Positions 1 through 64,000 of a stretch of DNA of 64,000 nt are shown one piece after another. Where the stretch lies: contig JBGARZ010000023.1 of the NCBI GenBank assembly GCA_044229975.1, positions 32,001 to 96,000 of the forward strand. Reading direction: 5' to 3'. The notes below the pieces were generated by a model, which did no database searches, had not been told where the DNA came from, and saw only the letters and a list, made by a program, of their open reading frames with translations. The position numbers and the translations under genes are program-made. The number at the start of each line of letters is the position of its first letter. The stretch's first letter is position 1. The stretch comes from Polyangiales bacterium. GTDB taxonomy: Bacteria > Myxococcota_A > Polyangia > Polyangiales > Ga0077539.

Positions 1-429
1 TCGGAACTCTCGCGGCGAATCCAGGCACTCCTCGCGCGCGGCGCCATCGACGCGAAGTTCGCGGTCCAGGCGGAGGCCGAAGTGAACGTGCTGGTCAACA
101 GCCTGGGCGGCTGCGAGCGCATCCTGAAGACACCGACGCCGCTCGGGCTGGTGCTACTCATCGAGCGCCTTATCGCGCTCTACCTCTCGACGCTGCCCTT
201 CAACCTCCTCGGCCGGGTCGAGGTCTTCACGCCCCTCATCACGATGCTGATCGCCTATCCGATCCTCATGATCGACGCTCTCGGGGCCGAGTTTGACGAG
301 CCCTTCGGGCACGACGCCAACGACTTGCCACTGACCCGCATCTGCACCACGATTGAGCGCGACCTCCTGGGCAGCGAGCCACCAGCGGAGATGGTCTTCG
401 CGGGGGCGGCAACCACCGCCGAGGATTGA
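1..429 (+). CDS. Bestrophin-family (YneE-like) anion channel, 3' part (begins before window)
   Basis: Frame open from base 1; GGCERILKTPTP and EFDEPFGHDANDLPL motifs typical of bacterial bestrophins. Confidence 0.85.
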   Translation, partial: SELSRRIQALLARGAIDAKFAVQAEAEVNVLVNSLGGCERILKTPTPLGLVLLIERLIALYLSTLPFNLLGRVEVFTPLITMLIAYPILMIDALGAEFDEPFGHDANDLPLTRICTTIERDLLGSEPPAEMVFAGAATTAED

Positions 430-530
430 GTTGGGGTGTCCATCGTACGCGCTGAACCGTTGGGGATGGGGCGACCCCGTGCCTACGCTGAGAGCACCCT
501 GCGTCAGGCCGCCGATCGGCTCGACGAGCG

Positions 531-758
531 TCAGTGCTGGACGTAGACCGTCTGGCCGTGTGTCGGCTGCCCGTAGACCGTCTGGCCGTGTGTCGGCTGC
601 CCGTAGACCGTCTGGCCGTGTGTCGGCTGGACATACCCGTGCTGGTGGGTGGGTTGGCCGTAGGCAGGTGCGTGATGATCATGCATCAGACACCCACCCA
701 ACAGCGCACTCATCATGACGACGACGGAGGAGGACAATGCGAGTTTCATGTAGACCAT
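531..758 (-). CDS. Small His/Gln/Tyr-rich repeat lipoprotein
   Basis: Signal peptide ending in lipobox LLGGC, followed by HDHH and QPTHGQTVY(G/V) repeats; start could be 749. Confidence 0.7.
   Translation of the reverse strand: MVYMKLALSSSVVVMMSALLGGCLMHDHHAPAYGQPTHQHGYVQPTHGQTVYGQPTHGQTVYGQPTHGQTVYVQH
542..629. repeat. 30-bp tandem repeat x3 (coding, QPTHGQTVYG)
   Basis: cgtagaccgtctggccgtgtgtcggctg at 542, 572 and 602. Confidence 0.95.
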
Positions 759-934
759 GTTGATGCTCTCTTGCTTGTGAGATGTAATCCCGTAGGTTCA
801 TGTGGATAGGGTTTGTTGCAAGCCTTGACCTATACACAGGGTTCTGTCCGAGCACAATGCCCTGCGTTCGACGTGCCCCGACGCCCCCATGACGAAACCA
901 CACCACTTTCGTCTTCAGGTCAGGACCTTTGGAG

Positions 935-1204
935 TCAGTGACCGTGGCCACGTCGGCCATTGCCAGTCCACACCGGCGTCCCGTGCGGGGTGTAGCCACC
1001 GTGGCCCTGGTAGGGCGTGGGGATGATTCGCGGGGCGTAGACCGGCGCCTGCTGAACTGGGGCGTAGACGGGCACGGTCCATTGCCCGTGGCCGCCGTGG
1101 TGCCCCGGACCGCCGTACTGGTTGCCCCCATGGTGTTGTGCCATCGCGGTACCACCAGCGAGGAGAAGTCCGAGCGACAGGCTGAGAGTGGAGATGAAGT
1201 TCAT
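935..1204 (-). CDS. Small secreted His/Gly/Pro-rich protein
   Basis: GGAGG RBS before ATG; signal peptide ending AMA-Q; HHGG...GHHGGHG...GHGH mature region. Confidence 0.75.
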   Translation of the reverse strand: MNFISTLSLSLGLLLAGGTAMAQHHGGNQYGGPGHHGGHGQWTVPVYAPVQQAPVYAPRIIPTPYQGHGGYTPHGTPVWTGNGRRGHGH

Positions 1205-1677
1205 GATGTCCTCCGTGAGGTTTGGTTGTCGACGTCACGCATCCCCGACATCCGAGGTCAGGAAGGGCTTCGTTGGGGGTGTCGAGAGTCTACCGCTCCG
1301 CCGAAATCTGGGCGTCCTGGCGAACGGCATTTGCAGTCCTCGTGCCGCTCGTCGTCGCGGCGTCGGGCCCATGAGCAACGGTTGACGAACCACCTGCCAC
1401 GCTGGTGAAAATCGCACCTCTGGCGAGCGCTAACGGGATGCTGTTGGATTCTAGGAACGGGGGGACACCGCACCGTGTGAACCCGCGGCTTCAGCGTTGT
1501 GAGCCGCAGGTAACAGTCACGACTGTCCGCGCGCCCGGCGACCGATCAGCGCCTGGTCGTTGGTCTCCACCACGTCGACGCGCACGCGATTGTCGAGAGC
1601 GTCGATCACCGCACACGTCGTGCTTGCGGCATGCACATCCAATCCGTCCTCGCGCATAACTTCGACACACCGGCGGG

Positions 1678-2150
1678 TCACGCGGCGACGAGGATCATGC
1701 TGAGCTTCCAGGTCTCGTCGAGGGCCACGGAGATCAGCCGCTCGATGCCCGCGCGCGGCATCGTCCGAGGCGCTCGCCGGTGGTGTCGCCCCAGAGGCCG
1801 ATCAGTCCACCATCGCGGTGAGGGTGCGGCGCAGGGTGCTGTCCGAGCAGGCGATCCAGGGCGACAGACCAGCCAGGACGAAGAAGGTGCGGAGCGTCGT
1901 GGCTCCAGCTCCGCCCATCACGCCGAAGACGAAGAGCGCGGCGAGGACGATGCAGACCGCGTGTGCCCTCCGGGCTGTCGAGGAAGGACGAGAGCGACGG
2001 GCGGTCGGGGTCGCGTCGATGTCGCGCGAACCAGCCGCCCAGGTGCGACGCGCCAAGCTGCGCCGTCGGGCGGCGGCGCGCAGGGTGGATGCGCCCGCGT
2101 GGGCCATGTCGGCGGCGCGCTCGAAGCGGGGGAAGTGCGCGAGGCACGAG
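1678..2150 (-). pseudogene. Frameshifted, truncated transposase-like remnant (DUF6399-like)
   Basis: Pieces in different frames join into SFLDSPEG..LHR / IVLAALFVFGVMGGAG..FFVLAGLSPWIACS / LISVALDETW..MILVA*, resembling DUF6399 proteins as recalled; not searched. Confidence 0.5.
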
Positions 2151-2444
2151 GCCCTTGGGTCGCCGAAGAAACTTGGGCAGGGGTGAGGAGCACGGTCCGT
2201 CCTCGGGTGCGAGGGGTGGCGTAGAGAACCGCTCTCATGCCCCCGGTCGGGCCGTGCGTTCAACCCCTGGGGAGCTCCTGCCCGGGGCTATGCTCGTTCA
2301 GCATGGCGCAGATAGACGGGTAGCCCGGTCTTGCTTCGCCCGGTCGCTCAGGTATCTGTCCCCAGACGCGCGGTCGCCCGCGCCGCGTGAGGACGCCGTC
2401 GTCGGAGAGCCCGACGGACACCCCACCGGAAAGACCGCCCAGAC

Positions 2445-3908
2445 ATGACAGGCCACTTTGCAGCGCGGGTCGGAATGCTTCTCGCGGGCATGTTGCTGAC
2501 CCCCGCGCCAGTGAGCGCGAACGGTCGCTTCCCGACGGCGGGCTACTTCGTCGCAGGCCCCGGGGTCCGCAATGACGTGTTCGCGCTGCGTACCACCTTC
2601 GGCGTGCTCGCCTCGCGCGACGCCGGGCAGACGTGGACGTGGGTCTGCGAGGCCGCCTACAACCAGATCGGCGCGAGCGACCCCACGCTCTCCATCGGCG
2701 CCGACGGAACCCTGGTTCTCGCCTCGTACCTCGGGCTGATTGCGAGCGACGGCGACTACTGCTCCTGGCCCAGGCTGGCCGGAGTGCCGCAGCGGGATTT
2801 CGCCGACGTGACCAACACCGCCGACGGGCGCTCGCTGGTCGCGCTCGCGGGGCCCGATGGTGAGAACGCGCTCTACCTCTCCAGCGACGCCGGCCACACC
2901 TGGGAGTTGGGGGCTCGCCTCACCGGATACGCGACCGAGACCGTGGACGTCGCGCCCGGCGATCGCCTGCGCGTGTACGTCACCGGCTACGGCAGCGGCG
3001 GGCGACCGGTGCTGCTGCGGAGTGACGACGGTGGTCGTACCGTGCGCGAGGTCACGAGGGATTTCCTGGGAAACCAGAACATCTATATCGCCGGGGTCGA
3101 TGCGACGCGCCCCGACATGATCTACCTCCGCGCCATGAACGGCCTCGCGACCACGCTGCTGCGCAGCGAGGACGGCGGGGCGACGATGCGGGCCGTCGGA
3201 CGGACCGCGCGGGACATGCTGGGCTTCGCGCTCTCCGACGACGGGGAGACCGTCTGGATCGCGAGCGCCGACCGCGCGGAAGGCATCCTGCGGTCGGAGC
3301 GCGGAGGGCCCTGGGTTCGCATGGCGGCGGACGTGGGCGTGAAGTGTCTGCGCTTCCACGCGGGCACGCTGTTCGTGTGTGCGGACGAGGCGCGCGACGG
3401 CTTCGCGCTGGGCTATTCCCACGACGGTGGCGACCACGTCGACCCGCTGCTCTCGTTCCGCTTGGTGGACGGGACGACCACGACGTGCGGCTCGAGCACC
3501 CAGGTCGGCGCCACCTGTCCCGCCCTCTGGTCCTCGGAGACGATCCTGCTGCGGAGCGTTGACGCGAGCGTGCCGAACGCTCCGGTCTTCCACGACGCCA
3601 GCACCGATCATGGGGTCATCACCGACCGCCTTCCGCCGCTCGACACCTACGTCCCGCCGTCGGACGGGGCGACGGTGCGCGACGCGGGTCGTGGACTCGA
3701 CGCGGCGGTCGTGAGCGGGACTGACGCTGCGATGGACGCTCAGCGTCCTCTCGACGCGGCGGTAGGATCGACCGGCCCCGCAGGTGGTTGCGGCTGCTAC
3801 GTCGCCAGTCGCGATGCATCGAGCGATCGGGGTGGGGCGTGCGTCGCGCTGGCCGTGTGGGTCACGTTCGCGGGAACATCAAGGCGCGCGCGGCGTCGGC
3901 GGCGATGA
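2445..3908 (+). CDS. Secreted Asp-box/BNR beta-propeller protein with MYXO-CTERM-like tail (paralog 1)
   Basis: Signal peptide then NGRFP; repeated SxDxGxT(W) Asp-boxes; C-terminal GGCGC + hydrophobic helix + RRRRR. Confidence 0.85.
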   Translation: MTGHFAARVGMLLAGMLLTPAPVSANGRFPTAGYFVAGPGVRNDVFALRTTFGVLASRDAGQTWTWVCEAAYNQIGASDPTLSIGADGTLVLASYLGLIASDGDYCSWPRLAGVPQRDFADVTNTADGRSLVALAGPDGENALYLSSDAGHTWELGARLTGYATETVDVAPGDRLRVYVTGYGSGGRPVLLRSDDGGRTVREVTRDFLGNQNIYIAGVDATRPDMIYLRAMNGLATTLLRSEDGGATMRAVGRTARDMLGFALSDDGETVWIASADRAEGILRSERGGPWVRMAADVGVKCLRFHAGTLFVCADEARDGFALGYSHDGGDHVDPLLSFRLVDGTTTTCGSSTQVGATCPALWSSETILLRSVDASVPNAPVFHDASTDHGVITDRLPPLDTYVPPSDGATVRDAGRGLDAAVVSGTDAAMDAQRPLDAAVGSTGPAGGCGCYVASRDASSDRGGACVALAVWVTFAGTSRRARRRRR

Positions 3909-5377
3909 GTCCCTCGCCAGAACGTCCCCTGGGTGGCCGGAGGCGACAGGCGGTGCGGTTGGGGATGCTGTTGGTGGCGACGGCCCTGAGCTCTGCGGAG
4001 GCGCGGGCGAACGGGCGCTTCCCCGGGGCCAACTACTTCGTGGCGGGGCCGGGTTCGCGCAACGACGTGTTCGCGCTGCGTACGACCTTCGGACTGCTGC
4101 TCTCGCGCGACGGTGGTCGGGCGTGGAGCTGGGTCTGCGAGGGGGCCTACGGGGCCATCGCGGGCGACCCCGCGCTCTCGATCGGAGCGGACGGCACCCT
4201 CGTGCTCGCGTCGTACGTCGGCCTGAGCGGCAGCAGCGGCGGTGACTACTGCACCTGGGCGCCTCTGGGAGGAGTTCCTGTGCGGGACTTCATCGACGTC
4301 TCGCAGACCGCGGACGGCCGGTCGATGGTCGCCCTCGCGGGGCCCGGCGGGGAGAACGCGCTCTACCTCTCGTCCGACGGCGGGCGCACCTGGAACCCCG
4401 GCGCGCGCCTCGTCGGGTACACCACGGAGACCGTGGACGTCGCGCCCAGCGACCCGACGCGGGTCTACGTCACCGGGTACGCGACCACGGGCTCGGGCGG
4501 ACCGGTGCTGCTGCGAAGCGACGACGGCGGTCGCACCGTTCGAGAGGCCACGCGCGACTTCCTCGGCGGCGAGAGCGTCTTCCTGGCCGGGGTGGATCTG
4601 ACGCGCCCCGACGTGATCTACCTGCGCGCCGTGCGCGGCCTCCCGACGACCCTGTTGCGCAGCGACGACGGAGGAATGACCGTACGGCTCGTCGCGCAAA
4701 CCGCGCGGGAGATGCTGGGCTTCGCGCTCTCTGACGATGGTGACACGGTGTGGATCGCGAGCGCCGATCCCGCCGGGGGGATACTGCGATCGGAGCGTGG
4801 CGGCCCATGGACGCGCACCGCAGCGGACCTTGGCGTGAAGTGTCTGCGCTTCCACGCGGGCACCCTGTTCGTGTGCGCGGACGAGGCGCGCGACGGCTTC
4901 GCGCTGGGCTATTCCCGCGACGGCGGCGACCACGTCGATCCGTTGCTCTCGCTGCGTCTGGCGGAGGGCGCGTCCGGGGCTTGCGGTCCAGGCACCCAGG
5001 TGGGCGGCGCCTGCGCTTCCCGCTGGGCGACAGAGACGATGCTGCTCCGAGACATCGACGCGAGCGTGCCAACCGCGGCGGTGTTCCACGACGGGAGCAC
5101 CGATCACGGAGTCGCACTCGATCGGGCTTCGCCAATCGACGGGCCGACCGGTCGCCTCGACGCGGGTCAACCAACCGACATGATGGTCCTTCCCCCTGGT
5201 GGCTGCGGGTGTCGCGTAGCGGGGCGGGGCGGAGGGCCAGCACGGGGCGTGACGGTGAGCGCGTGGCTCACCGCGGCGGTGGTGCTCGTCGGGCGTTTGA
5301 GGCGACGAGCGCCGGCGAGGAGTGCCCATCTCCCGGCAGCCCGACTTGCTCCCGCGCAAACGGCGAGGCTCGGTTGA
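3905..5377 (+). CDS. Secreted Asp-box/BNR beta-propeller protein with MYXO-CTERM-like tail (paralog 2)
   Basis: ATGA overlap with the upstream stop; long identical stretches with paralog 1 (e.g. GVKCLRFHAGTLFVCADEARDGFALGYS); GGCGC-TM-RRR tail. Confidence 0.85.
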   Translation: MSPSPERPLGGRRRQAVRLGMLLVATALSSAEARANGRFPGANYFVAGPGSRNDVFALRTTFGLLLSRDGGRAWSWVCEGAYGAIAGDPALSIGADGTLVLASYVGLSGSSGGDYCTWAPLGGVPVRDFIDVSQTADGRSMVALAGPGGENALYLSSDGGRTWNPGARLVGYTTETVDVAPSDPTRVYVTGYATTGSGGPVLLRSDDGGRTVREATRDFLGGESVFLAGVDLTRPDVIYLRAVRGLPTTLLRSDDGGMTVRLVAQTAREMLGFALSDDGDTVWIASADPAGGILRSERGGPWTRTAADLGVKCLRFHAGTLFVCADEARDGFALGYSRDGGDHVDPLLSLRLAEGASGACGPGTQVGGACASRWATETMLLRDIDASVPTAAVFHDGSTDHGVALDRASPIDGPTGRLDAGQPTDMMVLPPGGCGCRVAGRGGGPARGVTVSAWLTAAVVLVGRLRRRAPARSAHLPAARLAPAQTARLG

Positions 5378-5443
5378 CGGAAATGCGAGTGCTTTGATAG
5401 GGCAGTCTCGGAGTGTGCTGGCGCACCTCATTGGGAGGACATC

Positions 5444-5749
5444 ATGGATATCCGAACTGTCGCTTTTGCCGTCGCTTCGTTGGCTTTGGGTTTGGCTGCC
5501 GGAGACATCAGGGCTGAAACACCGATCACCATGCAGGAGGACGTGCTCCAGACACCTCCCGCGACCCCCTTGCAGCACTGCTGGCAAGAGTGCCATCCCG
5601 AGTGCCATCCGGTTTGCGTCCCCGAGTGCCATCCGGTCTGCCACCCCATCTGTGATGCCGATGGGCACTGCCACCAGGACTGTCACCAGGAGTGCCACCA
5701 GGACTGTCACCAGGAGTGCCACCAGGAGTGCCACCAGGTTTGCCGCTGA
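5444..5749 (+). CDS. Secreted Cys/His periodic-repeat peptide (C-H-x-x repeats, 14 Cys)
   Basis: GGAGG RBS; signal peptide; CWQECHPECHPVCVPECHPVCHPIC-DADGH-CHQDCHQECHQDCHQECHQECHQVCR. Confidence 0.8.
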   Translation: MDIRTVAFAVASLALGLAAGDIRAETPITMQEDVLQTPPATPLQHCWQECHPECHPVCVPECHPVCHPICDADGHCHQDCHQECHQDCHQECHQECHQVCR

Positions 5750-5947
5750 CGAAGAGGCGGACCTCCTCGTCGGAAGCCCGCATGTAGAGAGCGAGTGCGC
5801 GCGTTGGCGAGGTTTCTTCCGGGGGGTGTCGCCATCGAAATCCGTCGAGGTGCGACGGAGGCAACGTATCGGGGATCGTCCAAGCTGCGAAGGCCCGATC
5901 GCCGCGAGGCGTGCCGCACCTGCAACCGTTGGGTGTACCTTCCCGGC

Positions 5948-7258
5948 GTGCTTCGACGAGCTCTCCTCGCAACCGCGCTGAGCTTCCTTCCAGCCACGGC
6001 CTACGGCAACGGACGCTTCCCCCAGGCGCAGGAGTTTCACCAAGCCCCGGGCTCGAACAGCGAGCTCATGGTCGTGCGCGCCACCTTCGGACTCATCGTC
6101 AGCGTCGACCGGGGCCAGCGGTGGGAATACTGGTGCGAGGACGCTCTGCAGTACTCCGACGGCTACGATCCGCCGCTGACGTACACCGCCAACGGCACGC
6201 TGCTCGTCGCCCTCGACAACGGCCTCTTGAGCACCCGCGATGGGTGTTCAGTTCGCCGCCAACCCGACCTCGAGTCCCTCAGCGTCAAGGACATCGCCTC
6301 GTCGCCCGACGGCCGCGTGACATGGGCGATCGCGGTGACCCGCAGCATACGACCCGACTCGCGCGTCGCACGTTCGACCGACCAGGGCCTCACCTTCGAG
6401 TTCGTCGGCGACCGCTTCGAGGGGGTGATGCTGGAAACCATCGAGGTCGCGGGCTCCGATCCGCTGCGGCTCTACGCCACCGGCACGCTGACCTCCGACG
6501 GCACCGCGGTGCTCTTCCGCACCGTGGACGGCGGCGTGCGCTGGGTGCGCGCCAGCGCGGGCTTCGGCGAGGCTAGCGGGGTGTACGTCTCCGGCGTCGA
6601 TGGGCATCGCCCGGAGGTCGTCTACCTGCGCGCGACCGCGGCCGGGCGGGACATGGACGCCGGCCCCGCGGGCAGCGCTGATGTGCTCTTCCGCAGCGAC
6701 GATGGGGGTGAGACGCTGCGCGAGGTGCTTCGTACCCGCGGCCCGATGCGGGGGTTCGGACTCTCCGACGACGGTCGACGGGTGTGGGCTGGCGGGCCCG
6801 AAGACGGCGTGTGGCGCTCCATCGACGGGGCAGCGCCCACGCGCTTTTCGGACGAGCCTGTCGACTGCCTCCGGTGGAGTTCGGGTGCCCTGTGGGCCTG
6901 CCGCGTCTTCACCCTCGGCGGCCCCTTGTTGCTGCGGAGCGACGGCGACAGCGCCTTCGTCACAGCGCTTTCGGCGCCTGAGGTTGGCGGTCCTCCGGTC
7001 CGTTGCCCGACCGGAACCGTCGCGAGCGGGGTGTGTCCGTCGCGGTGGAGCGTGGTGCGGCGATCTCTCGTTCAGCCGGCGGCGATCGATGCCTCGACCG
7101 ACCAGGGCGCGGCGGTCACGCAGCCGTCCTCGGCGGGCCATGGATGCCACGCCGGACCTGGGGCGCAGGGGGCTTGGAGCGCCTTCGTCGGGTTCGCCGT
7201 TGCGGCGATCGGACGGCGGCGGCGCACTCGCACCCTCCGCTCCCGCCCTGACGGCTGA
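5948..7258 (+). CDS. Secreted Asp-box/BNR beta-propeller protein (divergent paralog 3)
   Basis: Signal peptide then NGRFP; ATFGLIVSVDRGQRW, RSTDQG, RTVDGG, RSDDGG boxes; GC-TM-RRRR tail; start uncertain (5933 or 5948). Confidence 0.8.
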   Translation: MLRRALLATALSFLPATAYGNGRFPQAQEFHQAPGSNSELMVVRATFGLIVSVDRGQRWEYWCEDALQYSDGYDPPLTYTANGTLLVALDNGLLSTRDGCSVRRQPDLESLSVKDIASSPDGRVTWAIAVTRSIRPDSRVARSTDQGLTFEFVGDRFEGVMLETIEVAGSDPLRLYATGTLTSDGTAVLFRTVDGGVRWVRASAGFGEASGVYVSGVDGHRPEVVYLRATAAGRDMDAGPAGSADVLFRSDDGGETLREVLRTRGPMRGFGLSDDGRRVWAGGPEDGVWRSIDGAAPTRFSDEPVDCLRWSSGALWACRVFTLGGPLLLRSDGDSAFVTALSAPEVGGPPVRCPTGTVASGVCPSRWSVVRRSLVQPAAIDASTDQGAAVTQPSSAGHGCHAGPGAQGAWSAFVGFAVAAIGRRRRTRTLRSRPDG

Positions 7259-7348
7259 CGAGCCGTGGGAACTTCCGAGCTCTCCGAAAGAACTACTGCC
7301 TCCCACTGAGCCGTCCCTCCAGGTTGCGGCCAACGCTCTGCGCCTGCT

Positions 7349-7657
7349 GGCGTTCAGCGATACCCGACGTACGACGCAGTTGCCCGTTGGCTTGTGACGT
7401 CAATCCCTCTAGAAGGCGTTACTTCTTGCCATCATAAAGGCAAGATATCCTCCGTCTGGATCCCTCCTAATCCGGGGCCGAGGGGCGCGAAGCGGAACCG
7501 ACGGCCTGTAGAGCACCTCTACAGAATGCCTCAGGCCGACAAATTAGCTAACGATTATAGCAAGTTATCGGCATGGCTCCACCGGGGTCTGCCGGAATCT
7601 GGCCGCTCGTGCTTCCACCGGGGTCTGCCGGAATTTGGCCGATCGCTCGGCCGGGCC
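7349..7657. repeat. Origin-like element copy 1 (palindromes, AT-rich stretch, two iterons); inverted homolog of 12127-12464
   Basis: Aligns by eye to the reverse complement of 12127-12464; iterons ccaccggggtctgccggaat(c/t)tggccg at 7579 and 7615; palindrome CTGTAGAG-cac-CTCTACAG at 7506-7524. Confidence 0.8.
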
Positions 7658-7665
7658 ACCGTCTG

Positions 7666-9181
7666 CTACCGCCCACTCAGTCGGGCGACAGCTTCTTCGA
7701 GCGCGCGTCCCATCTCCGCCTCGGGGTCCGCTTCGGCCCGGATCACGCTCCGCGTCCCGACCCCAAGAGTTTGGGTCACCTGGACCTGAGTCCAGCCCTT
7801 GGACCTGCGCCATGCGCGCAGCTCGCTGCCCGTCGGGATCGAGGGCACTGGGGCGGCTCGACGGGCGGGAGGTGGTGGATCAGGCGGTCGCGGACCCACT
7901 GGGGGGGTAGAGGTGACAGCGGCCCCCGAGCGTCCGTTCGCCGCCCGCTTGACACCATCGCACCTCGCCCAGACCTTCGACGCGTTGGAGTTCGGCCAAG
8001 TCGCGCTCGAGGGACGTCCAGGCGCGACCCGGCTTGTTGGAGTCGAACTTGATGCCCGCGGTCTCGAGGAGTCCCTGGCCGGTGAGCGTGACGCACTCCC
8101 GGCCCTTCGCGAGGTCCCAGCGCCAGTGGATCGGGAGGATCAGTCCCAGGGCGAGGGCGCAGGGGTGGCGCACATGGTCGATGCGCGCGAGGTCGGCCGG
8201 GGCGGGTGCCCAGAGTGATCCCAGGGTGCCGTCGCGGTCCCGGACACCCTCGTAGAGCGCGGGGTGGATGGCCAGCACGAGCCCCTCCAGCGCCCACTCG
8301 GAGTCGTAGATCGCCTCGGCCCGCTGCGTGATGCTGAGCACGGGGCCGCGCATCCGCAGCTCCCCGCTGCGGTGGTAGATGGCCAGTTCGAGCCGCGTCA
8401 GCGCTTCGACCTCGTCGGCGACGACCTTACGCACGGAGTCGTCGCGGCGCGCGCGGTCGGAGTACCCGAGCGCGTCCATGTGCGCCTCGATTTTCCACCG
8501 CACGAACCCCGTTCGCCCCTCCGTGGTGAGCAGCCGGTGCCAGGCCGCCCAGTGCCGGAGCCCCTGCCACCCGCACCACGCCCTCACGGCGTGGATGATC
8601 CGCTCGGGGAGTTCTCGGACGTCCAGCTGCAAGCGCACCTGCCGGGTGGGGGCGAGGATCTCGGCCCACCCGTCCATGACCGGCGTCTTGTGCGGTTGCC
8701 TGTCTTTCGGGCGGTCGCGCCAGCCGTTGAGCAGCGCGTGGTGCGCGGGACCCGCGTCGAGTGCCATGAACGGCCGCTCGCGGTCGCGCTGGGCCGCGCG
8801 GACCGCGTGAGCCGAGAGCGCCGACAACGCCAGGACCCTCGCCAGCTCCCAGACCCTGGACAGGAAGTCCTGCTCGCCCGCGACCCCTTGCTCGGCGGCC
8901 ATGACCAGCGAGGCTGCACCCCACGTCCAGTCGAAGGCCGCCCCGCCGCGGATTCCGGGAAGGGTCGCCGGTCTGTCCGGTGTACCGGTTCCCCGATCGA
9001 CTGGGCGGTTCGCGCCGTTGGCTTGGAGCGCGAGGACGGTGCTGAACACCTCGCCGCGCGCTTCCAGATCGCTGCGAAGGTCGGCGAGGCCTTCCGGGCC
9101 GCTCGCCGTGGCCAGGAGCCGGTCGATCACCAGGCCGAGGTCCTTGTCCGACACCAGGGCTCGAAGCGCGTTCCGCAGCAC
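7666..9181 (-). pseudogene. Frameshifted paralog of the putative Rep-HTH protein at 12751-14397
   Basis: Strong similarity to 12751-14397 (ELPERI.HA..AW..WQGLRHWAA; IHPALYEGVR; ALALGLILPI.WRWD); frameshift at the G-run near 7900 and again near 7850; HTH in a separate frame; 5' end abuts an ATPase fragment. Confidence 0.8.
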
Positions 9182-9192
9182 CTGGGCGTCGG

Positions 9193-9737
9193 CTCGGCGT
9201 CACGGACACGCCGCGCGAGCACGCGAAGGAGGTGCTGAGGGAGCTGCTGGCGATGAGGGTCCAGAAGACGCTCATGCTGAGCGGAGACCACCAGGGGTCG
9301 CCGACGCGGTGGCCCGGCAGGTCGGCCTGACCGACGCGAAGGGCGACCTGCTCCCCGAGGACAAGGGCCGCGTCATCGACGAGCTCGCGAAGGCCGGCGT
9401 CGGCGTCGCCATGGTAGGCGACGGGTTCAACGACGCCCCAGCGCTCGCCTGATCGACCGTCGGGATCGCCATGCGGGCAAGCGGTTCGGACGTGGCGCTG
9501 AAGACAGCAGACATCGTGCCCATGGGTGACGACCTGCGGGCTTTGCCCTTCGCCGTGGGCCTCAGCCGCGCCTGCCGGCGGGTCATCCAACAGAACCTCT
9601 GGGCGAGTCTCGGCATGGTCGCGTTCCTCATCCCAGCAACTGTGTTCGGGATCGCCGGCATCGGCGTCGCGGTCGTGCTGCACGAAGGTTCGACACTCCT
9701 TGTCGTGACCAACGCCCTGCGCCTGCTGGCATTCATT
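9193..9737 (+). pseudogene. C-terminal fragment of a heavy-metal P1B-type ATPase
   Basis: DTPR..MLSGD (frameshift) [19 protein letters not shown] then SDVALKTAD..QNL..VVLHEGSTLLVVTNALRLL. Confidence 0.85.
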
Positions 9738-9744
9738 GCCCCCA

Positions 9745-9819
9745 TTTCACAGCGAAACCATAGTTGCTTCTCCGCCTTTCCTTCTGGACGTCATTCCTTC
9801 ATGCCGTCACGAAGGCAAG
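9745..9819. repeat. ~75-bp diverged direct repeat of 12470-12544
   Basis: tttc.cagcgaaacc.tag...ccgcctttcc....gacgtcattccttc.tg.cgtcacgaaggcaag in both copies. Confidence 0.8.
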
Positions 9820-9844
9820 ATGGTCGCGTCGTACCGTGCGTCCA

Positions 9845-9923
9845 CGCCGCGTGCTTCCACTGCGACCCTCTGCTGGAGGGGTGTGACCCCGATCCGGCGT
9901 GACATCAGTCGTCGAGCTGTTGA
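9845..9923. repeat. ~80-bp direct repeat of 11827-11910
   Basis: cgccgcgtgcttccactgcgaccctctgctgg...ggggtgt.gaccccgatccggcgtg.catcag.tcgtcgagctgttga in both copies. Confidence 0.9.
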
Positions 9924-9924
9924 G

Positions 9925-11448
9925 TTAGGGGGGTCGAGTCGGCGACTGTGACCCTGACGGCCCATGCTTCCGCGGCGGGGACCGACGGCGAGCCGGGACG
10001 ATCAGTCCCAGGACTGCCAGCACGAGCGACGCGCCACCCCCACCGGGCGCGGCGTGCGCCCCCGCGCGGCAGTTGCACCCGTCGCGCGGCGCTGGTGCGC
10101 CAACGGCGTCGAGCACGGTGTCGGGGGCATCGAGCACCCGGCCCGCGTCGCGGGCGTCGGCCCCGCCGAGATCCTCAGACACGTCGGGCGCGGCGCCGAG
10201 GTCCGCGGGCAGCGTCCCGGCGTCGAGCGGCGCCTGCATCCCGCTCGCGTCGAAGACGGCGGCATCGTGGAAGACCGGCGCGCGCGGCGCGCTCGCGTCG
10301 ATGCTCCGAAGCGGCGCCGAGACCGCCGACCAGAAGTCGGCGCACGTCGCCCCGACGCTGGCGTCGCCGCACATCGGAGAGGTGCCGGTGAGCCGACGTA
10401 GCGAGAGCAGCGGGTCGATGTGCTCGCCGCCGTCGTGGGAGTAGCCCAGCGCGAATCCGTCAATCACCTCGTCGGCGCACACGAAGAGCAGCCCGGCGTG
10501 ATAGCGCAGGCACTTCACACCAACGTCGCCACCGACACGCGTCCACGGGCCACCGCGCACCGATCGGCGGATGCCCTCGGCGCGAGCGGAGCTCGCGGTC
10601 CAAACGGTCTCGCCGTCGTCGGAGAGCGCAAAGCCCACCATCTCCTCCGACGTCTCCCCGATGGGGCGTAGGGTCAACCCGCCGTCATCGCTGCGCAGCA
10701 ACACCGTCCCGAGACCACGGGTACCTCGCACGTACACCACGTCGGGCCGGCGCGGATCGACGGCAGCGAGGAATACCCCATGGGCGCCGGCAAAGTCCCG
10801 CGCGACCTCGCGCACCGAGCGCCCGCCGTCGTCACTGCGCAGAAGAACCGGGATGCCGCCGCGAACATAGGCCGTCACGTAGACTCGCCGCGGGTCGTTG
10901 GGCGCCACGTCCGCGGTCTCGCTGAAGTACCCCATCAGCCGCGCGCCAGCTTCCCAACTCCGCCCGCCGTCGGACGAGAGCACCAACACGTCGTCGCCGG
11001 TGGGCCCGGCCAACGCAACCATGGCGCGCCCGTCGGCGGTGTGGGTAATGTCGGCAAAGCCCCGCGTGGGCGCGCCCGCCGGACGCGTCCAGCGACAGTA
11101 CGCCCCGTTGCTGGATGCGAGCCCGGTGAAGGTTGCGATCACCACGGTGCCGTCGGCGCCGATGGAGAGCGACGGATCGGCAGCGCCAGGGGCATTGAAG
11201 CCCTCCTCACAAACCCAATCCCACTGCCGCCCGCCGTCTCGCGAGAGCAGCAGACCGAAGGTCGTGCGCAGCGCTAGGACGTCGTTGGTCGCGCCCGGGC
11301 CCGCGACGAAGTATCCCGCTGCGGGGAAGCGCCCGTTGGCCTGCGCCTCGCCCGCGAAACCGAGAGCCAGCGCCAGACCCAGTGCCCCCACCCTACCCCG
11401 CACCGCTCCCCCGCACATCCAATGCCCACCCGCCGTTGGTGCTGTCAT
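9925..11448 (-). CDS. Secreted Asp-box/BNR beta-propeller protein with MYXO-CTERM-like tail (paralog 4)
   Basis: GGGAG RBS before ATG 11448; AQA-NGRFPAAGYFVAGPG; closely similar to paralogs 1 and 2; DGCNC-TM-RRR tail. Confidence 0.85.
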   Translation of the reverse strand: MTAPTAGGHWMCGGAVRGRVGALGLALALGFAGEAQANGRFPAAGYFVAGPGATNDVLALRTTFGLLLSRDGGRQWDWVCEEGFNAPGAADPSLSIGADGTVVIATFTGLASSNGAYCRWTRPAGAPTRGFADITHTADGRAMVALAGPTGDDVLVLSSDGGRSWEAGARLMGYFSETADVAPNDPRRVYVTAYVRGGIPVLLRSDDGGRSVREVARDFAGAHGVFLAAVDPRRPDVVYVRGTRGLGTVLLRSDDGGLTLRPIGETSEEMVGFALSDDGETVWTASSARAEGIRRSVRGGPWTRVGGDVGVKCLRYHAGLLFVCADEVIDGFALGYSHDGGEHIDPLLSLRRLTGTSPMCGDASVGATCADFWSAVSAPLRSIDASAPRAPVFHDAAVFDASGMQAPLDAGTLPADLGAAPDVSEDLGGADARDAGRVLDAPDTVLDAVGAPAPRDGCNCRAGAHAAPGGGGASLVLAVLGLIVPARRRSPPRKHGPSGSQSPTRPP

Positions 11449-11514
11449 CCCTACTCCCGCGATCCTGACACGGAATGCCCGGCTTCCGCCCCGGACAAGG
11501 GCTCGATGACTTCC

Positions 11515-11531
11515 TACTATCCGTCGTAGTA
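11515..11531. promoter_or_regulatory. Palindromic operator-like site TACTA-N7-TAGTA
   Basis: TACTATCCGTCGTAGTA in an AT-rich intergenic patch upstream of paralog 4. Confidence 0.45.
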
Positions 11532-11589
11532 TTTTCGCGACTCGCGCGGACGTTCCGCGCCAGGAGACGGACGGAACGTGACCAAACTG

Positions 11590-11824
11590 CAGTCTGACCT
11601 GCGGCGCGCTCACGCTCGTCGGCTGGGTGGCCGGGAAGCTGGGCGCCCCTCCCTCACCTGCAACGTGCCCTTCTGGCTCGCGTACGCGGCGGGCGGGTGG
11701 TTCGCGCTGCGTAAAGCGGTGCTCGTCATCCGCGCGAAGAAGTTCGAGATCGACTTCCTCATGCTGGTGGCCGCCGCGGGCGGGGGCGCTCGGGGAGTGG
11801 TTCGAGGGGGCGCTGCTGCTCTTC
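11590..11824 (+). pseudogene. N-terminal transmembrane fragment of a heavy-metal P1B-type ATPase
   Basis: LAYAAGGWFALRKAV..FEIDFLMLVAAAG / GALGEWFEGALLLF, split by a frameshift and then truncated. Confidence 0.75.
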
Positions 11825-11826
11825 CC

Positions 11827-12125
11827 CGCCGCGTGCTTCCACTGCGACCCTCTGCTGGTGGAGGGGTGTTGACCCCGATCCGGCGTGGCATCAGGTCGTC
11901 GAGCTGTTGAACTCCCCGTGATCCTGCGCGAGGTGACCAGTGGGTCCGCGACCGCAGCACGGCGCAGCCACGCCCGACGACACCACCGACCCGTAGCGGA
12001 TCGGCGAAACCTCTCCAGACAGCGACTCAGCAAGGGCGCCCGTACATGTGCGCGGCGGGCCTCGGACGCAGCTGCTCGGGGGCGACCTCGCGGCGCTCAC
12101 GCCATGGGTGCCGCCAAAGCACAGA
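11827..12125 (+). pseudogene. Highly decayed third copy of the rep-like gene
   Basis: QWVRDR at 11938 matches PQWVRDRL of both rep paralogs; DPLLVEG resembles HPALYEG; lies next to iterons in the same geometry as the other copies. Confidence 0.45.
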
Positions 12126-12126
12126 G

Positions 12127-12464
12127 GCCCGGCCACACGATCGGCCAAATTCCGGCAGACCCCGGTGGAGGATTCGGCCAGCTTCCGGCAGATCCTGGTG
12201 CCAGATCGGCCAAATTCCGGCAGACCCCGGTGGGGACATGTCGATAACTTGCTAGAATCGTTACCTAATTTTCTAAACCAAGGCCTTCTGTACAGGTACT
12301 CTACAGAGCCGTCGGTTCCGCTTCGCTCCTCTCGGCCCCGGATTAGGAGGGATACGGCCGAAGGATGTCTTGCCTTCATGACGGCAAGAGGCAACGCCTT
12401 CCAGATGGAGTGACGTCACGAGATAGCGGGCAGTGGCGTGGTACACCGGGTATCGTTGAACGCC
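12127..12464. repeat. Origin-like element copy 2 (three iterons, AT-rich stretch, palindromes)
   Basis: cggcca(aa/gc)ttccggcaga(c/t)cc(c/t)ggtg at 12142, 12175 and 12207; AT-rich 12242-12280; inverted homolog of 7349-7657. Confidence 0.8.
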
Positions 12465-12600
12465 CCTCGTTTCGCAGCGAAACCGTAGGCGTCCACCCGC
12501 CTTTCCATGTAGACGTCATTCCTTCCTGACGTCACGAAGGCAAGCCTTCGTTCCGTCACCTTATGTGCCGGACCGTCCTCCAGACGGGCCGAGCACCAGA

Positions 12601-12830
12601 AGGTTCTCCTCAGAGGAGAACCTCAGAGAGGACGTCAGAAAGTTGATTTCTCCTGTACTTCCAATGACTTGCAACAGGGCCTTCCGCAGGATCTGCCGGA
12701 TTCCTGCCGGTTCACCCGCAGGATCTGCCGGATTCCTGCCGGTTCATCCGCTAGGTCTGCCGGATTCCTGCCGGTCCACCCCTCCTGGCCAGTTCATCCG
12801 CAGGGTCTGCCGGATTTCTGCCGGTCACCT
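12601..12830. other. Putative replication origin of the intact replicon: perfect palindrome, AT-richer stretch, four iterons
   Basis: AGGTTCTCCTC-A-GAGGAGAACCT at 12601-12623; ccgcaggatctgccggattcctgccgg-like units at 12684, 12716, 12748 and 12798 (32-bp period for the first three). Confidence 0.7.
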
Positions 12831-14397
12831 GCCGGTCGAGACCCGCCCGGATGGCTCGCCCGAGCGGCTCGTCAGGCGCCGCCTCGGCTCCCCGAATGGT
12901 CCTCTCCCCCACGCCCAGCATCTTCGCCGCTTGCGCCTGCGTCCAACCTTGCTGCAAACGCCAGGCGTGTAGTTCGCCACCTGTTAGCAACAAGGGCGTC
13001 GCGAGCTGCTCGGCCGGCTCGATTCCATGAACCAATCGGTCACGGACCCACTGCGGCGGGTAGAGGTGGCAACGCCCGGTACGGGACCGCGCCTCGTTCG
13101 GGTTCCACCGGGCGAGCCCGAGTCCCCCCACGCGCTGCAGCTCCGCGAGGTTGCGGTCGAGCGCCGTCCAGGCCCTCCCGGGGTCGTGCGAAGACACGGG
13201 GATCCCAGCCGTGTCGAGGAGGCGCTCTCCCGTGAGGGTCAGATGATCCAACCCGTCGGCGGTGTCCCATCTCCACCGGATCGGCAGGATCAGTCCGAGG
13301 GCGAGCGCGTACGGGAAGCGGGCGTGGTCGATCGTCGCCAGCTCGGTAGGAGCCGGGGCCCAGAGCCTCCCGATGGAGCCGTCGGCGCGGCGGACCCCCT
13401 CGTACAACGCCGGGTGGATGACGAGCTCGAGCCCCTGGAGCGCCCACTCGGACCCGCGCAGGGCCTCGCCGCGCTGGGTCACGGCGAGAACTGGGCCGCG
13501 CAGGCGGAGGGTGCCGTCTGAGTTGTAGACGGCGACCTCCATGCGCGTGAGGGCTTCGACCTCGGCGGCGACGGTCGCCCGCAGCTCGGGCGTTCGCCGC
13601 GAGCGGTCGGCGTAGCCGAGGGCGTCGAGGTGGTCTTCGAGCGACCAGCGGATGCGCCCCGTACGTCCGGCCTCGGTGAACAGGCACTGCAGCGCGGCCC
13701 AATGCCGGAGCCCCTGCCACGACCGCCACGCTTTGATGGCATGAACGATCCGCTCGGGCAGCTCCTGGACGTCGAGCCGTAGCCCGAGCTGTTTGCTGGG
13801 GTGGAGGATCTCGGCCCACCCTTCGCGCTGGGTCGTCGTGTAGGGACGCCGACGATTCTTCGGCAGGTCGCGCCACCGGTCGATCAGCGAGTGGTGAACG
13901 TTGCCGGCGTCCAGCGCTATGAAAGGCCGCGCTCGGTCGCGTTCGATCTCGCGCCACGCGAGGTAGGCGCGGGCCGCGAGTGCGACAGAGATGGGCGGTT
14001 CATCGTCCGCGTCGTCGCGGCCGCCCGAGGCGAAGAGGCCGCGGATGCGGTCGCAGCAGGCAGCCGCTGCGGCGGGGTCCGGCGCCCGGTCGCCGAGCCA
14101 GGCGACGACATCGGCGGGGGCGGCGGCCAGCGGCCAGAGCGGCAGGGCAGAGCCGCCCTCCACGCTGACCTCGATGGCCATCCAGACGGTCGGGTCGGCG
14201 CCGAGTTCGGCGCCCGCCGCCGTCAGCGCGGCGAGGTGCGGCTCGGTGTCGGAGAGGCCGGAGGCGCGCACCCGATCGACCACCGCCGCGCGCACGGCAT
14301 CAGCGACCAGCGTTCGGAGCGCGCCGTCGAGCGCGTCGAGGTCGGCTCGCACGAGCAGAGCACGGGCGTCGGAGCGGCGCACGACGAGAGGGGTCAT
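12751..14397 (-). CDS. Putative plasmid replication initiator with C-terminal XRE-type HTH
   Basis: Intact ORF downstream of parA and its partner; ends within the iterons; C-terminal TGGELHAWRLQQGWTQAQAAKMLGVGERTIRGAE HTH; Rep function inferred from context. Confidence 0.65.
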   Translation of the reverse strand: MTPLVVRRSDARALLVRADLDALDGALRTLVADAVRAAVVDRVRASGLSDTEPHLAALTAAGAELGADPTVWMAIEVSVEGGSALPLWPLAAAPADVVAWLGDRAPDPAAAAACCDRIRGLFASGGRDDADDEPPISVALAARAYLAWREIERDRARPFIALDAGNVHHSLIDRWRDLPKNRRRPYTTTQREGWAEILHPSKQLGLRLDVQELPERIVHAIKAWRSWQGLRHWAALQCLFTEAGRTGRIRWSLEDHLDALGYADRSRRTPELRATVAAEVEALTRMEVAVYNSDGTLRLRGPVLAVTQRGEALRGSEWALQGLELVIHPALYEGVRRADGSIGRLWAPAPTELATIDHARFPYALALGLILPIRWRWDTADGLDHLTLTGERLLDTAGIPVSSHDPGRAWTALDRNLAELQRVGGLGLARWNPNEARSRTGRCHLYPPQWVRDRLVHGIEPAEQLATPLLLTGGELHAWRLQQGWTQAQAAKMLGVGERTIRGAEAAPDEPLGRAIRAGLDRQVTGRNPADPADELARRGGPAGIRQT

Positions 14398-14447
14398 GGC
14401 GTTTCGAGAAGAGAGCCGTGCAGAGACATCGGAATGCGCTGTCTCAG

Positions 14448-14843
14448 TCAGGCCCGGAGTCGGGCGCGCAAGAGGGCCTTCAAGTCGGCCTCGGACTTCG
14501 CTTCGCTCAGGTCGAGACCCTCGCTCTCCAGCGCATCGACGAGCGCCCGTAGGATCTCCGCCCGCCGGATGGCGGCGCCGGTCTTGGCCCGGATGTCGTT
14601 TGCCAGGCGGTCGAGGAACACGATCTGTCTGTTGAAGAGGACCACGGTGACCTTGGTCCATTCCTCGTGGGTGGCAGGTCGCCCCAGGGCGGGTGCAGCC
14701 GCCTTCACGGCAGTTGGTTCGACCAGCATCGGTGGGGCCGGCTCAGCTGCCAGCGTCGCTGCCGTTTCGGGCTCGGCGGGCGCCGCCTCTGCTGCGGTGG
14801 CCGAGAAGATGTTCATCTTGCCCAGCCTGCTCGGCTTGTTCAT
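14448..14843 (-). CDS. ParG-like ribbon-helix-helix partition partner
   Basis: Directly after parA; flexible Ala/Pro/Glu N-terminus, then KVTVVL strand and two helices (RAEILRALVD); GAGGA RBS. Confidence 0.65.
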   Translation of the reverse strand: MNKPSRLGKMNIFSATAAEAAPAEPETAATLAAEPAPPMLVEPTAVKAAAPALGRPATHEEWTKVTVVLFNRQIVFLDRLANDIRAKTGAAIRRAEILRALVDALESEGLDLSEAKSEADLKALLRARLRA

Positions 14844-14878
14844 GCGTTCCTCACTTCCATTATGACGGCAGTCCGCCC

Positions 14879-15652
14879 TTACTTCTTGCCGTCTTGACGG
14901 CACCTTTGCAAGACCTCAGCAGCGAGCCGGCGATAGGCGTCGGCGCCGCTTGAGTTCGGGTCGTGCCCGAAGATCGTCTCGCCGAAGCTCGGGGCCTCCG
15001 AGAGGCGGACGTTGATCGGAATCTCTGTCTTGAAGACGCGCTCGCCGTAGTGCCCTCGGATGAGGTCGATGACCTCCCCGGTGACCTTCGGCCGACGGTC
15101 CACCTGGGTGAGCACCAGTCCCAACAAGGTGGCCTTTGCACCGGTGCCCCGGCGAAGCAGTTCCGTGGCCTCCATCAGGTTCACGAGTCCCTCGACGGCC
15201 AGGTACTGGGGTGTGACCGGCACCAGGAAGGCGTCCGCGGCCACCAGGGCGTTGATGGGCACCATCGAGAGCGAGGGAGGGCAGTCGAGGAGGATGAAGG
15301 CGTAGTCGCCTCTCACCGGCGCCAGGGCCTCCACCAGACGGCGCTCGCGTCCCTTCACGTCGGCGAGGGCGAGGTCGGCGTTGGCCAGGGCCATCGAGCC
15401 AGTGAGCAGGTCGAGGCCCTCGACGGCCGTCGGACGGATCGCGTCGCGAATCGGCAGCCCGTCGAGCAGGACCTCCGCCGACGAGGGGGCGAGCTTGTCG
15501 CGCGCGACCCCGAGCGAGAAGGACGCCGACCCCTGGCTGTCCAGATCGGCTAGCAGCACGCGCCGCGTCTTCGTGGCGAGCCCCGCCGCGAGGTTGACCG
15601 CCGTGGTCGTCTTGGCGACGCCACCCTTGTTGTTGACCAGCGCGATGATCAT
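14879..15652 (-). CDS. parA: ParA/Soj family partition ATPase
   Basis: KGGVAKTTT deviant Walker A, DLDSQG, ILLDCPP, NALVAAD, IPINVRLSEAP; no N-terminal HTH (type Ib). Confidence 0.95.
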   Translation of the reverse strand: MIIALVNNKGGVAKTTTAVNLAAGLATKTRRVLLADLDSQGSASFSLGVARDKLAPSSAEVLLDGLPIRDAIRPTAVEGLDLLTGSMALANADLALADVKGRERRLVEALAPVRGDYAFILLDCPPSLSMVPINALVAADAFLVPVTPQYLAVEGLVNLMEATELLRRGTGAKATLLGLVLTQVDRRPKVTGEVIDLIRGHYGERVFKTEIPINVRLSEAPSFGETIFGHDPNSSGADAYRRLAAEVLQRCRQDGKK

Positions 15653-15921
15653 GCCATCCGTCCTTCCGCCTAGACGGCTGGGTAGCATGACGCCCTGACT
15701 TCTTTCCATCCCAAAGTGGACCGGCATACTGTGGTCGTCGAAGGGGACCTTCCCCACCTTCGCCATGCCCACAACTACCCCTGCGAGGTCGGCGTAGAGC
15801 TCTGCGCGTGCCAGGCTCCGCCGATTCACATGCAGCTCCATGCGGGTAGACCAGGCGCACAAGCCGTTGCCACAACCGTCCCCTGCGCTTGCGGCGCCGA
15901 CCAGATCACGGGGGTGGTGCG

Positions 15922-18201
15922 ATGAGCCTCCCCGTCCAGGAACGTCGCGGGGTGTCCCCCGTCGCGCGATCGGGGTTCGCGCGGGACACGCGTATCGAAC
16001 CCAATGCCCTCACCGCAATCAAGCAGGAGGCGGCGTTTGGTTGGCTCTGCTGCCAGCTGTTGCCCGGGATGTCGAGCATTCGCGTGCTCCCCGGCGAGGT
16101 GGGCACCGAGAGGGACTGGGTCAGGCCCGCGATCCAATCGAACGTGGACCCTCGGGACGCCGTCGCCGCACACCTCCTCGCGGGCGACAGAAGGAACTCG
16201 GTGTCGTTGCCGGGGTACACGCGAGAGCCCGTGCGGTCGGTCGCGTTTGCGTACTCGAAAAGGGCGCGCACCTCGCGCCTGACAATCCACCTGTCTGGCC
16301 GCGTTCCAGGCTACGAGGTCGGCACGTTCGTCCAGCGCCTCGGCGACCGAGTGGGCCACAGCCGCCTGTTGGTCACCTCGGTCAGCGCCATGGTCGGCGG
16401 TCGCAGGGAGCACCGATGCCACGTCCGCGTGCCGGAGATGGAGGTGTTATGCGCGGTGACCGCGGTCTCTCAACTGCTCGAAGACTGCGGCTTCGCGCAG
16501 CGTAGCGGGGTGGTCGAGGTGTTCCCGGACAGCCGGTTTGCCGGCCTGCCCTTCGGGCTGCTCGAGAACGAGTTGCTGCGCTACGGCGACGGCGGTCTGG
16601 AGTCCGAGCCCGAGTGCGGGTGGCGGCGGCTGGTCGCGGAGTTTCAGGCGTTGGAGACCCTCGACTTCGAGCGTCTTCTTCCGCCCTCCTCCTCCGACCC
16701 AGAAGTCACCACATCTCGCGCCGCCGACCCGCTCGCTCCGGCGACTGTCGCCCCTCGTGCTGCCGACCCACCGATCTCCTCGACGGCGCCGTCCGTGGCT
16801 CCCGGGAGCGTTGATGCCTACTTCGAGCTGGTCTGTCACGGGGTCGCCCTCGTGTCCGTGCAGCCAGAGTCCTGCCCATGGACCCCGGAGGGGGGCTGGA
16901 AGTGGTTGAAGACGCGAATCGACGTGAAGCGTTCGGTTGTCGCGCACCTGCTGGCCTCCCAGACGGGGCAGCCCTCGCGGCTCGGGCGACGCGGCATCCG
17001 CGCGTCCGGGCTCTCGTACCGGCCCGATGCGACGACGTCCCGCATCACGATCGACCTGGACGGCAAGCACGGGTACGAGCCCGCCAAGGTCGTCGCTGCT
17101 CTCGCCGCCATCGTGGGACGCGACCGCCTGATGGTGACCGCGAGCAGCGGCTCCCCCGGGCACTACCATTGTCACGCCCGGGTCCCACCGATGCGCGTGG
17201 ATGAGACGGTCGCGGCGTCGCGCGCGCTGCTCGACAGGGCCGGGTTCAAGTGGAAGCTGGGTGGCGCGGAGACCTACCCGAGCACTGGCAACTGTCGCCT
17301 GCCGTTCGGCCTGGGCGGGTGCGAGCTGTTCGAGGACGAGCAACTCCAGGTCGGCCATCAGGAGACGTGGCAGGAGCTCACGAAGCGGCTCTGTGGGATG
17401 CCGACGCTGGTGTTCCAATCGGGGTCGCCGCCTGGTAGCCGAGCGCGTCGGCACGTCCGCTCGCGCGCCCGGGCCCGTAACGCCGAGACGGCTGCCCGCA
17501 TCGAGAGGTGGCGCGCGAACGGGGTCGAACGCCACGAGCGAAACCAAGCGCTGTTCGACCTCGTGGTGAACGGTCGTTGTCGGGGCCTCGCGGAAGATGA
17601 GGTCCTTCGCGAGCTCCAGGGATGGATCGACGGAGGCGGCCTGGCGCGGAGCGCCGTGGCGCGGAAACCCGGCGGCATCGCCAAGCAGCGTAACCAGGTT
17701 CTCCCGGATGTTGTGGAGCGGGTGTATGGCTACCCTCCCCCCGCGAAGCAGAAGGCCAACCTCACGGAGACAGAGATCGCCTGGGTCGTCGAGATCGCCA
17801 AAGAGCGATGCCCCAAACGGCGCGCGCACGCGGTGGTGCTCCTGCTCGACGTGCTGCCATGGTTCAAGGCCGCGTGGCTCGAGGGCAGGACGGACGTCAC
17901 GCTCGGGCAGAAGGAGTGGGCCCGAACCCTCGGGCGACGGGGGGATGGCTACGCGTTGCTCCGGCGACAACTGCACCTGTTCAGGCAGACGTCCCACTAC
18001 GTGATTGGCGAGCGCTCGACCACCTGGTGCCTGACCGAGCCCGTCCCCTTCGAGTCTCGCCATCCGACCGAGCGTCTGGTTTCGACGAACCCGCGTCCCG
18101 CGACGAAGCGCACTGGTTCGAAGCCCTCCCGCCTCCAAAAGACGGCGTGGGTTCTGGCGGCCGCTGAGCGGGTAGCTCGCGGCGTCGTCCGGGATGGGTG
18201 A
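15922..18201 (+). CDS. Primase-polymerase-like protein with tandem AEP-like domains and a PriCT-like region
   Basis: Second domain has ITIDLD, SSGSPGHYHCH and CRLPFG; first domain is a clear internal duplicate with LTIHLS; later HERNQALFDL resembles PriCT-1. Confidence 0.65.
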   Translation: MSLPVQERRGVSPVARSGFARDTRIEPNALTAIKQEAAFGWLCCQLLPGMSSIRVLPGEVGTERDWVRPAIQSNVDPRDAVAAHLLAGDRRNSVSLPGYTREPVRSVAFAYSKRARTSRLTIHLSGRVPGYEVGTFVQRLGDRVGHSRLLVTSVSAMVGGRREHRCHVRVPEMEVLCAVTAVSQLLEDCGFAQRSGVVEVFPDSRFAGLPFGLLENELLRYGDGGLESEPECGWRRLVAEFQALETLDFERLLPPSSSDPEVTTSRAADPLAPATVAPRAADPPISSTAPSVAPGSVDAYFELVCHGVALVSVQPESCPWTPEGGWKWLKTRIDVKRSVVAHLLASQTGQPSRLGRRGIRASGLSYRPDATTSRITIDLDGKHGYEPAKVVAALAAIVGRDRLMVTASSGSPGHYHCHARVPPMRVDETVAASRALLDRAGFKWKLGGAETYPSTGNCRLPFGLGGCELFEDEQLQVGHQETWQELTKRLCGMPTLVFQSGSPPGSRARRHVRSRARARNAETAARIERWRANGVERHERNQALFDLVVNGRCRGLAEDEVLRELQGWIDGGGLARSAVARKPGGIAKQRNQVLPDVVERVYGYPPPAKQKANLTETEIAWVVEIAKERCPKRRAHAVVLLLDVLPWFKAAWLEGRTDVTLGQKEWARTLGRRGDGYALLRRQLHLFRQTSHYVIGERSTTWCLTEPVPFESRHPTERLVSTNPRPATKRTGSKPSRLQKTAWVLAAAERVARGVVRDG

Positions 18202-18252
18202 AAGTTCCCCGTCGAAAAAGCTGTGAGTTACCAGCCACTTCCGGTCAAACAA

Positions 18253-18435
18253 GACGCACTCTGTCTGCTCCTACCCGTTGGGACGCACTGTGTCGGTGAG
18301 GGCGGCGGCGGACCAAGACCACGGAGTGCTGATCGGAGAGCAGACGGTCGGACGCAAGTCGAGGAGGAGAGGGAAGCCGTCGCCCCCGCTGCCGCCGTCG
18401 TCGATGCCGCGTGAGACCACGGAGTGCTGGTCGGA
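18253..18435. repeat. Direct repeats downstream of the AEP-like gene
   Basis: gacgcact(c/g)tgtc at 18253 and 18282; agaccacggagtgctg(a/g)tcgga at 18316 and 18414. Confidence 0.8.
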
Positions 18436-18491
18436 TGCCGGTCGCTGGGCCGGTTCGCGGGCCCCACCGTACGCACCCCAGCGGGGCGCAG

Positions 18492-18986
18492 CTACTGGCG
18501 CGATCGGGGAGGGCGAGGGGGCGGCTGGAAGAGCTCGGGCTGGTCGTCCGCTGCCTCCGCGCGCCGCTTCGGGCGGTGGGGGCGCGCCTCCGCGCGCTCG
18601 GGAGGCGGGAGACGGACGGGCGGCCAGGGAGGCGGCACGGCGGCCTCTTCCTCTTCGGCGTCGGGCGCGCGGACGCGCTCGTCGCGCGGGCGCAGGAACA
18701 CCACTCCCGCCGGCGGGGCGAACGCGTCGGGCGCCTCGTCGAGCAGCGCCCGCCCGGCGAGCCGCTCAAGCTCCGCGGCTGCGGCGAGCTCACGGGCGAC
18801 GTGGTCCAGGTAGGAGCGCGCGCGGCGTAGCCGCGTGACGAGGTCGGCGAGCTCGGGGCGGAGCTCGACGAGGCGGGCCACACGGGGATGGGCGCAGTCC
18901 GCCGCGAGCACCGCGGGCTCGGTCGAGCCGCAGCGGAGGCACAGCTCCACCGTCGTCGTGATGGGGCGGACGCGCTGGTCGGTCAC
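18492..18986 (-). CDS. Hypothetical protein with CxxC...CxH motif and a coiled segment
   Basis: ORF with GC-biased codons; ELCLRCG..DCAH; start uncertain. Confidence 0.5.
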   Translation of the reverse strand: MTDQRVRPITTTVELCLRCGSTEPAVLAADCAHPRVARLVELRPELADLVTRLRRARSYLDHVARELAAAAELERLAGRALLDEAPDAFAPPAGVVFLRPRDERVRAPDAEEEEAAVPPPWPPVRLPPPERAEARPHRPKRRAEAADDQPELFQPPPRPPRSRQ

Positions 18987-19159
18987 GACACGAGCGTAGC
19001 CCCGCGCGGAACGGCCCGTCACCTTTCGGCGCGGCGCCGCGCCGACGTCATCCGGCTGGGCGGCGCCCTTGCCATGACGGCCCAGGGCGGGCGAAGACGC
19101 GCCACCGTGGCGCCCCCGCACACGCCTCGGCCCGCACCTCACGTCCGCGCGCCCTGTGG

Positions 19160-19706
19160 CGCGCGCTACGCCTTGGCTGCCCTCCTCGCGAGCCTGCCGC
19201 GCCGGCCCGACCTCGCGGGCGCCCTCCTCGTCGTCCGCGCCGCCCAGGCCGACGCGCGCCTCCAGGGCCGCCTCGGCGTGCCGCTGCCCAGCTTCTCCTT
19301 CCAGGGCGGGCGCGAGAACGAATACTTCGCCCAGGGCGGCCTCGAAGTGCCCCTGCCGATCTACCAGCGCAACCAGACGGGCCGGGCCGTCGCCACCGCC
19401 CGGGTCGCGACGCGCCAGGCCGAGCGCGTCGCGGGGCTGGCGCGGGCCGAGGCGGAGCTGCGGTCCGCCTACGCCGGGTACGAGGGCACGCGCGCGGCGC
19501 TGGCCACGCTGCGCGCTGCGGACGATGCGGTGGGCCTCACCGAGCGCCTCGCGACGCGCGCCTACGAGCTGGGTCAGCGCGACCTGGCGAGCGTCCTGGT
19601 GGCCCGCCGCTCAGCCGCCGAGGCCCGGCAGCGGCGCCTGGAAACCCTCGTCGCCCTCGCCCGGGCACGCGTTGCGGTCGATCAAGCGGCGGGGCGGGGT
19701 CGATAG
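19160..19706 (+). pseudogene. 5'-truncated TolC/CzcC-family outer-membrane factor fragment
   Basis: RPDL..VPLPIYQRNQ..RAYELGQRDL..VLVARR match the C-terminal half of CzcC; no signal peptide or N-terminal half. Confidence 0.75.
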
Positions 19707-19707
19707 G

Positions 19708-19752
19708 CTTCCTTCCGTTAGGAAGGCCTTCCGTCTTGCCGTCTTGCCGTCC
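19708..19752. promoter_or_regulatory. parS/centromere-like array of 8-bp repeats
   Basis: CTTCCTTCCGTTAGGAAGGCCTTCCGTCTTGCCGTCTTGCCGTCC; the same motif occurs at 7424, 12368, 14884 and upstream of parA. Confidence 0.55.
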
Positions 19753-19859
19753 TCGCACCCTATCCGTAGAGGAGGGCGCGTCGCTCCGCCTGGGCGTGGA
19801 CGCGACCGGCTGGCTGTGTGACCAACGGGATGTGGCCGCACGGCACCGCCCAGGCGACC

Positions 19860-19899
19860 GAAGGCTCGGGAGGGACAAGCTCCCGGGCCTTCAAGTTTT
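19860..19899 (+). terminator. Stem-loop, possible intrinsic terminator between convergent genes
   Basis: gaaggctcgggag-ggacaag-ctcccgggccttc followed by aagtttt. Confidence 0.4.
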
Positions 19900-20064
19900 C
19901 TCCAGCCAGACCCCGGGACTCCACCGCAGTCCGGCCGCGGTGTCAGGTCCCCTCGGGACCCTCACGAAAACCGCGCTTGAACGAAGCCATCAACAGTCAA
20001 AAGCCAGGCCGGCAAGCAGCGCCACGCCAAACAGCAGCGGCGGAGGGACGGCTTCACTCCTGCG

Positions 20065-20634
20065 TCAACCCACGTTGCTGATCAGGCGCGCGCCCAGATC
20101 GTAGATCACCCACCCATAGGCGCCGAGGCTCGGCAGCGCTGTCGTGACCATCCCGAACGCCCGGCCACCCGCGCCGCGCGGATAGCCGCGCAGGAAGGTC
20201 ACGCGCCCAACTGTGAAGAGCACCACCGCTCCGGCGACGTAGGTCATCGGCGCCTCGCCGGCGACGGTGGCGAGCGCCAGGTGACCAACCACCGCGATGA
20301 ACGCCTGCTCCAAGGTGTTCTGGAGAAACGCCGCGCGCACAGCCAGCCGCGGGCTCGGCGGGCCATAGGCCGATCCGGCATTGTCTTCGGCGGAGATGAA
20401 CCGGATGCGGGAGACGAGGCGGACAGCGACGAGCACCCAGATCGCCACGAAGAGATCAGCGCGCAGGACGAACGCCAGCCGATCCGGCATTTCGTCGGAC
20501 AACTCGAGTTGCCGGGGAAGCCAGAACACCGCCGCGCCCAGAATGATCGCGCAAACCGGAACCGCAACAGCGGCCTGTCGCCGCACCCGCCGCTGCTCGG
20601 CTGCAAGATCAACCGGAGGGGGAGTCGCGTTCAT
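20065..20634 (-). CDS. MAPEG family membrane protein
   Basis: Four hydrophobic segments; FLQNTLEQ and GRVTFLRGY motifs; GAGG RBS. Confidence 0.85.
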   Translation of the reverse strand: MNATPPPVDLAAEQRRVRRQAAVAVPVCAIILGAAVFWLPRQLELSDEMPDRLAFVLRADLFVAIWVLVAVRLVSRIRFISAEDNAGSAYGPPSPRLAVRAAFLQNTLEQAFIAVVGHLALATVAGEAPMTYVAGAVVLFTVGRVTFLRGYPRGAGGRAFGMVTTALPSLGAYGWVIYDLGARLISNVG

Positions 20635-20806
20635 CCTCGGCTTCCTTCGCGGATTTCCCGTCTGGCGCCTCTGGCGGCAGGGTTGTCACCGGGACCTCGT
20701 CTCCCCCTTCTCGCGGTGCCTACCGGCGGCCTCTGGCCTGTCGGGCCGGGCTGCGGGCGCGCGGGCGCCGCCCGGGTCCCCGCGGAATCGGCCCCGGGCT
20801 CCATCG

Positions 20807-22708
20807 CTACTTCGTCCACTCGGTGGTCTCGACCACGGGGAGGTGGAGGGCGCGCTCGCGCTCGAGGTCGAGGTTGCCGACGTGGAGCGACAGGGGCGCC
20901 TGGACCCACTTGTAGATCGACTGCACGAACAGCCGGACGAACTTCTCGACCCACCCGCGGATCGCGGCGGGCGCCTCCCCCGGGAACATCACCAGGAGGG
21001 CCTCGACGACCTCGCCCGGCGAGAGCTTCTCGGCGGCGTAGAGGTGGAAGCAGGCGTCGAGCATGCGGAAGGGCATGAGCTCGTCTTCGCCTCGCTGGTC
21101 GGGCGCGAGCTCGGGGCCCGCCGGGGCCGAGAGCGTGAGCCGGATGCCCTCGAATCCGTGCCGCTCGAGGAGGTATTCGAGGAGGTAGACGACGACGGTC
21201 TTGGGCACGTTGGCGAGCACCGCGAGGGCGCCCTCCAGGTCGCCGCCGATGGTGGTGTAGCCCATCGCCTTCTCGCTCATGTTCCCCGTCTGGAGGAAGA
21301 GCATCCCGCTCGTGTTCGACCAGTTCCACATCCGCTGCGCGCGGATGCGGGCCTGGACATTCTGCTCGGTGACCGGGGTGAGCGCGCCGCCCACCATGGC
21401 GCGCGCGGCCTCCGCCTCGCGCAGGAACGCCTCCTCGATGGGCACGACCCGGAAGGGCACCCCGAGCTCCTCGCAGATGGTGCGGGCGCAGGTGCTCGTG
21501 TGGTCCGAGGAGTAGCGCGAGGGCATGTAGAAGGCCCGCAAGAGCTCGCCCGCCTTCGAGCGCCGCGCCCCCTCGTCGAGGCCGGCGAAGCGCCTTTGCA
21601 CGTAGCGCCAGGCGACCAGCAGCGTGAGGAGCGAGTCGCGCCCCCCCGAGAGCGCGATGCCGAGGCCCGTGAACGCCCGGGTCTTCTCGAAGTAGTCGCC
21701 CACGCCGAGCGCGAGGGCGTCGAGCAGGTCGTCGCAGAACTCGTCGCGCGCCGGACGGGGCGCGCCCACCGGCGGCAGGAAGAAGCTCCCGTGGGCGGGC
21801 GCGGGGTAGGCGAGGCCCGAGCGGTCGGCCGTGCGCCCGGCGACCTCCAGGACCGTGGGGCGCGCCGCGGCGGCGCGGGCGTCGAGGCAGTCGCCGCGCC
21901 AGGTGGTGTTCTCGGTGCGCAGTCGCCGCGTGCGGTCCAGGTCCACCGTCGCCGCGGCCCACGACTCGCGCCAGCGCGGCGCCTCGAGCACCGGGCGGCC
22001 GTTCTGGAAGACGAAGCCCCCGCCGTCGAAGATGAGCCCGTCGTTGGCGCCCACGCTGGTCACGTAGGCGAGGGCGCACTGGTTGTCGGCCGAGCGCGTC
22101 GCGAGCATCTCCCGGCGCGTGCCGAGGACCCCCGCGCGGTAGGGCGAGCCGGAGATGTTCACGACGAGCTCGGCGCCCGCGTACGCGCGGCGGCGCATCG
22201 GGCCGTCGGGCGACCACACGTCCTCGCAGAGCTCGACCGCGAGCGCGCCGAAGTCGAACGCGAACACGAGGTCGCCGAGGGGCACGCCCCCGAGGTCGTC
22301 GAGCTGGCCGGGGGCGCCGCGGGAGAAGGTGCGCGCCTCGTGGAAGACGTTGTAGGTGGGGAGCTTCTCCTTCGGGACCACCCCGACGATGCGGCCGCGG
22401 TGGACGACGGCGGCGGCGTTGTAGAGGTGGCCGCCGCGCGCGACGACGAGGCCGAGGACCCACACGGTGCCGGCCCCGGCGGTCCCGGCCGCGAAGCGCT
22501 GGAGCTGCTCCCACTGGGCCGCGACGAAGCCGCGCCACTGCACGAGGTCCTCGGCGGGGTAGCCGCCGATCACCTGCTCGGGGAAGGCGCCGACGGTCGC
22601 GCCCGCGGCGGCCATCTCGCCCGCCATGCGGAGGCAGCGGTCGGTGTTCGAGCGGACCGAGCCCACGGTGGCGTTCACGCTGCCGAGGGCGATCTTGATG
22701 AGCCTCAT
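20807..22708 (-). CDS. nadE: Glutamine-dependent NAD+ synthetase
   Basis: Nitrilase domain with FPE / KEKLPTY / LCEDVW triad; synthetase domain with SGGRDS, NVQARIR and TGNMSE. Confidence 0.95.
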   Translation of the reverse strand: MRLIKIALGSVNATVGSVRSNTDRCLRMAGEMAAAGATVGAFPEQVIGGYPAEDLVQWRGFVAAQWEQLQRFAAGTAGAGTVWVLGLVVARGGHLYNAAAVVHRGRIVGVVPKEKLPTYNVFHEARTFSRGAPGQLDDLGGVPLGDLVFAFDFGALAVELCEDVWSPDGPMRRRAYAGAELVVNISGSPYRAGVLGTRREMLATRSADNQCALAYVTSVGANDGLIFDGGGFVFQNGRPVLEAPRWRESWAAATVDLDRTRRLRTENTTWRGDCLDARAAAARPTVLEVAGRTADRSGLAYPAPAHGSFFLPPVGAPRPARDEFCDDLLDALALGVGDYFEKTRAFTGLGIALSGGRDSLLTLLVAWRYVQRRFAGLDEGARRSKAGELLRAFYMPSRYSSDHTSTCARTICEELGVPFRVVPIEEAFLREAEAARAMVGGALTPVTEQNVQARIRAQRMWNWSNTSGMLFLQTGNMSEKAMGYTTIGGDLEGALAVLANVPKTVVVYLLEYLLERHGFEGIRLTLSAPAGPELAPDQRGEDELMPFRMLDACFHLYAAEKLSPGEVVEALLVMFPGEAPAAIRGWVEKFVRLFVQSIYKWVQAPLSLHVGNLDLERERALHLPVVETTEWTK

Positions 22709-22760
22709 CACGCGCCGGTTTCGGCGGCGGCGGGGAACTCGCTGGAGGGCGAGCGGAGGA

Positions 22761-22880
22761 TCAGGGCGCGGGCGTCGCGGCGCGCGGGGCGGGGGCCTCG
22801 TGTCGATCCCCGCAGGCACAGGCGGGGCACCCGAGCATGACCAGAAGCGCGAGGCGAACCAATCCGATCGAACCCTTCAT
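22761..22880 (-). CDS. 39-aa lipoprotein-like micro-ORF (CPACAC)
   Basis: AAGGA RBS; MKGSIGLVRLALLVMLGCPACACGDRHEAPAPRAATPAP*; below the ORF-track length cutoff. Confidence 0.4.
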   Translation of the reverse strand: MKGSIGLVRLALLVMLGCPACACGDRHEAPAPRAATPAP

Positions 22881-22915
22881 GTCCTTGTCCTTCCGGCGTC
22901 ATAACGCGACGCGAC

Positions 22916-24868
22916 CTACGACCGTAGCATTCGGAGGCCGTTCGCGATCACCAGGAACTCGCTCACCTCGTGCGCGAGCACCGCGACGGGGAGGGCGAAG
23001 ACGCCGCCCACGGCCCCCACCGCGAGCACCGCGATGACGACGATGGAGAGCACGACGTTCTGCCGGATGACCCCCCAGGTGCGCCGACTGAATCCGACGA
23101 GGTACGGGAGGCGCATGAGGTCGTCGGTCATCAGGGCGACGTCGGCCGTCTCGAGCGCGACGTCGGTGCCGGCCGCGCCCATCGCGATGCCGACCGCGGC
23201 GGCGGCGAGCGCGGGCGCGTCGTTCACGCCGTCGCCGACCATCGCGACCTCCCCGTAGCGCGCGCGGAGCTCGGCCACGCGCCGGGTCTTGTCCTCGGGG
23301 CTCAGGTCCGCGAACACCTCATCGACGCCCGCCTTCGCGCCGATCGCGCGGGCGGCGCGGGCGTTGTCGCCCGTGAGCATGACGACGCGGGTGATGCCGG
23401 CGCGCTTGAGCGCGGCGACGGCCTCCGCGGCCTCGGGCCGCAGCGGGTCCGCGATCGCGACGAGCCCGTGGAGAGCCTCCTTCGTGCCGAAGAGGACCAC
23501 GGTGTTGCCGGCCTCCTGGAGGCGCTCGACGTGCGCCTCGGCGCCCGCCAGGGGGGTGCCCAGTTCGGCGAAGAGCTTGGGGCTGCCGACGTAGAGCCGG
23601 CGCCCCCCGACCGTCCCCTGGGCGCCGAGCCCGGTCATCGACTGGAAGTCCTCGGCCGGCGCGGCCTCGACGCCCGCGGCCTTGGCGCGCGCGAGGATCG
23701 CCCGGGCGAGCGGGTGCTGTGAGCGGGCCTCGAGCGCGGCCGCCTCCGCGAGGAGGCTCCGCTCGTCGTGGCCCTCGAAGGGCACCACCTCGGTCACCTC
23801 TGGCCGACCCACGGTGAGGGTCCCGGTCTTGTCGAGCGCGACGACCCGGATCTTGGCGAGCTCCTCCAGGTGGACGCCGCCCTTGATGAGGATGCCACGC
23901 CGCCCCGCGGTCCCGATCGCCGCGACGAGCGTGATCGGGACCGAGATCACGAGGGCGCAGGGCGCCGCCGCGACGAGGAAGACGACCGCCCGGTGGAGCC
24001 ACGCCGAGGCCCCGAGCCCGAGGGCGATGGGGACGACCGCGAGGAGCGCCGCGGCCCCGAGCACGGCGGGGCTGTAGCGCCGACCGAAGCGCTCGATGAA
24101 GCGCTGGCTCTTGCCCTTCTTCGCCTGCGCCGCCTCGACGAGTTGGATGATGCGCGAGATCGTGTTCTCCGCGAAGGCCTTGGTCGCCCTCACGGCGAGC
24201 ACGCCCTCGCCGTTGATCGACGCGGCGAACACGGCGTCCGCGGGCGCCTTGTCCACCGGCACCGACTCGCCCGTCACGGGCGCCTGGTTGACGGCCGAGC
24301 GGCCCTCGATCACCTCGCCGTCGGTCGGGACGGCCTCGCCGGGCCGGACGATGAACACGTCGCCGGGCCGGAGCTGCTCGACCGGGACGCGCTCCTCCTT
24401 GTCTCCGCGGCGCAGGAGGGCGGTCTTCGGCGCGAGGTCCATGAGCGCGCGGATGGCGTCGCGCGTGCGCGCCGCGGTGTACCCCTCGGAGGCCTCGCTG
24501 ATCGCGTAGAGGAAGACGAGCGCCGCGGCCTCGGCCCACTCGCCGAGGAGCCCCGACGCCACGGCCGCGACGGTCATCAGGAGCTCGATCCCGACCTCCC
24601 GCTCCTTCACGAGCTCCTCGAGGGCCTCGCGGGCGAAGAAGTACCCGCCCACCGCGACGGCGGCGACGTAGAGCCCCGTGGCGACGCCGGCCGGAAGGCC
24701 GATCTTCCCGCCCACGTAGCCCACGGCGAGGAGGACCCCCGCGGCGGCCGCCGAGAGCACCTTCGGGTTCCGCCATGGCTTCGGCATGGGGCCCTTCGGC
24801 TTCGCGTGGCAGCCGTCGCTGCACGCCTCGTCCTGGTCTTCCTCGCGGTCGCTGGTCGTGTCGGTCAT
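22916..24868 (-). CDS. Heavy-metal P1B-type ATPase (Zn/Cd/Co, P1B-4-like)
   Basis: TGES, APC in the ion-binding helix, DKTGTLT, HPLA, GDGVNDAPAL, C-terminal HE; no HMA domain; ATGA overlap with czcA. Confidence 0.92.
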   Translation of the reverse strand: MTDTTSDREEDQDEACSDGCHAKPKGPMPKPWRNPKVLSAAAAGVLLAVGYVGGKIGLPAGVATGLYVAAVAVGGYFFAREALEELVKEREVGIELLMTVAAVASGLLGEWAEAAALVFLYAISEASEGYTAARTRDAIRALMDLAPKTALLRRGDKEERVPVEQLRPGDVFIVRPGEAVPTDGEVIEGRSAVNQAPVTGESVPVDKAPADAVFAASINGEGVLAVRATKAFAENTISRIIQLVEAAQAKKGKSQRFIERFGRRYSPAVLGAAALLAVVPIALGLGASAWLHRAVVFLVAAAPCALVISVPITLVAAIGTAGRRGILIKGGVHLEELAKIRVVALDKTGTLTVGRPEVTEVVPFEGHDERSLLAEAAALEARSQHPLARAILARAKAAGVEAAPAEDFQSMTGLGAQGTVGGRRLYVGSPKLFAELGTPLAGAEAHVERLQEAGNTVVLFGTKEALHGLVAIADPLRPEAAEAVAALKRAGITRVVMLTGDNARAARAIGAKAGVDEVFADLSPEDKTRRVAELRARYGEVAMVGDGVNDAPALAAAAVGIAMGAAGTDVALETADVALMTDDLMRLPYLVGFSRRTWGVIRQNVVLSIVVIAVLAVGAVGGVFALPVAVLAHEVSEFLVIANGLRMLRS

Positions 24869-27800
24869 GGCGCCTGGTCCTGCGGTGGGGTGGGTCGGGG
24901 GTCCGTGGCTCGGCGGCCGCCGAGCCAGGCGTAGAGCGCGGGAAGCACGAGGAGGGTGAGGAGCGTCGAGGAGACGATCCCGCCGATCACGACCGTCGCG
25001 AGGGGGCGTTGCACCTCCGCGCCGGCGCCGTCGGAGAGGGCCATCGGCACGAACCCGAGCGAGGCGACGAGGGCCGTCGTCAGCACGGGGCGCATCCGCA
25101 CGAGCGCCGCCTCGCGAACCGCGCGGGCCGGGTCGTCGCCCGCCTCCTCGCGGTGGCGCGCCGTCGAGACGAGCACCAGGCCGTTCAGGACGGCGACGCC
25201 GAAGAGGGCGATGAAGCCCACCGCCGCCGAGATCGAGAAGGGCATCCCGCGCGCGGCGAGCGCGAGCACCCCGCCCGTCGCGGCGAAGGGCACGTTCAGG
25301 AAGATGATCGCGGCCGGGCGGGCCGCGTTGAAGCTCGTGTAGAGCAGCACGAAGATGAGCCCGAGCGCGAGCGGGATCACGACCGCGAGCCGGCGCGTCG
25401 CGGCCTCGAGCTGCTCGAACTGCCCGCCCCACTCCACGCGGTAGCCGGGCGGGAGGCGCACCTCGCGCCCGACCCGCGCGCGGGCCTCGGCCACGAAGGA
25501 GGCGAGGTCGCGCCCGCGGACGTTGGCCTGGATCGCCACGCGCCGCGACACGTCCTCGTGGCTCACCTGGGCCGGGCCGGGGTCGTCCGTGATCGTCGCG
25601 ACCTGCGCGAGCGGCACCGTGCGCCCGTCGAGGGTCGCGACGGGCAGGTCGCTCAGGGCGTCGGGGGCGGCGCGCGTCGCGGGGTCGAAGCGCACCTGGA
25701 TCGCGTACGCGAGCGCCCCCTCGCGGACCTCGCCCACCGTGATCCCGCCGAGCGCGCTCACGGTGTCGAGCACGTCGCCGACGCGCACGCCGTAGCGCGC
25801 GGCCGCCCGGCGGTCGATGGCGACCCGCCGCATGGGGAGCCCGCTCACCTGCTCGGCGCGCACGTCCTGGGCGCCCGGGACGCGGCGCAGGCTGCGCGCG
25901 ATCTCGTCGGCCGACCCGCGCAGGAGGTCCAGGTCGTCGCCGAAAAGCTTGACGACGACGTCGCCGCGCGCGCCGGCGATGAGCTCCGCCATCCGCTGCT
26001 TGATGGGCTGCGAGAAGCCGAAGACGATGCCGGGAACGGCGCTCCGCACGCGCCGCTCCATGGCCTCGACCAGGTCCTCGCGGCGGCGGAAGCGCCAGCG
26101 CTCGCGCGGACGGAGCATGACGAGCACGTCGGTCATCTCGACGCCCATGGGGTCCATCGCGATCTCGCCCCGCCCGGTGCGGCAGACCACGGTCTCGACC
26201 TCGGGGAAGGACCGCAGGGCGCGCTCGAGGTCGGTCGTCTGGCGCGCGGCCTCGGGGAGCGAGGTGCTCGGCAGGCGGTAGACCTCGAGCGCCATGGCGC
26301 CCTCGTCGAGCTCCGGGATGAACTCCCCGCCGCGCGTCGCGGCGACGCCCGCGGCGAGGGCGAGCGCGGCGAGGGCGACCCCGACGGTCACCCAGCGGCG
26401 GCGGAGCGCCGCGTCGAGGAGCGGGCGGTAGGCGCGGCGCGCGGCCGCGACGAGCCAGCTCTCCTTCTCCTCGAGCCGCAGGGGCAGCAGGAGCGAGGCG
26501 AGCACGGGGGTGAGCGTGAGCGACAGCACGAAGGCCGTCGCGAGGGCGAAGATCACCGTGAGCGCCATCGGCCGGAACATCTTCCCCTCGACGCCTTCGA
26601 GGGTCAGGATCGGCAGGTAGACCAGGGCGATGATGAGCTCGCCGAAGGCCGTCGCCGAGCGCACCTCGAGCGAGGAGGCCAGCACGACCTCGTCGCGCTC
26701 CGCCGGGGTGAGCGCGCGCCCTTCCCGGGCGTGCCGCTCGGAGAGGTGCCGGACGGCGTTCTCGACGATGATGATGGCGCCATCGACGACGAGGCCGAAG
26801 TCGATCGCGCCGAGCGACATGAGGTTGCCCGAGAGGCCGGCCGCGCGCATGCCGACGAAGGCCCCGAGCATCGCGAGCGGGATCATGGCGGCGACGACGA
26901 GACCCGCGCGCACGTTTCTCAGCATGAGGAAGAGGACGAAGACGACGAGGAAACCGCCCTCGACGAGGTTCCTCGCCACCGTCGCGACGGTGCGGCGGAT
27001 GAGGTCGGTGCGGTCGTAGTAGGGCTCGATCCGCACGCCCGGCGGGAGCGTCGGCTGGATCGCCGCGACCCGCGCGCGCACCCGATCGACGACCGCGCGG
27101 GCGTTCTCGCCGAGGAGGAGGAGGGTGACCCCCGCGACGATCTCGCCCCGGCCGTCGCGCGTGACGACGCCCTGGCGCACCGCCGGCACGAAGGCGACCC
27201 GGCCGAGCTGCCGGAGGTAGACCGGCGTGCCGCCCTCGCCCAGCGCGACCACCGTGTCGCCCAGGTCGTCGAGCGAGCGGATGAGGCCGTCGCCGCGCAC
27301 GAGCACCTGCTCGCGGTGGCGCTCGAGGTACGCGCCCCCGGCGCTCCCGTTGGCGTGCTCTACCGCTTCGATGACCTCGCGGAGCGTCAGGCGGTGGGCG
27401 ACGAGGCGCGCGGGGTCGAGCTCGAGCTGGTAGGTCCTGAGCTCGCCGCCGAAGGTGTTGACCTCGATGACGCCCGGCACCGTGCGGAGCTGCGTCGCGA
27501 TGGGGCCCTCGAGGAGCGCGCGCAGCTCCATGGCCGAGCGGCCGGGGCCGCGGACCTCGAACTGGTAGATCTCGCCGAGGCCCGTGGTGATGGGCGCGAG
27601 CACGGGCTCGCCGTAGCCCGCGGGGATGGCCGCGCGGGCCTCCTGGAGCCGCTCGGAGACGAGCTGGCGCGCGCGGTAGATGTCCGCGCCGTCGGCGAAG
27701 ACGATCGTCACCTGAGAGAGGCCGAACTTCGAGACCGAGCGCACGTCCACGACCTCCGGGATGCCCGTCATCGCCCGCTCGACGGGGGTCGTGACGAAGC

Positions 27801-27993
27801 GCTCGACCTCGAGCGGTCCGAGGGCCGGTGCGGTGGTGAGGACCTGCACCTGGACGTTGCTGATGTCGGGCACCGCGTCGATCGGGAGGCGGGACGCGGC
27901 GTGGACGCCCGCGACCGCGAGGACGGCGGTGAAGGCGAGCACGAGGAAGCGGTTCTGGAGCGACCACTCGACGAGACGCTGGATGACGATCAC
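24865..27993 (-). CDS. czcA: CzcA-type HME-RND permease
   Basis: LPIDAVPDISNVQVQV; GAIDFGLVVDGAIIIVEN; RPVLTTALVASLGFVPMA. Confidence 0.93.
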   Translation of the reverse strand: MIVIQRLVEWSLQNRFLVLAFTAVLAVAGVHAASRLPIDAVPDISNVQVQVLTTAPALGPLEVERFVTTPVERAMTGIPEVVDVRSVSKFGLSQVTIVFADGADIYRARQLVSERLQEARAAIPAGYGEPVLAPITTGLGEIYQFEVRGPGRSAMELRALLEGPIATQLRTVPGVIEVNTFGGELRTYQLELDPARLVAHRLTLREVIEAVEHANGSAGGAYLERHREQVLVRGDGLIRSLDDLGDTVVALGEGGTPVYLRQLGRVAFVPAVRQGVVTRDGRGEIVAGVTLLLLGENARAVVDRVRARVAAIQPTLPPGVRIEPYYDRTDLIRRTVATVARNLVEGGFLVVFVLFLMLRNVRAGLVVAAMIPLAMLGAFVGMRAAGLSGNLMSLGAIDFGLVVDGAIIIVENAVRHLSERHAREGRALTPAERDEVVLASSLEVRSATAFGELIIALVYLPILTLEGVEGKMFRPMALTVIFALATAFVLSLTLTPVLASLLLPLRLEEKESWLVAAARRAYRPLLDAALRRRWVTVGVALAALALAAGVAATRGGEFIPELDEGAMALEVYRLPSTSLPEAARQTTDLERALRSFPEVETVVCRTGRGEIAMDPMGVEMTDVLVMLRPRERWRFRRREDLVEAMERRVRSAVPGIVFGFSQPIKQRMAELIAGARGDVVVKLFGDDLDLLRGSADEIARSLRRVPGAQDVRAEQVSGLPMRRVAIDRRAAARYGVRVGDVLDTVSALGGITVGEVREGALAYAIQVRFDPATRAAPDALSDLPVATLDGRTVPLAQVATITDDPGPAQVSHEDVSRRVAIQANVRGRDLASFVAEARARVGREVRLPPGYRVEWGGQFEQLEAATRRLAVVIPLALGLIFVLLYTSFNAARPAAIIFLNVPFAATGGVLALAARGMPFSISAAVGFIALFGVAVLNGLVLVSTARHREEAGDDPARAVREAALVRMRPVLTTALVASLGFVPMALSDGAGAEVQRPLATVVIGGIVSSTLLTLLVLPALYAWLGGRRATDPRPTPPQDQAP

Positions 27994-27997
27994 GGCC

Positions 27998-29311
27998 TCA
28001 CTCCCCCTCTTCCTCGCCCTCGCCGAGGTTGGCGCGGTCGAGCTCAGCCTTGAGCGTCACGCTCCCCTCGGTCGCCACCTCGTCGCCCTCGCGGAGCCCC
28101 CGGCGGACCTCGACCCGGTCGCCCGACCGTTCGCCGAGCTCGACCCGGCGCGCGGCGAAGCGCCGCGGCGCGACCTGGACGAAGACCACGTCGTCGTCGC
28201 CCACCTGATGGACGGCCGAGACGGGCACCACGAGCGCCTCGCGCGCTTCACTCGCCTCCTCACGTCCCCCCGGGCCCGCGTCCTGCCTTTCCTCCTCCCC
28301 CTCCCGCTCCGGCGCGGCGGCAGCGCGCCCCGCGTCCGCCGAGGGGGTGGGCGCGTCGGTCATCGCGAGCTCGGCCCGGACGAACATGCCGGGCCGGAGG
28401 GCGCCGTCGGGGTTCGGGACCTCGACCCGCACCGGTACGGTGCGCGTGCGTTCGTCGAGCGTGGCCCCCACGTACGTCGCGCGTCCGGGGAAGGTCCGAT
28501 CCCGGAAGGCCGTCGTCGTCAGGGTGACGGGGGCGCCGACGGCGATCCGCCCGAGGTCGCGCTCGTAGGCGCGCAGGAGGACCCAGACCTCGGTCGGGTC
28601 CGCGACCGTGAAGAGCGTCGCCGTCGCCTCGACCGGCTGCCCGACGATGGCGTCACGCGCGACCACGACCCCCGCGATGGGGCTCCGCAGCACGACCGTC
28701 GCGCCGGACGCGCCCGCCCCGAGCCGGAGGGCCGCGAGCGCCCCCTCGGCCGCCGCGAGCTCGGCCTCCGCCGCCCGCAGGCTCGCCCGGGCCTCATCGA
28801 CCTCGCGCATCGCGTTGATCCCCTCGGCGCGCAGCCGCTCCTGGCGGGTGAGGATGACCTGGGCGGCATCCCGACGCGCCCGGGCCACCGTGTTGGCGCC
28901 GCGGGCGGCGGCGGACGCGGTGCTGTCGAGAGTCGCGAGGATCTGCCCGCGGGCGACGCGGTCGCCGACCCCGACGTGGAGGCGCACGACGCGCGCGGCG
29001 ACCTGGGGTCCGACCGCGGCGACGCGGTCCGGGTGGAAGACGACCTCCCCCGTGAACGAGAGAGCCCGCACGAGGGGCTCGCGCCGGGCCCGCGCCGTCT
29101 CGATCCGCGCGTTGCGGAAGCCCTCCTCCGAGAGCGTGACCTCGCGGCGGCCCTCGCCCTCTTCGCCGTGCTCGTCCGCCTCCGCTACGCCCTCGCGCGG
29201 GGCGTGCGTCGGGGAGGGCGACGCGTGGTGCCGGACCCACTCCTCGACCCCGAGGGCGACCCCCGCGACGAGGACGACGGAGACGAGCAGCCAGCCTCTC
29301 CGCGGGGTCAT
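27998..29311 (-). CDS. czcB: CzcB-type membrane fusion protein
   Basis: N-terminal anchor, SPIAGVV, LRPGMF, GLREGDEV; lies between the OMF and RND genes. Confidence 0.9.
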   Translation of the reverse strand: MTPRRGWLLVSVVLVAGVALGVEEWVRHHASPSPTHAPREGVAEADEHGEEGEGRREVTLSEEGFRNARIETARARREPLVRALSFTGEVVFHPDRVAAVGPQVAARVVRLHVGVGDRVARGQILATLDSTASAAARGANTVARARRDAAQVILTRQERLRAEGINAMREVDEARASLRAAEAELAAAEGALAALRLGAGASGATVVLRSPIAGVVVARDAIVGQPVEATATLFTVADPTEVWVLLRAYERDLGRIAVGAPVTLTTTAFRDRTFPGRATYVGATLDERTRTVPVRVEVPNPDGALRPGMFVRAELAMTDAPTPSADAGRAAAAPEREGEEERQDAGPGGREEASEAREALVVPVSAVHQVGDDDVVFVQVAPRRFAARRVELGERSGDRVEVRRGLREGDEVATEGSVTLKAELDRANLGEGEEEGE

Positions 29312-30552
29312 CGGAACACCCCCCGGGCGGCGTCGAGCGCGGTCCCCGCGAGCGCGACCTCGAGGAGTGCGTCGAGGTGCTCCCGGCGCGTCTCCGCGGC
29401 CTGCTGGCGGACGACCAGCACGCGCGTGAGGTCGGCCTGCCCGAGCTCGTAGGCGCGCTGCACGAGCCGCACGGTCTCCCCAAGGTTCGGCAGCGCGTCG
29501 GCTTCGAGGAGGCGCAGGCCCTCGTGGGCGGCGTCGAGCCGGGCGCGCGCCGCGGCGACCTCGGTGGCGGCGCGCTGCCGCAGGAAGTGCTGCTCGGCCC
29601 CGAGGAGGCCCAGGCGGGCGCGCGCCTCGGCGACCGGACCCTGGTTGCGCTGAAAGAACGGCAGGGGCAGCGCGAGCCCCGCGAGGTAGACGTCGGCTCC
29701 CTCCTCGCGCTGGTAGCTGAGCTGGAGCGTCGGGACGGGCAGCCGTCGGCGCTCCTCGAGCGCGACCTCCGCCTGGGTGACCGCGAGGGAGAGCTCGGCG
29801 GCGTGCAGGTCGGGGCGCACCCCGGCGGCCGCGGGGACGTCCGCCGCGGCGTAGCGCGAGCGCACCTCGTCGAGCGCACCGGCGAGGGAGAGCGCCTGGC
29901 CCGCGTCGAGCCCGAGGGCGAACCGGAGCGCCGCGTCCGCCGCGGCCACGCCCACGTCCGCCGCGGCAACCGCCCGCCCGGCGCGCGCTTGCTCGACCCG
30001 CGCCGCGAGCAGGTCCAGATCCCCGGCCTCGCCCGCGCTCCGGCGGGCCTCGGCGACGCGCACGATGTCCGCGGCGAGCGTGCGCTGTGCCTCGGCGGCG
30101 TCGCGCAGCGCGGCCGCGTGGAGCGCCCGGTGGTAGGCGTCGAGGGCGACCACGGCGGCGCGCCGGGCTGCGTCGTCGCGGAGCGCCTGGTCGCGCGCGA
30201 CCGCCCCCTCGGCTGCGCCGAGCCGCAGGCCGCGCACGCCGTAGACCTCGAGCGGGACGCCGAGCGTGACGTACACGTCGGTGACCCGGTCGGTCGTGCG
30301 GAAGCGCGGCCCGGCGACGAAGCCCACGGAGGGGTTCTCCTGGAACCACGGGCGCGCCGCCGCGACCCCACTTCGCGTCACCTCGATGCGCCGCTCGGCG
30401 GCGACTGCCTCGGGGCTCCGGCTGCGTGCGAGCGAAAGCACCTCCGCGTACCCGACGCGCAGGGCGACCCCCTGGGCCGCGACGGCTGGCGTCGCGACCG
30501 CGATCACGGCAGCCAGCAGCGCGGGCACCGCGTGACGAACGAATCTCTTCAC
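29308..30552 (-). CDS. czcC: CzcC/TolC-type outer-membrane factor
   Basis: GAGGAGG RBS before GTG; signal peptide; PLPFFQRNQG, RAYELGQ. Confidence 0.9.
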   Translation of the reverse strand: MKRFVRHAVPALLAAVIAVATPAVAAQGVALRVGYAEVLSLARSRSPEAVAAERRIEVTRSGVAAARPWFQENPSVGFVAGPRFRTTDRVTDVYVTLGVPLEVYGVRGLRLGAAEGAVARDQALRDDAARRAAVVALDAYHRALHAAALRDAAEAQRTLAADIVRVAEARRSAGEAGDLDLLAARVEQARAGRAVAAADVGVAAADAALRFALGLDAGQALSLAGALDEVRSRYAAADVPAAAGVRPDLHAAELSLAVTQAEVALEERRRLPVPTLQLSYQREEGADVYLAGLALPLPFFQRNQGPVAEARARLGLLGAEQHFLRQRAATEVAAARARLDAAHEGLRLLEADALPNLGETVRLVQRAYELGQADLTRVLVVRQQAAETRREHLDALLEVALAGTALDAARGVFR

Positions 30553-30648
30553 GGTCTCCTCCTCCTCGAGCGTCACGCGCCGGGCGAAAGGCGCAGGACG
30601 ACGTGCTTGCCGCGGGGTCGCGGCGACGTGCCGGAACGAGCGAGGCGC

Positions 30649-30990
30649 TCAGGCGCGCGGGGGGTGGAACACGTCGCCGGGATGCCAGCGAGAGAGGAGC
30701 CTGGGGGGTGGGGACGGCACGGGAAGGAGCGCCGGGGCGGGCACGACGAGCGGCGGGATGACGGCATCCGGCAGCGGCGCCAGATGAATCTTGGCGCAGT
30801 CCCCGTGCGTGCAGTTCGGCGGGCAGTGGCCCGCGTCGTCCGACGACGGGCAGTCCATGTCGCAGGCCGGCTCCTCGAACCCGAGCACGGGCGCGGCGAG
30901 CGCGGGTACGCCGGAGAGGAAGGTCGCGAGGAGGAGCGCGAGCACCAGCCGCACGACGAAGGCAAGCGTTCGCGGCCGACGGAGCCTCAC
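30649..30990 (-). CDS. CzcI/DUF2946-like leader protein
   Basis: Signal/TM segment, CDMDC..HCPPNCTHGDC cluster, Pro-rich spacer, C-terminal FHPPRA; GTGA overlap with the arsR-family stop. Confidence 0.7.
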   Translation of the reverse strand: MRLRRPRTLAFVVRLVLALLLATFLSGVPALAAPVLGFEEPACDMDCPSSDDAGHCPPNCTHGDCAKIHLAPLPDAVIPPLVVPAPALLPVPSPPPRLLSRWHPGDVFHPPRA

Positions 30991-31418
30991 GACGCTGGAC
31001 CGCCTTCGACGCGTCGGCGAGCGTCGGCGAGGAGCGCGCGCACCCAGCCGCTGGTGAGGGTGTAGTAAGCGAGCTTGCCCTCCATCCGGTAAGCCACGAG
31101 GCCCATCCGGCGGAGCGTCTGGAGCTGGTGGGAGGTCGCCCCCATCGACCGCCCGAGGACGCGCGCGATGTCGCATACGCAGAGCTCGGTGTCGGCCAGG
31201 GCGTAGAGGAGGCGCAGGCGCGTGGGGTCGGCGAGGGCGCCGAAGTCGTCCGCGGCGCGCGCGATTACCTCCGGCGCTGGCAGGGACGCCTCGGCGGCCG
31301 CGACTCGGGCCTCATCGACGTAGCGCGTCTGGCACACGCCCTCGGCAGGCGCCCCGGCGCAGCCGTCCGAGACGACGGGCGGCCGGATGCGAGCTGGGCG
31401 GCGCGCAGTCGATTGCAT
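30987..31418 (-). CDS. ArsR/SmtB (CadC-like) metal-sensing repressor
   Basis: ALADPTRLRLL, ELCVCDIA, SHQLQTLR; N-terminal Cys residues. Confidence 0.9.
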   Translation of the reverse strand: MQSTARRPARIRPPVVSDGCAGAPAEGVCQTRYVDEARVAAAEASLPAPEVIARAADDFGALADPTRLRLLYALADTELCVCDIARVLGRSMGATSHQLQTLRRMGLVAYRMEGKLAYYTLTSGWVRALLADARRRVEGGPAS

Positions 31419-31449
31419 GGTTGCGCAAGCGTCGCTAGATGGAGGCGTG

Positions 31450-32640
31450 ATGTCAAGGGTCACTGTCCGCCGTTTCGAGAGGCGGCGGGAGCGAGCTCCC
31501 CGCTGGACGGGGTGTGCGTTGCTCGCGGGGATGCTCTGCGCCTGCGAGGGGACTCCGCCCGTCCACGATGACCCCCGCGTGTCGTTCCGCGCGGCGATCA
31601 TGGGCGCGCCCGGTGGTTCGTTCCTCAGCGTCTGGGGGGACGCACGCACGCGGCGCGCGTACCTGACGGGCGGCTTCGTCGGGGTCGATCCCGCGGTTGT
31701 GCCGCGCGGCGCTGCGGGGCGTCTCGTCGAGTACCGCTGGCCCGGGCGGTTCATCACGCGCTGCACCACGGACCGCGCGCTCTGGTGGGTGTCTGGCGTC
31801 GAGGGCGCGACGGGCGCGATCGAGCTCTGGGCGGTGGGCGACGGCGGGCGCGTGGTGCGGGTGCGCGACGACCGGTGCGAGCCCGTGGCGACGGGGCTCC
31901 CCACGCCCGACGGGGAGCCGACGTACTGGGGCGTCCTCGCGCGGGCGCCGGACGACGTGTGGATCGTGGGGGGCTCCGCCCGACCGGACGGCCCGCGCGG
32001 CGTCCTGCTGCACGGCGACGGGACCTCCTGGCGGCAGGAGCGCCTCCCCGAGGCGGCCCGCGCGGAGAACCTCTACAAGATCGCGGCCGACGGGGACACG
32101 CTCTACGTCGTGGGTTCCGGCGGGCTGGTGCTCCGACGCGACGTGCGCAGCGGCGAGTGGGAGCGGCTCGACGTCGCGCTGGCCACCAGCGACGACCGCC
32201 TCTTCACCGTCTCGTGCGCGGGTGGGGCGTGCTTCGCGGTCGGCGGGAGCGGCGCAGGCCTCGTGCTCACCGGCGGCGTTGGAGGCTGGAACGCCCTCGC
32301 GTCGGTGGGCGACGCCTCCCTCGACGCCCTGCCCGGCCTGAGCGGCGTGTGGGCGCGTGGGGCGGACGACGTCCTCCTGGTGGGCGCCAACGGCGCCACG
32401 CTGCACCTCGGCGGCGGGGGCCTCCGCGGGCCCGGTCGGCCGCTCACCGCGGCGACCCTCCACGGCGTGGGCGGCTTCGACGACGTGGCGCTCGCCGTCG
32501 GCGGAGAACTCTCCAACGCGACCGCCTCGCAGCGGGGGGTGATCCTCGTGCTGGGCGACCCCGAGCCTGACATCACCCTCGACGGCAGGCTCTACACGGC
32601 GGGCGCGGTGCAGGGATCGCGACCAGGCGGCGGGCAGTAG
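31450..32640 (+). CDS. Beta-propeller repeat lipoprotein
   Basis: GGAGG RBS; lipobox-like LCAC; repeated (L/W)xGVW..DDVWxVG..G..LH units. Confidence 0.8.
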   Translation: MSRVTVRRFERRRERAPRWTGCALLAGMLCACEGTPPVHDDPRVSFRAAIMGAPGGSFLSVWGDARTRRAYLTGGFVGVDPAVVPRGAAGRLVEYRWPGRFITRCTTDRALWWVSGVEGATGAIELWAVGDGGRVVRVRDDRCEPVATGLPTPDGEPTYWGVLARAPDDVWIVGGSARPDGPRGVLLHGDGTSWRQERLPEAARAENLYKIAADGDTLYVVGSGGLVLRRDVRSGEWERLDVALATSDDRLFTVSCAGGACFAVGGSGAGLVLTGGVGGWNALASVGDASLDALPGLSGVWARGADDVLLVGANGATLHLGGGGLRGPGRPLTAATLHGVGGFDDVALAVGGELSNATASQRGVILVLGDPEPDITLDGRLYTAGAVQGSRPGGGQ

Positions 32641-32764
32641 TCGCCCGCGTGCTCGCTCCCTCGGGGCTCGTCGTACGACGTGGACGGTTCACCCACCTCA
32701 GGTCGAGCGACAACGAACGGCGGGCGGACTAGTCCGCCGACTGAGCGGGCTCCGCGGCCGCCGT

Positions 32765-33412
32765 CTACGAGGTCGCGACGTGGGCGGACGGCACCCCATC
32801 GACCCGGCGGAAGGAGCAGAACAGGAAGTCCTGCTGCGTCTGGAAGGGGGTGGCGTGCGTCTCCGAGACGCAACGCACTCGCGAGAACCCGCGACGCAGC
32901 TCCGAGTCCAGGCTGTCCTCGCTGTATCGCCGGACCGGCAGGCCGCTGCACGTCGTCGGCCCCTCGATCGCGAAGGTGCCGATCACGGCGTGGCCACCGG
33001 GTCGCACCGCGGCCGTCGCGACGGAGAGATAGCGGACGATCTGTTCGGTCGTGGTGAGGAAGTGAAACGCAGCCCGGTCGTGCCAGAGGTCGTAGCTGCG
33101 GTCGGGCTCGTACTCGGTCACGTCTCCGACGACCCAGCGGACGCGGTCGGCCTGGGCGCCGAGGCGACGGCGCGCCCGCTCCAGCGAACGCTCGCTGATG
33201 TCCAGGACCGTCACGTCCGCGAACCCGGCCTCCAGGAGGAAGTCCACGAGCCGCCCGTCCCCGCCGCCGATGTCGATGACGCTCGCGCCCGTTGAAAGGA
33301 CCGCCTCCCGCATGAGGGCGAGGGAGGTCGCCGGCACGGCCTGCGTCCAGCTCATGGCCTCGGGCGGTCGCGTTTCGTAGATGCGGTCCCAATAATCTTT
33401 CGAGGTGCCCAT
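32765..33412 (-). CDS. Class I SAM-dependent methyltransferase
   Basis: YWDRIY, VIDIGGG, LDIS, WHDRAAFHFL, CSGLPV. Confidence 0.9.
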   Translation of the reverse strand: MGTSKDYWDRIYETRPPEAMSWTQAVPATSLALMREAVLSTGASVIDIGGGDGRLVDFLLEAGFADVTVLDISERSLERARRRLGAQADRVRWVVGDVTEYEPDRSYDLWHDRAAFHFLTTTEQIVRYLSVATAAVRPGGHAVIGTFAIEGPTTCSGLPVRRYSEDSLDSELRRGFSRVRCVSETHATPFQTQQDFLFCSFRRVDGVPSAHVATS

Positions 33413-33573
33413 CGCGGTAGCCGTCCCTGAACGGTCGTCGCATGGCCTTGGGGAGGCGTCCACCCGTGTGAGGGGCCGAGGACCCTGCACCGTCAACGCG
33501 CCCCGCTCCGGCGCTCGATGCGAGCTCGGTCGGCCGGTTGTTGACCGGCACCTTTGGTTAGTGTGAGCTTACG

Positions 33574-33589
33574 GTTAGTCATGGCTAAC
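33574..33589. promoter_or_regulatory. Palindrome overlapping the start of the ArsR gene (probable autorepression operator)
   Basis: GTTAGTCATGGCTAAC, near-perfect inverted repeat spanning ATG 33581. Confidence 0.55.
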
Positions 33590-33907
33590 GCAGAGCACAT
33601 CCTCGACGCGCTGGGCAACGGGACCCGGCGCGCGGTGCTCCGGCGTTTGCAGCACGGGGCCCGCTCGGTGAGGGAGATCGCCGAGGGCCTGAACGTGACG
33701 CGCCCCGCGGTCTCGCAGCACCTCCGCGTGCTCAAGGCGGCGGGCCTGGTGAAGGATCGGGCTGAGGGGACGCGGCGCCTCTACTCGGTCGATCGGCAAG
33801 GGCTCGAAGCCGTGCGCCGATGGATCGACGGGGTGTGGGACGAGGCGCTGGCGGCGTTCGCGGAAGCCGCCGAGCAGGAAGCGGACAAGGAGATCCGAGG
33901 ACAATGA
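33581..33907 (+). CDS. ArsR-family transcriptional regulator (SRPBCC-associated)
   Basis: DALGNGTRRAVL..SVREIA..RPAVSQHLRVLKAAGLV. Confidence 0.9.
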   Translation: MANAEHILDALGNGTRRAVLRRLQHGARSVREIAEGLNVTRPAVSQHLRVLKAAGLVKDRAEGTRRLYSVDRQGLEAVRRWIDGVWDEALAAFAEAAEQEADKEIRGQ

Positions 33908-34407
33908 CCGAAGAAGCGAAGACGTTGGATGGGGACCCGACCTGCGTGCGGAAGGTGATCCAGGTGCGGGCGCCGCTCGCCGTCGCCTGGCGGGTCTTCA
34001 CCGACCGCCTCGGGACGTGGTGGCCCCTGGAGCACTACAAGATCGGCAAGACCCGGCCGATCGACGCCGTGCTCGAACCGCGCGTCGGGGGCCGCTGGTA
34101 CGAGCGCGGCGAGGACGGGAGCACCTGCGAGTGGGGCACGGTGCTCGCGTGGGAGCCGCCCGCGCGCCTCGTGCTCTCCTGGGACATCACCGCGGACTGG
34201 CAGTACGACCCCGAGCTCAAGACCGAGATCGAGGTGCGCTTCGTCGCCGAGGGCGACCGGAGCACCCGCGTCGAGTTGGAGCACCGACGCCTCGACCGCT
34301 ACGGCGCGCGCCGCGACGAGATGCGGCGGGTCTTCGACAAGGAAGGCGACTGGGGACGTCTCCTCGAACGCTTCGCGGGCGTCGCCGAGAACGGGGGCGG
34401 CGAATGA
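33904..34407 (+). CDS. SRPBCC/Aha1 domain protein
   Basis: AWRVFT..WWP, LEPRVGGRWYE, WEPPARLVLSW, TRVELEH. Confidence 0.9.
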   Translation: MTEEAKTLDGDPTCVRKVIQVRAPLAVAWRVFTDRLGTWWPLEHYKIGKTRPIDAVLEPRVGGRWYERGEDGSTCEWGTVLAWEPPARLVLSWDITADWQYDPELKTEIEVRFVAEGDRSTRVELEHRRLDRYGARRDEMRRVFDKEGDWGRLLERFAGVAENGGGE

Positions 34408-34709
34408 GCGACATCCGAGGCGCACGGAAGGCGTTGATCGCGCGCATCCTGGAGGGCGACGGTCGCGCCTCTCGGGAGCAGCGCAGGGGCGCGTTCGATC
34501 GCGCGCTCACTGACGGGCCGTTGCAGGCGCTCGTCGGCAAGGTCGCCGAGCACGCCCACCGGGTGACCGACGAGGACGTCGCGGCGGCGAAGGCGTCGGG
34601 CCTCACGGAGGACCAGATCTTCGAGCTCGTCGTGTGCGCGGCGATCGGTCAGGCGTCCCGTGAGCACGACGCGGCGCTCGCCGCGCTCAACGCCGCCGGG
34701 GGCGCGTGA
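34404..34709 (+). CDS. Small AhpD/CMD-like helical protein
   Basis: KVAEHAHRVTDEDV..SGLTEDQIFELVVCAA; translationally coupled to its neighbours. Confidence 0.75.
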   Translation: MSDIRGARKALIARILEGDGRASREQRRGAFDRALTDGPLQALVGKVAEHAHRVTDEDVAAAKASGLTEDQIFELVVCAAIGQASREHDAALAALNAAGGA

Positions 34710-34711
34710 GC

Positions 34712-35293
34712 ATGCGACTCTCGATCCTCGACACGGGCCACGGCCTCGGGACGAAGGCTCTCTTCGCGACGATCCGCACGTTCTCCCGCCAGCCCGTGCT
34801 CGACGTCATCAAGCTGGTGAAGTACCGGGCCGACTTCTACGGCGACCCCGCGAGCGCCGTGACCCACGAGGCGATGCGCGGGCCCTCCGCGTGGACGGTC
34901 GGCGACCGCGAGCTCATGGCGGCGGTGGTCGCCCAGGCGAACGAGTGCGAGTGGTGTACGAAGGCCCATTCCGCCGTTGCGGAGGGCGCCTATCGCGACC
35001 ATGCGAAGGTCACTGCGGTGCTCTCCGACCTCGACTCGGCACCCATCGAAGAGCCGCTCCGGGCCACGTTGCGCATGCTGCGCAAGCTGACGCAGGAGCA
35101 CTCCGTCGATGCGGGCGACATGAGCGCTCTCCTGGCCGCGGGGGTCACTCGCGAGCAGGTCGAGGACGCGCTCGCGGTCTCCTTCGCGTTCGGCACCACC
35201 ACCCGCCTGGCCAACGCTTTCGGGTTCACCGTGCCCGGTCCCGAAGCCTTCGCGGCGGGAGCGAAGTACCTGCTCGCTCGCGGCTATCGCTGA
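34712..35293 (+). CDS. Carboxymuconolactone decarboxylase/AhpD family protein
   Basis: RELMAAVVAQANECEWCTKAH (CxxC...H) motif. Confidence 0.88.
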   Translation: MRLSILDTGHGLGTKALFATIRTFSRQPVLDVIKLVKYRADFYGDPASAVTHEAMRGPSAWTVGDRELMAAVVAQANECEWCTKAHSAVAEGAYRDHAKVTAVLSDLDSAPIEEPLRATLRMLRKLTQEHSVDAGDMSALLAAGVTREQVEDALAVSFAFGTTTRLANAFGFTVPGPEAFAAGAKYLLARGYR

Positions 35294-35320
35294 GGCTCCT
35301 CCCGCATCGAAGAAGCACTG

Positions 35321-36364
35321 CTATGACCCATGCCGGTGCCGGTGATGGGTGTCCGGGAGGTGGGCGTGACGGTGCCGTAGCGGAGCGTGACGATGCGGAT
35401 GCGTGTGCCCGTCGCGCGCATCGACGCCATCGGGATGGACGTGCTGGTGGTGCGCGTCGTGGTCGTGTTCGTGGTCGTGCTCGACCGGTGCGTGGTCGTG
35501 CTCGTGTTCGTGACGCTCGGACAGGTGCAGCCACAGGCCCGCTGCCATCAGCGCCGCGGCGGGGTACGCGACGGCCGCAGGGCGCTCGCCCAGCAGCGGC
35601 ACCGAGAGCGCCGCCCCGACGAAGGGCGCGAGCGCGAACCACGCGCCGGTGCGAGCGGCCCCGAGGTGCCGTAGTGCGAGCACGAACAAGATCAGGCTCA
35701 GCCCGTTGCTGATGAAGCCCAGGAGCAGCGCGCCGCTGAGCGCTGGGAGCGGTGGCCAGCGCAGGCCGAGCGCGAGGGCGAGGAGCGCGTTGAAGGAGCC
35801 AGCGCAGAGGCCCTTGAACAGGACGATCCAGCGCGGGTCGAGGTCGGACAGATTGCGGGTGAGGTTGTTGTCGGCCGCCCAGCAGAGGCACGCCCCAGCG
35901 ATCGCGAGGGCGCCCCACGCCCCGCCGCGCGCGGGCACTCCCTGGAACGAGAGCAGCGCGCTGCCCGCGACGACGAGGGCGAAGCCGAGGACGAGACGGC
36001 GGTCGGAGGCTTCGCGGAAGGCAACCCAGGCGAGGAGCGCGGTGAAGACGCCCTCCAGGTTGAGCAGGAGGGCCGCGGTGGTCGCCGGGACGACGCGGAG
36101 CCCAAGCAGCAGGAGGAGCGGCCCAGCGACACCGCCCAGCGCGATCGGAGCGACCAGACGCCGACGCTCCGCGGGGGTCGGCGGTCGGCCCCAGGAGGCG
36201 CCTGGTGCGATCGCCCATAGGGCGAGGCCGAGGCCCGCGCCGAGGTAGAGAAGGGAGGCGATCGCGACCGGGTGCGCGTCCCGCAACAGCAACCGGGAGA
36301 GGGGCGTGCTGATGCCGAAGAGCACCGCGGCCACCACCGCATACGCGACTCCCCGAAGACTCAT
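35321..36364 (-). CDS. EamA/DMT transporter with His-rich C-terminal tail
   Basis: About ten TM segments, LLLNLEGVFTALLAW, DNNLTR; tail HEHEHDH...HHRHRH. Confidence 0.9.
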   Translation of the reverse strand: MSLRGVAYAVVAAVLFGISTPLSRLLLRDAHPVAIASLLYLGAGLGLALWAIAPGASWGRPPTPAERRRLVAPIALGGVAGPLLLLLGLRVVPATTAALLLNLEGVFTALLAWVAFREASDRRLVLGFALVVAGSALLSFQGVPARGGAWGALAIAGACLCWAADNNLTRNLSDLDPRWIVLFKGLCAGSFNALLALALGLRWPPLPALSGALLLGFISNGLSLILFVLALRHLGAARTGAWFALAPFVGAALSVPLLGERPAAVAYPAAALMAAGLWLHLSERHEHEHDHAPVEHDHEHDHDAHHQHVHPDGVDARDGHTHPHRHAPLRHRHAHLPDTHHRHRHGS

Positions 36365-36410
36365 CGCTGGGCGGCGTCCGAGCGACGCCCTTCCTGTGTG
36401 AGCTCGCGGT

Positions 36411-39400
36411 TCATGCCGTCACCGTGGCCGGATCTCGATGGTCTTGGGTCAGAGCACCGAACCGTCGGTAGAGCGCGGGCACCACGAACATGTTGAGCAC
36501 TGTCGAGGAGAACAGCCCGCAGAGGATCACGACCGCCATCGGGGCCTGGATCTCGCTCCCGGGCCGCCCTCCTGCCAGTGCCAGGGGTACGAGGCCCAGG
36601 CCCGCCGCGAGCGCCGTCATCAGGATGGGAACGAGGCGCTCCAGGGCGCCGCGTCGCACCGCCTCGTGCGGGTCGGTCACGCCCTCTTCGTGCGCCAGAT
36701 GGCGGACGTGCGACACGAGCATGATGCCGTTGCGCGTCGCCACGCCGAAGAGCGTGATGAAGCCCACGAGCGAGGCGACCGAGAGCACGCCGCCTTCGAG
36801 GTAGACGCCGACGACGCCTCCCACGAGCGCGAGCGGCAGGTTGAGCATCACCAGCAGCGCGTCCCGCCCCGAGCGGAACGCCAGCGCGAGGAGCGCGAAG
36901 ACGCCGAGGATCGCCGCAGCGCCTGCGAGGGCGATGGTACGCGTCGCACCCTCGGCGCTCTCGAACTGGCCACCGTAGGCGATGCGGTAGCCGGGCGGGA
37001 GCGTGACGCCGCGCGCGATGGCCTGCCGCACATCGCCCACGACGCTGCCCACGTCGCGTGCGGCGACGTTGCAGCTCACCACGAGCTTGCGCTCGACGCC
37101 CTCGCGGCCGATCTCGTGTGGGGCCCGGTCGCGCCGGACGTCGGCCAGCGCCCGCAGGGGCACCCGCGCGCCGCGTGGGGTCAGCACGAGGGCGTCGCCG
37201 AGGGCGTCGATCGACGGGGCGCGCGCAGGGTCCATGCGGGCGACGAGCTCGAACACCGCTGTGCCCTCCATCACCTCGGAGACGACGTGCGTGCCCGTCG
37301 TGACCTCCAGCGTGCGAGCGACGTCGGCCACCCGCAGGCCGTGGCGGGCGATCGCCGCGCGGTCGAAGCGCACCCGCACGAAGGGGATGTCAGCCTGCTG
37401 CTCGCGGGCGAGGTCCACGACGCCGGGGACGCCGCGCATGGCGGTCTCGATGGCGGCCCCGAGGCGACGCAGCTCCGAGAGGTCGGGGCCGAAGAGCTTC
37501 ACCGCTACGCTGGCGCGCGTGCCCGACAGCATGTGGTCGATGCGGTGCCCGATGGGCTGACCCACCGTGACGTTCATCCCAGGCAGCAGGGAGAAGTCGC
37601 GCCGCAGCGCTGCCAGGAAGGTCTCCCGCGAGCGTGCCGTCTCCCGCAGGCTCACGTCGAGCTCGGAGGCGTGAACTCCCTGGGCGTGTTCGTCCATCTC
37701 CGCGCGCCCGGTGCGGCGAGCGACCGAGACGACCTCCCGGTGGCGCATCAGGATCCGCTCGACCCGCCGGCCCATGGCGTCCGACTCTGCCAGCGACGTT
37801 CCGGGGAGGGTCACGGTCGCGATGGTGAGCGTGCCTTCGCGGAACTCCGGTAGAAACGACCGTCCTGCGAGCGCGAGCGCGACGCCGGCCCCGCCGAGGA
37901 GCACCAGCGCGACGGCGGCGAGCACCCGCCACCCGCGGAGCGCGCGGTCGAGCAGCGGAGCGTAGCGGGCCTTGAGCCAGGCGGCGAGGCGAGGTTCCTC
38001 GGCCCGGGTCACCGCGCGCGCACCGGGCAGCAGGAACGAACAGAGCACCGGCGTGACGGTGACGGCCACGAGAAGCGAGGCCCCGAGCGACACCACGTAG
38101 GCGAGGCCCAACGGCTGGAGGAGCCGCCCCTCGACCCCCGACAGGAAGAAGAGCGGCGAGAACACCGCCACCACGATGAGCGTCGCGAAGACGATGGAGC
38201 TGCGGATCTCGCGGCTCGCGGCGAGGACGATGGCGAGCGCGGCCGCGCGCCGGTCGGGCGGCAGGGCGGCGTTTTCGCGGAGGCGGCGGACGACGTTTTC
38301 GACGTCGATCACGGCGTCGTCCACCAGCTCGCCGACCGCGATGGCCATGCCACCCAGGGTCATGGTGTTGAGCGTCGCACCGAAGGCGGACAGTGCGAAG
38401 ACCGCCGTCATCAGGCTCAGCGGAATGGCCACGATCGTAATGACGCTGGCCCGTCCGCTCGCGAGGAAGAGGAGCACGACGAGCAGCACGAGCCCGACGC
38501 CGTCGCGCAGGGCCGTCGTGACGTTGTGGATGGCCACGTCGATGAAGTCGGCCTGGCGGAAGATGTTGCGGTGGATGGTCATCCCAGCGGGCAACGCGCG
38601 TGCGATCTCGTCGAGCTCGCGGTCGAGGCGCGTGGTGAGTTCGAGGGTGTTGGCGCCGGGCTGCCGCTGGATGCCCAGCACGACCGCCGGCTCCGCGCGG
38701 TAGGACCCTTCGCCTCGCTTGAGCGCCGCGCCGACACGCACTTCGCCGAGGTGACGCACCAGCACGGGCTCCTCGCCGCGCATCGCCACCAGCGTCTCGC
38801 CGACGTCCTCGACCGAGCGGACGCGACCCGTGCCGTGGACGAGGTACTCCTGCGCCCCTTCGGCGAGGAAGCCCGCCGACACGTTGAGGTTGCTGTCGGC
38901 GAGCGCTCGAAGCACCTCGTCCACCGTGAGGCGGTAGGCGACGAGGCGGTCGGGGTTGAGCACCACCTCGAACTGACGCCGCTCGCCGCCCGTCACCACC
39001 ACCTGCGACACGCCGGGTACCGCGAGGAGGCGCCGCCGAACCGTGAAGTCGGCCGCGGTACGCACCTCCATCGGCGTGTGCCGCGCGCTCGTCATCGCGA
39101 CGAAGAGGATCTCGCCCATGATCGACGAGACCGGCGCGAGCACTGGCGCTTCGACCTCGGCGGGGAGCGCGCCCTGCACCAACTGGAGCTTCTCGCTCAC
39201 GATCTGCCGCGCGCGGAACACGTCCGCGCCCCACTCGAACTCCACGTAGACGATGGAGATGCCGACGCCCGTCGAGGAGCGCACGCGCCGCACCCCGGGC
39301 GCTCCGTTGACGGCCGTCTCGATTGGATAGGTGACGCGGGTCTCCAGCTCCTCGGGCGCCATCCCGTGCCCCTCGGTGAGGATGGTGACCGTCGGCGCCG

Positions 39401-39527
39401 TGAGGTCGGGAAACACATCGACGGGCATGTGCGAGGCCGTCCACGCACCCCAGCCGAGGAGCACGACCGCGAGCCCGAGCACGACGACCCGGTGGGCGAG
39501 GGACCAGCGCAGGATGGCGTCGATCAT
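36411..39527 (-). CDS. HME-RND heavy-metal efflux permease (second type)
   Basis: MPVDVFPDLTAP; GGMAIAVGELVDDAVIDVEN; RLVPILMTAL; EIQAPMA. Confidence 0.92.
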   Translation of the reverse strand: MIDAILRWSLAHRVVVLGLAVVLLGWGAWTASHMPVDVFPDLTAPTVTILTEGHGMAPEELETRVTYPIETAVNGAPGVRRVRSSTGVGISIVYVEFEWGADVFRARQIVSEKLQLVQGALPAEVEAPVLAPVSSIMGEILFVAMTSARHTPMEVRTAADFTVRRRLLAVPGVSQVVVTGGERRQFEVVLNPDRLVAYRLTVDEVLRALADSNLNVSAGFLAEGAQEYLVHGTGRVRSVEDVGETLVAMRGEEPVLVRHLGEVRVGAALKRGEGSYRAEPAVVLGIQRQPGANTLELTTRLDRELDEIARALPAGMTIHRNIFRQADFIDVAIHNVTTALRDGVGLVLLVVLLFLASGRASVITIVAIPLSLMTAVFALSAFGATLNTMTLGGMAIAVGELVDDAVIDVENVVRRLRENAALPPDRRAAALAIVLAASREIRSSIVFATLIVVAVFSPLFFLSGVEGRLLQPLGLAYVVSLGASLLVAVTVTPVLCSFLLPGARAVTRAEEPRLAAWLKARYAPLLDRALRGWRVLAAVALVLLGGAGVALALAGRSFLPEFREGTLTIATVTLPGTSLAESDAMGRRVERILMRHREVVSVARRTGRAEMDEHAQGVHASELDVSLRETARSRETFLAALRRDFSLLPGMNVTVGQPIGHRIDHMLSGTRASVAVKLFGPDLSELRRLGAAIETAMRGVPGVVDLAREQQADIPFVRVRFDRAAIARHGLRVADVARTLEVTTGTHVVSEVMEGTAVFELVARMDPARAPSIDALGDALVLTPRGARVPLRALADVRRDRAPHEIGREGVERKLVVSCNVAARDVGSVVGDVRQAIARGVTLPPGYRIAYGGQFESAEGATRTIALAGAAAILGVFALLALAFRSGRDALLVMLNLPLALVGGVVGVYLEGGVLSVASLVGFITLFGVATRNGIMLVSHVRHLAHEEGVTDPHEAVRRGALERLVPILMTALAAGLGLVPLALAGGRPGSEIQAPMAVVILCGLFSSTVLNMFVVPALYRRFGALTQDHRDPATVTA

Positions 39528-39534
39528 GCGGGCC

Positions 39535-41088
39535 TCAATGGGAGTGCCCGTGCGCGGGAACGGCACCGCCCGAGGCCGCGAGCTTCACCGACCACGCGCC
39601 CCGCGTGACGACGCGTTCGCCCGTGCGCACCCCGTCGGTCACGGCGACATAGCCGCGGTCGGAGGGGCCAAGCCGCACCGCACGGCGCTCGAAGGACTCG
39701 CCCTCGACCTGCACGAAGACCACACGATGGCTGCCGTCGTCCACGATCGCTCCGACGGGCACGGCGACGGCCTGGGTCGGCTCGCCGACGAGGAGGTGGG
39801 CGGTGACGAAGGCGCCGAGCGGGAGGCGCGCGCCCGGGTTTTCCACGGCGAAGAGGGTGGTCATCGTGCGCGAGGTGGGGTCGATGCGGTGGTCGTTCCC
39901 GAGGAACGCATCGGCGCCGAGCTCGACGGTCTGCCCGTGCCCGGGGAGCTCGAACCACGCGCCGCGCAGGTGCTCGACCCGACCGGCGTCGGCCTCGGGC
40001 ACGCGCGCGTCGAGCCAGAGCCGCGTGAGGTCGGCGACATGGAAGAGGGGCGCTCCGGCCTCGACGAAGGCGCCCGGCGCGACCTCGACCTCGACGAGCG
40101 TTCCGGCGAGCGGGGCGCGCACCTGGATGTTCCCCGTGCCGCCGCGGTTGCGGGTCTGCTCGACGCTCTGGAACTGCGCCCGCCGACGCTCGGCCGCGGC
40201 TAGCGCGGCGCGGGCCTCCTCCTCGACGTGCGTCGCTTCGACGACGCGGTGTTCGGGGACGGCGCCCTCGGCCCGCAGGGCGTCGAGGCGGGCGCGTTCG
40301 TGCGTGGCCCGCGCGAGGTCGAGGCGCGCGCTGGTGACGGCGAGGTCGATCGACGCTCGGTCCGATGCCTCCAGCCGAGGCACGAGCAGCGCGAGCGGGG
40401 CCTCCACGGCGACCGCCTCGCCGATGCGCGGGAACGTCGCGCCGACCCGCACTACCCGCCCCGCGGCAGGAGCCGCGACGATGACGTCGCCGTCACCCCG
40501 CGCGCGCAGCGTGCCGGTGACCGCGAGGGAGGGCCGGAAGGGACGCTCGGTCGCAGCCTCGGTCGCGAACTCCGTCTGCCACTGCTGCTCCTTGAGGAAG
40601 GAGATCCGTCCGGCGTGCTCGCGCTCGCTGGGTGTGGACCGCCGCGCGGCCTCCACGGACTCGAACACCTGCACGTCGCCGAGGTCGTGCGTGACCGTAC
40701 CGTTGGCCCACTGGACCTCCACGAGAAGACGACGCGCACCCGCTGCGGCTGGGATCGCGACGGGGTGGAAGATGCCGGGCACCTCGGCGTGCTCCGTCGA
40801 GAAGCGTTCCTCCGACGGGCCGCCGCGCAAGACGATCGTCACCCGACCGGCGCCCAGGGCGGAGAAGTCCGCGAGGCGCGTGACGTGCGCGGCGAAGGGC
40901 GAGGGGCGCCCGCGAACGAGGGCGCGCAGCTCGACGAAGAGCTCGGTCCGGTCCGTCCAGCTCGTGAAGGAGATCGTGGGAGGTGAGGCGGCCGTGGAGG
41001 CCGCGGTTGCCGCGTCGGGCCGATCGGCGCTCCCGAGCCCACCGCACGCGGTGATCATGGCGAGCAGGAGCAGGCTCCGGGGCTTCAT
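39535..41088 (-). CDS. RND membrane fusion lipoprotein with N-terminal extension
   Basis: Lipobox ITAC; ISFLKEQQW; APLAG; FERRAVRLG; C-terminal HGHSH. Confidence 0.88.
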   Translation of the reverse strand: MKPRSLLLLAMITACGGLGSADRPDAATAASTAASPPTISFTSWTDRTELFVELRALVRGRPSPFAAHVTRLADFSALGAGRVTIVLRGGPSEERFSTEHAEVPGIFHPVAIPAAAGARRLLVEVQWANGTVTHDLGDVQVFESVEAARRSTPSEREHAGRISFLKEQQWQTEFATEAATERPFRPSLAVTGTLRARGDGDVIVAAPAAGRVVRVGATFPRIGEAVAVEAPLALLVPRLEASDRASIDLAVTSARLDLARATHERARLDALRAEGAVPEHRVVEATHVEEEARAALAAAERRRAQFQSVEQTRNRGGTGNIQVRAPLAGTLVEVEVAPGAFVEAGAPLFHVADLTRLWLDARVPEADAGRVEHLRGAWFELPGHGQTVELGADAFLGNDHRIDPTSRTMTTLFAVENPGARLPLGAFVTAHLLVGEPTQAVAVPVGAIVDDGSHRVVFVQVEGESFERRAVRLGPSDRGYVAVTDGVRTGERVVTRGAWSVKLAASGGAVPAHGHSH

Positions 41089-42401
41089 GGCGCCTCCGTA
41101 CCGGTTGCACGATCGAGCTCGACGCGCGCGCGCCGGGCGGCCTGGTCGAGGTCGAGCGCGGTGAGTTCGTCGTCCCCGGCGCCGCGGTAGGCGTCGAGGA
41201 GTTCGAGCAGCGTCATCTCGCCGCCCTGGTAGCCCGCGGTCGCGATGCGAACGAGGTCCGCCGACGCCGCCCGCGCGTCCTCGCGGAAGCGCCGCGCGGC
41301 GCGCACGAGACGCGTCGCCTCGGCGTGTAGTCCCGCCACCTCGCCCGAGAGCTCGGACTCCAGCAGCGCCCTTCGTCCATTGAGCGCAAGCGCCTCGCTG
41401 CGGGCGGCGAGCGCGAGGCCCCCCGAGGCGTCCCAGAGGGGGAGGGTCAACGTGGCGCCGAGGAGGAAGCCGTCGGTGCGCCCCTGCGCCCCCGCATCGA
41501 CGCCCTTCCAACCGGCTTCGAGGCGCAGGTCGGGGAGCCACCACCGCGTCGCCGAGGCGAGCTCCAGGTCGGCGGCGCGGAGACGCTCCCCGAGGGCGCG
41601 GAGGCGCGGCCCCCGGCGTGCAACGTCTCGCAGGGTCGGAAGCGCTGTGGGTTCGCTCTCGGGCCGCAGCGGACCCTCCAGGGTGAGACCCGCCGCCTCG
41701 CCATCGGGCAGGCCAACCAGGGCCGCGAGGCGGGCTCGGGCGCGATCGAGGGCGGCCTCCTCGACCTGCGCGCGCCCCTCCGCAACGATCCGCTCGCGCT
41801 CCAGGCGACGCCGGTCGTAGAGCGCCGTGTCCCCGCGCGCGGTGCGGTGCGCGACAATCGTCAGGGCGGCCTCGATGCGCGCGCTCCAGGCGCGTACCGC
41901 CGTCGCGCGCTCGTGGTGGTAGAGGGCCTCGTAGAAGCGCAGCCGCGTGTCGGCGGCCACCTCGACGCGCGCAGCAGAACCGTCGTGCGTCGCGGCGCTC
42001 GCTCGGCGTTCGCCGGCCGCTCCGCGGAGGCCACGGCGGTTGCCGAGGTCGATCACCTGCGAGACGGACACGTAGTCTTCGCCGGTTCCGAGGGCGCCGA
42101 AGGTCTGCTCGCGCAGGTAGGTGATCTGCGGGTTGGGGTAGGCACCCAGGGCGCGCGCGTTCCCCCGCTCGGCGTCGATCGCTCCGCGGACGGTGTCGGC
42201 GAGGGGAGCCCGCGCGAGCGCCCGTCGCACCGCCTCATCGGCGGTGAGCACCACGGTGGTCACAGCCTGGTCCGTTGCGGGTACCTCGGTCTGCTGCGCG
42301 CGCCCGAGGGATGGCAGAAGGAGGAGAGCCCCAGCGACAAGGAACCGGCCGACGATCGGTTTTTCGGACGCGGCGAGCAGCACGGCGTTTCCTCGACGCA
42401 T
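41085..42401 (-). CDS. TolC-family outer-membrane factor
   Basis: Signal peptide; YPNP; LPLWD; GYQGGEMTLLELLDA. Confidence 0.88.
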   Translation of the reverse strand: MRRGNAVLLAASEKPIVGRFLVAGALLLLPSLGRAQQTEVPATDQAVTTVVLTADEAVRRALARAPLADTVRGAIDAERGNARALGAYPNPQITYLREQTFGALGTGEDYVSVSQVIDLGNRRGLRGAAGERRASAATHDGSAARVEVAADTRLRFYEALYHHERATAVRAWSARIEAALTIVAHRTARGDTALYDRRRLERERIVAEGRAQVEEAALDRARARLAALVGLPDGEAAGLTLEGPLRPESEPTALPTLRDVARRGPRLRALGERLRAADLELASATRWWLPDLRLEAGWKGVDAGAQGRTDGFLLGATLTLPLWDASGGLALAARSEALALNGRRALLESELSGEVAGLHAEATRLVRAARRFREDARAASADLVRIATAGYQGGEMTLLELLDAYRGAGDDELTALDLDQAARRARVELDRATGTEAP

Positions 42402-42410
42402 GGTCGCGCG

Positions 42411-43391
42411 TCAGTGGGTGAGCGCCCCGAGGAGCGACTCGGTGGCGTGATGGAGCGGGTCGCTTGCAGCGAGGAGGCCGAGCGCGACGAGGCCAACGAT
42501 CGCCAGCGGACGAGCGAGGGTCCCGGGTGCGCGCGGCGGTTCGAGCAGCGCCTCGACGCGGGCGGGCACGTCGCCCCCAAACGAAGCCGCGACGCTGGTG
42601 AGGTCGGGTGGCGTCTGGAGGAGGCGCTCGACCCGGAGGATCACCTCCGCGACCCGCAACCGATCGCCGACCGCGCGGCCCGCGGCCTCGTCGCAGCTCT
42701 GCTCGGCGGCGAGCGTGAGCGCGTGCAGGAGACGCGTCCGTGCGGGGCCCCAGACGAACACCGTCGCGGCGCGCGCGAGGAGCCGCAGCCCGGTGTCGCG
42801 TCGAAGCGCGTGCGCGCGCTCGTGATGGAGCATGACATCGAGGTCGGCCGGCGGGACACGCGAGAGCAGCCCCTCCGAGACGACGACCGCAGGGTGGACG
42901 ACGCCCACGAGCAGGCAGAGCGGCGTCGCGGTCGGGAGCACCTGCGCGCCGAGCCGTGCGTTGTCGTAGCGGCGATCGAGGAGCCGTGACGCGACGCGCG
43001 CGGCGCGAACGAGTCCGACCGTCGCGCTCAGCGCGCGGGACACGAGCCACCCCGCCGCGAGGGCGAGGAGGAGCCAGGAGGCGGGGTTCGCGGCGTGTGT
43101 CGGCGGGTGCAGGAAGCACAGGTGGACGTGCCCGTAGTGGGCGAGGCAGTGGTCATGCGCGGGCCAGCGGAGCGCGACGACCGACGGCAGGAGCGCGGCG
43201 AGGAGGCCGACGAGCCCGAGCACCAACGGTGCGACCGAAAGCAGCAGGAGCGCGCGGTGCCGCCGCTCGGGGGCCCACGACGCGACGTGCGCGAGGACGG
43301 AGGGAATGAGCGTGGAGACGGCGAGACCGATGAGGAGCGCGAAGCCGAGGCCCGCCAGGAGGACGAGCTGGAGCACGCCGAGGGCGTTCAT
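42411..43391 (-). CDS. M56/BlaR1-like membrane metallopeptidase without a penicillin-binding domain
   Basis: HERAH zinc motif, EQSCD; His/Cys loop HDHCLAHYGHVHLCFLH. Confidence 0.85.
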   Translation of the reverse strand: MNALGVLQLVLLAGLGFALLIGLAVSTLIPSVLAHVASWAPERRHRALLLLSVAPLVLGLVGLLAALLPSVVALRWPAHDHCLAHYGHVHLCFLHPPTHAANPASWLLLALAAGWLVSRALSATVGLVRAARVASRLLDRRYDNARLGAQVLPTATPLCLLVGVVHPAVVVSEGLLSRVPPADLDVMLHHERAHALRRDTGLRLLARAATVFVWGPARTRLLHALTLAAEQSCDEAAGRAVGDRLRVAEVILRVERLLQTPPDLTSVAASFGGDVPARVEALLEPPRAPGTLARPLAIVGLVALGLLAASDPLHHATESLLGALTH

Positions 43392-43795
43392 GGGCGCCCC
43401 TTGGCGCGAGCGCGCCGCTCTGCGACGAGGGCTTCGAGGCGCGCGAGGTGTTCGGGTCCAGCCCGCTCGGTGAGCTCGACGAAGGCCGAGACCATCGCGT
43501 TGGCCTCGCCGCGCATCAGCTCACCGACGAGCTCACCCAGGGCGCTGTGTTGGAACTCCTCGCGCGTGAGGCGCGGCCGGTAGACGTGCGCGTGACTGAC
43601 CTTGTCGCGCTCCAGGAGGTTCTTCTCGAAGAGCCGTTTCAGGGTCGATTGGATCGTGTTCAGGGTGATGCCGCGCTTCGCCCCGAGCGCGCCGTGGATG
43701 GCCTTCGCCTCGCCCTCACCGCCCCTCCAGAGGTGCTCCATCACGGCAGCTTCGAGGGTGCCGAGGAGCGGTGGTCGAACGGGGCCCAGAGCCAT
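43388..43795 (-). CDS. BlaI/MecI/CopY family repressor
   Basis: LGTLEAAVMEHLW..NTIQSTLKRLFEKNLLER..HAHVY. Confidence 0.92.
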   Translation of the reverse strand: MALGPVRPPLLGTLEAAVMEHLWRGGEGEAKAIHGALGAKRGITLNTIQSTLKRLFEKNLLERDKVSHAHVYRPRLTREEFQHSALGELVGELMRGEANAMVSAFVELTERAGPEHLARLEALVAERRARAKGRP

Positions 43796-43945
43796 CGCCC
43801 GACGGTATCCGAAGAAAACCGGGCGTCAATCGGTTTTCACTCGAACCTCTACGGCGACGGATCGGGCGGAGGCGCTTCCGGGCGGGGAGACCTGTCTCGG
43901 CGCACGGTATGAATCGCTCGCCCGTGGGGGCAGGATGACGGCGAT

Positions 43946-44671
43946 ATGAACCCCATCGACCGCAGGGACTTCGGCGCCGTCGCGCTCGGCGCCGCCGCCG
44001 CGACACTCCTCCATGATCGCGATGCCGAGGCCCAGCCGCGCCGCCCGGACGCCGGTCCGCCTCTCAGCCCGAGCCCGGCGGAGGCGGCCATCGCGCCGCT
44101 GCCGTTCGCGCCCGCGTCGCTGCCGGGGCTCTCGGAGCGGATGCTGGTCTCCCACCACGACAACAACTACGGCGGCGCGGTGCGCAAGCTCAACGAGATC
44201 CGCGCGCAACTCGGCACCTCCGACCCGGCGCAGTCGGGCGCGTATTGGAGCCTCTACGGGACGTTGAAGTCGGCCGAGCTCGCCGCGCGCAACAGCGCCG
44301 TCCTGCACGAACTCTACTTCGCCAACCTCGCGGCCGGGCAGCAGCCACCGGCCGCGCTCGCGACCATGGTGACGCAGCGCTTCGGCTCGCTCGACCGTTT
44401 CCGCGCACAGATGCTCGGCGCCGCGAAGGCGGCCAACGGCTGGGTGCTGCTGGTGGCCGACGGGGTCTCGCACACGCTGGAGATCGTCCAGACTGAGAAC
44501 CACGCCATGGGCGGCTGGAGCGCCTCGCCGCTGCTGGTGCTGGACGTCTACGAGCACGCGTTCGCCATCGACTACGGCGCCAACAAGCCCGGCTACTTCG
44601 ACGCCTTCTGGCGCAACGTCGGCTGGAACGCCGTCCACGAGCGGGCCGCGCGCGCGCTGACCCGAGGCTAG
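43946..44671 (+). CDS. Tat-exported Fe/Mn superoxide dismutase, ChrC-like
   Basis: DRRDF twin-arginine signal; GLSERMLVSHHDNNY, LHELYF, DVYEHAF ligand motifs. Confidence 0.85.
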   Translation: MNPIDRRDFGAVALGAAAATLLHDRDAEAQPRRPDAGPPLSPSPAEAAIAPLPFAPASLPGLSERMLVSHHDNNYGGAVRKLNEIRAQLGTSDPAQSGAYWSLYGTLKSAELAARNSAVLHELYFANLAAGQQPPAALATMVTQRFGSLDRFRAQMLGAAKAANGWVLLVADGVSHTLEIVQTENHAMGGWSASPLLVLDVYEHAFAIDYGANKPGYFDAFWRNVGWNAVHERAARALTRG

Positions 44672-44683
44672 GGCTCCCTGGGC

Positions 44684-44773
44684 GCGCCGGCGCTGGCGGT
44701 CGAGGGCTTGTCGTTCCGGCGCAACGGCCGGGCGGTGCTCGACGGCGTGACCTTCGAGGCGGCGGGCGGCGAG
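44684..44773 (+). pseudogene. Short remnant of an ABC ATP-binding protein N-terminus
   Basis: APALAVEGLSFRRNGRAVLDGVTFEAAGGE; breaks before Walker A. Confidence 0.5.
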
Positions 44774-44863
44774 GCAGATCGCCGTGCAGGAAGATCGCGG
44801 CGGGCCGTTCGCGCGGCCGGGTGCGGCCTGGGCCGCTGACGAGGCGATCGTTCGGACCGGCCG

Positions 44864-44889
44864 TGTAATGCCTCCGGGAAGTCTGCGTC
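44864..44889 (+). promoter_or_regulatory. ECF-type promoter TGTAAT-N16-CGTC upstream of the cupredoxin gene
   Basis: One of five copies with identical spacing. Confidence 0.75.
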
Positions 44890-44930
44890 TGTAGGGATGA
44901 ACGGCGGCAGGTCCGCCCGGAGGTGACGGC

Positions 44931-45326
44931 ATGACGACGCAACGAGGAATGCGGTGGGTGTTGGGCGCGGCGCTGGGCCTCGCGCCCTGGATGATGCCGG
45001 CGGTGGCGCGGGCGCAGGTCCCGGCGGGCGCCGCCGTCCGCGAGATCGAGGTGGTGGTGGACGGTGGCTACCAGCCCGCGCGCGTCGAGGTCGCGGCGGG
45101 CGAGCGTGTGCGGCTGCGCTTCGTCCGCCGCGACTACGGCGGCTGCACGCGCGAGGTGGTGTTCCCGACGCTGGGCCTGCGGCGCGAGCTGCCCACCGGC
45201 CGACCCGTGACGGTGGACCTGCCCGCCCTGCCGGCGGGCGAGACGCCCTTCGAGTGCGGGATGGGCATGGTGCGCGGCGTCGTGGTGGTCCGCGCGGCGC
45301 CCACCGCCGCCGGTTCGCGCCCGTAG
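44931..45326 (+). CDS. Secreted cupredoxin-domain protein (CupA-like)
   Basis: GGAGG RBS; signal peptide; GGYQP..GC..FECGMGMVRG. Confidence 0.9.
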   Translation: MTTQRGMRWVLGAALGLAPWMMPAVARAQVPAGAAVREIEVVVDGGYQPARVEVAAGERVRLRFVRRDYGGCTREVVFPTLGLRRELPTGRPVTVDLPALPAGETPFECGMGMVRGVVVVRAAPTAAGSRP

Positions 45327-45344
45327 GCCGTCGCGGAGGAGCCC

Positions 45345-45995
45345 GTGCCGACCCGTCCACGCTACGTCCCCGCGCTGGGCTTCCGCGCGCTCACGCCGCT
45401 CTACGACCTCGCGGTCCGGCTGACCACGCGCGAGGCCCTCTTCCGCGATCGCCTGGTGCGCGCCGCAGCCGTGGGGCCCGGGGAGCGCGTGCTCGACCTC
45501 GCCTGCGGCACCGGCTCGACCTCGGTCCTCTTGCAGCAGCGCCAGCCGTCCGCGGCGGTCTGTGGCCTCGACATCGACCCGGAGGTCCTCGTGCGCGCCC
45601 GGCGGAAGGCGGACCGCCTGGCGCTCCCGATCCGCTTCGAGGAGCGCTCCGCCACCGACCCACTGGACGACCTCGGCCCCTTCGACGTGGCGGTGTCGAG
45701 CCTCTTCTTCCACCACCTCGACGACGGCGCGAAGGTGCGCGCGCTCGCCAACGTCCGCGCGGCCCTGCGCGACGGCGGGCGCCTGCACGTCGTGGACTGG
45801 GGGCGCCCGAGCGGCGTTCGTACGGGCCTCGGGTTCCGCCTCGTGCGCCTCCTGGACGGGGCGGACAACACGGCCGCGAGCGCGCGCGGCACCTTTCCCG
45901 ACCTCGTCACGGCGGCCGGATTCCGCGACGTCGCCGAGACTGACAGCCTGGACACCGCGCTGGGGACACTGCGGTTCTTCCGCGCCACGGTGTGA
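45345..45995 (+). CDS. Class I SAM-dependent methyltransferase
   Basis: LTPLYD, VLDLACGTG, SSLFFHHL. Confidence 0.9.
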   Translation: MPTRPRYVPALGFRALTPLYDLAVRLTTREALFRDRLVRAAAVGPGERVLDLACGTGSTSVLLQQRQPSAAVCGLDIDPEVLVRARRKADRLALPIRFEERSATDPLDDLGPFDVAVSSLFFHHLDDGAKVRALANVRAALRDGGRLHVVDWGRPSGVRTGLGFRLVRLLDGADNTAASARGTFPDLVTAAGFRDVAETDSLDTALGTLRFFRATV

Positions 45996-46189
45996 GCGCC
46001 GCGGGCCGGTGCCGATCGGGCGAGGTGCGGGCGGCCGACCCGATGGCCTCCGCGCCAGTGCTGGTTGCTGCCATGCCGTTGGGCGAACAGGGCGGCGCGG
46101 GCGACTGCGCGGGGCCGACGCTCCGCACCTGCTTCGTGTAGGTACCGTTGTCGGCAGGAATGTCTGCCTTTCGGAGACGGAGAATCACC

Positions 46190-46669
46190 ATGAACCATCG
46201 CTCGGGCTTCGGGGCCTGCATCGCGCCGTGCCTCCTCATGGCGGCGTGCGCGTCCCGTCCTCCCGCCTCGACGCCCCCCGTGACGCAGACCAGCGGCGGC
46301 GAAGTCGTCCATCACGCCGCGGGCGCGCACCACGCGCCGGTCTTTCCGCCGGGGCCGATCGCCGAGATGTGGGACGCGCTCCGGCCGCTGACCCACGGGC
46401 GCGCGGGGTCGGTCCCCACAGAGCGCGACGGTCGCATCTGCGCTCGGGTCGATACGCTTCGTCAGCGCGCTGGCGTGCTCGCCGCAGCGCCCGTCCCGGC
46501 CGGGGCGGAGTCACGCGCCGATGCGTGGCGCGCCAGCACGACGCGGCTCGTGCGCGAGGCGGATGCGCTCGTCGCGTCGTGCGCGGACCCCACGCGCGCC
46601 GGGGCGTTCGAGCGTCTGGAGGCGCTGCATGTCACCTTTCACGAACTCACGGAGGACCTGCCCCCCTGA
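46190..46669 (+). CDS. Helical lipoprotein with His motifs
   Basis: GGAG RBS; lipobox MAAC; HHAAGAHH; C-terminal LHVTFHEL. Confidence 0.7.
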   Translation: MNHRSGFGACIAPCLLMAACASRPPASTPPVTQTSGGEVVHHAAGAHHAPVFPPGPIAEMWDALRPLTHGRAGSVPTERDGRICARVDTLRQRAGVLAAAPVPAGAESRADAWRASTTRLVREADALVASCADPTRAGAFERLEALHVTFHELTEDLPP

Positions 46670-46766
46670 CGTTTCAGCGCCTGGTAGGCTCCCGGGCGCT
46701 CGCCCGTGCGGGTCGCGACAACGTTGTCGGGATCGTCGCGAACCCCTACCCTGCCCCATGGGTGTA

Positions 46767-47666
46767 ATGAACCCGCGCGCTCTGTTGATGCTCGCGGTCT
46801 GCCTCGGCGCCGCCGCCTGTGGCGGGGTCGCCGTCGGCAACCAGACCGCAGCGGACGTCCCTCCCGCGGACGCCGTCAGCGCGGACGCGAGGCTGGTGGA
46901 CATCCCCAGCAACGACTTGGGGCGCGCGGACGCGCCGGGGGCTGACGCGCCGTCGGTCGAGGCAGGCGTCGCGGACGCCGTCGGGGTCGAAGTGGGTCGA
47001 TCGGACGGGGCCCTCGTAGACACGAGCGCCGTCGAGGTAGGCGCGGCGAATGGTGGCGACGCGGGCACCGGCGACGTCGTGGACGCGGGCGCCAGCGATG
47101 CTGCGGTCGATGCAGACCTCCGCGCGGACGTCGCACCCGAGGCGGGGATGGACGCGGCGGGCCCCGCCGAAGCTGCCGTCTGTTCGGGTGCCCATCCGCT
47201 GGTCGATGCGGGGGCGAGGTTCTGCGGCCCGGGGCAGTGCTACTGCCCGGCGCCGGGGACGGGCGGCGACTCCTGCCTCCCGGCAGGCACGGCGGCCGCG
47301 TGCTGCCCGGGACGCTCGGTGGTTTGCACGGCCAGCGACGCAGGGGCGGCCTGCCCGGCGGGCACGCACCCGCTCCTCGACGGGGGCGCGCGGTTCTGCG
47401 CCGTGGGGAGTTGCTACTGCCCGTCGCCTGGGATCAACGGCGACGCGTGCCTTCCGGCGGGCGCGGGGGCAGCGTGTTGCCCGGGGCGTTCCGTGGTGTG
47501 CGCGAGCGAAGACGCGGGGGTGACGTGCCCCGCGGCGACGCACCCGCTCGTCGATGGGGGCGCGCGGTTCTGCGCCCCGGGAAGCTGTTACTGCCCGTCG
47601 AGCGACGCGTGCCGCCCAGTGGCGGTCGCGCGGATGTGCTGCCCGACCGCGGTGATCTGCGACTGA
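46767..47666 (+). CDS. Lipoprotein with Asp/Ala stalk and three 8-Cys repeats
   Basis: Lipobox AAAC; three C..HPL(V/L)D(A/G)GARFC..G.CYCP..D.C.P..CCP...(V/I)C units at 47181-47663. Confidence 0.75.
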   Translation: MNPRALLMLAVCLGAAACGGVAVGNQTAADVPPADAVSADARLVDIPSNDLGRADAPGADAPSVEAGVADAVGVEVGRSDGALVDTSAVEVGAANGGDAGTGDVVDAGASDAAVDADLRADVAPEAGMDAAGPAEAAVCSGAHPLVDAGARFCGPGQCYCPAPGTGGDSCLPAGTAAACCPGRSVVCTASDAGAACPAGTHPLLDGGARFCAVGSCYCPSPGINGDACLPAGAGAACCPGRSVVCASEDAGVTCPAATHPLVDGGARFCAPGSCYCPSSDACRPVAVARMCCPTAVICD

Positions 47667-47830
47667 ACGCGACCCGAGCCCCAGCGGCCGGTCTGCATTC
47701 CGCCCGTCATCCCACCTATGCGCATCTCGGCGGGCCGGATCTGCAGGTAGGCCGCGCCGCCCGCCTATCGTCGTCGCCGACGATCGCCCCGCACGCGAAC
47801 CAGAACCCTCCGGGGTTCGACGCCGACCCT

Positions 47831-49570
47831 TCAGGGCGCGACGAAGCGCACGCGCGGGCGCACCCGGAGCGGCGTCCCGTCGAGCGAGACGAGCACGCGC
47901 GCGCTGCCCGCAAACGTCGGCGCCACCAGCGCGCGCCGCGTCCTGCCAGACGGCTCGACGACCGCGGGTCCCGTCCACGCGCAGGCCCCGCTGCACTCGA
48001 TGGCCGCGGTCCTGGCTCCGGCGGCGGCCGGATCGACGATCACCTCCACCTCCGACACGCCGTCCGCCGGCACGACCCGCCGCGCGACCTCGACGGCGCT
48101 CGGTTCGATCACGGTCGTGTAGCGGCCCGCCTCCGCCGACACCGTCTGGCGCAGGCCGCTCGGCCACTCGACCGTCACGTCCGCACGTTCCTGCTGTCCG
48201 ACCGCTAGGACCACTCCGCGGTCGTGCTCACCGCCCATCGACGACTGTCCGCCGGCCACGACGACCAGGGGCGGCCGGGCGCCGTTCAGCGACACCCGCG
48301 CTCCCGCTGCTTCGGCGGACGACACCGCCCCTCTCAGGCGGAGCCCGACCCAGCGGCCGCGCGGTTCGAGACGGTTGCGCAGGACGACGAGGCCCCGCGA
48401 AGGGTCCCCTGAGGTCGCGAGGCAGTCCGGCTGCCCGTTGAGCGAGAAGTCCCCGCACGCGAGGCCATGGAACTGAATCGTGGCGTCGAGCACGCGGGGG
48501 GTGACGCAGCCGTAGGTGCCGTCCTTCTGATTGACGTACAGCGTGGCGGGCGCGGGGCCTCCGTTCTCTTCGGTGAGCGAGAGCACGAGCAGGTCGCTCC
48601 AGCCGTCGAGGTCGGCGTCCTGCGTTGCGCACCCCCAGGCGAACGAGCCCTCCGGTGAGGAGAGGAGGGCCGCGTTGGCGACCGACGGGAGCGAGCGCCC
48701 GCCGCTTCCGTGCAGCAGGACGTTGGTGTCGATGACGCCGCTGACGAAGTAGTCCATGCGCCCGTCGCGGTCGAAGTCGAGCGGGCACAGCCCCATGGGG
48801 TGGGCGTCGGCGAAGTCGTCCGAGACGCTCGCATCCCGCTCGAACGTGGGCTCGTCGGAGGGACGGCCCCAGTTCAACGACCCCTGGTCGAAGTCTGCGA
48901 CGACGAACAGCTCGCGGTAGCCGTCGCCGTCTACGTCGTCGAAGAACGTGCCGTAGCCCATGTAGAGGCCGTCGCGCGGGGCGAACGAGGGCGTGCGGTC
49001 CACGAAGCGGCCGTCGCCCCACGCGGTGAGCAGGACCGCGGGCGACTCGCGGCGCGCGTTGTAGGAGACCGCGAGGTCGGTCAGGCCGTCGAGATCGACG
49101 TCCGTCGCGAGGAGCTGGGTGGGTTGGCCACGCGTCGCGGGCGCGACCACCGTGCCCGGTCCGAAGCGGCACCCGCCGAGGCCTCGGTGCCACTGCACGC
49201 CGGGGCCCGCCACCACCAGGTCACCCTCGCCGTCCGCGTCGAGGTCCACGAAGGTTCCCGCCGAGGTCGTGCTCGGGATGGGCGCCTCCAGATCGAGCAG
49301 GTCGAAGCCGCCCTCCGCGCGTGCGACGAACACCCGGCGCCCGTTCATCACGTCGGGGCGGCCGTCCCCCGAGCAGTCGCCCACCGCGACGAAGGTCGAT
49401 GGCCCACCGCGACCTTCCAGGTCCACCTGGATTCGGCCGGGGATCTCGACCTCGGGGCATTGGTTCGTGCAGCTCGCGAGGAGTGCGCCCGCGCCGGCCA
49501 GTTGGCCCGCAAGCGCGAGGACGCTGCGAGAGTTCGCGGGTCCCCGCTTCACGGCTCGGAGGGGGCTCAC
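47831..49570 (-). CDS. CRTAC1-family protein (FG-GAP repeats + ASPIC/UnbV), probable lipoprotein
   Basis: DxDxDGxxD repeats; AAGARV..GGQSS..VEWPSG; LASC lipobox; GTGA overlap with the upstream stop. Confidence 0.85.
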   Translation of the reverse strand: MSPLRAVKRGPANSRSVLALAGQLAGAGALLASCTNQCPEVEIPGRIQVDLEGRGGPSTFVAVGDCSGDGRPDVMNGRRVFVARAEGGFDLLDLEAPIPSTTSAGTFVDLDADGEGDLVVAGPGVQWHRGLGGCRFGPGTVVAPATRGQPTQLLATDVDLDGLTDLAVSYNARRESPAVLLTAWGDGRFVDRTPSFAPRDGLYMGYGTFFDDVDGDGYRELFVVADFDQGSLNWGRPSDEPTFERDASVSDDFADAHPMGLCPLDFDRDGRMDYFVSGVIDTNVLLHGSGGRSLPSVANAALLSSPEGSFAWGCATQDADLDGWSDLLVLSLTEENGGPAPATLYVNQKDGTYGCVTPRVLDATIQFHGLACGDFSLNGQPDCLATSGDPSRGLVVLRNRLEPRGRWVGLRLRGAVSSAEAAGARVSLNGARPPLVVVAGGQSSMGGEHDRGVVLAVGQQERADVTVEWPSGLRQTVSAEAGRYTTVIEPSAVEVARRVVPADGVSEVEVIVDPAAAGARTAAIECSGACAWTGPAVVEPSGRTRRALVAPTFAGSARVLVSLDGTPLRVRPRVRFVAP

Positions 49571-50148
49571 GCCGTCGCTCTCGCCCGGGTCCAGACCCAC
49601 GCCCCCGCGCTCACCGCCACGGCGCCGCCGAGGAGCCCGGCGAACATGCCCAGGGCCTCGCCCAGGAAGAGCCCGCTGCACCGCACCGAGCCGATCGACA
49701 CCACGCCCAGCAGCATCCCGACGCCGGCGCGCGCGCGCTGCCCGCCGTCGCCGCGGCGCGGGAGGAGCGCCGCCATCACCACGCCGAGCGCGAGCCCGGC
49801 GAGGGCGCAGGTGCCGGGGCGGGCGCAGCAGTTCTCGCAGACCATCATCCCGGGCGGGCAGCACGGGCGCAGCAGGGACATCGGGAGCAGGAGCGCCGCG
49901 AGGCCGCCCAGAAGGCCCACCTGCGCGCCCCGTAGCCACCACCCCCGGCGCCAGCCGAGAAAGGTCCACGCGAGGACCACCAGCGCCAGGGTGAGGGGCC
50001 GGAGGGCGACGCCGGCCACACGCGCGGCGAGCACCGACAGGCCGAGGACGATCAGCGCGCGCACGAGCCCGTCCCGGGCGAGGCCCCACTCGTAGGCCCG
50101 GCGGACGCGCGCTTCGAGGGACGGCGGGGCGGTCAAATCAGGGGTCAC
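49567..50148 (-). CDS. Cys-rich multi-pass membrane protein, putative anti-sigma factor
   Basis: Coupled to the ECF gene; RRAYEWG N-terminus; loop PCCPPGMMVCENCCARPGTC. Confidence 0.7.
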   Translation of the reverse strand: MTPDLTAPPSLEARVRRAYEWGLARDGLVRALIVLGLSVLAARVAGVALRPLTLALVVLAWTFLGWRRGWWLRGAQVGLLGGLAALLLPMSLLRPCCPPGMMVCENCCARPGTCALAGLALGVVMAALLPRRGDGGQRARAGVGMLLGVVSIGSVRCSGLFLGEALGMFAGLLGGAVAVSAGAWVWTRARATA

Positions 50149-50675
50149 GGGTCACCTCCCAGGAGGGCGCGGAGCCGGGCGTAGGCGCGGGACAGGCGTT
50201 TGCGGTGCGTGGCGGGCGCGATCGGCGGGGGCGCCCCCTCCCCGAGCAGGACGGCAATGGCCTCGGCCGAGGTCGGGTCGAGCGCGTCCACGCTCCCCTG
50301 GAGCGCGCGACGGAGCTCGCGCTCGGCGAGCGCGTCGTCCGCCGCGGCCTCGGGGCTCGGGTGGTGCTCCGGGACGGCGCCGGCGTCGTGCCGGGTGCGA
50401 CGAAGCTCGGCGCGGACCTCGTTGGCCACCACGGCGTAGAACCACGGCAGCGCCGGTCGCCCGGGGGTGAACGAGGCCGCGCGGGTGAAGAGCTTGACCA
50501 TGGCGGCCTGGGCGACCTCGTCGGCGCGCGCGGGCCCGAGGCGCCGGGCCGCCACCCGCAACGCGCGCGGGTGCAGCGCGCGGAACAGGGGCGTGAAGGC
50601 CTCGCGCTCGCCCTCGCTCACGCGCGCCATGAGGTCGTCGAGCTCGGCCTCCGAGGCTTCGCGGGTCGGAGGCAC
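50145..50675 (-). CDS. ECF sigma factor with shortened sigma4 region
   Basis: LMARVSEGEREAF..ADEVAQ..PWFYAVVANEVR; ATHRKRLSRAYARLR. Confidence 0.85.
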   Translation of the reverse strand: MPPTREASEAELDDLMARVSEGEREAFTPLFRALHPRALRVAARRLGPARADEVAQAAMVKLFTRAASFTPGRPALPWFYAVVANEVRAELRRTRHDAGAVPEHHPSPEAAADDALAERELRRALQGSVDALDPTSAEAIAVLLGEGAPPPIAPATHRKRLSRAYARLRALLGGDP

Positions 50676-50687
50676 GCGGGCGTCGGG

Positions 50688-50870
50688 TCAGCCCGCGCGG
50701 TGGCGGCCCTGGCAGCAGGGCGAGCCGGGATGGCAGCAGGGCGAGCCGGGGTAGCAGCAGTCGCCGGCGCCCCGGGCGGTGCGAACGGCGGTGACCGTCG
50801 CCCCGAGGCCCGTGGCGAGGGAGAGGGCCCCGAGGATCATCAGGGTCCGGGGGGAGAGCAGCTTCATCAT
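50688..50870 (-). CDS. Small secreted Cys-rich peptide (CCxPGSPCC repeats)
   Basis: AGGAGG RBS; signal peptide; DCCYPGSPCCHPGSPCCQG encoded by a 21-bp repeat. Confidence 0.75.
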   Translation of the reverse strand: MMKLLSPRTLMILGALSLATGLGATVTAVRTARGAGDCCYPGSPCCHPGSPCCQGRHRAG

Positions 50871-50961
50871 GGGTAGAGACCTCCTGTCCCCCTGCTAGCC
50901 GTTCGGGCGGCGGCCGTGACCGACAAAGTGTCGCGCGGGCCGTTTCGGGTGTCGCGGTCGC

Positions 50962-51507
50962 CTACGTCGCCGGGGCGCAGGTGCAGTCGGCGCACCCGTC
51001 GTCCGCGCAGGACCCGCAGCAGGCCTGCACCCGCGCGCGCAGCGCCTCGCGCGCCCGGAAGACCCGCACGGCGGCGTTGTTCGCGGTGATGCCCTCGGCC
51101 TCGGCGAAGTCCTTCACGCTCTGCCCGGCAACGGTCACCTGCCGGAGCGCCGCCGCGTACTCGGGCTTCATCGCGTCCGCCAGCCGCCCCACGCACGCGC
51201 AGGTGGTCGGCGCGAGGGCCGCCACCGGCGGCGCCTCCGGCTCGTCCAGCTCCGCGGCCAGGGCGTCGAGCGCGCGGCCGTGGCTGGCGTCCCGGCGCCG
51301 GCGGTCGATCACCGCGTTGCGCAGGATCCGGTAGAACCAGGCGCGCGACGACTCGTCCTGCCGGAGCGAGGCGCCGTGGGTCATGCTGCGGGCGTAGGCG
51401 TCCTGGAGGATGTCCTCGGCCGCCGCGCGGTCGCCGAGCCGGCGCTCCAGGAAGGCGAGGAAGCTCGAACGCGCGGCGAGCAGCGACTCGGTGACGTGGG
51501 CGTCCAT
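50962..51507 (-). CDS. corE: CorE-like metal-dependent ECF sigma factor
   Basis: AEDILQD, WFYRILRNA; CAC linker motif; C-terminal Cys-rich domain CCGSCADDGCADCTC; directly downstream of copA. Confidence 0.85.
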   Translation of the reverse strand: MDAHVTESLLAARSSFLAFLERRLGDRAAAEDILQDAYARSMTHGASLRQDESSRAWFYRILRNAVIDRRRRDASHGRALDALAAELDEPEAPPVAALAPTTCACVGRLADAMKPEYAAALRQVTVAGQSVKDFAEAEGITANNAAVRVFRAREALRARVQACCGSCADDGCADCTCAPAT

Positions 51508-51551
51508 GGGCCGGAGTCTAACGGCGTCGGCGGCGGAGGGCACGGAGGGGA

Positions 51552-53846
51552 TCACGGCGACCACCGCCGCAGCCGCAGCGAGTTGAGGAGCACCGAGACG
51601 CTCGACAGCGACATCGCCGCGCTCGCGAAGACCGGCGAGAGCGACCAGCCCGTCACGGGCTCGAGCAGCCCCGCCGCGAGGGGGATGCCGACGAGGTTGT
51701 AGACGAAGGCCCAGAAGAGGTTCTGCCGGATCGTGCGCAGCGTGGCCCGCGCGAGCGCGAGCGCCGTCGGCACCGCCCCGACGCCGCCCCGCAGGATCGT
51801 CACGTCCGCGGCGGCCGCTGCGACGTCCGCGCCGCCGCCCATCGCCACGCCGAGGTCGGCCGCGGCTAGCGCGGGCGCGTCGTTCACGCCGTCGCCCACC
51901 ATCGCCACGGTGCGCCCCGCCGCGCGCAGCCGCGCCACCAGCGCGGCCTTCTCCTCGGGGCGCACTTCCGCATGCACCTCGCTCACGCCCGCGGCGCGCG
52001 CGACCGTCAGCGCCGTCGCCCACCGGTCGCCCGTCGCCATCGCCACGGACACGCCCATCGCCGTCAACGCGGCCACGGTCGCGGCGGCCTCGGGGCGCAC
52101 CGTGTCGGCCACCGTCACGAGGCCCGCCAGGGCGCCGTCGATGGCCACGAACACGGGCGTCTCGCCCCGGTCCGCGGCCGCGGCCGCCGCGGGCTCCAGC
52201 GCGTCGGCGGCGACCCCCTGCGACGCCAGCCAGCGGGTGGTGCCGACGCACACGAGCGACGTGCCGACGCGGGCCTGCACGCCGCCGCCCGGGGTCGCCG
52301 TGAACTCCGTCGCGGCGACGGCGGTCAGGCCCCGCGCGGCGGCGCCCGCGACGATGGCGCGCGCCACGGGGTGTTCGCTCCCCGCCTCCGCGGCGGCCGC
52401 CAGCGCGAGCAGCTCGTCCTCGCCCCTCCCGCCCGCGGGGACCACCCGCGCGAGGGCCATCCGGCCCAGGGTGAGGGTGCCCGTCTTGTCGAAGAGCACC
52501 TGGTCGATCTTCGAGGCGCGCTCCAGGGCCTCGCCGCCCTTCACCAGCAGCCCGAGGGCGGCCGCGCGGCTCGTGCCCACGGCGACGGCCGCGGGCGTGG
52601 CGAGCCCGAGCGCGCAGGGGCAGGCGATCACCAGCACCGCGACGAAGTGCTCGACCGCGGCGGCGAGTCCGTCGGGCCCGCGCGGGAGCACCATCCACGC
52701 GGCGAAGGTGAGTACGGCGAGCGCGACTACCGCCGGCACGAACACCGCGCTCACCCGGTCGGCGAGGCGGGCGATGGGCGCGCGCGTGCCCTGGGCCTCG
52801 GAGACGGCGTCCACGATGCGCGCAACGGCCGACTCGGCGCCCCGGCGCGTCACCTCGATCACGAGGCTGCCGCCCTCGACCAGCGTCCCGCCCTGCACGG
52901 GGTCGCCGGGCCCGCGCTCCACGGGCACGCTCTCGCCGGTGAGCATCGACTCGTCCACGGCGGCCTGACCCTCCACGACCGTCCCGTCGGTCGGGACGCG
53001 CTGCCCGGGGCGCACGCGCACGCGGTCGCCCGGGAGCAGCGACCCCACCGTCACCTCGAGCTCAACCCCGCCCCGCAGGCGCGTCGCGCTCGGCGGCTGG
53101 AGGGCCACGAGGCCGCGCACCGCGTCCCCCAGGCGCCGGCGCGCGCGCCGCTCCAGGGCCTTGCCCAGCAGCATGAACGCGACGATCGCGCCGGCCGCCT
53201 CGAAGTACACCGGGACGTGACCGTGCTCGCCGTGCGGAAGCAGTCGCGGCACGAAGGTCACCGCCGCCGACCAGCCCCAGGCGGTGAGGGCGCCGAGCGC
53301 GACGAGGACGTTCATGTCGGCGCTCCGGTGGCGCAGCGCCGCGGCCGCGAGGCGCAGGAAGCGGCGCCCGGGGCCGAAGACCACCGCCGTCGCCAGCGCG
53401 AGCTGGAGGTAGCGCCCGGCGGCGCCCGCGGTCCCCGGGATCGCGCCGTGCGACATCCCGACGACCAGGAGCGGCACGGCCAGCGCCGCAGCCACGATCA
53501 GGTCGCGCCGGTCGCGGCGGGCGTCGGACTCTTCGGCGGCGTCGATGCGCGCGAGGCGCGACGCTGCGTCGGGCGGGGCCTCGCCCGCCGCGGGCACGTC
53601 GGGGACCTCGTAGCCCGCCCCGCGGATCGCCTCGGCGAGGGCCTCCGGGGCCGTCGCGGCGGGGTCGTAGTCGATCGTCGCATGCTGGGTGGCGAGGTTC
53701 ACCCGCGCGTCGAGCACGCCGGGCGCGCGCCCGAGCACGCGCTCGATGCGGCCGACGCAGGCCGCGCAGGTCATGCCGAGCACCGCGAGCTGCACGCGCG
53801 TCGGGTCGTCGGGAGGGGACAGGGGGTTCGCGAGCGAGGATGTCAT
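51552..53846 (-). CDS. copA: Cu(I)-transporting P1B-1 ATPase with N-terminal HMA
   Basis: [34 protein letters not shown]. Confidence 0.95.
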   Translation of the reverse strand: MTSSLANPLSPPDDPTRVQLAVLGMTCAACVGRIERVLGRAPGVLDARVNLATQHATIDYDPAATAPEALAEAIRGAGYEVPDVPAAGEAPPDAASRLARIDAAEESDARRDRRDLIVAAALAVPLLVVGMSHGAIPGTAGAAGRYLQLALATAVVFGPGRRFLRLAAAALRHRSADMNVLVALGALTAWGWSAAVTFVPRLLPHGEHGHVPVYFEAAGAIVAFMLLGKALERRARRRLGDAVRGLVALQPPSATRLRGGVELEVTVGSLLPGDRVRVRPGQRVPTDGTVVEGQAAVDESMLTGESVPVERGPGDPVQGGTLVEGGSLVIEVTRRGAESAVARIVDAVSEAQGTRAPIARLADRVSAVFVPAVVALAVLTFAAWMVLPRGPDGLAAAVEHFVAVLVIACPCALGLATPAAVAVGTSRAAALGLLVKGGEALERASKIDQVLFDKTGTLTLGRMALARVVPAGGRGEDELLALAAAAEAGSEHPVARAIVAGAAARGLTAVAATEFTATPGGGVQARVGTSLVCVGTTRWLASQGVAADALEPAAAAAADRGETPVFVAIDGALAGLVTVADTVRPEAAATVAALTAMGVSVAMATGDRWATALTVARAAGVSEVHAEVRPEEKAALVARLRAAGRTVAMVGDGVNDAPALAAADLGVAMGGGADVAAAAADVTILRGGVGAVPTALALARATLRTIRQNLFWAFVYNLVGIPLAAGLLEPVTGWSLSPVFASAAMSLSSVSVLLNSLRLRRWSP

Positions 53847-53874
53847 GGGGGTTCGGCTCCGGTTCGATCGGGCC

Positions 53875-53900
53875 GACGCAGCCGGGCGCGGCGGATTACA
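53875..53900 (-). promoter_or_regulatory. ECF-type promoter TGTAAT-N16-CGTC upstream of copA-corE
   Basis: Reverse complement reads tgtaat-ccgccgcgcccggctg-cgtc. Confidence 0.75.
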
Positions 53901-54005
53901 TCCCTCGTTCGCAGAGGATCGGCGGGTCGTTCTGGATCCCGGCACGCCGGCGCCCCTCAGTGCATGGGAGACCGCGGGGTCGTGAGCTGTCCGATGGACA
54001 GTCCT

Positions 54006-57000
54006 TCATGCCGGCGCGGCTCCTTCCGTCTCGGGCGGTCCGTCGATGCCCCCGCGACGAATCTGTCCCCTGCGCCAGACCGCGTAGGCGGCGGGCAGCA
54101 CGAGAAGCGTGAGCGCCAGACACGACACCAGGCCGCCCACGACCGGAGCGGCGATGCGCGCGGAGACGTCGGCGCCCGGGCCCGCCTCCCAGAGCAGGGG
54201 CAAGAGGCCCAGCACCGTGCTGGCCACCGACATCACGATGGGCCGTACCCGCGACGAAGCCCCCTCCACGACGGCTTCATCCACGTCGCTCACGTCCAGC
54301 GAAGCCTTGTCCTTCTGCCGCAACGAGACCGCCTGATCGAGGAACTCGACCATGAGGATGCCGGTCTCGGAGGCGGTTCCGATGACGGCGATGAGGCCCA
54401 CCCACACGGCGGTCGAGACGTTGTAGTGCCGCAGGTGGAGCAGCCACACGCTGCCGATCAATGCGAAGGGCAGGCTGGTGAGGACCAGGCCCGTCTGGGC
54501 CCAACCCCGCATGGCTCGACGAAGAAGGAAGACGACCAGCAGGAGGGTAAGCGGCACCACCCAGGCCATGCGCGCCTGCATCTCCGCCATGAACTCGTAC
54601 TGACCCGTCCATTGCAGCCGGTAGCCCGGAGGCAGTGACAACTGGCGCGCGACGACGGCCCTCGCGTCGCTCACCCAGCCGCCGAGGTCGCGCTGCGAGG
54701 CGTCGATGTCGGCGAAGACGTAGCCGACCAGGACGCCGTTCTCGTCCTTGATCATCGGCGGGCCGGTCACGACCCGCACGTCCGCGATCGCCCCGAGCGG
54801 AACCGTCGCCCCGGACGGTCGCCAGCGATCGCTCGGATCAGGCGCGGATGCGGCCGGTGCGCCCATCGCCGGTGCCGGGCTCGCGCCACCCGGTGCCCCG
54901 ACCCGCATCCCGGTGCGACCTGCGCCGCCTCCCATGCCGCTGCCACCCATGGCCCCCTGGGCGCTGTTGCCCGCCGGGGATGAGCCGGCGCCCGCGCCGC
55001 CGGCCTCCGCCTCGCCCACCGGCTCCGAGCTGGCCACCGGGATGAGGATGCGGCGCAGCGAGTCGGGATCGGCCCGGTAGTCCGCGGCGTAGCGCAGGTT
55101 GATCGAGAACCTCGACCGGCCTGCGATCACGGTCGAGACCGCCATGCCCCCGACGGCCGCTTCGACGACGTCGTGGACGTCCCGCACGCTCAGTCCGTAG
55201 CGGGCGATGGCCTCCCGGTCGGGGACGACGTCGATGTACTCGCGGCCCGTCTGGCGCTCCGCGAAGGTGCTGCGCGTTCCCGGGACGCCGCGCAGCATCC
55301 CTTCGAGGGCGATGGAGAGGCGCTCGATCTCGGCGAGGTCGGGCCCGAAGACCTTGATGCCAACGGGTGTCCGCACGCCGGTCGTCAGCATGTCGATGCG
55401 CGTCCGAATCGGCGGCGCGATCGCCATCTGATAGCCGGGCATCCGCAGCGCCGCGTCCAGGTCGCGGCTGAGCTCTTCGAGCGTGCGCGGACGCTGCTCA
55501 GGCCAGATCCATCGGAGGGGAACCCGCAGCCACTCGGGCCCTCCGCTGTACCACCGCGCGGTATACCGCCGCGGCCACGCGCTCGTGGGGCGCAGGACCA
55601 CGACGCTCTCGATCATGTCGAGCTGCGCCGGGTCGGTGGCCGTCTCCGCCCGCCCGGCCTTGCCATGCACCGACGACACCTCCCGGAAGGATCGGATGAT
55701 CCGATCCTGGGCCGTGAGCGCCCGGCGCGCCTCCTCGATGGAGATGCCCGGAAAGGTCGTGGGCATGACCAGGAGAGAGCCCTCGTCGAGGGGCGGCATG
55801 AACTCCGAGCCGAGGCGTAGGGCCACGGGCACCGTCGCCGCGAGCAACGCGGCCGCGCCGAGGAGGACGAACCATCGCGCCCGGACGGCGAGGCGCACCA
55901 CCGGCCGATACATCCGGGTCAGGACGCGGCTGACGGGGTTCTCGTCGTCCCGGCGAAACCTGCCCCGCATCACGAGCAACATGAGGGGCGGCACCAGCGT
56001 CACGGAGAGCAGCGCCGCCGCGAAGGTGGCGAAGGTGTGCGTGAGGACGAGCGGGCGGAACAGCCGCCCGGCCTGGCCGGTCAGGCTGAGGAGCGGGACG
56101 AAGCTCACGGTGACCAGGAGGAGGGAGAAGAACGTGGGGCGTCCGACCTCCTTGAGCGCGTCGAGGATGACGCGTCGCCGGTCCGCGCCCGCGGCCGCGA
56201 GCGAGAGCCGGCGCGCGCCGTTCTCGACGAAGGTCGTGGAGGCGTCCTCAAGCTCCCCCACCGCGATCGCGATCCCGGCGAGGGACATGATGTTGATCGA
56301 CATGCCGACGTGGAACGTCGGGATGAAGGTGAGCAGGACCGCGAGCGGAATGACGACGACGGCGACGAAGGCCGACCGGGCGCTGAACAGGAAGAAGAGG
56401 CAGATGAGCGCGACGATGACGCCCTCCTGGATGAGCGTATTTCTCAGCGTCGCCACGGAGCCGCGAATCAGGTGCGAGCGGTCGTAGGTCGGCACGAGGC
56501 GGACGCCCTCGGGCAGGCTCAGCCGCGCGATCTCGGCCTTGATGGCGTCGTTGACCTGGAGGGCGTTGGAGCCGATGCGCATGACGACGATGCCGCCGAC
56601 GGCCTCGCCGCGGCCGTCGAAGTCCGCGGCGCCCCGGCGGATCTCCGGGCCGAACTGGACGCGCGCGACGTCGCGCAGCCGGATGGGGTTGCCGCCCGCG
56701 CCCACGCTCACGACGCTCGCTTCGAGGTCGGCGAGGGTCCGCACGTACCCGCGGCCGCGCAGGACGTACTCGCGCCCGGCGACCTCCAGCACGCGCGCCC
56801 CCACCTCGGAGTTGGCGTCCCGCGCGGCGCGGGTCACGTCGGCCAGTGAGAGTCCGTAGGCGGCGAGGCGGTTCGGATCGAGGACGATCTGGTACTGGCG
56901 CTCGAAGCCGCCGACCGTCGCGACCTCGGCGACGCCGGAGACCGCCTGGAGCGTCGGGCGGATCGTGAAGTCCTGGAGCTCACGGAGCTGCGCGAGGTCG

Positions 57001-57452
57001 CGTCGCCCGGAGGTGTCCTCGATCACGTATTGGAACACCCAGCCGACGCCGGTCGCGTCGGGTCCGAGGATGGGTGCGACGTCCGGGGGCAGGAGCCGCT
57101 GCACGCGCCCGAGCTGCTCGAGGACCCGGGTGCGCGCCCAGTAGATGTCGGTGTCGTCCTCGAAGATCACGTAGATGAAGCTCATCCCGAACATCGAGTA
57201 GCCGCGCACCGTCCGGGCGTGGGGCGTGCTCTGGAGCGCGCGCACGAGGGGGTAGGTGATCTGGTCCTCGACGAGGTCGGGGCTCCGGCCCATCCAGTCG
57301 GTGAACACGATGACCTGCGGATCGGAGAGGTCTGGGATCGCGTCGAGGGGCGTCCGCCTCATGGCGGTGACGGCCCACACGACGAGGAGGGCCATCACGC
57401 CGAAGACGACCCACGGGCGCTTCGCGGACAGCTCGATGATGCGCTCGACCAC
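54006..57452 (-). CDS. cusA: CusA-type HME-RND permease
   Basis: PLDAIPDLSDPQVIV, VEDQITYPL, LGPDATGVGW, RIDMLTTG. Confidence 0.92.
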   Translation of the reverse strand: MVERIIELSAKRPWVVFGVMALLVVWAVTAMRRTPLDAIPDLSDPQVIVFTDWMGRSPDLVEDQITYPLVRALQSTPHARTVRGYSMFGMSFIYVIFEDDTDIYWARTRVLEQLGRVQRLLPPDVAPILGPDATGVGWVFQYVIEDTSGRRDLAQLRELQDFTIRPTLQAVSGVAEVATVGGFERQYQIVLDPNRLAAYGLSLADVTRAARDANSEVGARVLEVAGREYVLRGRGYVRTLADLEASVVSVGAGGNPIRLRDVARVQFGPEIRRGAADFDGRGEAVGGIVVMRIGSNALQVNDAIKAEIARLSLPEGVRLVPTYDRSHLIRGSVATLRNTLIQEGVIVALICLFFLFSARSAFVAVVVIPLAVLLTFIPTFHVGMSINIMSLAGIAIAVGELEDASTTFVENGARRLSLAAAGADRRRVILDALKEVGRPTFFSLLLVTVSFVPLLSLTGQAGRLFRPLVLTHTFATFAAALLSVTLVPPLMLLVMRGRFRRDDENPVSRVLTRMYRPVVRLAVRARWFVLLGAAALLAATVPVALRLGSEFMPPLDEGSLLVMPTTFPGISIEEARRALTAQDRIIRSFREVSSVHGKAGRAETATDPAQLDMIESVVVLRPTSAWPRRYTARWYSGGPEWLRVPLRWIWPEQRPRTLEELSRDLDAALRMPGYQMAIAPPIRTRIDMLTTGVRTPVGIKVFGPDLAEIERLSIALEGMLRGVPGTRSTFAERQTGREYIDVVPDREAIARYGLSVRDVHDVVEAAVGGMAVSTVIAGRSRFSINLRYAADYRADPDSLRRILIPVASSEPVGEAEAGGAGAGSSPAGNSAQGAMGGSGMGGGAGRTGMRVGAPGGASPAPAMGAPAASAPDPSDRWRPSGATVPLGAIADVRVVTGPPMIKDENGVLVGYVFADIDASQRDLGGWVSDARAVVARQLSLPPGYRLQWTGQYEFMAEMQARMAWVVPLTLLLVVFLLRRAMRGWAQTGLVLTSLPFALIGSVWLLHLRHYNVSTAVWVGLIAVIGTASETGILMVEFLDQAVSLRQKDKASLDVSDVDEAVVEGASSRVRPIVMSVASTVLGLLPLLWEAGPGADVSARIAAPVVGGLVSCLALTLLVLPAAYAVWRRGQIRRGGIDGPPETEGAAPA

Positions 57453-57463
57453 GGCGGCGGCTC

Positions 57464-58795
57464 CTAGTGGCCCGCGTGAGCCGAGCCCGGCGGTGGGCTC
57501 GGAGCGGGCTCGGGACGGGCGCCGCGATCGCTCGGTGTGGCGCCGGCCGCCGGCGGCGTCTGTCCGCCGTGGGCGTGACCCGTGCCGCCCCCCGAGGCGC
57601 GCAGACGGCTCTCCGAGTCGATCAGGAACACCCCCGAAGCAACGATCGACTCCCCTTCGCTCAGCCCCTCGCGCACCTCCACGCGGTCGTCGAGCCGGGT
57701 CCCCAGCGTGACGGCTCGGGGCACGAAGCGCCCGTCACTCCCGACGACGAAGACGTGCTGGGTCTCGCCGGTGTCCACGACGGCGTCCCGCGGGACCGTC
57801 AGCGCCCCGTGAGCGCTCACCTGGAAGTTGGCTTCACCGTAGAGGCCGGGGCGCAGGGAGCCGTCGTCGTTCGGGACCACGAAGCGCGCGCGCAAGGTCC
57901 GCGTGCGTTCGGTGAGGGTGGGGTAGAGGAAGTCGATTCGCGCCTCGAAGGGTGCCCGGCCCGAGGCCGCGAACTCGAGCCGCGCCGGCGTGTCCCGCTG
58001 AATCGCGGGGATGTCGCCTTCGGGGACCTCGGCCAGCACCCAGACGCGGGAGAGGTCCGCGATCGTGAGCAGCTCCGTCGAGGGGTCCACCGCGGTCCCG
58101 ACGGCGATCCCGCGGTGGAGCACCACGCCCGTGCGGGGAGCCACCACGGTGACGGTGCGCAGGGGGCGGCCCGTGCTCTCGACCTGGGCGAGCTCCGCCG
58201 CGGTCATCCCGAGCACCGCGAGGCGGCTGCGCGTGGCCGCGAGGAGGCCCTGCGTAGCCGCCGCAGTGGTCGGGTGGGCGAGGTTCTGGCGCAGCGCGAT
58301 GAGCTCGTTCTGCGAGGCCAGCAGCTCCTGCGAGAAGATGGCGGCGAGCGGTGCGCCGCGCGTGACGCGCTGCCCGGTGGTGTTGACGTAGAGCCGCTCG
58401 ATCCACCCCGCCACGCGGGTGTGAACGTGCGAGACCCGCGACTCGTCGAGCGCCACCGTCGCGACGGCGCGCACGGGCCGACCGATGTCCTCCCTCGCGA
58501 CGCGGGCGACGCGCACGCCGATCGCGTCGAGCTGCCCCCGGGGGACCGCCACCGGCACGCGCCCCGGTACGGTGTGGGCCGCGTGCGGATCGACGGCCTC
58601 GTTCCCGTCGAGGGCGAGTGGCGCGGCGGTGCGCCCTCCGGGCGGATTCGCCGGCGCCATCTCGTGGTGCAGCGAGAAGGGCCAGGCCCGGCGGAGGTGC
58701 TGCGTGATGAGCGACCCCACCATGAGGACGACCACGGCGAGCGTGGCCACCGAGAGCGTGCGCCATCCCCGCGCCACCAGCGGGTGAGCGATCAT
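57464..58795 (-). CDS. cusB: CusB-type membrane fusion protein
   Basis: GWIERLYVN, YPTLTERTRT, LRPGLY, FLIDSESRL; His-rich tail. Confidence 0.9.
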   Translation of the reverse strand: MIAHPLVARGWRTLSVATLAVVVLMVGSLITQHLRRAWPFSLHHEMAPANPPGGRTAAPLALDGNEAVDPHAAHTVPGRVPVAVPRGQLDAIGVRVARVAREDIGRPVRAVATVALDESRVSHVHTRVAGWIERLYVNTTGQRVTRGAPLAAIFSQELLASQNELIALRQNLAHPTTAAATQGLLAATRSRLAVLGMTAAELAQVESTGRPLRTVTVVAPRTGVVLHRGIAVGTAVDPSTELLTIADLSRVWVLAEVPEGDIPAIQRDTPARLEFAASGRAPFEARIDFLYPTLTERTRTLRARFVVPNDDGSLRPGLYGEANFQVSAHGALTVPRDAVVDTGETQHVFVVGSDGRFVPRAVTLGTRLDDRVEVREGLSEGESIVASGVFLIDSESRLRASGGGTGHAHGGQTPPAAGATPSDRGARPEPAPSPPPGSAHAGH

Positions 58796-60081
58796 CGCGG
58801 CCCGCCGCCGAAGCGCCCGACGGTGCGCTCCAGCCGTGCGCGGACGACGCCGACATCGACCTCCGCCATCACCCGCTCCTCCTGCGTCATGCGCAGCGAC
58901 ACGATGGCTTCGATCACCGCGACGAGCGGCGCCTGGCCGGCGGCGTAGGCCGCGATCGTCGCCCGCAGGGTCTGGACCGCCTGCGGCTCGACCTCGTCGC
59001 GCAGGGCGGCCGACCGCACGCGGGCGGCGTCGAGCGAGCCGAGGGCGGCGCGCACCTCGCCTTCGATCATCGTGCGCGCCCCGCGCAGCTCCGCGTCTGC
59101 CATCGTCCCCATGGCGCGGGCCTCGGCGACGCCCGCCGCGAGCCGCGCGCGCCAGATCGGAACGGTCACCCCCACCATCACCATCACCCCCGGGCCGTCG
59201 CTCATGGTGGTCGAGGCCCCCGCGCGCACGAAGGCCATCGGCGCGTACATCGCGCGCATCGCCTCGACCTCCGAGCCGTACTGGCGCCGCGAGGCCTCGA
59301 CCGACGCGAGCTCGGGCCGCGAGCGCAGGGCCTCGGCGACCAGCGCCTCCGCGGCCGCCGGGGGCTCGTCGGCCGCGGCGGCGAGCTCCGGCACCGGGAG
59401 GTCGCCCGCGCGGCCGAGGGCGGCGTTGAGCATCGCCTCGGCGGCGACCGTCTGGCCCCGCAGCGCGGCCCGCCGGGTGGCCTGCCGGCGCGTCTCCGTG
59501 TCGGCGCGCAGGACGTCCGACTGCGGCGCCGCGCCAGCGGCGTAGCGCGCGGTGGCGATGCGGGTGAGGTCCCCGGCGAGCGCGACCTGGGCGTCGAGCA
59601 CCGCGGCCATCCGACGCAGGCCCGCGAGCATGTGGAAGGCCCGGAGCGCCTCCGCCGTCACGTCGAGCACGGTCTCGCCCGCCCGCAGGCGTCGCGCGTC
59701 GGCGGCGGACTGGGCCGCGCGCCGACGGGCGCCCAGGACGCCGGAGAGCGGGAACTCCTGCTGCACCATCACGCTCCCGTCGAAGCCCATGCCGGAGAAG
59801 GGGATGTGGTCCGCCGACACCATCACCATGGGGTCGGGCAGCGATCCGACGATGGCCGGTCGCTGTCCGAGCGCCCGCGCCTCGGCCAGCGCGGCCGTGA
59901 TCTCCGCCCGGTGCGCGCCCGCGTATTGGACCACGCCGACGACATCGAGCGGGCTCGGCAGCGTGTCGCGAGGCTGGCCGTGGGCGCCCTCCGTCGCGAG
60001 GAGCGTGATCACCGCGGCGATGAGTCCGGCCCACGCCGTCGCGACGCGCCGATCACGGGCGCCTTGAGGTTGGCCATTCAC
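58792..60081 (-). CDS. TolC-family outer-membrane factor of the cus system
   Basis: GGAGG RBS before GTG; signal peptide; LPDPM, QQEFP, VPIW. Confidence 0.85.
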   Translation of the reverse strand: MNGQPQGARDRRVATAWAGLIAAVITLLATEGAHGQPRDTLPSPLDVVGVVQYAGAHRAEITAALAEARALGQRPAIVGSLPDPMVMVSADHIPFSGMGFDGSVMVQQEFPLSGVLGARRRAAQSAADARRLRAGETVLDVTAEALRAFHMLAGLRRMAAVLDAQVALAGDLTRIATARYAAGAAPQSDVLRADTETRRQATRRAALRGQTVAAEAMLNAALGRAGDLPVPELAAAADEPPAAAEALVAEALRSRPELASVEASRRQYGSEVEAMRAMYAPMAFVRAGASTTMSDGPGVMVMVGVTVPIWRARLAAGVAEARAMGTMADAELRGARTMIEGEVRAALGSLDAARVRSAALRDEVEPQAVQTLRATIAAYAAGQAPLVAVIEAIVSLRMTQEERVMAEVDVGVVRARLERTVGRFGGGPR

Positions 60082-60310
60082 GGGAGATCCTCCCTCGAGC
60101 GTTCGATGGGGATCACTCCCCCGCGTTGCGCCGATGACGTCCCCTTGAGCAACCCACGCGCCACGTCCATGGGCGCGGAGGAATCGGTGGAACTTCGCCT
60201 GCCCGGAACTCGATCTCGGTGTCCGGCGCACAAGCTGCGCTCGGGCGAACGGATTGCACCATCGACGACCGCCGGACGTCCGCTCGGGCGCGGGGCGGAG
60301 ATTCGCGCGG

Positions 60311-60336
60311 TGTAATGCCGATGGCACTGGTCCGTC
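60311..60336 (+). promoter_or_regulatory. ECF-type promoter TGTAAT-N16-CGTC upstream of the second Cu ATPase
   Basis: tgtaat-gccgatggcactggtc-cgtc. Confidence 0.75.
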
Positions 60337-60431
60337 TGCGGCTCCAGAGACGGAAGCCGGTGACAGATCGCAGCGACGGGGCACGCCGCCTGCTCTGCGG
60401 ACTGCCGGGCGACCGCCCCGCGAGGCACTCC

Positions 60432-62810
<2,379 letters not shown>

Positions 62811-62822
62811 GGTCGATGCGGC

Positions 62823-62848
62823 TGTAAGGCACCGAGGGGGCCTGCGTC
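62823..62848 (+). promoter_or_regulatory. ECF-type promoter TGTAAG-N16-CGTC upstream of copZ
   Basis: tgtaag-gcaccgagggggcctg-cgtc. Confidence 0.7.
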
Positions 62849-62896
62849 TGCCTTGATGCGAGCCAAAGCAACGCGGCCCGCAGGAGCGACGAAACC

Positions 62897-63121
62897 ATGA
62901 ACTCCAACGAGACCCTGCTCGACGTCCGCGGCATGAACTGCGGCTCGTGCGTCCGCCACATTTCCCAGGCACTCGACGCGCTCGACGGCGTCGAGGAGGT
63001 CCACCCCTCGCTGCCCGACAAGACCGTCCGCGTCCGGCACGACCCGGCGCGGGTGAGCGCCGAGCAGCTCGCCGGCGCGCTGACCGCGAAGGGCTACCCC
63101 GCCGCCGCGCGCGCCGCGTGA
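62897..63121 (+). CDS. copZ: CopZ-like HMA copper chaperone
   Basis: GMNCGSC HMA motif, terminal GY; AGGAG RBS. Confidence 0.92.
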   Translation: MNSNETLLDVRGMNCGSCVRHISQALDALDGVEEVHPSLPDKTVRVRHDPARVSAEQLAGALTAKGYPAAARAA

Positions 63122-63181
63122 ATCGACCCCGGCCGGGTCACAGGTCGGCCGCGCAGCCGTAGAGCCTGAGCCCGCTTCGGC

Positions 63182-63207
63182 TGTAATCCCCACCCACCAC
63201 GCGCGTC
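63182..63207 (+). promoter_or_regulatory. ECF-type promoter TGTAAT-N16-CGTC upstream of the lipoprotein-TolC operon
   Basis: tgtaat-ccccacccaccacgcg-cgtc. Confidence 0.75.
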
Positions 63208-63223
63208 TGCCGCGACGAAGCCC

Positions 63224-63484
63224 ATGAACCTCCTGATCCCACGCGTTCTCATCCTGGTCAGTGCGACCGCCCTCCCGCTCGGGTGCGGGGGCCGCGAGGT
63301 CCCTGTGCGCTTCGCCGAGCAGTCGGCGCTCTCCTCGGGCGCGCGCGAGGCGCCGGTTGGCGACCCCACGGTGGCCCTCACGGGCGACCCGCCCCTCCCG
63401 GGCGAGCCCACCGGGGCCTGGACCGGCCTCGCCGCGGACGCGGGTGCTCCCCCGACCGGAGGAGGCCACGTCCATGCGCACTGA
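63224..63484 (+). CDS. Small lipoprotein with C-terminal HVHAH
   Basis: Lipobox-like PLGC; overlaps the start of the next gene. Confidence 0.7.
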   Translation: MNLLIPRVLILVSATALPLGCGGREVPVRFAEQSALSSGAREAPVGDPTVALTGDPPLPGEPTGAWTGLAADAGAPPTGGGHVHAH

Positions 63485-64000
63485 GCGCCTCCTGCCGGCC
63501 GCGCTAGCGCTGCTGCTGCCGCTCACCGGATGCGCGACGACGTCGTTCTCGTCCGACCTGCGGCGCGTCGAGCAGCTCTCCGGCGCGTCCATCCCCCTAC
63601 GCGTCGCGGACGGCCCCCCCGAGGATCACGACCCGGCCGTCACGCGGGAGGTCCTCGCCCGCCCGCTCACGGCCGACGCCGCGGTGGGGATCGCGTTACG
63701 CAACAACCGCCACCTGCGCGCGTCGCTGCGGGACCTCGGCGTGGCGCGCGGCTGGCTCGCCCAGGCCGGCACGCTCCCCAACCCGGCGGTCGAGTTCGAC
63801 GTGCGCTACCAGACCGACCGCTCGCAGCCCCTGCAGGGCGACGTGCGCCTGGAGTTCGGGCTGACGCGGGCGATCCTCACGACGCAGCGGGCGGGCCTCG
63901 CCCGGGCGGAGCTGGAGACGGCGCAGGCGCGCGTCGCGGGGACGGTGCTGGAGACGGGCTACGCGGTGCGCGCGGCCTTCTACGCGGTGCAGGCCTCCGA
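63474..64000 (+). CDS. TolC-family lipoprotein, 5' part (runs off window)
   Basis: GGAGG RBS; LTGC lipobox; PLTADAAV.IALRNN..L; QAGTLPNP. Confidence 0.85.
   Translation, partial: MRTERLLPAALALLLPLTGCATTSFSSDLRRVEQLSGASIPLRVADGPPEDHDPAVTREVLARPLTADAAVGIALRNNRHLRASLRDLGVARGWLAQAGTLPNPAVEFDVRYQTDRSQPLQGDVRLEFGLTRAILTTQRAGLARAELETAQARVAGTVLETGYAVRAAFYAVQAS

Follow-up and report, generated by a model that had tools for sequence, protein, structure and literature searches.

The window, i.e. the whole stretch of 64,000 nucleotides analysed here, lies on contig C29 (152 kb) of a host genome (G000) of 10.0 Mb with 71% GC, which is 93% complete. It carries a short gene for a protein of 101 amino acids (P0001), in the following called the ladder protein, which stands between two paralogous BNR beta-propeller genes on the same strand. 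The features at this locus are:

3788-5377, + strand: upstream neighbour, BNR beta-propeller with a MYXO-CTERM-like tail of 15.8 bits (cut-off 20), from Pfam/NCBIfam; the gap to the ladder gene is 66 nt
5374-5403, + strand: candidate own promoter, weak (TTGACG, 18 nt, TAGGGC), seen in the sequence, not called by the consensus scan
5434-5438, + strand: Shine-Dalgarno GGAGG with the ATG 5 nt downstream (sequence inspection)
5444-5749, + strand: Cys/His ladder protein gene, 101 aa (translation, codon adaptation, repeat-unit comparison)
5444-5515, + strand: likely Sec signal peptide, residues 1-24, cleavage after 24 or 20 (read by eye)
5516-5578, + strand: acidic Thr/Pro linker or propeptide, residues 25-45, ending TPLQ-H (translation; predicted unstructured by AlphaFold)
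5579-5653, + strand: arm 1, Cys46-Cys70, CHPx-type 12-bp units (translation, repeat analysis)
5654-5668, + strand: DADGH turn, Cys70 to Cys76 (translation, AlphaFold)
5669-5743, + strand: arm 2, Cys76-Cys100, CHQ[D/E]-type 12-bp units (translation, repeat analysis)
5795-7258, + strand: downstream neighbour, paralogous BNR beta-propeller with a MYXO-CTERM-like tail of 18.2 bits (cut-off 20), from Pfam/NCBIfam

Repeats of 12 bp often yield Cys runs in shadow frames, so the ladder frame was tested against its rivals. Its codon adaptation of 0.44 was the top value among the six frames compared, the others scoring 0.37 or less, and arm 2 alone reached 0.76. Between the repeat units 14 of the 24 base differences fall on third codon positions, and the codons that differ comprise 5 synonymous and 9 non-synonymous cases. 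Moreover, the core pattern of three plus three Cys occurs once in the window and in none of 100 shuffles, and a six-frame count over the host genome gave six runs of seven Cys at spacing four, two of which are the arms of the ladder protein. The GC3 of the gene (0.74) is lower than that of the flanking genes (0.83-0.86). Neither a canonical promoter nor a terminator was called at the gene by the consensus scan, and there was no RNA among the sequencing runs found for this stretch. We regard 5444-5749 as a credible gene, its expression being a prediction from sequence. A young repeat expansion that is under weak selection and has hardly any function, if any, would also account for a low GC3, for the orphan status of the protein and for the identical 24-bp copies in arm 2 that are described below; but the ribosome-binding site, the signal-like N-terminus, the bias towards third positions, an in-frame related fragment in another sample and the matched 24-bp duplications in both arms argue against such an origin, which we find quite improbable.

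The translation confirmed the central claim of the initial annotation, that seven Cys at spacing four, a DADGH turn and seven more Cys follow each other. The Cys residues stand at 46, 50, 54, 58, 62, 66 and 70 in arm 1 and at 76, 80, 84, 88, 92, 96 and 100 in arm 2, which is followed by Arg and the stop, and the two sets mirror each other about residue 73. His is the next residue after 10 of the 14 Cys, in line with the claim that most Cys are followed by His. The proposed layout of signal peptide and acidic/Pro linker was also found, the signal itself being judged by eye from a hydrophobic N-terminus with one Arg and no twin-Arg. Tandem Repeats Finder recovered the proposed 12-bp build of the arms with periods 12 and 24 in both (5588-5647 and 5669-5738), though arm 1 is not purely of the CHPx type and also holds one CWQE and one CVPE unit. 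Five Pro (52, 56, 60, 64 and 68) lie in arm 1, each two residues past a Cys. Of the 77 residues of the mature protein, 14 are Cys and 12 are His; its net charge is -12 (His not counted) with one Arg, and its pI is 5.2. Each arm contains a 24-bp duplication, with four differences in arm 1 and none in arm 2, a sequence pattern that is consistent with matched, though not simultaneous, growth of the arms from a 5+5 stage.

The 14 Cys and 12 His, together with a contig that bears a heavy-metal island, would also suit a metallothionein-like sponge, the alternative offered initially, in which reduced Cys, together with His, would coordinate Cu(I), Cd or Zn in thiolate clusters. Bacterial metallothioneins and copper storage proteins are cytoplasmic or Tat-exported and contain reduced thiolate clusters. 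The ladder protein, however, is likely to be exported by Sec into an oxidising compartment, and VKOR and DsbA-like domains are present in the host genome. Furthermore, the Cys layout is even and mirrored, the Pfam search gave no family at E up to 1, and no metallothionein or copper storage model of NCBIfam matched at E up to 10. With probable Sec export, no twin-Arg and genes for oxidative folding, the sponge has lost ground and is clearly unlikely.

Among 5.8 billion proteins (55-177 aa only), neither the whole ladder protein nor its residues 42-101 at E up to 10 had a match. The sole match among 1.84 billion representatives was the CHxA repeat protein P0002 (E 1.8e-4), which was rejected as a homolog and judged a look-alike repeat, and the Atlas search returned no usable match. 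Against 60 related genomes the best E was 5.6e-6, and the 14 non-self loci from these genomes were discarded after translation as shadow frames or low-complexity repeats. When 30 family genomes were searched at the DNA level, the top match, among 15 loci of which 3 were inspected, was a GHQE repeat in a protein without relation to the ladder, the arm-2 pattern occurred in one of 401 class genomes, namely the host genome itself, and both matches of the His-ladder pattern in metagenome contigs were microsatellites. NCBIfam contributed only sub-threshold models of Cys-repeat RiPPs, and the sole match among PDB sequences was Ole e 6 (1ss3, E 0.04), which has a helical fold. The Pfam and NCBIfam searches thus agree with the initial statement that no named family is recognisable, and the proposed check of equal arms in homologs found no full-length homolog in the proteins, representatives or genomes searched. 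By the searches run, the ladder protein is an orphan with one known copy, and we found no description of a bacterial protein of this type in the open-access literature.

One metagenome DNA run (X1), which also carries pieces at 95-99% to the genes flanking the ladder gene, contains a 184-bp contig of depth 3.5 that fits arm 2 over 46 bases with seven differences and no gap. In frame, VRAE and a short acidic linker ending QL lie ahead of the match, and CRPVC and an arm-2-type unit behind it. This sequence, of which 96 of the 184 bases were seen and which as a low-depth contig can be wrong, hints at a second ladder member, in which the end of the signal would be the same and the linker shorter. 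A second comparison, of sequencing-run contigs with positions 5380-5668 of the window, gave no match.

Smaller versions of the pattern were scanned for, in which a D/N-x-x-G turn separates two sets of three Cys. This 3+3 pattern is present in 9 of 401 phylum genomes and in at least 119 stretches from all species genomes (viral contigs left out). Most matches among those listed are shadow frames or other Cys-rich repeats, and tandem modules of 18 residues with four Cys fit the pattern as well; three kinds of real proteins were kept by eye among the matches listed. The first kind consists of large Cys-rich exported proteins, mostly from Myxococcota or Deltaproteobacteria, in which a repeated module carries the motif as an insert. 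The second is a 15-member family of exported proteins of about 170 aa (P0003-P0017; L043, L099, L132, L133) with the six-Cys hairpin motif at the C-terminus and a conserved GGxGDPR tail; all six Cys are kept in 14 of the 15 members, P0004 having lost one, and P0003 has no Pfam match. The third is a 350-codon frame (L112:2491-3540, - strand) for a repeat protein without Pfam match, the only six Cys of which form the motif as an insert inside one repeat. Like the ladder protein, the inserts of such uncharacterised exported proteins (L023, L047, L076, L077, L089, L092, L112, L118; family A2) read CxxxCxxxC-turn-CxxxCxxxC, and in many of them the turn is D-x-x-G and units of the CxQEC kind occur; unlike it, they have three rungs, lie within larger proteins and are not rich in His. 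We treat the 3+3 proteins as analogues, with a pattern shared by construction. A profile of the motif rows (A3) scored nothing on 31 genomes including the host, an uninformative result, and its best E against PDB sequences was 0.39.

Fixed mirrored arms around a free central loop are what nested disulfide pairing would lead one to expect. For a mirror test, seven Cys-rich exported frames of other genomes were hand-chosen from the pattern matches and cut by script into 53 segments, 35 with even and 18 with odd Cys counts (the latter partly due to crude splitting); 26 of the even segments had at least four Cys. Mirror gap pairs differed by at most one residue in 33 of 49 cases, compared with 21.1 +/- 2.8 after shuffling (0 of 5000 shuffles reached 33), a figure that overstates the effect, since the segments come from repeats and related proteins and so depend on one another, and since a symmetric pattern had been used to find the proteins. 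The longest gap was central in 20 of the 26 segments versus 7.0 expected, and the central gaps ranged from 4 to 25 residues.

AlphaFold, which the initial annotation had named as a check of the proposed hairpin, gave helices at 18-45 and 54-76 for the lone mature chain (mean pLDDT 68.6, pTM 0.40). With an alignment of 17 motif rows, which covers the core only and consists of analogues picked by their symmetric pattern, the model became a mirror-symmetric hairpin with strands at 31-46 and 52-67 of the mature chain, a pLDDT of 97-98 over mature residues 41-60, a mean of 74.9 and a pTM of 0.38; its ends outside the alignment are helical (pLDDT 58-64). Over five models the values were 68.5-74.9 with versus 58.6-68.6 without the alignment. 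In full numbering the predicted strands are 55-70 and 76-91, and only the inner four rungs lie within them. The strand limits lead to the register i+j=146 (full numbering), in which face A combines seven Cys:Cys, five Pro:Gln and one Gln:Gln pairs, and face B 11 His, 6 Glu and 2 Asp, 7 of 13 pairs there consisting of a His and an acid; any 4-residue repeat would produce part of this two-face sorting. In the modelled register the row of His/Glu/Asp that had been proposed is real. The DADG sequence fits a type I turn with G1 bulge, which would place Cys70:Cys76 at a non-bonded site, and such sites are favoured by disulfides and Pro. It has been described that cross-strand pairs occupy bonded and non-bonded sites in turn, the two kinds of site lying on opposite faces (PMC3592999), and that NPDG is the commonest type I turn (PMC3169518).

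The ladder protein may instead be exported and disulfide-bonded in another fold, either as a helical hairpin of the type of alpha-hairpinins and Ole e 6 or as short 1-3/2-4 modules such as those of furin-like and minicollagen repeats, so that the 7+7 symmetry would partly be chance. The helical single-sequence model and the sequence match to Ole e 6 point in this direction; beta-formers make up 17% of the arms versus 38% in the 3+3 analogues, the helix propensity of arm 2 (1.13) exceeds its strand propensity (0.87), and the 18-residue tandem modules fit the 3+3 pattern. On an ideal helix, however, the stripe formed by seven Cys at spacing four drifts by 240 degrees, and AlphaFold switches to strands with higher confidence once it is given the alignment. 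The alpha-hairpinin motif CX3C-Xn-CX3C, as defined in the consulted part of PMC7191063, occurs in the ladder protein only as the inner part of the 14-Cys array. Alpha-hairpinins and Ole e 6 resemble it in the CxxxC pairs that flank a loop and in the nested disulfides, and differ from it in being helical plant proteins with two to three rungs. The five Pro of arm 1 also speak against helices, and no helix can keep all seven Cys of an arm in a single stripe. Moreover, the fold search with the helical model gave no match. We assign these other folds a small likelihood. With the hairpin model, none of 255 matches lay at E up to 0.001 and only generic long hairpins were found, and against 48161 chains the best Z was 2.4 (rmsd 5.7, 52 aligned); none of the fold searches shows novelty or kinship.

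Overall, a long laddered beta-hairpin is on these models the probable fold. The cross-strand disulfide hairpin of the initial annotation is partly supported, namely by the mirror-spaced analogues, by the prediction with alignment and by the register, and qualified by the helical model of the lone sequence and by strands that contain only the inner four rungs. Among laddered hairpins, theta-defensins have three rungs. For capitellacin, a hairpin with a ladder of Cys5-Cys18 and Cys9-Cys14 has been proven by NMR, and its Cys residues have the same four-residue spacing on both strands as those of the ladder protein; as in tachyplesin and protegrin, the Cys pairs are nested across the hairpin (PMC7761999, consulted part). 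In this partial account, all three are cationic antimicrobial peptides of animals with two rungs, whereas the ladder would have up to seven and is bacterial and acidic. The Cys spacing of the ladder protein is mirrored as in laddered hairpins, but with its net charge of -12 and pI of 5.2 it does not present the cationic, hydrophobic/aromatic surface of the antimicrobial ones.

Long CxxxC runs are also found in the Cys-every-fourth targets of radical SAM enzymes (TIGR04117, TIGR04118). Such RiPPs are expected to have one uninterrupted Cys run and a maturase gene (TIGR04115). The ladder protein, in contrast to these single-run targets, has two arms around a turn. Its maturation in trans as a RiPP precursor by a radical SAM or MNIO enzyme could be suggested by the weak scores against TIGR04117 (12.7, cut-off 50) and TIGR04118 (9.8, cut-off 35) and by its only representative match, P0002, which shares the His after Cys. 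Both scores are below cut-off, though, and none of four candidates for the TIGR04115 maturase in the host genome exceeds its cut-off or lies on C29, the best scoring 129.5 (cut-off 350) on another contig. None of the eight SPASM domains of the host genome is on C29, and the nearest of the four MNIO genes (PF05114) is 65 kb from the ladder gene. These searches bear out the earlier remark that no maturase lies nearby. Each MNIO gene adjoins its own Cys-bearing precursor candidate; the four candidates (C29:102034-102513, C19:407225-407701, C31:107114-107605, C38:102254-102982) are lipoprotein-like with SCG-type motifs, and possibly represent lipidated MNIO products. Bufferins are Cys peptides that buffer copper and use Sec signals (PMC11626156, consulted part), as the ladder protein with its signal-like N-terminus would do. 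Together with other MNIO metallophores they are the closest functional model for the ladder protein as far as the consulted parts of PMC11626156 and PMC12452194 describe them; but they need an MNIO, a partner protein and thiooxazole rings, none of which is encoded beside the ladder gene. A RiPP precursor is therefore very improbable. In structure the ladder protein would be like a laddered hairpin and in function like a bufferin, and it is a member of neither group.

The BNR beta-propeller family, characterised by an NGRFP motif after the signal and MYXO-CTERM-like tails, has 13 members in the host genome (2445-3908, 3788-5377, 5795-7258 and 9925-12033 of the window and nine other places), eight of them on C29. 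The tails of the two genes that flank the ladder gene, though slightly below cut-off, suggest that the host is probably a myxobacterium, given the phylum range of the MYXO-CTERM tag (PMC11980579). A second orphan secreted His/Cys peptide of 101 aa is encoded outside the window, 13.6 kb from the ladder gene (C29:23557-23862, - strand; L177:6558-6863). Its mature part has 6 Cys and 10 His, its Thr/acidic linker ends TPLQ as in the ladder protein, and its gene lies directly behind a beta-propeller gene with a TTGACA box upstream. It matches the ladder protein at E 0.018 only, and in 30 family genomes nothing matched it convincingly (best E 0.006). A ladder hairpin without metal buffering, acting as ligand, spacer or matrix component, for instance for the flanking surface-anchored beta-propellers, would be in keeping with a gene between two same-strand propeller genes and with the position of the second TPLQ peptide. 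However, such a peptide stands beside a propeller at only 2 sites among 13 paralogs, both peptide genes have their own -35-like box, and the His richness and the metal-island contig would be left unexplained. We see a minor chance for this non-metal role.

With regard to metals, C29 (152 kb of 10.0 Mb) carries 5 of the 12 CusA/CzcA and 6 of the 10 heavy-metal P1B ATPases that scored over cut-off in the host genome. The heavy-metal island of the window (22900-62800) contains three CusA/CzcA systems, three P1B ATPases, CopY-like and ArsR regulators and a superoxide-dismutase-like protein. No intact metal transporter gene lies closer to the ladder gene than 17 kb, and within 4 kb the only metal transporter gene is a broken piece of a Cd/Zn-type ATPase. 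Pieces of this P1B ATPase lie in scrambled order around a beta-propeller gene (9297-9902 and 11578-11910, + strand), the C-terminal one with an internal stop and the N-terminal-like one recognised by eye. When 160 small secreted candidates of the host genome were ranked by His content, the top three, led by the ladder protein, fell within 14 kb (C29 23.5-37.7 kb), a clustering that none of 200000 random triples reached in a post hoc comparison with a crude signal filter. Two His-rich proteins without family are encoded on the - strand of the window, a lipoprotein-like one of 75 aa with 10-residue repeats (531-758; 30-bp period, 100% matches) and a secreted His/Gly/Pro protein of 89 aa (935-1204). 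The last ten bases before the ATG are identical in the gene at 935-1204 and the ladder gene. Visual inspection upstream of the His-rich genes revealed no box common to them.

We favour, tentatively and at somewhat less than an even chance, the reading of the ladder protein as a likely Sec-exported ladder hairpin with a predicted metal-buffering His/acid face outside the cytoplasm. After export by Sec, a DsbA/VKOR-type system of the host would oxidise the Cys residues. The nested pairs 70-76, 66-80, 62-84 and 58-88 are predicted to form in the model, and the outer pairs 54-92, 50-96 and 46-100 may follow by extension of the symmetry. Judging from composition and context, His, Glu and Asp of face B would bind Zn, Cu, Ni or Co rather than the thiolates doing so, and if the ladder fold is given, we consider a metal role rather likely. 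The ladder may have grown from the common 3+3 hairpin motif via repeat slippage in both arms. A more specific version of this reading, which we regard as possible yet doubtful, sees a 'metal ribbon': an unmodified, Sec-exported, free-standing hairpin whose seven cross-strand disulfides occupy one face and whose opposite face bears a dozen His/carboxylate ligands, lengthened rung by rung via matched 12/24-bp duplications in both arms. It would be one of the fast-evolving His-rich secreted peptides of heavy-metal islands, and would use neither thiolates nor RiPP maturases. If this is true, the ladder would be far longer than the documented two-rung hairpins and would occur in a bacterium, as a rigid ready-made scaffold that displays a periodic His/acid row. 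Furthermore, it would represent a third route for extracytoplasmic metal, besides efflux and modified metallophores, and would show a fold growing through paired repeat slippage.

Two further regions of the contig were noted. The window contains a plasmid- or ICE-like module (7394-18201) with ParA at 14879-15862, two related proteins at 7880-9181 and 12751-14661 that belong to a family only with their C-terminal HTH, a 770-aa protein without Pfam match and 32-bp iteron-like repeats (12139-12233 and 12684-12781). At C29:28868-29884 (- strand; L177:11869-12885) an outer-membrane barrel of a MetA-pathway family is encoded with His at both ends, and this barrel and the adjoining carbonic anhydrase are possibly a metal uptake pair.

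What the first reader, a model, noticed from the sequence alone, without database searches (positions are those of the whole stretch)
7349..12830. Three generations of one rep-origin module, with iterons that diverged alongside each rep
Seen: three modules share the order rep 3' end, iterons, AT-rich stretch, palindrome. Module 1 (7349-9181) has a frameshifted rep. Module 2 (11827-12464, inverted) keeps only scraps such as QWVRDR. Module 3 (12601-14397) is intact. All iterons share the core TCTGCCGGA but flanks differ (ccaccgggg..aatttggccg versus ccgcagga..ttcctgccgg), with 32-36 bp spacing apart from one 50-bp gap in module 3. A block atccctcctaatccggggccgag.gg.gcgaagcggaaccgacggc is well conserved between modules 1 and 2. 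Inference: fused related plasmids of different incompatibility groups, with surplus initiators decaying while cis sites persist.
Basis: partly seen in the sequence, partly recalled or inferred. Interest (0 to 1): 0.7.

Follow-up and report, generated by a model that had tools for sequence, protein, structure and literature searches.

The report
Plasmid replicon graveyard in a myxobacterium
One intact and two wrecked copies of a likely plasmid replication origin lie side by side on what is probably a circular heavy-metal-resistance plasmid; they belong to a large unnamed family of predicted initiator proteins whose DNA repeats differ with each protein lineage, a possible source of vectors for myxobacteria.

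Summary
The three modules are real. The intact gene (12751-14397) folds in silico like the iteron initiators RctB, Pi and RepE and adds a C-terminal XRE helix-turn-helix; no Pfam, NCBIfam or PHROGs Rep model and no PLSDB plasmid matches it. 65 of 71 homologous loci carry three or more repeats just 3' of the gene, 54 ending in a 31-33 bp triad, mostly before an AT-rich stretch; iteron sequence follows Rep clade. The 152-kb contig probably closes into a circle through one IS copy and carries heavy-metal genes. Modules 1 and 2 are the same type (clade A); module 3 is clade B, sitting behind a par operon that relatives pair with clade A. Module 1's rep has several deletions and its iteron array collapsed; module 2's 'scraps' are mostly the end of an IS21 element. 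Selective survival of cis sites is not shown. Best reading: recombination between sister plasmids, with one replicon surviving. Dead extra replicons are ordinary; the unnamed initiator family is the interesting part. Replication itself is untested.

The parts
7312..7369 (+). Tail relic of a heavy-metal P-type ATPase gene (first of four such tails)
   Evidence: 42 of 58 nt match the 3' end of the intact paralog C29:142183-144756; that paralog is a heavy-metal ATPase (TIGR01525)
7349..7505 (.). Block X1: spacer between ATPase tail and clade-A origin, with a 22-bp palindrome copy at 7426-7443
   Evidence: inverted copy of 12308-12464, 84%; motif scan
7506..7524 (.). Origin-distal palindrome of module 1 (8-bp arms)
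   Evidence: same element in clade-A relatives
7520..7581 (.). AT-rich stretch, likely unwinding element of module 1
7579..7644 (-). Two clade-A iterons, 36 bp apart; the phased triad is lost
7666..9197 (-). rep1, clade-A initiator pseudogene (5' end lost, ~220-nt and 9-nt deletions, two single-base deletions)
   Evidence: 88-89% DNA identity to intact L012-L014, L050, L051, L060
9193..9743 (+). 3' part of a decayed heavy-metal ATPase gene, with a nonsense codon at 9450
9739..9820 (+). Block Y1: spacer that in relatives leads from the ATPase to the clade-B origin; palindrome copy at 9801-9818
   Evidence: 80% to 12464-12544; contigs of runs X1 and X3 join 9820 to 12515
9841..9923 (+). Block Z, second copy of the module-2 relic
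   Evidence: 92% to 11823-11910
11587..11825 (+). 5' part of the decayed ATPase gene
11826..11955 (+). Probable eroded relic of a clade-A rep (ends in QWVRDR)
   Evidence: weak apart from the 19-nt match
11947..12119 (+). 3' end of istB and right end of an IS21-family element, abutting the module-2 origin
12139..12233 (+). Three clade-A iterons (33, 32 bp): orphan origin of module 2
12231..12307 (.). AT-rich stretch and palindrome (12288-12306, one mismatch) of module 2
12308..12464 (-). Block X2 with the best 22-bp palindrome copy (12370-12387); ends in an ATPase tail
   Evidence: contig 17 of run X5 joins it to the ATPase 3' end
12464..12544 (+). Block Y2, joined tail-to-tail to X2
12601..12678 (.). 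Palindrome (12601-12623, 11-bp arms) and AT-rich stretch (12631-12678) of module 3
   Evidence: (z -4.6)
12683..12826 (-). Four clade-B iterons (32, 32, 50 bp), the distal two inside the 3' end of rep3
12751..14397 (-). rep3, intact clade-B predicted initiator: N-terminal helical part, tandem winged helices, C-terminal XRE HTH
14448..14843 (-). Small protein, by eye a ribbon-helix-helix partition adaptor
   Evidence: no Pfam or NCBIfam hit; conserved upstream of clade-A reps
14879..15652 (-). ParA-family ATPase; a 22-bp palindrome copy overlaps its 3' end (14886-14903)
   Evidence: PF13614 E 8e-49
15922..18201 (+). 759-aa protein with two repeated domains and a weak PriCT-1 match, possibly a primase helper

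Best explanation
The region holds one intact and two ruined copies of a likely iteron-type plasmid replicon, probably left by recombination between sister plasmids on what is likely a ~155-kb circular heavy-metal plasmid. Mechanism of the module (inferred by analogy with RepE/Pi/RctB): Rep monomers would bind the ~23-bp bipartite iterons (clade-specific half-site, A-tract, conserved CCGGCAGACC) with their two winged helices; the origin-proximal triad at 32 bp (three helical turns) would line the proteins up on one face and melt the adjacent AT-rich stretch; irregularly spaced distal copies would serve copy control; ParA with the small adaptor would partition the plasmid, perhaps through the 22-bp palindromes. 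History (inferred): clade-A and clade-B plasmids share the layout ATPase > spacer > origin < rep; recombination in these shared parts brought a clade-B rep-origin behind a clade-A par operon and left two clade-A origins. Shown: rep1 was broken by deletions and its array collapsed; an IS21 end abuts origin 2 and almost all of its rep is gone. Short cis elements most likely outlast a 1.7-kb gene simply because they are smaller targets.
For: Fold: AlphaFold model pLDDT 89.7; best solved matches RctB domains 2-3 (Z 12.3, rmsd 4.4, 236 aligned) and Pi-iteron complex (Z 10.2), the only 2 of 48,161 chains with Z >= 8; Foldseek top rows RctB, Pi, RepE; ESM Atlas third set has Rep3_N on 13% of members. 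Origin anatomy: 65 of 71 distinct loci have >= 3 repeats within 520 nt 3' of the gene, against 2 of 71 inside the gene, 16 of 63 upstream and 12 of 63 further downstream; 54 of 71 end in two 31-33 bp spacings and 59 of 71 have a 40-nt window of GC <= 0.45 after the array; a locus fetched later from another family (L126) shows the same 33/31 triad. Co-divergence: each starred Rep clade has its own half-site; distance correlation rho 0.42, 1 of 5000 permutations, 20 representatives. Replication neighbours: DnaB directly upstream in clade C, ParA in clade A. Plasmid: both ends of C29 enter the same 3.65-kb IS with matching 6-bp target copies (GCTACG), as the 3 of 3 complete copies have, while the two other loose ends do not match; cargo is CzcA/CusA pumps, P-type ATPases, copper oxidases, defence genes, no core gene among 38 of 89 ORFs scanned; a relative's contig with a clade-B rep, ATPase and BNR gene is terminally redundant, 98% over about 6.8 kb. 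Mosaic: contigs of X1/X3 show BNR - whole ATPase - Y - ori3 - rep3 - adaptor - parA; a contig of X5 shows parA - adaptor - clade-A rep, another X2 joined to the ATPase; the window's par operon is 77-88% identical to that of 7 clade-A loci and absent from 9 of 9 clade-B loci with enough flank or not. One 53-kb contig carries intact A, B and C reps (L013, L001, L011).
Against: No experiment; no sequence-level match to any Rep model or to PDB sequences outside the HTH; no match in 72,556 plasmids. Circularity rests on one 6-bp match at an IS whose targets are biased (xCTAxx/xGTAxx), and GC skew does not single out ori3. No public contig spans the window's own junctions, so the exact order is unverified. 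No clear DnaA box. The distance correlation is not phylogenetically independent and the tree is the quick one. Some clade-B loci (L031, L035) have too little upstream flank to test for the par operon.
Confidence: 0.75

Rival explanations
1. The same replicons, but on an element integrated in the chromosome between two IS copies; the reps decay because initiation from an integrated origin is harmful, and rep3 works only after excision.
For: C29 ends in an IS that also ends contigs C1 and C24, so a path C24-IS-C29-IS-C1 exists; a serine recombinase is on C29.
Against: Target-site copies match between C29's own two ends and not with C1 or C24; rep3, its origin and parA are intact; a relative's contig is terminally redundant.
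Confidence: 0.1
2. The patchwork is an assembly chimera of several related plasmids from a mixed population, and some lesions are sequencing errors.
For: The genome is a 39-contig bin (93% complete, 3% contamination); no laid contig spans the odd junctions; one frameshift lies in a G7 run.
Against: Duplicated blocks are 80-92% identical, not near 100%; lesions include a ~220-nt deletion between ATCCG microhomologies, array collapse and a nonsense codon; neighbouring long ORFs with G6/C6 runs are intact. The G7 frameshift alone could still be an error.
Confidence: 0.08
3. One reading: three successive generations of different incompatibility groups, with cis sites kept by selection.
For: Module 2 kept a full triad while losing nearly all its rep; iterons of modules 1 and 2 are 30/30 identical while flanks are 81-84%.
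Against: Only two iteron types; rep1 and rep3 are sister clades each with intact members today (59% identity), not ancestor and descendant; module 1's array collapsed; module 2's palindrome has a mismatch.
Confidence: 0.05
4. The protein is a DNA-binding regulator or end-binding protein of a mobile element, and the repeats are operators or element ends rather than an origin.
For: The only library hit is an XRE HTH; sources name homologs 'helix-turn-helix transcriptional regulator'.
Against: Two-winged-helix core matches initiators best; repeats are 3' of the gene, in helical phase and beside an AT-rich stretch; DnaB or ParA are the usual neighbours; no transposase domain.
Confidence: 0.04

Closest known systems
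Iteron plasmid initiators RepE (F), Pi (R6K), RepA (pPS10); Pfam Rep_3 group
   Same: Predicted tandem winged-helix core; direct repeats in helical phase beside an AT-rich stretch, as described in PMC10797057 (passages).
   Different: No sequence match to Rep models; 548 aa against about 250-300; extra N-terminal helical part and C-terminal XRE HTH; repeat period 32 bp; origin 3' of rep and partly inside it; 9-12% identity in structural alignments.
RctB of Vibrio chromosome 2
   Same: Best structural match (Z 12.3); like RctB, an initiator core with extra peripheral domains (PMC5397143, passages).
   Different: Different extra domains, ~23-bp sites rather than 12-mers, no sequence match, and accessory cargo rather than core genes on the replicon.
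pMF1 replicon of Myxococcus fulvus (pMF1.14)
   Same: Myxobacterial plasmid with a par operon of ParA plus small proteins.
   Different: pMF1.14 is unrelated (hhalign probability 0.5%) and described as lacking DNA-binding motifs (PMC11610982, passages).
Multireplicon plasmids with truncated or spare rep modules
   Same: Several replicons on one molecule, some dead; general knowledge (recalled), with examples seen only as search listings (PMC7315799, PMC10194956).
   Different: Here the live and dead replicons are paralogous clades of one unnamed family, so iteron change can be read on a tree.

Membership tests
Iteron-type theta replicon (RepE/Pi/RepA class) | [quoted passage not shown] | tested here: met
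   predicted model matches RctB 2-3 and Pi over model residues 157-461; prediction, not a solved structure
Iteron-type theta replicon (RepE/Pi/RepA class) | Direct repeats in helical phase at the origin | tested here: met
   32/32 triad in module 3; 54 of 71 homologous loci
Iteron-type theta replicon (RepE/Pi/RepA class) | AT-rich unwinding element next to the repeats | tested here: met
   3 of 5 AT-rich regions of the window; 59 of 71 loci
Iteron-type theta replicon (RepE/Pi/RepA class) | DnaA boxes in the origin | tested here: inconclusive
   three one-mismatch hits in 7300-14500, one beside ori2, none beside ori3; consensus recalled from E. coli
Iteron-type theta replicon (RepE/Pi/RepA class) | Rep binds iterons and the cassette replicates autonomously | not testable with these tools
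   needs EMSA and a minireplicon assay
Iteron-type theta replicon (RepE/Pi/RepA class) | Lies on an extrachromosomal circle | tested here: inconclusive
   matching 6-bp target copies close C29 through one IS; no reads
Pfam Rep_3 / Rep3_N sequence family | HMM match | tested here: not met
   0 of 56 family members scanned (P0001, P0002; 54 of the 150 listed representatives)
RctB | Sequence similarity to RctB and its 12-mer/39-mer sites | tested here: not met
   profile finds only HTH chains in PDB sequences; iterons are ~23 bp
pMF1.14 initiator | Sequence similarity | tested here: not met
IS21 family (for 11947-12119) | IstB helper ATPase C-terminus followed by the element's terminal repeat | tested here: met
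   full copy in L025 has IstA NF033546 and IstB NF038214 above cut-off; window relic 78% identical and ends in the same terminal motif
Type Ib partition system (ParA + ribbon-helix-helix adaptor + centromere) | ParA ATPase | tested here: met
   PF13614 E 8e-49
Type Ib partition system (ParA + ribbon-helix-helix adaptor + centromere) | RHH adaptor and its binding site | tested here: inconclusive
   no library hit for 14448-14843; the 22-bp palindrome travels with this operon but binding is untested

The most novel reading that the evidence does not exclude
This is an undescribed, widespread family of three-DNA-binding-domain plasmid initiators (tandem winged helix plus XRE) with a modular iteron code, in which swapping a 6-8 bp half-site creates new compatible replicons; and the orphan clade-A origin at 12139-12307 is kept on purpose as a decoy that titrates or handcuffs clade-A Rep and so shuts out incoming sister plasmids.
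Probability: 0.15. Interest if true: 0.75.

Novelty: new variant of a known kind. Interest (0 to 1): 0.5.

Why it matters
Reviews read here name pMF1 as the only basis for a self-replicating myxobacterial vector, with a narrow host range (PMC11610982, passages), and only two or three myxobacterial plasmids as known (PMC11705834, passages). A replicon family found strongly in 14 of 30 genomes of the host's family, with at least four iteron types and 211 clusters at E <= 1e-30 among 50%-identity representatives, would mean plasmids are common in these uncultured lineages but invisible to Rep-based typing, and offers compact, probably compatible rep-origin cassettes to test as vectors. It is also a natural series for studying how initiator and iteron specificity diverge. 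The decayed copies themselves are an ordinary outcome of plasmid fusion.

Tried and rejected
Pfam, NCBIfam, PHROGs and PDB-sequence searches name only the HTH. tblastn of rep3 in PLSDB and INPHARED, and the profile in IMG/VR, found nothing. Rfam: 0 matches in 7000-16000. dN/dS as a sign of decay: rep1 has 35 N / 61 S private changes against 15 / 62 in two relatives (p 0.018), but intact rep3 shows a like excess (31/99 against 10/73, p 0.034), so it does not discriminate. GC skew of C29 and C30 does not point at the origins. Whole-scrap alignment to rep genes was marginal (z 0.7-2.7). The conserved block beside the clade-A palindrome has no special single-strand fold (z -1.1 to -1.9). The five public runs hold only 5-7% of the words and are relatives, not the source, so the frameshifts could not be checked on reads; uncovered stretches there prove nothing. 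The 759-aa neighbour gave an unusable single-sequence model (pLDDT 36), no PDB-sequence match and no PLSDB match; its Atlas search did not complete. Literature searches for Polyangiales + plasmid + replication initiator and Myxococcota + plasmids + metagenome-assembled + replicon + Rep protein returned 0 papers; one search returned 6 unrelated listings; these cover only the open library. The original pMF1 papers (Zhao 2008, Feng 2012) were not read, nor the supplement of the pSa001 preprint, which may describe its replicon; pSa001 was not compared directly. Three look-ups of earlier findings were empty.
Full report
Observation. Modules 1 and 2 are inverted copies, 81% identical over 308 nt, and their iterons are identical over 30 nt. 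Module 3's iteron differs in its outer half. The window is G000:C29:32001-96000. The genome holds one more homolog, on C30, with five repeats of a third type behind a DnaB gene.

The protein. rep3 (P0001, 548 aa) matches only an XRE HTH at residues 476-511 in Pfam; 0 of 54 distant representatives scanned hit a Rep model (54 of the 150 listed). A model from a 98-row alignment (pLDDT 89.7) matches RctB domains 2-3 (Z 12.3) and Pi bound to iteron DNA (Z 10.2), the only 2 of 48,161 chains at Z >= 8; Foldseek gives RctB, Pi and RepE first. PMC5397143 (passages) shows these share one initiator core. So 'rep' is supported by predicted fold, not by sequence. The family is large: 119 proteins, 211 clusters at E <= 1e-30; strong hits (E <= 1e-70) in 14 of 30 genomes of the host's family (17 of 30 with weak ones) and few elsewhere (11 of 301 genomes of the phylum, 6 of them HTH-region only). 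Titles of related records read Polyangiales, Myxococcaceae, Myxococcota or Deltaproteobacteria; the host itself is unnamed, so 'myxobacterium' is an inference.

The origin is a family trait. Among 71 distinct loci whose gene reaches the C-terminus with at least 400 nt of flank (others and exact duplicates dropped; many of the 71 are close kin), 65 have three or more repeats just 3' of the gene, against 2 of 71 inside the gene, 16 of 63 upstream and 12 of 63 further downstream. 54 of 71 end in two spacings of 31-33 bp. Then come an AT-rich stretch and, in most, a palindrome 85-100 nt from the last repeat. L126, fetched afterwards, fits; L128 and L098 (weak or partial homologs) show no array. 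The iteron is bipartite: clade-specific half-site, A-tract, conserved CCGGCAGACC. On a quick IQ-TREE tree of 59 rows each starred clade has its own half-site: A (CGGCCA; module 1, L012-L014, L050, L051, L060, with L004), B (CCGGCAG; module 3, L001, L031, L034), C (TGTGGCA, TGTTGCA, GTGACA, CCCGCCA subclades, all behind DnaB where tested) and D (CCGGACA). After dropping 11 long-branch or unanchored rows and dereplicating 48 to 20, Rep and iteron distances correlate (rho 0.42, 1 of 5000 permutations); kin are not independent, and two clade-D anchors were off by 1-2 nt. This layout is that of iteron plasmids as reviewed in PMC10797057 (passages).

The replicon. Both ends of C29 run into a 3.65-kb IS. 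Its three complete copies have 6-bp target duplications; C29's two ends carry the same 6-mer, the two other loose ends do not match. C29 is therefore probably a circle of about 155.6 kb, in the same cell as the large contigs that carry identical IS copies. Of 38 ORFs scanned (of 89), the named ones are metal pumps, P-type ATPases, copper oxidases, defence genes, a recombinase, a kinase, an NAD synthase-like and an agmatine deiminase-like protein. A relative's 111-kb contig with a clade-B rep, ATPase and BNR gene is terminally redundant. GC skew was uninformative.

What happened here. Against intact L012 and L013, rep1 lacks its start, about 220 nt between ATCCG microhomologies, 9 nt and two single bases, and its array fell to two copies. 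Module 2's gap is mostly an IS21 right end that stops 19 nt before the first iteron; a full copy of this element splits another family member in L025. What precedes it resembles clade-A rep specifically (0 of 300 shuffles for three clade-A genes; not for B, C, D or istB), though mainly through the QWVRDR 19-mer. Four ATPase tails and duplicated spacers X, Y and Z lie between the modules. Contigs from other samples show the unbroken units: BNR - whole ATPase - Y - ori3 - rep3 - adaptor - parA in X1 and X3; parA - adaptor - clade-A rep, and origin A - X - ATPase, in X5 at depth 2. The window's par operon matches that of clade-A loci at 77-88% and is not found beside the clade-B loci tested; the 22-bp palindrome has 4 of its 5 genome hits (<= 3 mismatches) here and, in fetched loci, occurs only with clade A. 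The simplest history is recombination between sister plasmids through shared ATPase and par DNA, a clade-B cassette taking over a clade-A backbone, and loss of the spare clade-A genes. Multi-rep contigs are common in the family: 3 of 3 carry different types, one with intact A, B and C. Against strict incompatibility, that MAG also has two B and two C reps on different contigs.

What is not shown. No reads from the source sample were available, so the junctions and the G7 frameshift are unchecked. dN/dS did not separate dead from live rep. Nothing shows that orphan origins are selected: ori1 is damaged, ori2 has a palindrome mismatch, and both are about as far from intact relatives as expected. 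Binding, replication and incompatibility are untested.

Comparison and novelty. It works like an iteron replicon of the RepE/Pi/RctB class but fails sequence membership of Rep_3, RctB and pMF1.14 and has no match in PLSDB. Searches found no description; the library lacks most subscription papers. Papers seen as passages: PMC11705834, bioRxiv 10.1101/2020.10.06.323741, PMC4700575, PMC11610982, PMC10797057, PMC5397143; all others as listings only. Verdict: a new variant of a known kind; the graveyard is ordinary, the family is worth naming and testing. Interest 0.5.

Noticed in passing
G000:C30 (L104-L111), rep homolog at C30:134298-135968: A 150-kb contig with a clade-C rep, DnaB, ParA and an integrase, on which 20 of 71 scanned ORFs are radical SAM enzymes, with carbamoyltransferases, 2OG-Fe oxygenases, cupins and a halogenase-like gene; both ends lie in one repetitive gene family. 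Possibly a biosynthetic megaplasmid.
   Followed up: partly
window 15922-18201: 759-aa protein with an internally duplicated domain (second copy with DxD, SGxxxHxH and RLP motifs, recalled as primase-like) and weak PriCT-1 matches in 3 of 7 homologs; only 7 homologs found. May be a replication helper or a second initiator.
   Followed up: partly
window 7426, 9801, 12370, 12526, 14886: 22-bp palindrome family beside each origin and over the parA stop; nearly confined to this spot in the genome and to clade-A par loci. Candidate centromere or operator.
   Followed up: partly
L025:6870-11030: IS21-family element with an extra ParB-like first gene splits a clade-D rep, with an 8-bp target duplication read from the sequence; a copy lies on G000:C17.
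   Followed up: partly
window 5444-5749: Small secreted-looking protein made of Cys/His/Glu repeats (CHPE, CHQE units) between BNR-repeat genes on a metal-resistance plasmid; possible metal-binding peptide.
   Followed up: no
window 2445-3908, 3788-5377, 5795-7258, 9925-11449: Four paralogous BNR/sortilin-like secreted proteins around the origins, with more copies elsewhere on C29.
   Followed up: no
L114:12096-19341 (C29:108096-115341): Defence cluster: AAA ATPase plus S8 peptidase (IteA/IteS-like, below cut-off) and a CBASS-like cyclase.
   Followed up: no
L114:6517-7341 and L116:9529-10623: MNIO/bufferin-like maturase and MbnP-family copper-binding protein among the metal genes.
   Followed up: no
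G000:C11:434886-438542 and copies: 3.65-kb IS with 6-bp target duplications biased to xCTAxx/xGTAxx; family not determined.
   Followed up: partly
L059: A long-branch family member whose iterons lie in the opposite orientation, triad nearest the gene.
   Followed up: no

Follow-up and report, generated by a model that had tools for sequence, protein, structure and literature searches.

The window analysed here, 64,000 bp of a 152-kb contig (C29) from a Polyangiales genome of 10 Mb that is 93% complete, raises the question of whether its replication and partition genes belong to a plasmid, and which of them would start replication. An earlier note made from the letters of this DNA had proposed the core of a large plasmid or of an integrated element. 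We find that, on the whole, the region is best explained as the replicon (initiator Rep, origin and par genes) of a circular accessory plasmid of ~155.6 kb, a reading to which we assign a probability of roughly 80%. The earlier proposal is supported by the fold of Rep, by the repeat arrays that its homologs carry and by the circularisable contig.

A predicted initiator and its origin

The rep gene (12751-14397, minus strand) encodes a protein of 548 aa, in agreement with the claim of a ~550-aa product with a C-terminal XRE HTH, and Pfam HTH_3 matches its residues 476-511 (E 1.1e-5). An AlphaFold model (pLDDT 88, pTM 0.86) places the XRE HTH at 471-523, behind a tandem winged helix (~157/211-455) and an N-terminal domain (~1-155) without a recognised fold. 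A structural search of this gene product had been recommended, a tandem winged helix being the expected outcome, and it was indeed found. With Foldseek, the best solved structures were RctB (E 1e-4) and pi (E 3.2e-3), and RepE was also found. VIA-align against 48,161 chains ranked R6K pi first (Z 11.3, rmsd 4.4, 214 residues aligned) and RctB second (Z 10.8 across 216 residues), with the third-ranked chain at 7.1. The model thus contains the tandem WH1-WH2 fold of the pi/RepE/RepA/TrfA superfamily, with a modest likeness to pi and RctB (rmsd 4.2-4.4 Å, identity 9-14%), and Rep is likely a tandem winged-helix initiator like these two. In Pfam, NCBIfam and PHROGs, Rep had no replication-protein match and matched HTH alone; a profile search of PDB sequences gave no match, and Pfam Rep3_N (PF01051) had no match above its cut-off in 73 Rep homologs or in three genomes. 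The ESM Atlas provided a Rep3_N lead, amounting to 13% of one cluster. GC3 values of rep, parA, the gene for a 131-aa protein and the AEP gene were all of the coding type (0.83-0.89).

As had been claimed, rep ends inside an array of iteron-like repeats (12692-12837, minus strand), its stop codon (12751-12753) lying within the array. Three repeats of ~20-22 bp follow a 32-bp period and are accompanied by a fourth copy and a half-site; the four copies, at 12692-12711, 12724-12743, 12756-12775 and 12806-12825, are spaced 32, 32 and 50 bp. Beside the array lie an AT-richer patch (12624-12680), a candidate unwinding element with 47% GC over 57 bp in a genome of ~71% GC, and the perfect 23-bp palindrome that the earlier note had seen (12601-12623). 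The latter has 11-bp arms around one central base and lies ~75 bp from the core of the last repeat; a Rep dimer or the XRE domain may bind there. Palindromes with arms of at least 11 bp number 14 in the whole genome, and 2 of the 14 are within origins of the Rep family. Neither Rfam families (in 7000-19000) nor a match to a sigma-70 promoter were found.

Phased direct repeats of ~20 bp, as expected for an iteron-type Rep, recur in the homologs: a repeat triplet with a ~32-bp period was present 3' of rep in 29 of 36 non-redundant family members, the test failing in 7, versus 1 of 599 control genes, which puts it well beyond chance. The repeat sequence varies with the rep clade, but the period stays at 31-33 bp even where protein identity has fallen to 37-47%. 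Aligned homolog origins mostly have a low-GC patch of like length beyond the last repeat, and many carry related palindromes at an equal offset. Judged from these alignments, the predicted origin (repeats, then AT-richer patch, then palindrome) is conserved across the Rep family, and rep with its origin makes a compact candidate mini-replicon of ~1.9 kb.

A mosaic module on a circularisable contig

Next to rep and on the same strand, a type Ib par pair had been claimed, of which the ParA part stands. ParA (14879-15652, minus strand; Pfam AAA_31 E 7.7e-49; phrog_164 ParA-like) is a short form of 257 aa that begins directly at the deviant Walker A motif, with AAA_31 starting at residue 2 and no N-terminal HTH, which is the type Ib form; its relatives are likewise called at 257 aa. 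The RHH part of the claim found no profile match. The 131-aa product of the adjoining gene (14448-14843, minus strand), a small putative centromere-binding protein, has a strand-helix-helix pattern by eye and 1094 homologs, but profile searches for an RHH fold returned RHH_7 at E 0.097 in 1 of 49 homologs and no PDB match, and an ESM Atlas search returned unnamed clusters only. The gene also follows this parA at loci L009, L015, L016, L017, L076, L077 and L086. A 16-bp palindrome at the parA 3' end (14887-14902), TGCC(G/T)TC-NN-GA(C/A)GGCA, is a candidate centromere or operator, with more copies at 12371-12386, 12527-12542 and 9802-9817. Its exact matches in the genome are all on C29 (3 of 3), for a motif that was derived from those copies and lies partly inside coding sequence. 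Of the loci that contain this par cassette, 5 of 7 have the palindrome where parA ends, compared with 0 of 8 loci of the main rep's clade.

The adjacency of parA, the RHH candidate gene and rep was confirmed, but they do not form one original unit: in relatives, the par cassette is paired with a rep clade 62% identical to the main Rep, and a broken copy of that clade is situated 5.2 kb away here. This paralog (7681-9181, minus strand) is 5'-truncated and frameshifted ahead of its HTH. It is 93% identical to L015, L016, L017, L076, L077 and L086, which belong to the clade normally behind this parA-RHH pair, and a single contig of run X4 joins the clade to parA-RHH. The broken copy has its origin at 7349-7655 (minus strand; repeats 7588-7604 and 7624-7640, palindrome 7506-7524). 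The other rep clade is also represented by a second, inverted origin at 12139-12464 (plus strand; repeats at 12143, 12176 and 12208, palindrome 12288-12306), which is 81% identical to the one at 7349-7655 over 308 bp and has no intact rep adjoining. The replication module is therefore a mosaic, since its par pair normally serves the other, here broken, rep clade; a rep-plus-origin cassette of one clade would have displaced the rep of the other behind the par genes. The earlier note had missed both the second, inverted origin and the broken paralog. A decayed third rep at 11930-12140 was considered and is not claimed, the signal being one 6-residue motif alone (profile E 0.2).

We then examined contig circularity and marker genes, both of which had been suggested as checks. 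By sequence logic, C29 closes through one IS copy: both ends run into the same IS with an identical 6-bp target duplication, target duplications likewise match for internal IS copies (3 of 3), and in L053 the gene that the contig ends divide is contiguous. Neither C29 nor another rep-bearing contig of interest below, C30, has an exact terminal overlap. C29 contains no tRNA. By hand count, paralogs of 84 of its 119 called genes exist at other places in the genome, and a 76% paralog of its NAD synthase lies on C19. No unique core gene was found, whether in the 49 of 119 proteins scanned or, for the rest, from paralogs and by eye. The cargo includes metal-efflux and P-type ATPase clusters and CBASS-like genes. 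Three relaxase and coupling-protein families (PF08751, PF03432, PF12696) had no match in this 93% complete genome (G000). No sequencing run covered at least half of the stretch, and no RNA run was listed for it.

A plasmid-derived element that is now integrated in the chromosome, as an IS-mediated cointegrate or a genomic island, and whose replicon is silent or decaying, would also fit several of these features, yet we regard it as unlikely. A cointegrate is kept in view because two other contig ends, of C1 and C24, stop in the same IS as those of C29; however, their target sites differ from that of C29 and from one another. The broken rep and the orphan origin could be signs of decay, but displacement by a rep-origin cassette of another clade accounts for the broken rep, and the main rep, its origin, parA and the AEP gene are all intact. 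Over large blocks, the proteins of C29 share 78-98% identity with those encoded on C31 and C32, and some Rep homologs are in chromosome-like surroundings, as judged from genes named by eye (G011:C12, truncated; G267:C136). On the other hand, no integrase was detected in the 49 of 119 C29 proteins scanned, a serine resolvase alone being seen. Homologs in conserved chromosomal contexts without par or iterons had been named among the findings that would refute the proposal; the homologs carry repeat arrays, and parA is within 5 kb of 12 of 21 reps.

An optional AEP gene and the partners of Rep

The AEP-like gene, noted before as divergent, is indeed transcribed away from parA, 269 bp from the parA start (15922-18201, plus strand). 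Its primase-polymerase-like product of 759 aa comprises, in order, a degenerate AEP copy without DxD, an intact AEP domain (DLD at ~378-380), a PriCT-1-like helical domain and a C-terminal winged-helix-like domain. The protein matched the CAPP Prim-Pol in Foldseek (E 1.1e-5) and in VIA-align (Z 13.3 over 294-504) and contains an internal duplication (34%, E 9e-25). The family is very small (8 proteins). Residues D378, D380, H416, H418 and R459 are invariant in 8 of 8 homologs, and PriCT_1 was found in 4 of 8, below E 1e-3 at best. Both the fold and the DxD, His and Arg/Asp motifs of the AEP superfamily are present.

ColE2/IncQ-style replicons use a primase-type initiator, and the AEP protein might be the real initiator here, with the winged-helix Rep in a secondary role. 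This would agree with its intact motif set, with its PriCT-1-like and C-terminal winged-helix-like domains and with the position of its gene, which adjoins this par cassette both in L015 and on contigs from runs X1 and X4. In contrast, its distribution makes such a role very improbable: the gene occurs in 1 of 60 other genomes versus 14 of 60 for rep, is found at a distance of at most 5 kb from 1 of 21 reps, and is absent from contig C30 and from the rep-bearing 17-kb stretch of another circle, G017:C99. The AEP gene is a real but optional, occasional neighbour rather than a core part, so that, of its proposed place in the replicon, the gene with its intact motifs is retained and the core role is not.

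The Rep family comprises 164 clusters at 50% identity (E up to 1e-30), and databases label the homologs "helix-turn-helix" or "XRE family transcriptional regulator". Rep, the predicted initiator, is a member of a large family labelled in databases solely as transcription regulator. A literature search at the level of listings gave no description of it, and the main text of the WH-RIP preprint (10.1101/2024.09.03.610885) does not contain "Myxococc", while its supplements and database may hold members. PLSDB, INPHARED and IMG/VR had no match to Rep, and PLSDB no complete plasmid with a Rep homolog. The family is patchily present in 14 of 30 genomes of the same family as the host and in 0 of 30 from other families of its order. 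The three Rep copies of this genome fall in three supported clades of a quick tree, which has long branches among distant members and was used solely for this placement.

A DnaB-like gene lies at most 3.5 kb upstream of rep in 19 of 32 cases (18 by tblastn and L025 by Pfam). Judged by gene neighbourhood, the usual partner of the Rep family is a DnaB-like helicase; the main rep has no helicase gene beside it. A second family member resides on a 47.7-kb circle, G017:C99 (47,859 bp), together with DnaB, repeats, ParA and a tyrosine recombinase; this contig has a 141-bp terminal repeat that occurs at its two ends only. Terminal overlap was present in 1 of 12 other rep-bearing contigs tested and absent in 11. 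We rejected the idea that Rep and DnaB replace dnaA for the chromosome, because the host has its own dnaA and canonical chromosomal dnaB on other contigs.

The database names of the homologs, with HTH families as their sole consistent Pfam matches, could suggest that Rep is a transcription regulator of the XRE family that binds the repeats downstream of rep, which we consider hardly credible: the HTH covers ~50 of 548 residues, the model has a Rep-fold core, and the DnaB linkage, the phased repeats with their AT patch and the circles fit an initiator. Phages commonly have an initiator adjoining a DnaB-like helicase, and the L006 helicase has its best NCBIfam score with phage_DnaB, under the cut-off, but we give almost no weight to a prophage or phage-plasmid module, as INPHARED and IMG/VR had no match, the PHROG match was limited to the HTH, and no virion genes were seen in the proteins scanned from C29 (49 of 119) and G017:C99 (23 of 39).

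Known replicons and a proposed mechanism

Rep has its tandem winged-helix core in common with R6K pi (2NRA), F RepE (1REP), pPS10 RepA (1HKQ) and Pfam Rep3, and the main origin resembles iteron origins, which are described as phased direct repeats by an AT-richer patch (PMC4980987). Unlike pi, RepE and RepA, to which it is 9-16% identical without a Rep3_N match, Rep is about twice as long and has an additional domain at its N-terminus and an XRE HTH fused to its C-terminus. The origin of its family lies at and past the rep 3' end; in the main origin there is no DnaA box, and a conserved palindrome follows the AT patch. Vibrio chromosome II RctB (domains 2-3; 5UBF/5TBF), the best Foldseek match, likewise has a Rep core with extra domains; however, the central winged-helix pair alone aligns (12-14% identity), and the replicons here carry accessory cargo.

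The Chlamydia plasmid, as described in PMC11895440, has an operon of Pgp1 (DnaB-like helicase) and Pgp2 (initiator), together with Pgp5/6 and XerC/D-like Pgp7/8; a DnaB of its own is co-transcribed with an initiator that binds iterons, and par and a tyrosine recombinase are present as well. G017:C99 and C30, likened to it by gene layout alone, also combine DnaB, initiator, par and tyrosine recombinase, whereas the main rep lacks an adjoining helicase and the replicons here measure 48-155 kb. Native myxobacterial plasmids had been said to be rarely described, and we found three in the literature: pMF1 (18.6 kb), pSa001 (209.7 kb) and the 64.3-kb plasmid of Myxococcus sp. MxC21. These are circular Myxococcota replicons with ParA, as here, and pMF1.22 is weakly similar to the ParA of C29 (E 3e-7). 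pMF1.14 had no homology by profile to Rep (E 0.3) or to the AEP protein (E 0.6); at the sequence level, Rep is unrelated to the pMF1 initiator and the module is not of the pMF1 type. The CDS table of pSa001, on which alone that plasmid was compared, names no initiator. CAPP (7NQD/7P9J), LigD Pol and RSF1010 RepB' share the AEP fold of residues 294-504 of the AEP protein, which differs from them by the second, degenerate AEP domain in front.

By analogy with pi, RepE and TrfA, Rep monomers would bind the three 32-bp-spaced repeats at the 3' end of their own gene, on one helix face because 32 bp is about three turns. Rep would then melt the adjacent AT-richer patch and recruit a helicase, here the host DnaB; many relatives have their own DnaB-like helicase gene directly upstream of rep. 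By the same analogy, the extra repeats would limit copy number. More speculatively, the palindrome past the AT patch would be the most likely target of the C-terminal XRE domain. ParA and the 131-aa protein would partition plasmid copies, and the optional AEP protein would prime plasmid replication or serve as a separate primase-type initiator.

A broader reading, which we put forward tentatively and at clearly less than even odds, is that genomes in one lineage of uncultured myxobacteria are routinely multipartite and all depend on the same unrecognised initiator family. A cell would harbour several compatible replicons, distinguished by clade-specific iterons, and rep-origin cassettes would replace one another behind the par genes. 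Among these replicons, one of 140-150 kb that encodes its own DnaB, a giant repeat protein and a His-Xaa-Ser radical-SAM cluster would be a stably inherited chromid-like element common to several genera. The fused XRE domain would recognise the palindrome that follows the unwinding element, and no such control step is known from iteron plasmids.

Hardly any plasmid has been described from myxobacteria, the probable host group of this replicon, and the Rep family is a marker for large replicons that are currently binned silently as chromosome. The fusion of an XRE domain to an iteron initiator makes the role of that domain a testable question. The cargo of C29 suggests how metal resistance could spread among sludge myxobacteria, and the natural iteron variants of the Rep family should be compatible, providing raw material for vectors in Polyangiales-type myxobacteria.

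Anatomy of the region and fold of the predicted initiator

The host assembly comprises 10.0 Mb in 39 contigs (~71% GC, 93% complete), and its chromosome possesses dnaA and a canonical dnaB. An earlier note on this DNA had described the anatomy correctly, with four genes: parA (14879-15652, minus), a 131-aa gene (14448-14843, minus), a 548-aa gene with a C-terminal HTH_3 domain (rep; 12751-14397, minus), and a divergent 759-aa gene (15922-18201, plus). Four ~20-bp repeats, starting at 12692, 12724, 12756, and 12806, straddle the rep stop codon and are followed by a 57-bp patch with 47% GC and, beyond it, by a 23-bp palindrome (12601-12623). Such palindromes occur 14 times in the whole genome, twice within origins of the rep family, i.e., rep and its homologs. 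Activated-sludge and wastewater sequencing runs contain related DNA.

Profile libraries recognized nothing in Rep apart from the HTH, and its homologs (at least 119) are labeled in databases as XRE regulators or hypothetical proteins. Foldseek aligned a structure model built from 73 sequences (pLDDT 88.2, pTM 0.86) with RctB domains 2-3 (E 1e-4), with pi (E 3.2e-3), and with RepE. Compared with 48,161 chains, in a search that hardly covered the N-terminal ~155 residues, the model ranked pi (Z 11.3, rmsd 4.4, 214 residues) and RctB (Z 10.8) well above the next row (Z 7.1). Residues 471-523 match XRE repressors. As modeled, the protein has an iteron-initiator fold, in keeping with the winged-helix Rep that had been expected; a double winged-helix superclade is defined in 10.1101/2024.09.03.610885.

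Clustering at 50% identity yields 308 groups for the family, of which 164 have an E of up to 1e-30. The Rep core had no match across 72,556 plasmids (pMF1 among them), 50,697 phages, and IMG/VR, and the essential pMF1.14 of pMF1 is unrelated to Rep by profile. Among 26 genome loci with Rep relatives, the majority belong to metagenome-assembled genome records that carry Polyangiales, Myxococcota, Myxococcaceae, or Deltaproteobacteria in their titles; a few are from other phyla. The host is therefore probably a myxobacterium. Of 30 further genomes from the host's family, 14 yielded a member of the rep family, against 0 of 30 drawn from different families within the order; a phylum-wide draw, with four candidates scored per genome, found it in 4 of 300 genomes, 3 of which belong to other families.

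A predicted phased-repeat origin and further probable replicons of the family

The 75 rep-bearing places reduced to 41 at 95% identity, and 36 were tested for an origin after 5 were dropped as too short. Three repeats with a 31-33-bp period lie just downstream of rep in 29 of the 36, compared with 1 of 599 control windows downstream of ordinary genes; the strict triplet test missed seven members, including the rep of contig C30 of the same genome, whose triplet is looser. Aligned origins share one order: repeats, then a low-GC patch of ~45 bp, and then a palindrome, whose distance to the last repeat core is about 70-75 bp. The repeat sequence varies with the rep clade while the period stays constant, even among homologs of 37-47% identity, a pattern expected of a protein and a binding site that change together (kinship uncorrected). 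A predicted origin with phased repeats is a trait of the family. Of the 32 members with sufficient flank, 19 have a gene for a DnaB-like helicase directly upstream of rep, and parA lies within 5 kb of rep in 12 of 21.

Independent support for rep-family plasmids comes from a 47,859-bp contig of another genome (G017:C99; also L122, L146-L148), which carries rep and its repeats together with genes for DnaB, ParA, and a tyrosine recombinase. Its 141-bp terminal repeat is present solely at the two ends, consistent with a 47.7-kb circle. Its GC content is only 58%, so that its binning to G017 is uncertain. It also holds PqqD/transglutaminase-like peptide-maturation genes and a polysaccharide cluster. 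Terminal overlap was absent from the remaining 11 of the 12 rep-bearing contigs tested.

C30 (150,355 bp) carries dnaB, rep, and origin (rep 134301-135995, DnaB-like gene 135992-137257+) and is probably the genome's second replicon of the family, with its own DnaB-like helicase. Both of its ends fall inside one repeat-rich reading frame for a protein of >5,700 aa; contig G004:C13 of another genome (137 kb) breaks within the same gene, and 49 of the 94 C30 genes are common to both. We infer that both contigs are closed circles. C30 also carries parA, glycosyltransferases, one tRNA-Tyr call, and many radical-SAM genes, which NCBIfam assigns in relatives to a His-Xaa-Ser system.

The truncated rep of G011:C12 and the dnaB-rep pair of G267:C136, amid housekeeping-looking genes (named by eye), indicate that integrated forms exist and speak against a circular state throughout the family. 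Genome G002 has 16 rep-profile matches over five contigs (C10, C25, C65, C92, C93; 16-111 kb), many in pieces and with several copies per contig. Loci L018 and L019 combine rep, parA, and a tyrosine recombinase with flagellin, FliD/FliS-like, and sigma-54 regulator genes (by eye), neighbors that are unexpected for myxobacteria.

Probable closure of the contig

No exact terminal overlap was found in C29, the contig carrying the window. Both of its ends enter a 3.65-kb IS, whole copies of which, on contigs C11 (434891-438537; two transposase-like ORFs of 448 and 631 aa), C31, and C38, are all three flanked by a 6-bp target duplication. Where C29 ends, the 6 bp that precede the left end of the IS are identical to the 6 bp that follow its right end where C29 starts, and the gene cut there is contiguous in locus L053, with an overlap between its halves of precisely these two codons. 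Since the matching target duplication and the split gene close the contig via one IS, the molecule would measure ~155.6 kb (151,911 + 3,648 bp). Contigs C1 and C24 also terminate in this IS, as they might if C29 were part of an IS-mediated cointegrate, but their target sites match neither C29 nor one another, and that reading is unsupported and the less likely one. By the logic of its IS junctions C29 is probably a circle; no tRNA was found on it, and by hand count 84 of the 119 genes called on it have a paralog in another part of the genome, which favors a large plasmid, one of the two forms proposed earlier. Searches with three families found no relaxase or coupling protein.

By eye, metal efflux and P-type ATPase genes make up most of the cargo; a scan of 49 of the 119 proteins added a serine resolvase along with CBASS-like and AAA/subtilase genes. 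A defense-like island (C29 108216-115341; L049) holds an AAA ATPase-subtilase pair, a SMODS nucleotidyltransferase with AGS_C, and an S_4TM effector (CBASS-like). Metal-resistance blocks at 33581-63481 are duplicated at C31 54000-106600 (78-98% protein identity), upstream of the C31 tRNA-SeC call, possibly through exchange between plasmid and chromosomal island. A ~450-aa secreted protein starting with ANGRFP after the signal peptide has eight paralogs on C29, three of them in tandem within the window (2475-7258 and 9925-11391); the one scanned had no Pfam match. A glutamine-dependent NAD synthase (20807-22708) is 76% identical to its copy on contig C19, and a short tandem repeat with a ~33-bp unit (513-630) encodes a Gln/His/Thr-rich small protein.

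A mosaic module and its predicted mode of initiation

The three rep copies of the genome fall in three separately supported clades. In seven related loci, the par cassette (parA plus the 131-aa gene) is followed by a rep that is 62% identical to 12751-14397 and 93% identical (82% in L009) to a broken copy at 7880-9181; likewise, a 4.3-kb contig from sequencing run X4 leads from the 759-aa gene via parA and the 131-aa gene directly into a broken-type rep. At the DNA level, relatives of the intact rep resemble this region over 12559-14417 only. Because the cassette pairs elsewhere with another clade and similarity is so limited, rep and its origin were probably inserted as a cassette behind the par genes, after which the rep that had stood there would have decayed. 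An inverted origin of the latter's type is still present at 12139-12464. The parA-RHH-Rep-ori unit described earlier has its parts side by side, but its par cassette normally serves another rep clade. Two P-type ATPase gene fragments (9181-9923 and 11587-11910) and an ~85-bp repeat (9841-9923/11823-11910, 92% identical) flank the inserted block and are likely recombination scars.

The 131-aa protein has 1094 homologs and, by eye, a strand-helix-helix pattern; profile searches did not confirm an RHH. The candidate centromere is a 16-bp palindrome. All 3 of its exact matches in the genome, and 6 of the 18 with one mismatch, lie on C29, from whose copies the motif was derived. The motif overlaps coding sequence, and 5 of the 7 par-cassette loci retain it at the end of parA.

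The 759-aa protein is an AEP, as the earlier note had proposed: its model (pLDDT 73.5, pTM 0.36) matches AEPs with a Foldseek E of 1.1e-5 and a structural alignment Z of 13.3. Its first AEP copy is degenerate, and its PriCT-1 signal is weak. It has 8 homologs and occurs in 1 of 60 other genomes. The gene had been taken as a partner of the replicon, yet it lies near rep in only 1 of 21 cases and travels with the par cassette instead. A convergent 164-aa Cys-containing ORF (18492-18986, minus; zero Pfam matches) also adjoins the AEP gene in L015 (80% identity in G004:C175).

Parts, conservation, and closure are seen in the sequence and the fold in a model; the mode of initiation is predicted by analogy. 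Iteron plasmids are described as initiating through cooperative, helically phased Rep binding, opening of an AT-richer patch, and helicase loading (PMC4980987). Rep would likewise bind its repeats cooperatively and in helical phase, and the AT-richer patch would then open and a helicase be loaded. No DnaA box was found in the main origin, so initiation may be DnaA independent. The XRE domain might bind the palindrome, a speculation from two conserved features. The helicase-initiator operon Pgp1-Pgp2 of Chlamydia resembles that of many family members (PMC11895440); the XRE fusion, the 3'-end origin with its palindrome, and the frequent private DnaB appear to be the family's own architecture.

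We found no account of this family in the literature searched, and the CDS table of pSa001 names no initiator. One report gives pMF1 and pSa001 as the only two myxobacterial plasmids (PMC11705834), to which another adds a plasmid of 64.3 kb (PMC10544341). The replicon is predicted to work like known iteron plasmids and to belong to an unannotated initiator family, and it stands in a group almost without known plasmids.

Follow-up and report, generated by a model that had tools for sequence, protein, structure and literature searches.

A primase gene from a Polyangiales bacterium in which a predicted catalytically degenerate AEP domain precedes an intact one

The gene of interest lies in a window of 64,000 nucleotides, the whole stretch of Polyangiales DNA that was analysed, and its features are listed in Table 1. 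The encoded protein, P0001, contains two AEP primase-like copies in tandem. Residues about 70–250 and about 328–499 are 34% identical over 180 columns (BLASTP E 1e-25), and the Smith-Waterman score of copy 1 against copy 2 was 209, compared with 30.6 ± 4.9 and a maximum of 55 in 1000 shuffles. The duplication-like pair and all of the paired motifs quoted in an initial annotation of this DNA were recovered. The Pro/Ala/Ser linker that it described corresponds to a low-confidence stretch of the structure model and has a mean pairwise identity of 28%, compared with 53% for copy 1 and 62% for copy 2.

Table 1. Coordinates of the tandem primase gene, its domains and motifs, and neighbouring features within the window.
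Feature	Position	Strand	Remarks
Tandem-AEP primase gene (P0001)	15922..18201	+	759 aa: dead AEP (predicted), linker, intact AEP (predicted), PriCT-1-like domain, predicted winged helix
AEP copy 1 (aa 25–250), predicted catalytically degenerate	15994..16671	+	Folded in model (pLDDT block means 76–97); purifying selection
Copy 1 degenerate motif I, H123-L-S125 replacing D-x-D	16288..16296	+	Asp absent at both positions in 10/10 front copies
Pro/Ala/Ser-rich linker (aa about 254–297)	16672..16800	+	Predicted disordered (pLDDT <50 at aa 259–291); poorly conserved
AEP copy 2 (aa 294–499), motifs intact	16801..17418	+	CAPP Prim-Pol match and column conservation
Copy 2 motif residues	D378/D380 17053–17061, H416 17167, E450 17269, R459 17296	+	
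PriCT-1-like helical domain (aa 512–605)	17455..17736	+	PF08708 E 0.015
Predicted winged-helix DNA-binding domain (aa 616–705)	17767..18036	+	Strand/helix order in model
Divergent parA-type ATPase gene	14879..15655	-	AAA_31 E 5.7e-49; same neighbour in L005
Small gene behind parA, possible partition adaptor judged from its position	14448..14843	-	0 significant family matches
Cys-motif (CxxC...CxHP) and helical small gene, start uncertain	18492..18986	-	Beside primase in L005 and on 5.1-kb circle
Possible Rep3-like initiator, 548 aa, C-terminal HTH	12751..14397	-	Lead from the Atlas: 13% of one cluster carries Rep3_N
Two inverted arrays of 32–33 bp-spaced repeats, iteron-like or element-end-like	12133–12233 and 12684–12779 (12133..12779)	.	

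Behind copy 2, the RNQALFDL motif that had been called PriCT-like lies inside the weak PriCT_1 match, which is below the curated cut-off; PriCT_1 matches were obtained for 12 of the 56 family members, the best with an E of 2e-5. Weak structural matches of this domain were a PriSLX chain (Z 6.2) and the pRN1 helix bundle (Z 4.7). The residues that follow are predicted from the model to form a winged-helix DNA-binding domain, with the order helix-helix-strand-helix-helix-strand-strand and a weak structural match to the ORC2 C-terminal domain (Z 4.7); a Pfam scan of this region returned zero matches. The Walker A pattern was absent from all 10 tandem proteins in a pattern search, consistent with the earlier statement that no helicase motif is seen.

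Searches of Pfam, NCBIfam and PHROGs with P0001 gave zero matches above cut-off. Among the 56 family members, Replicase (PF03090) was matched by none at E ≤ 0.1 and other AEP entries of Pfam gave zero matches, the parent family had zero AEP matches in NCBIfam, and the family profile had zero matches to PDB sequences at E ≤ 10. The protein probably belongs to an unclassified AEP family. Atlas feature matches also pointed to AEP-TOTE and RepB_primase clusters, as leads only.

The model of P0001, built from a 56-sequence alignment, had a pLDDT of 84.6 and a pTM of 0.43, so that the relative placement of the domains is not fixed by it; a single-sequence AlphaFold prediction of residues 301–759 was unusable (pLDDT 39). 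Copy 2 gave its best structural match with CAPP Prim-Pol (VIA Z 14.1, rmsd 3.3, 182 aligned), and all 6 Foldseek matches at E ≤ 0.001 were CAPP Prim-Pol chains. Copy 1 aligned over model residues 22–243 with LigD Pol (Z 9.1), and also with human PrimPol (Z 6.3), and in an unbiased search of 48,161 chains the top nine rows were primase-polymerase structures plus HP0184. On the model and these matches, both copies have the AEP (RRM-like) fold, as had been proposed. When copy 1 and the remainder of the protein were modelled as a complex the score was 0.00, which was counted neither for nor against any reading. The H-C-H residues were also considered as an HUH rolling-circle endonuclease and this reading was rejected: H418 occurs in 15 and H416 in 17 of 61 domains, so that a conserved His-hydrophobic-His motif is lacking, and the structure disfavours it as well (Z 4.5 for circovirus Rep and 14.1 for CAPP).

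Motif names were assigned from the strand order in the model together with the motif descriptions in sections of PMC5862659. Motif I of copy 2 reads ITIDLDG (IDLD at 17050–17061) and follows the hhhDhD/E pattern of the AEP superfamily; copy 1, with IHLS at 16285–16296, departs from it. All 61 other domains have Asp at the D378 and D380 positions, whereas none of the 10 front copies has it at either, in agreement with the claim that only copy 2 keeps DxD. The E450 position (motif III) is Glu in 59 of 60 domains and Asp in one, and the R459 position is Arg in 60 of 60 domains, compared with 3 of 9 front copies. R459-L460 forms motif IV (Rh) after motif III, and a motif IV Arg (Rh) defines the PrimPol-PV1 supergroup in the sections of PMC5862659 consulted. 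Copy 1 of P0001 has G208 in place of this arginine and an altered motif II loop, features that, like the predicted winged helix, go beyond the initial annotation. Its view that AEPs need a motif II His did not hold for this family, where 44 of 61 domains have Arg at this position, 17 have His and none has Tyr or Gln; in P0001 it is His (H416) in copy 2 and Arg in copy 1. Mutation of DxD to AxA or LxL inactivates CAPP and PolpTN2 according to parts of PMC8211822 and PMC5862659. Copy 2 is thus predicted to be catalytically intact and copy 1 catalytically degenerate.

The degenerate copy is kept by purifying selection. Two strain contigs differ in copy 1 (aa 50–250) by 21 synonymous and 7 non-synonymous changes and no indels, giving a pN/pS of 0.12–0.14 (p 9e-7 with transition weighting; p = 5e-5 if 5 unlisted differences are all counted as non-synonymous). 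Pairwise dN/dS against the L005 gene was 0.4–0.7 for the domains, with synonymous sites apparently saturated at this GC content, and these values were given no weight. Copy 1 retains non-catalytic residues conserved in the family, such as W66, H84, P202 and LPFG, and five surface residues (D89, R139, R143, R194 and E231) are invariant in the front copies and variable across the family. The tandem layout is common to 10 full-length proteins in 8 clusters, down to about 45% identity. Lack of an AEP fold, or a duplication unique to this genome and unconstrained, had been named as grounds for discarding the initial interpretation, and neither was found.

Copy 1 might nevertheless be a functionless relic, kept since N-terminal misfolding or frameshifts would destroy the downstream primase, and selection against misfolding alone could produce a low pN/pS. 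The domain is also missing in most relatives, and the dead-copy branches are longer than the live-copy branches in the trees. We regard this as very unlikely: a domain without use would be lost through a clean in-frame deletion, yet copy 1 persists across the 8 clusters with a single origin in the tree, and retains the invariant charged surface residues. It is more improbable still, to the point of being hardly credible, that copy 1 is alive with an altered chemistry, such as a metal site of His, Cys and Glu or the binding of nucleotides. Front copies keep E/D199 in 9 of 9 cases, C166 and H167 are invariant, and the first motif I Asp is replaced by His or Gln in 9 of 10; however, copy 2 of the tandem proteins has the same invariant C-H pair, which makes it a clade marker, and the motif I replacements vary (H, Q or G, the Gly being in P0008, at one site and S, P, A or Q at the other), unlike a conserved new site.

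Most relatives are single-domain proteins, about 47 at the 50% level. Placing copy 1 and copy 2 in a single clade was rejected (p-AU 0.018 and 0.043). In the tree the dead copy lies not with its partner copy but with the intact single-domain protein P0016, which is a long branch; the 64-row tree is a quick tree only. Because the dead copy pairs with a single-domain relative, fusion of sister primases would be as likely, on the sequences, as simple internal duplication. The earlier duplication claim therefore stands as regards homology of the copies, while a simple internal origin is disfavoured. No protein with copy 1 alone was found at E ≤ 0.001 among 1,307 shorter candidates. Two short front-copy fragments turned up in the representative search. 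Two joined sister replicases may have become a single-chain pseudo-heterodimeric primase, with the metal-less AEP as a strand-holding or origin-opening accessory, a reading we consider possible though doubtful.

The distribution of the primase is patchy: it is present in 2 of 31 family genomes, and a phylum sample of 401 genomes gave, besides the source genome, only two weak partial matches. P0001 had zero matches among PLSDB plasmids and P0018 had zero among INPHARED phages; viral contigs gave zero matches as well. The runs listed in a sequencing-run search included no RNA holder. Contigs on record for the tandem form are 52–152 kb (P0001, P0005, P0006, P0007 and P0065), and the longest contigs for the seven representatives of the closest single-domain clade are 3–5.4 kb. 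Contig C29 lacks a terminal overlap, leaving it a candidate plasmid only, and carries zero tRNA. A TrwB-type coupling protein was not found in the source genome.

A parA-type gene adjoins the tandem primase in both genomes with context, and together with the small gene behind it is 88% identical in DNA to L005. The Cys-motif gene is 66% and 70% identical to its counterparts in L005 and on the 5.1-kb circle, respectively; weaker relatives occur in 8 other family genomes, and the 2 checked had no AEP nearby. That circle, of 5,122 bp, was inferred by joining two contigs of different assemblies, L001 and L002, which overlap at both ends at 99.9%. Besides a serine recombinase and two small ORFs it carries a single-domain primase homolog, the only replication candidate on it; the circle may also be an integrative element in its excised form. 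The tandem primase gene itself has no clear iteron array beside it, only one 39-nt pair at 18316/18414 that is absent from L005, and searches for a sigma-70 promoter or terminator gave zero matches.

In both genomes the possible Rep3-like gene and the repeats lie 1.5–4 kb from the primase, and because a second possible initiator with repeats is its neighbour the primase may be accessory. It would then have no origin of its own and would work as an auxiliary primase or a polymerase that fills gaps: either it would prime for the Rep3-like neighbour, much as RepB' primes for RepC in RSF1010, or it would serve recombinase-driven integration. The closest structures, CAPP and LigD Pol, are not origin initiators, and the recombinase of the small circle carries a Recombinase domain. 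The Rep3-like gene was, however, rejected as an obligate partner, since 16 of 31 family genomes have it but only 2 of 31 have the primase, and since in G002, where its copy is 91% identical, the 18 kb inspected gave no AEP match. The ORF list of the circle contains no Rep3-like gene, and the PriCT and predicted winged-helix tail would match an initiator layout. An accessory role is accordingly judged quite unlikely.

A primase domain followed by PriCT_1 and HTH, with no helicase, is the layout of ColE2, RepE and PrimHYQ (section 12 of PMC5862659, 207 of 572 supplement rows, and part of PMC4538821), and would support the initiator role. In the predicted domain order of its C-terminal 460 residues and its probable mobile-element context P0001 resembles ColE2 Rep, RepE/RepS and PrimHYQ, and it shares with them the lack of a helicase and the motif IV Arg, but has an extra degenerate AEP in front. 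The family further differs from ColE2 Rep in lacking Replicase matches, from RepE/RepS, which have Gln in motif III, in its Glu or Asp, and from PrimHYQ/PrimQH, with His, Tyr or Gln in motif II, in its Arg or His, the live copy of P0001 having His. CAPP Prim-Pol (PDB 7NQF, 7P9J) has the same DxD catalytic motif but is 15% identical, and the N-terminal part of P0001 is instead a second AEP fold; no CRISPR context was seen among the neighbouring ORFs, which were read, and the nearest, which were scanned, gave zero cas family matches. The prevalent motif II Arg recalls the Deinococcus DR0530-like family, compared by description only, from which the live-copy His of P0001 differs. That family is not known to include a tandem form. 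It is the only AEP family named with Arg or Lys in motif II in the consulted sections of PMC5862659. The RSF1010 RepB' primase, an AEP with PriCT-1 carried by a plasmid next to an iteron-binding initiator, is similar in layout and was a structural match (Z 6.6), but its motif II has Gln, it lacks an HTH and its partner is a helicase. An N-terminal relaxase is present in some members of its family where P0001 bears the dead AEP.

On the combined analysis, P0001 is best read as an initiator primase that resembles ColE2 Rep and belongs to a mobile element. The mobile-element role is supported by the patchy presence of the primase, by the parA neighbour and by the single-domain gene on the 5.1-kb circle. 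The winged helix and PriCT-1-like domain would recognise and open an origin without a helicase, as in ColE2 Rep. In copy 2, D378, D380 and E450 would hold two metals, H416 and R459 would bind nucleotides, and the domain would lay a primer for host polymerases to extend. Copy 1, on its flexible linker, may hold the template or displaced strand, which is the weakest step, and as a non-catalytic front domain it would likely bind DNA. The full proposal, in which the primase initiates replication of a plasmid or of an integrated mobile element and the dead AEP is a tethered extra DNA grip, seems about as likely as not. With K+R 25 and D+E 24, copy 1 is near neutral in charge and no more basic than copy 2 (K+R 24, D+E 18), which does not favour strong DNA binding, and the single-domain relatives manage without a front copy.

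The same charge is compatible with an initiator whose dead domain acts by protein contacts, in dimerisation, copy-number control, or binding of ParA or host replication proteins. The surface residues invariant only in front copies point the same way, as do the larger contigs of the tandem forms, with parA alongside, compared with those of the closest single-domain clade. Single-domain P0016 also sits on a 55-kb contig, however, no candidate partner was found, and W66 and H84 are retained though not obviously needed for contacts, so that a protein-contact role appears rather unlikely.

A dead AEP twin ahead of an intact AEP is a layout for which no precedent was found in the literature searched, including parts of PMC11161782 and PMC11338233. 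AEP primases are usually helped by helical PriL, PriX or PriCT, and PriL/PriX are non-catalytic partners that assist a catalytic AEP (section 7 of PMC10345425). These partners have helical PriCT-like folds, a role that the PriCT domain of P0001 itself would fill, whereas its extra non-catalytic part is an AEP fold; a retained dead AEP would be a different solution. The single-domain relatives, including P0016 as the intact sister of the dead copy, are natural controls for a non-catalytic primase fold. If the protein did arise from joined replicases, it would represent a new way to equip a helicase-less replicon with a non-catalytic primase subunit, and the single-domain family members would run small circular elements of environmental bacteria. 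The source of P0006 is labelled 'Myxococcaceae bacterium', and should these be replicons of myxobacteria-like hosts they would make useful tools, given how very few plasmids are known from myxobacteria (parts of PMC3235114 and PMC11705834).

Alignment of the tandem primase P0001 with itself matched residues ~70–250 to 328–499 with 34% identity over 180 columns, and the local score was 209, where 1000 shuffles averaged 30.6 ± 4.9 and peaked at 55. The paired motifs, with their coordinates, from which the initial annotation had read an internal duplication, are correct. The whole protein had no family match in Pfam, NCBIfam or PHROGs, and a 56-sequence family profile had none among PDB sequences. 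The AlphaFold2 model built with the 56-sequence alignment (mean pLDDT 84.6, pTM 0.43) predicted both copies well, with an identical strand-helix order, and the Pro/Ala/Ser linker described between them was disordered. Foldseek gave six matches at E ≤ 0.001, every one a CAPP Prim-Pol chain. Using VIA-align, the best structural match of copy 2, the live domain, was a CAPP Prim-Pol, with a Z of 14.1 and an rmsd of 3.3 over 182 residues, while copy 1, the front domain, taken from the full-length model, aligned to LigD polymerase (Z 9.1, model residues 22–243) and human PrimPol (Z 6.3); a search of 48,161 chains agreed with these results. The model shows two predicted AEP folds of primase-polymerase type, as had been proposed. 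Copy 2 is followed by a PriCT-1-like helical domain, suspected earlier and now matched at E 0.015 in P0001 and in 12 of 56 members (best 2e-5), and then by a region with the winged-helix order of elements in the model and a weak structural match (Z 4.7). The family proteins checked contained no Walker A pattern, in keeping with the absence of a helicase motif noted before.

The two main protein searches returned 14 and 53 proteins. An iterated domain profile run over 64 proteins detected 71 domains, with two AEP domains in eight proteins and none in P0064. P0022 and P0045 are fragments of the front type, a label given after the alignment had been viewed, and P0022 shares its cluster with a full tandem. 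Homologs keeping the degenerate domain, whose search the initial annotation had proposed, amounted to 10 full-length tandems in 8 clusters when cluster members were included, with exactly one D-x-D-G apiece. At the 50% level full tandems were 3 and front fragments 2 of 53 representatives, which makes the tandem form a small subclade. The single-domain relatives (about 47, P0016–P0063) make up an AEP family whose motifs are D-L-D-G, S-G-x-x-G-R-Y-R, E-x-x-P and R-L-P-F-G, and have no AEP match in Pfam or NCBIfam. In two more distant genomes part of the family AEP profile was matched weakly, over ~60 residues (G128, locus L008, E 2e-4; G157, locus L009, E 2e-6).

Motif definitions were taken from PMC5862659, and motifs were assigned by strand order and conservation. 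Asp378 and Asp380 are each present in 61 of 61 non-front domains, Arg459 in 60 of 60 and Glu450 in 59 of 60. Copy 2 alone has the DxD, as first read: neither aspartate has an equivalent in any of the 10 front copies. Among the front copies, 3 of 9 keep the motif IV arginine and 9 of 9 have an acidic residue at motif III. PolpTN2 is described in the same source as inactive when motif I or motif IV is mutated. A motif II histidine had been taken as an AEP requirement, which does not hold across this family, where the position is Arg in 44 and His in 17 of 61 non-front domains; it is Arg in 4 of 9 front copies, with the loop altered. The front copies retain 15 of 31 family-conserved columns (W, H, core Gly/Pro/Leu and LPFG); the other 16 are variable and fall mostly in motifs I, II and IV and the GGC after it. 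With its motifs intact, copy 2 is very probably an active primase. A changed chemistry in copy 1 is highly improbable.

Seven tandem proteins have mean pairwise identities of 53% in copy 1 and 62% in copy 2; both C-terminal domains stand at 58% and the linker at 28%. Copy 1 is present in two public runs, one contig per run, with zero indels. The 28 distinct listed differences comprise 21 synonymous and 7 non-synonymous changes (pN/pS 0.12–0.14, p 8e-8 to 9e-7; two strain contigs, copy 1 only), and p is 5e-5 if all 5 unlisted differences are counted as non-synonymous. Some differences in one contig, X2, may be errors because its depth is 2; the other, X1, by itself has 10 synonymous and 3 non-synonymous differences, and its three amino-acid changes are shared with P0002, so X1 and P0002 are not independent. 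Pairwise dN/dS against the tandem gene of a second locus, L005, looked saturated and was set aside. Copy 1 is under purifying selection, and that this domain is a relic is quite improbable.

In the trees the front copies group together and the live copies make a separate clade, a pattern that suggests a single origin of the tandem form. The front clade is sister to the intact single-domain P0016 (support 97/96; 99/98 without the catalytic-motif columns under a mixture model), and a clade joining both copies was rejected (p-AU 0.018 and 0.043; topology tests on 21 and 18 selected rows out of 71). The C-terminal-region tree also placed P0016 as sister to the tandems, weakly (83/81). Caution is needed, as P0016 has a long branch and, compared by window, its raw identity to front copies (30–44%) does not exceed that to live copies (36–41%) or the short clade (35–49%). 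A recent duplication in place is disfavoured; the tandem may have arisen either when sister primases fused or one captured a domain of the other, or by an old duplication with one copy then lost from P0016.

The tandem gene is single copy in the source genome. On its 5′ side parA and a small gene run in the opposite, divergent direction, and the Cys-motif ORF lies at its 3′ side; this order is repeated in L005 (L011 is the same DNA and shares its count). The tandem protein was found in 2 of 31 family genomes. On its contig, C29, ORF starts read as metal-efflux, serine recombinase and defence-like genes; the contig has no tRNA and no terminal overlap and is likely a plasmid or integrated element. 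The context is patchy and of mobile type.

Features at the primase locus and related sites
Feature	Location	Strand	Remarks
Tandem-AEP primase ORF	window 15922–18201	+	759 aa
Cys-motif ORF	window 18492–18986	-	convergent with primase in tandem loci
Nitrilase-fold + NAD-synthetase-like gene	window 20807–22819	-	by eye; 3′ of primase region
Heavy-metal P-type ATPase + RND efflux cluster	window 22916–30349		by eye; 3′ of primase region
Possible Rep3-like protein, C-terminal HTH	window 12751–14397	-	548 aa; weak Atlas lead; beyond parA
Paralog of 548-aa protein	window 7880–9181	-	
Further copy of 548-aa protein	G000:C30:134307–135446		
Arrays of 32–33 bp-spaced repeats	window 12133–12233, 12684–12779, 7589–7644; L005 4880–5100		core TCCGGCAGA

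Between parA and the primase, L005 has a 146-aa ORF (8294–8734), absent from the window, that by eye resembles a DNA methyltransferase fragment and has no NCBIfam match. Weaker relatives of the Cys-motif ORF lie amid housekeeping-type genes in two other genomes of the family (G020, G018). A secreted-looking protein that starts with ANGRFP has several paralogs in the window (2445–7258, 9925–12033), elsewhere on C29 and on C20, C26 and C32; the tails of some are presumably myxobacterial sorting-like. A defence-like cluster was seen by eye beside a serine recombinase (G000:C29:108096–123000), in which a long peptidase-like gene comes after an AAA ATPase, with further ATPase and nucleotidyltransferase-like ORFs.

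The 548-aa protein is found in 16 of 31 family genomes, with 19 matches, many partial, in genome G002, where the stretch examined has it without the primase. This protein could represent an initiator or mobile-element family that is not yet annotated. The C30 copy is preceded by a gene whose start resembles, by eye, the DnaB helicase N-terminus. The repeat arrays are inverted around an imperfect 50-nt inverted repeat (12360–12553), and the 20-nt unit tested has only 4 sites in the genome, each on C29.

A single-domain homolog, P0009, lies on a 5,122-bp circle inferred by joining L001 and L002, contigs from different assemblies whose ends match over 1,703 and 1,051 bp at 99.9%. The circle encodes a 241-aa serine recombinase (Resolvase E 5e-39), a 108-aa ORF, P0009 and a Cys-motif ORF 70% identical to that of the window and co-oriented with the primase. 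The longest contigs of the seven P0009-clade representatives are 3.4–5.4 kb. Non-coding DNA of the circle contains a family of 21-nt repeats (L002 2219–3056), and the recombinase at G000:C29:121614–122315 is 43% identical to that of the circle. No recognisable replication gene besides P0009 was found on the circle. That P0001 is an accessory primase is quite unlikely.

P0001 probably starts replication of its own element as ColE2 Rep does, and its PriCT and predicted HTH domains would open DNA without a helicase, by analogy with the initiators described in PMC5862659 (section 12) and PMC4538821. If so, copy 1 would, on a modest balance of probability, serve as a DNA grip on a tether. It is near-neutral in charge, which weighs against strong DNA binding; action of the dead domain through protein contacts is unlikely. 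Allowing for overlap of the steps, the whole mechanism of active copy 2, initiator and copy 1 grip has about an even chance.

The C-terminal 460 residues have the Prim+PriCT_1+HTH layout, a known kind shared by 207 of the 572 rows in the PMC5862659 domain table; a search of that table by term gave no row with 'Prim+Prim' as an adjacent pair. By sequence the family did not qualify as ColE2 Replicase, RepE/RepS or PrimHYQ, and its motif II, of the Arg type, is reminiscent of the DR0530-like family. Searches of mostly open-access literature for tandem, duplicated or inactive AEP domains and for AEP families gave no such architecture. The dead-plus-live AEP pair is real, conserved and under selection, and belongs to a rare subclade within an unclassified family whose members are likely mobile-element initiator primases.
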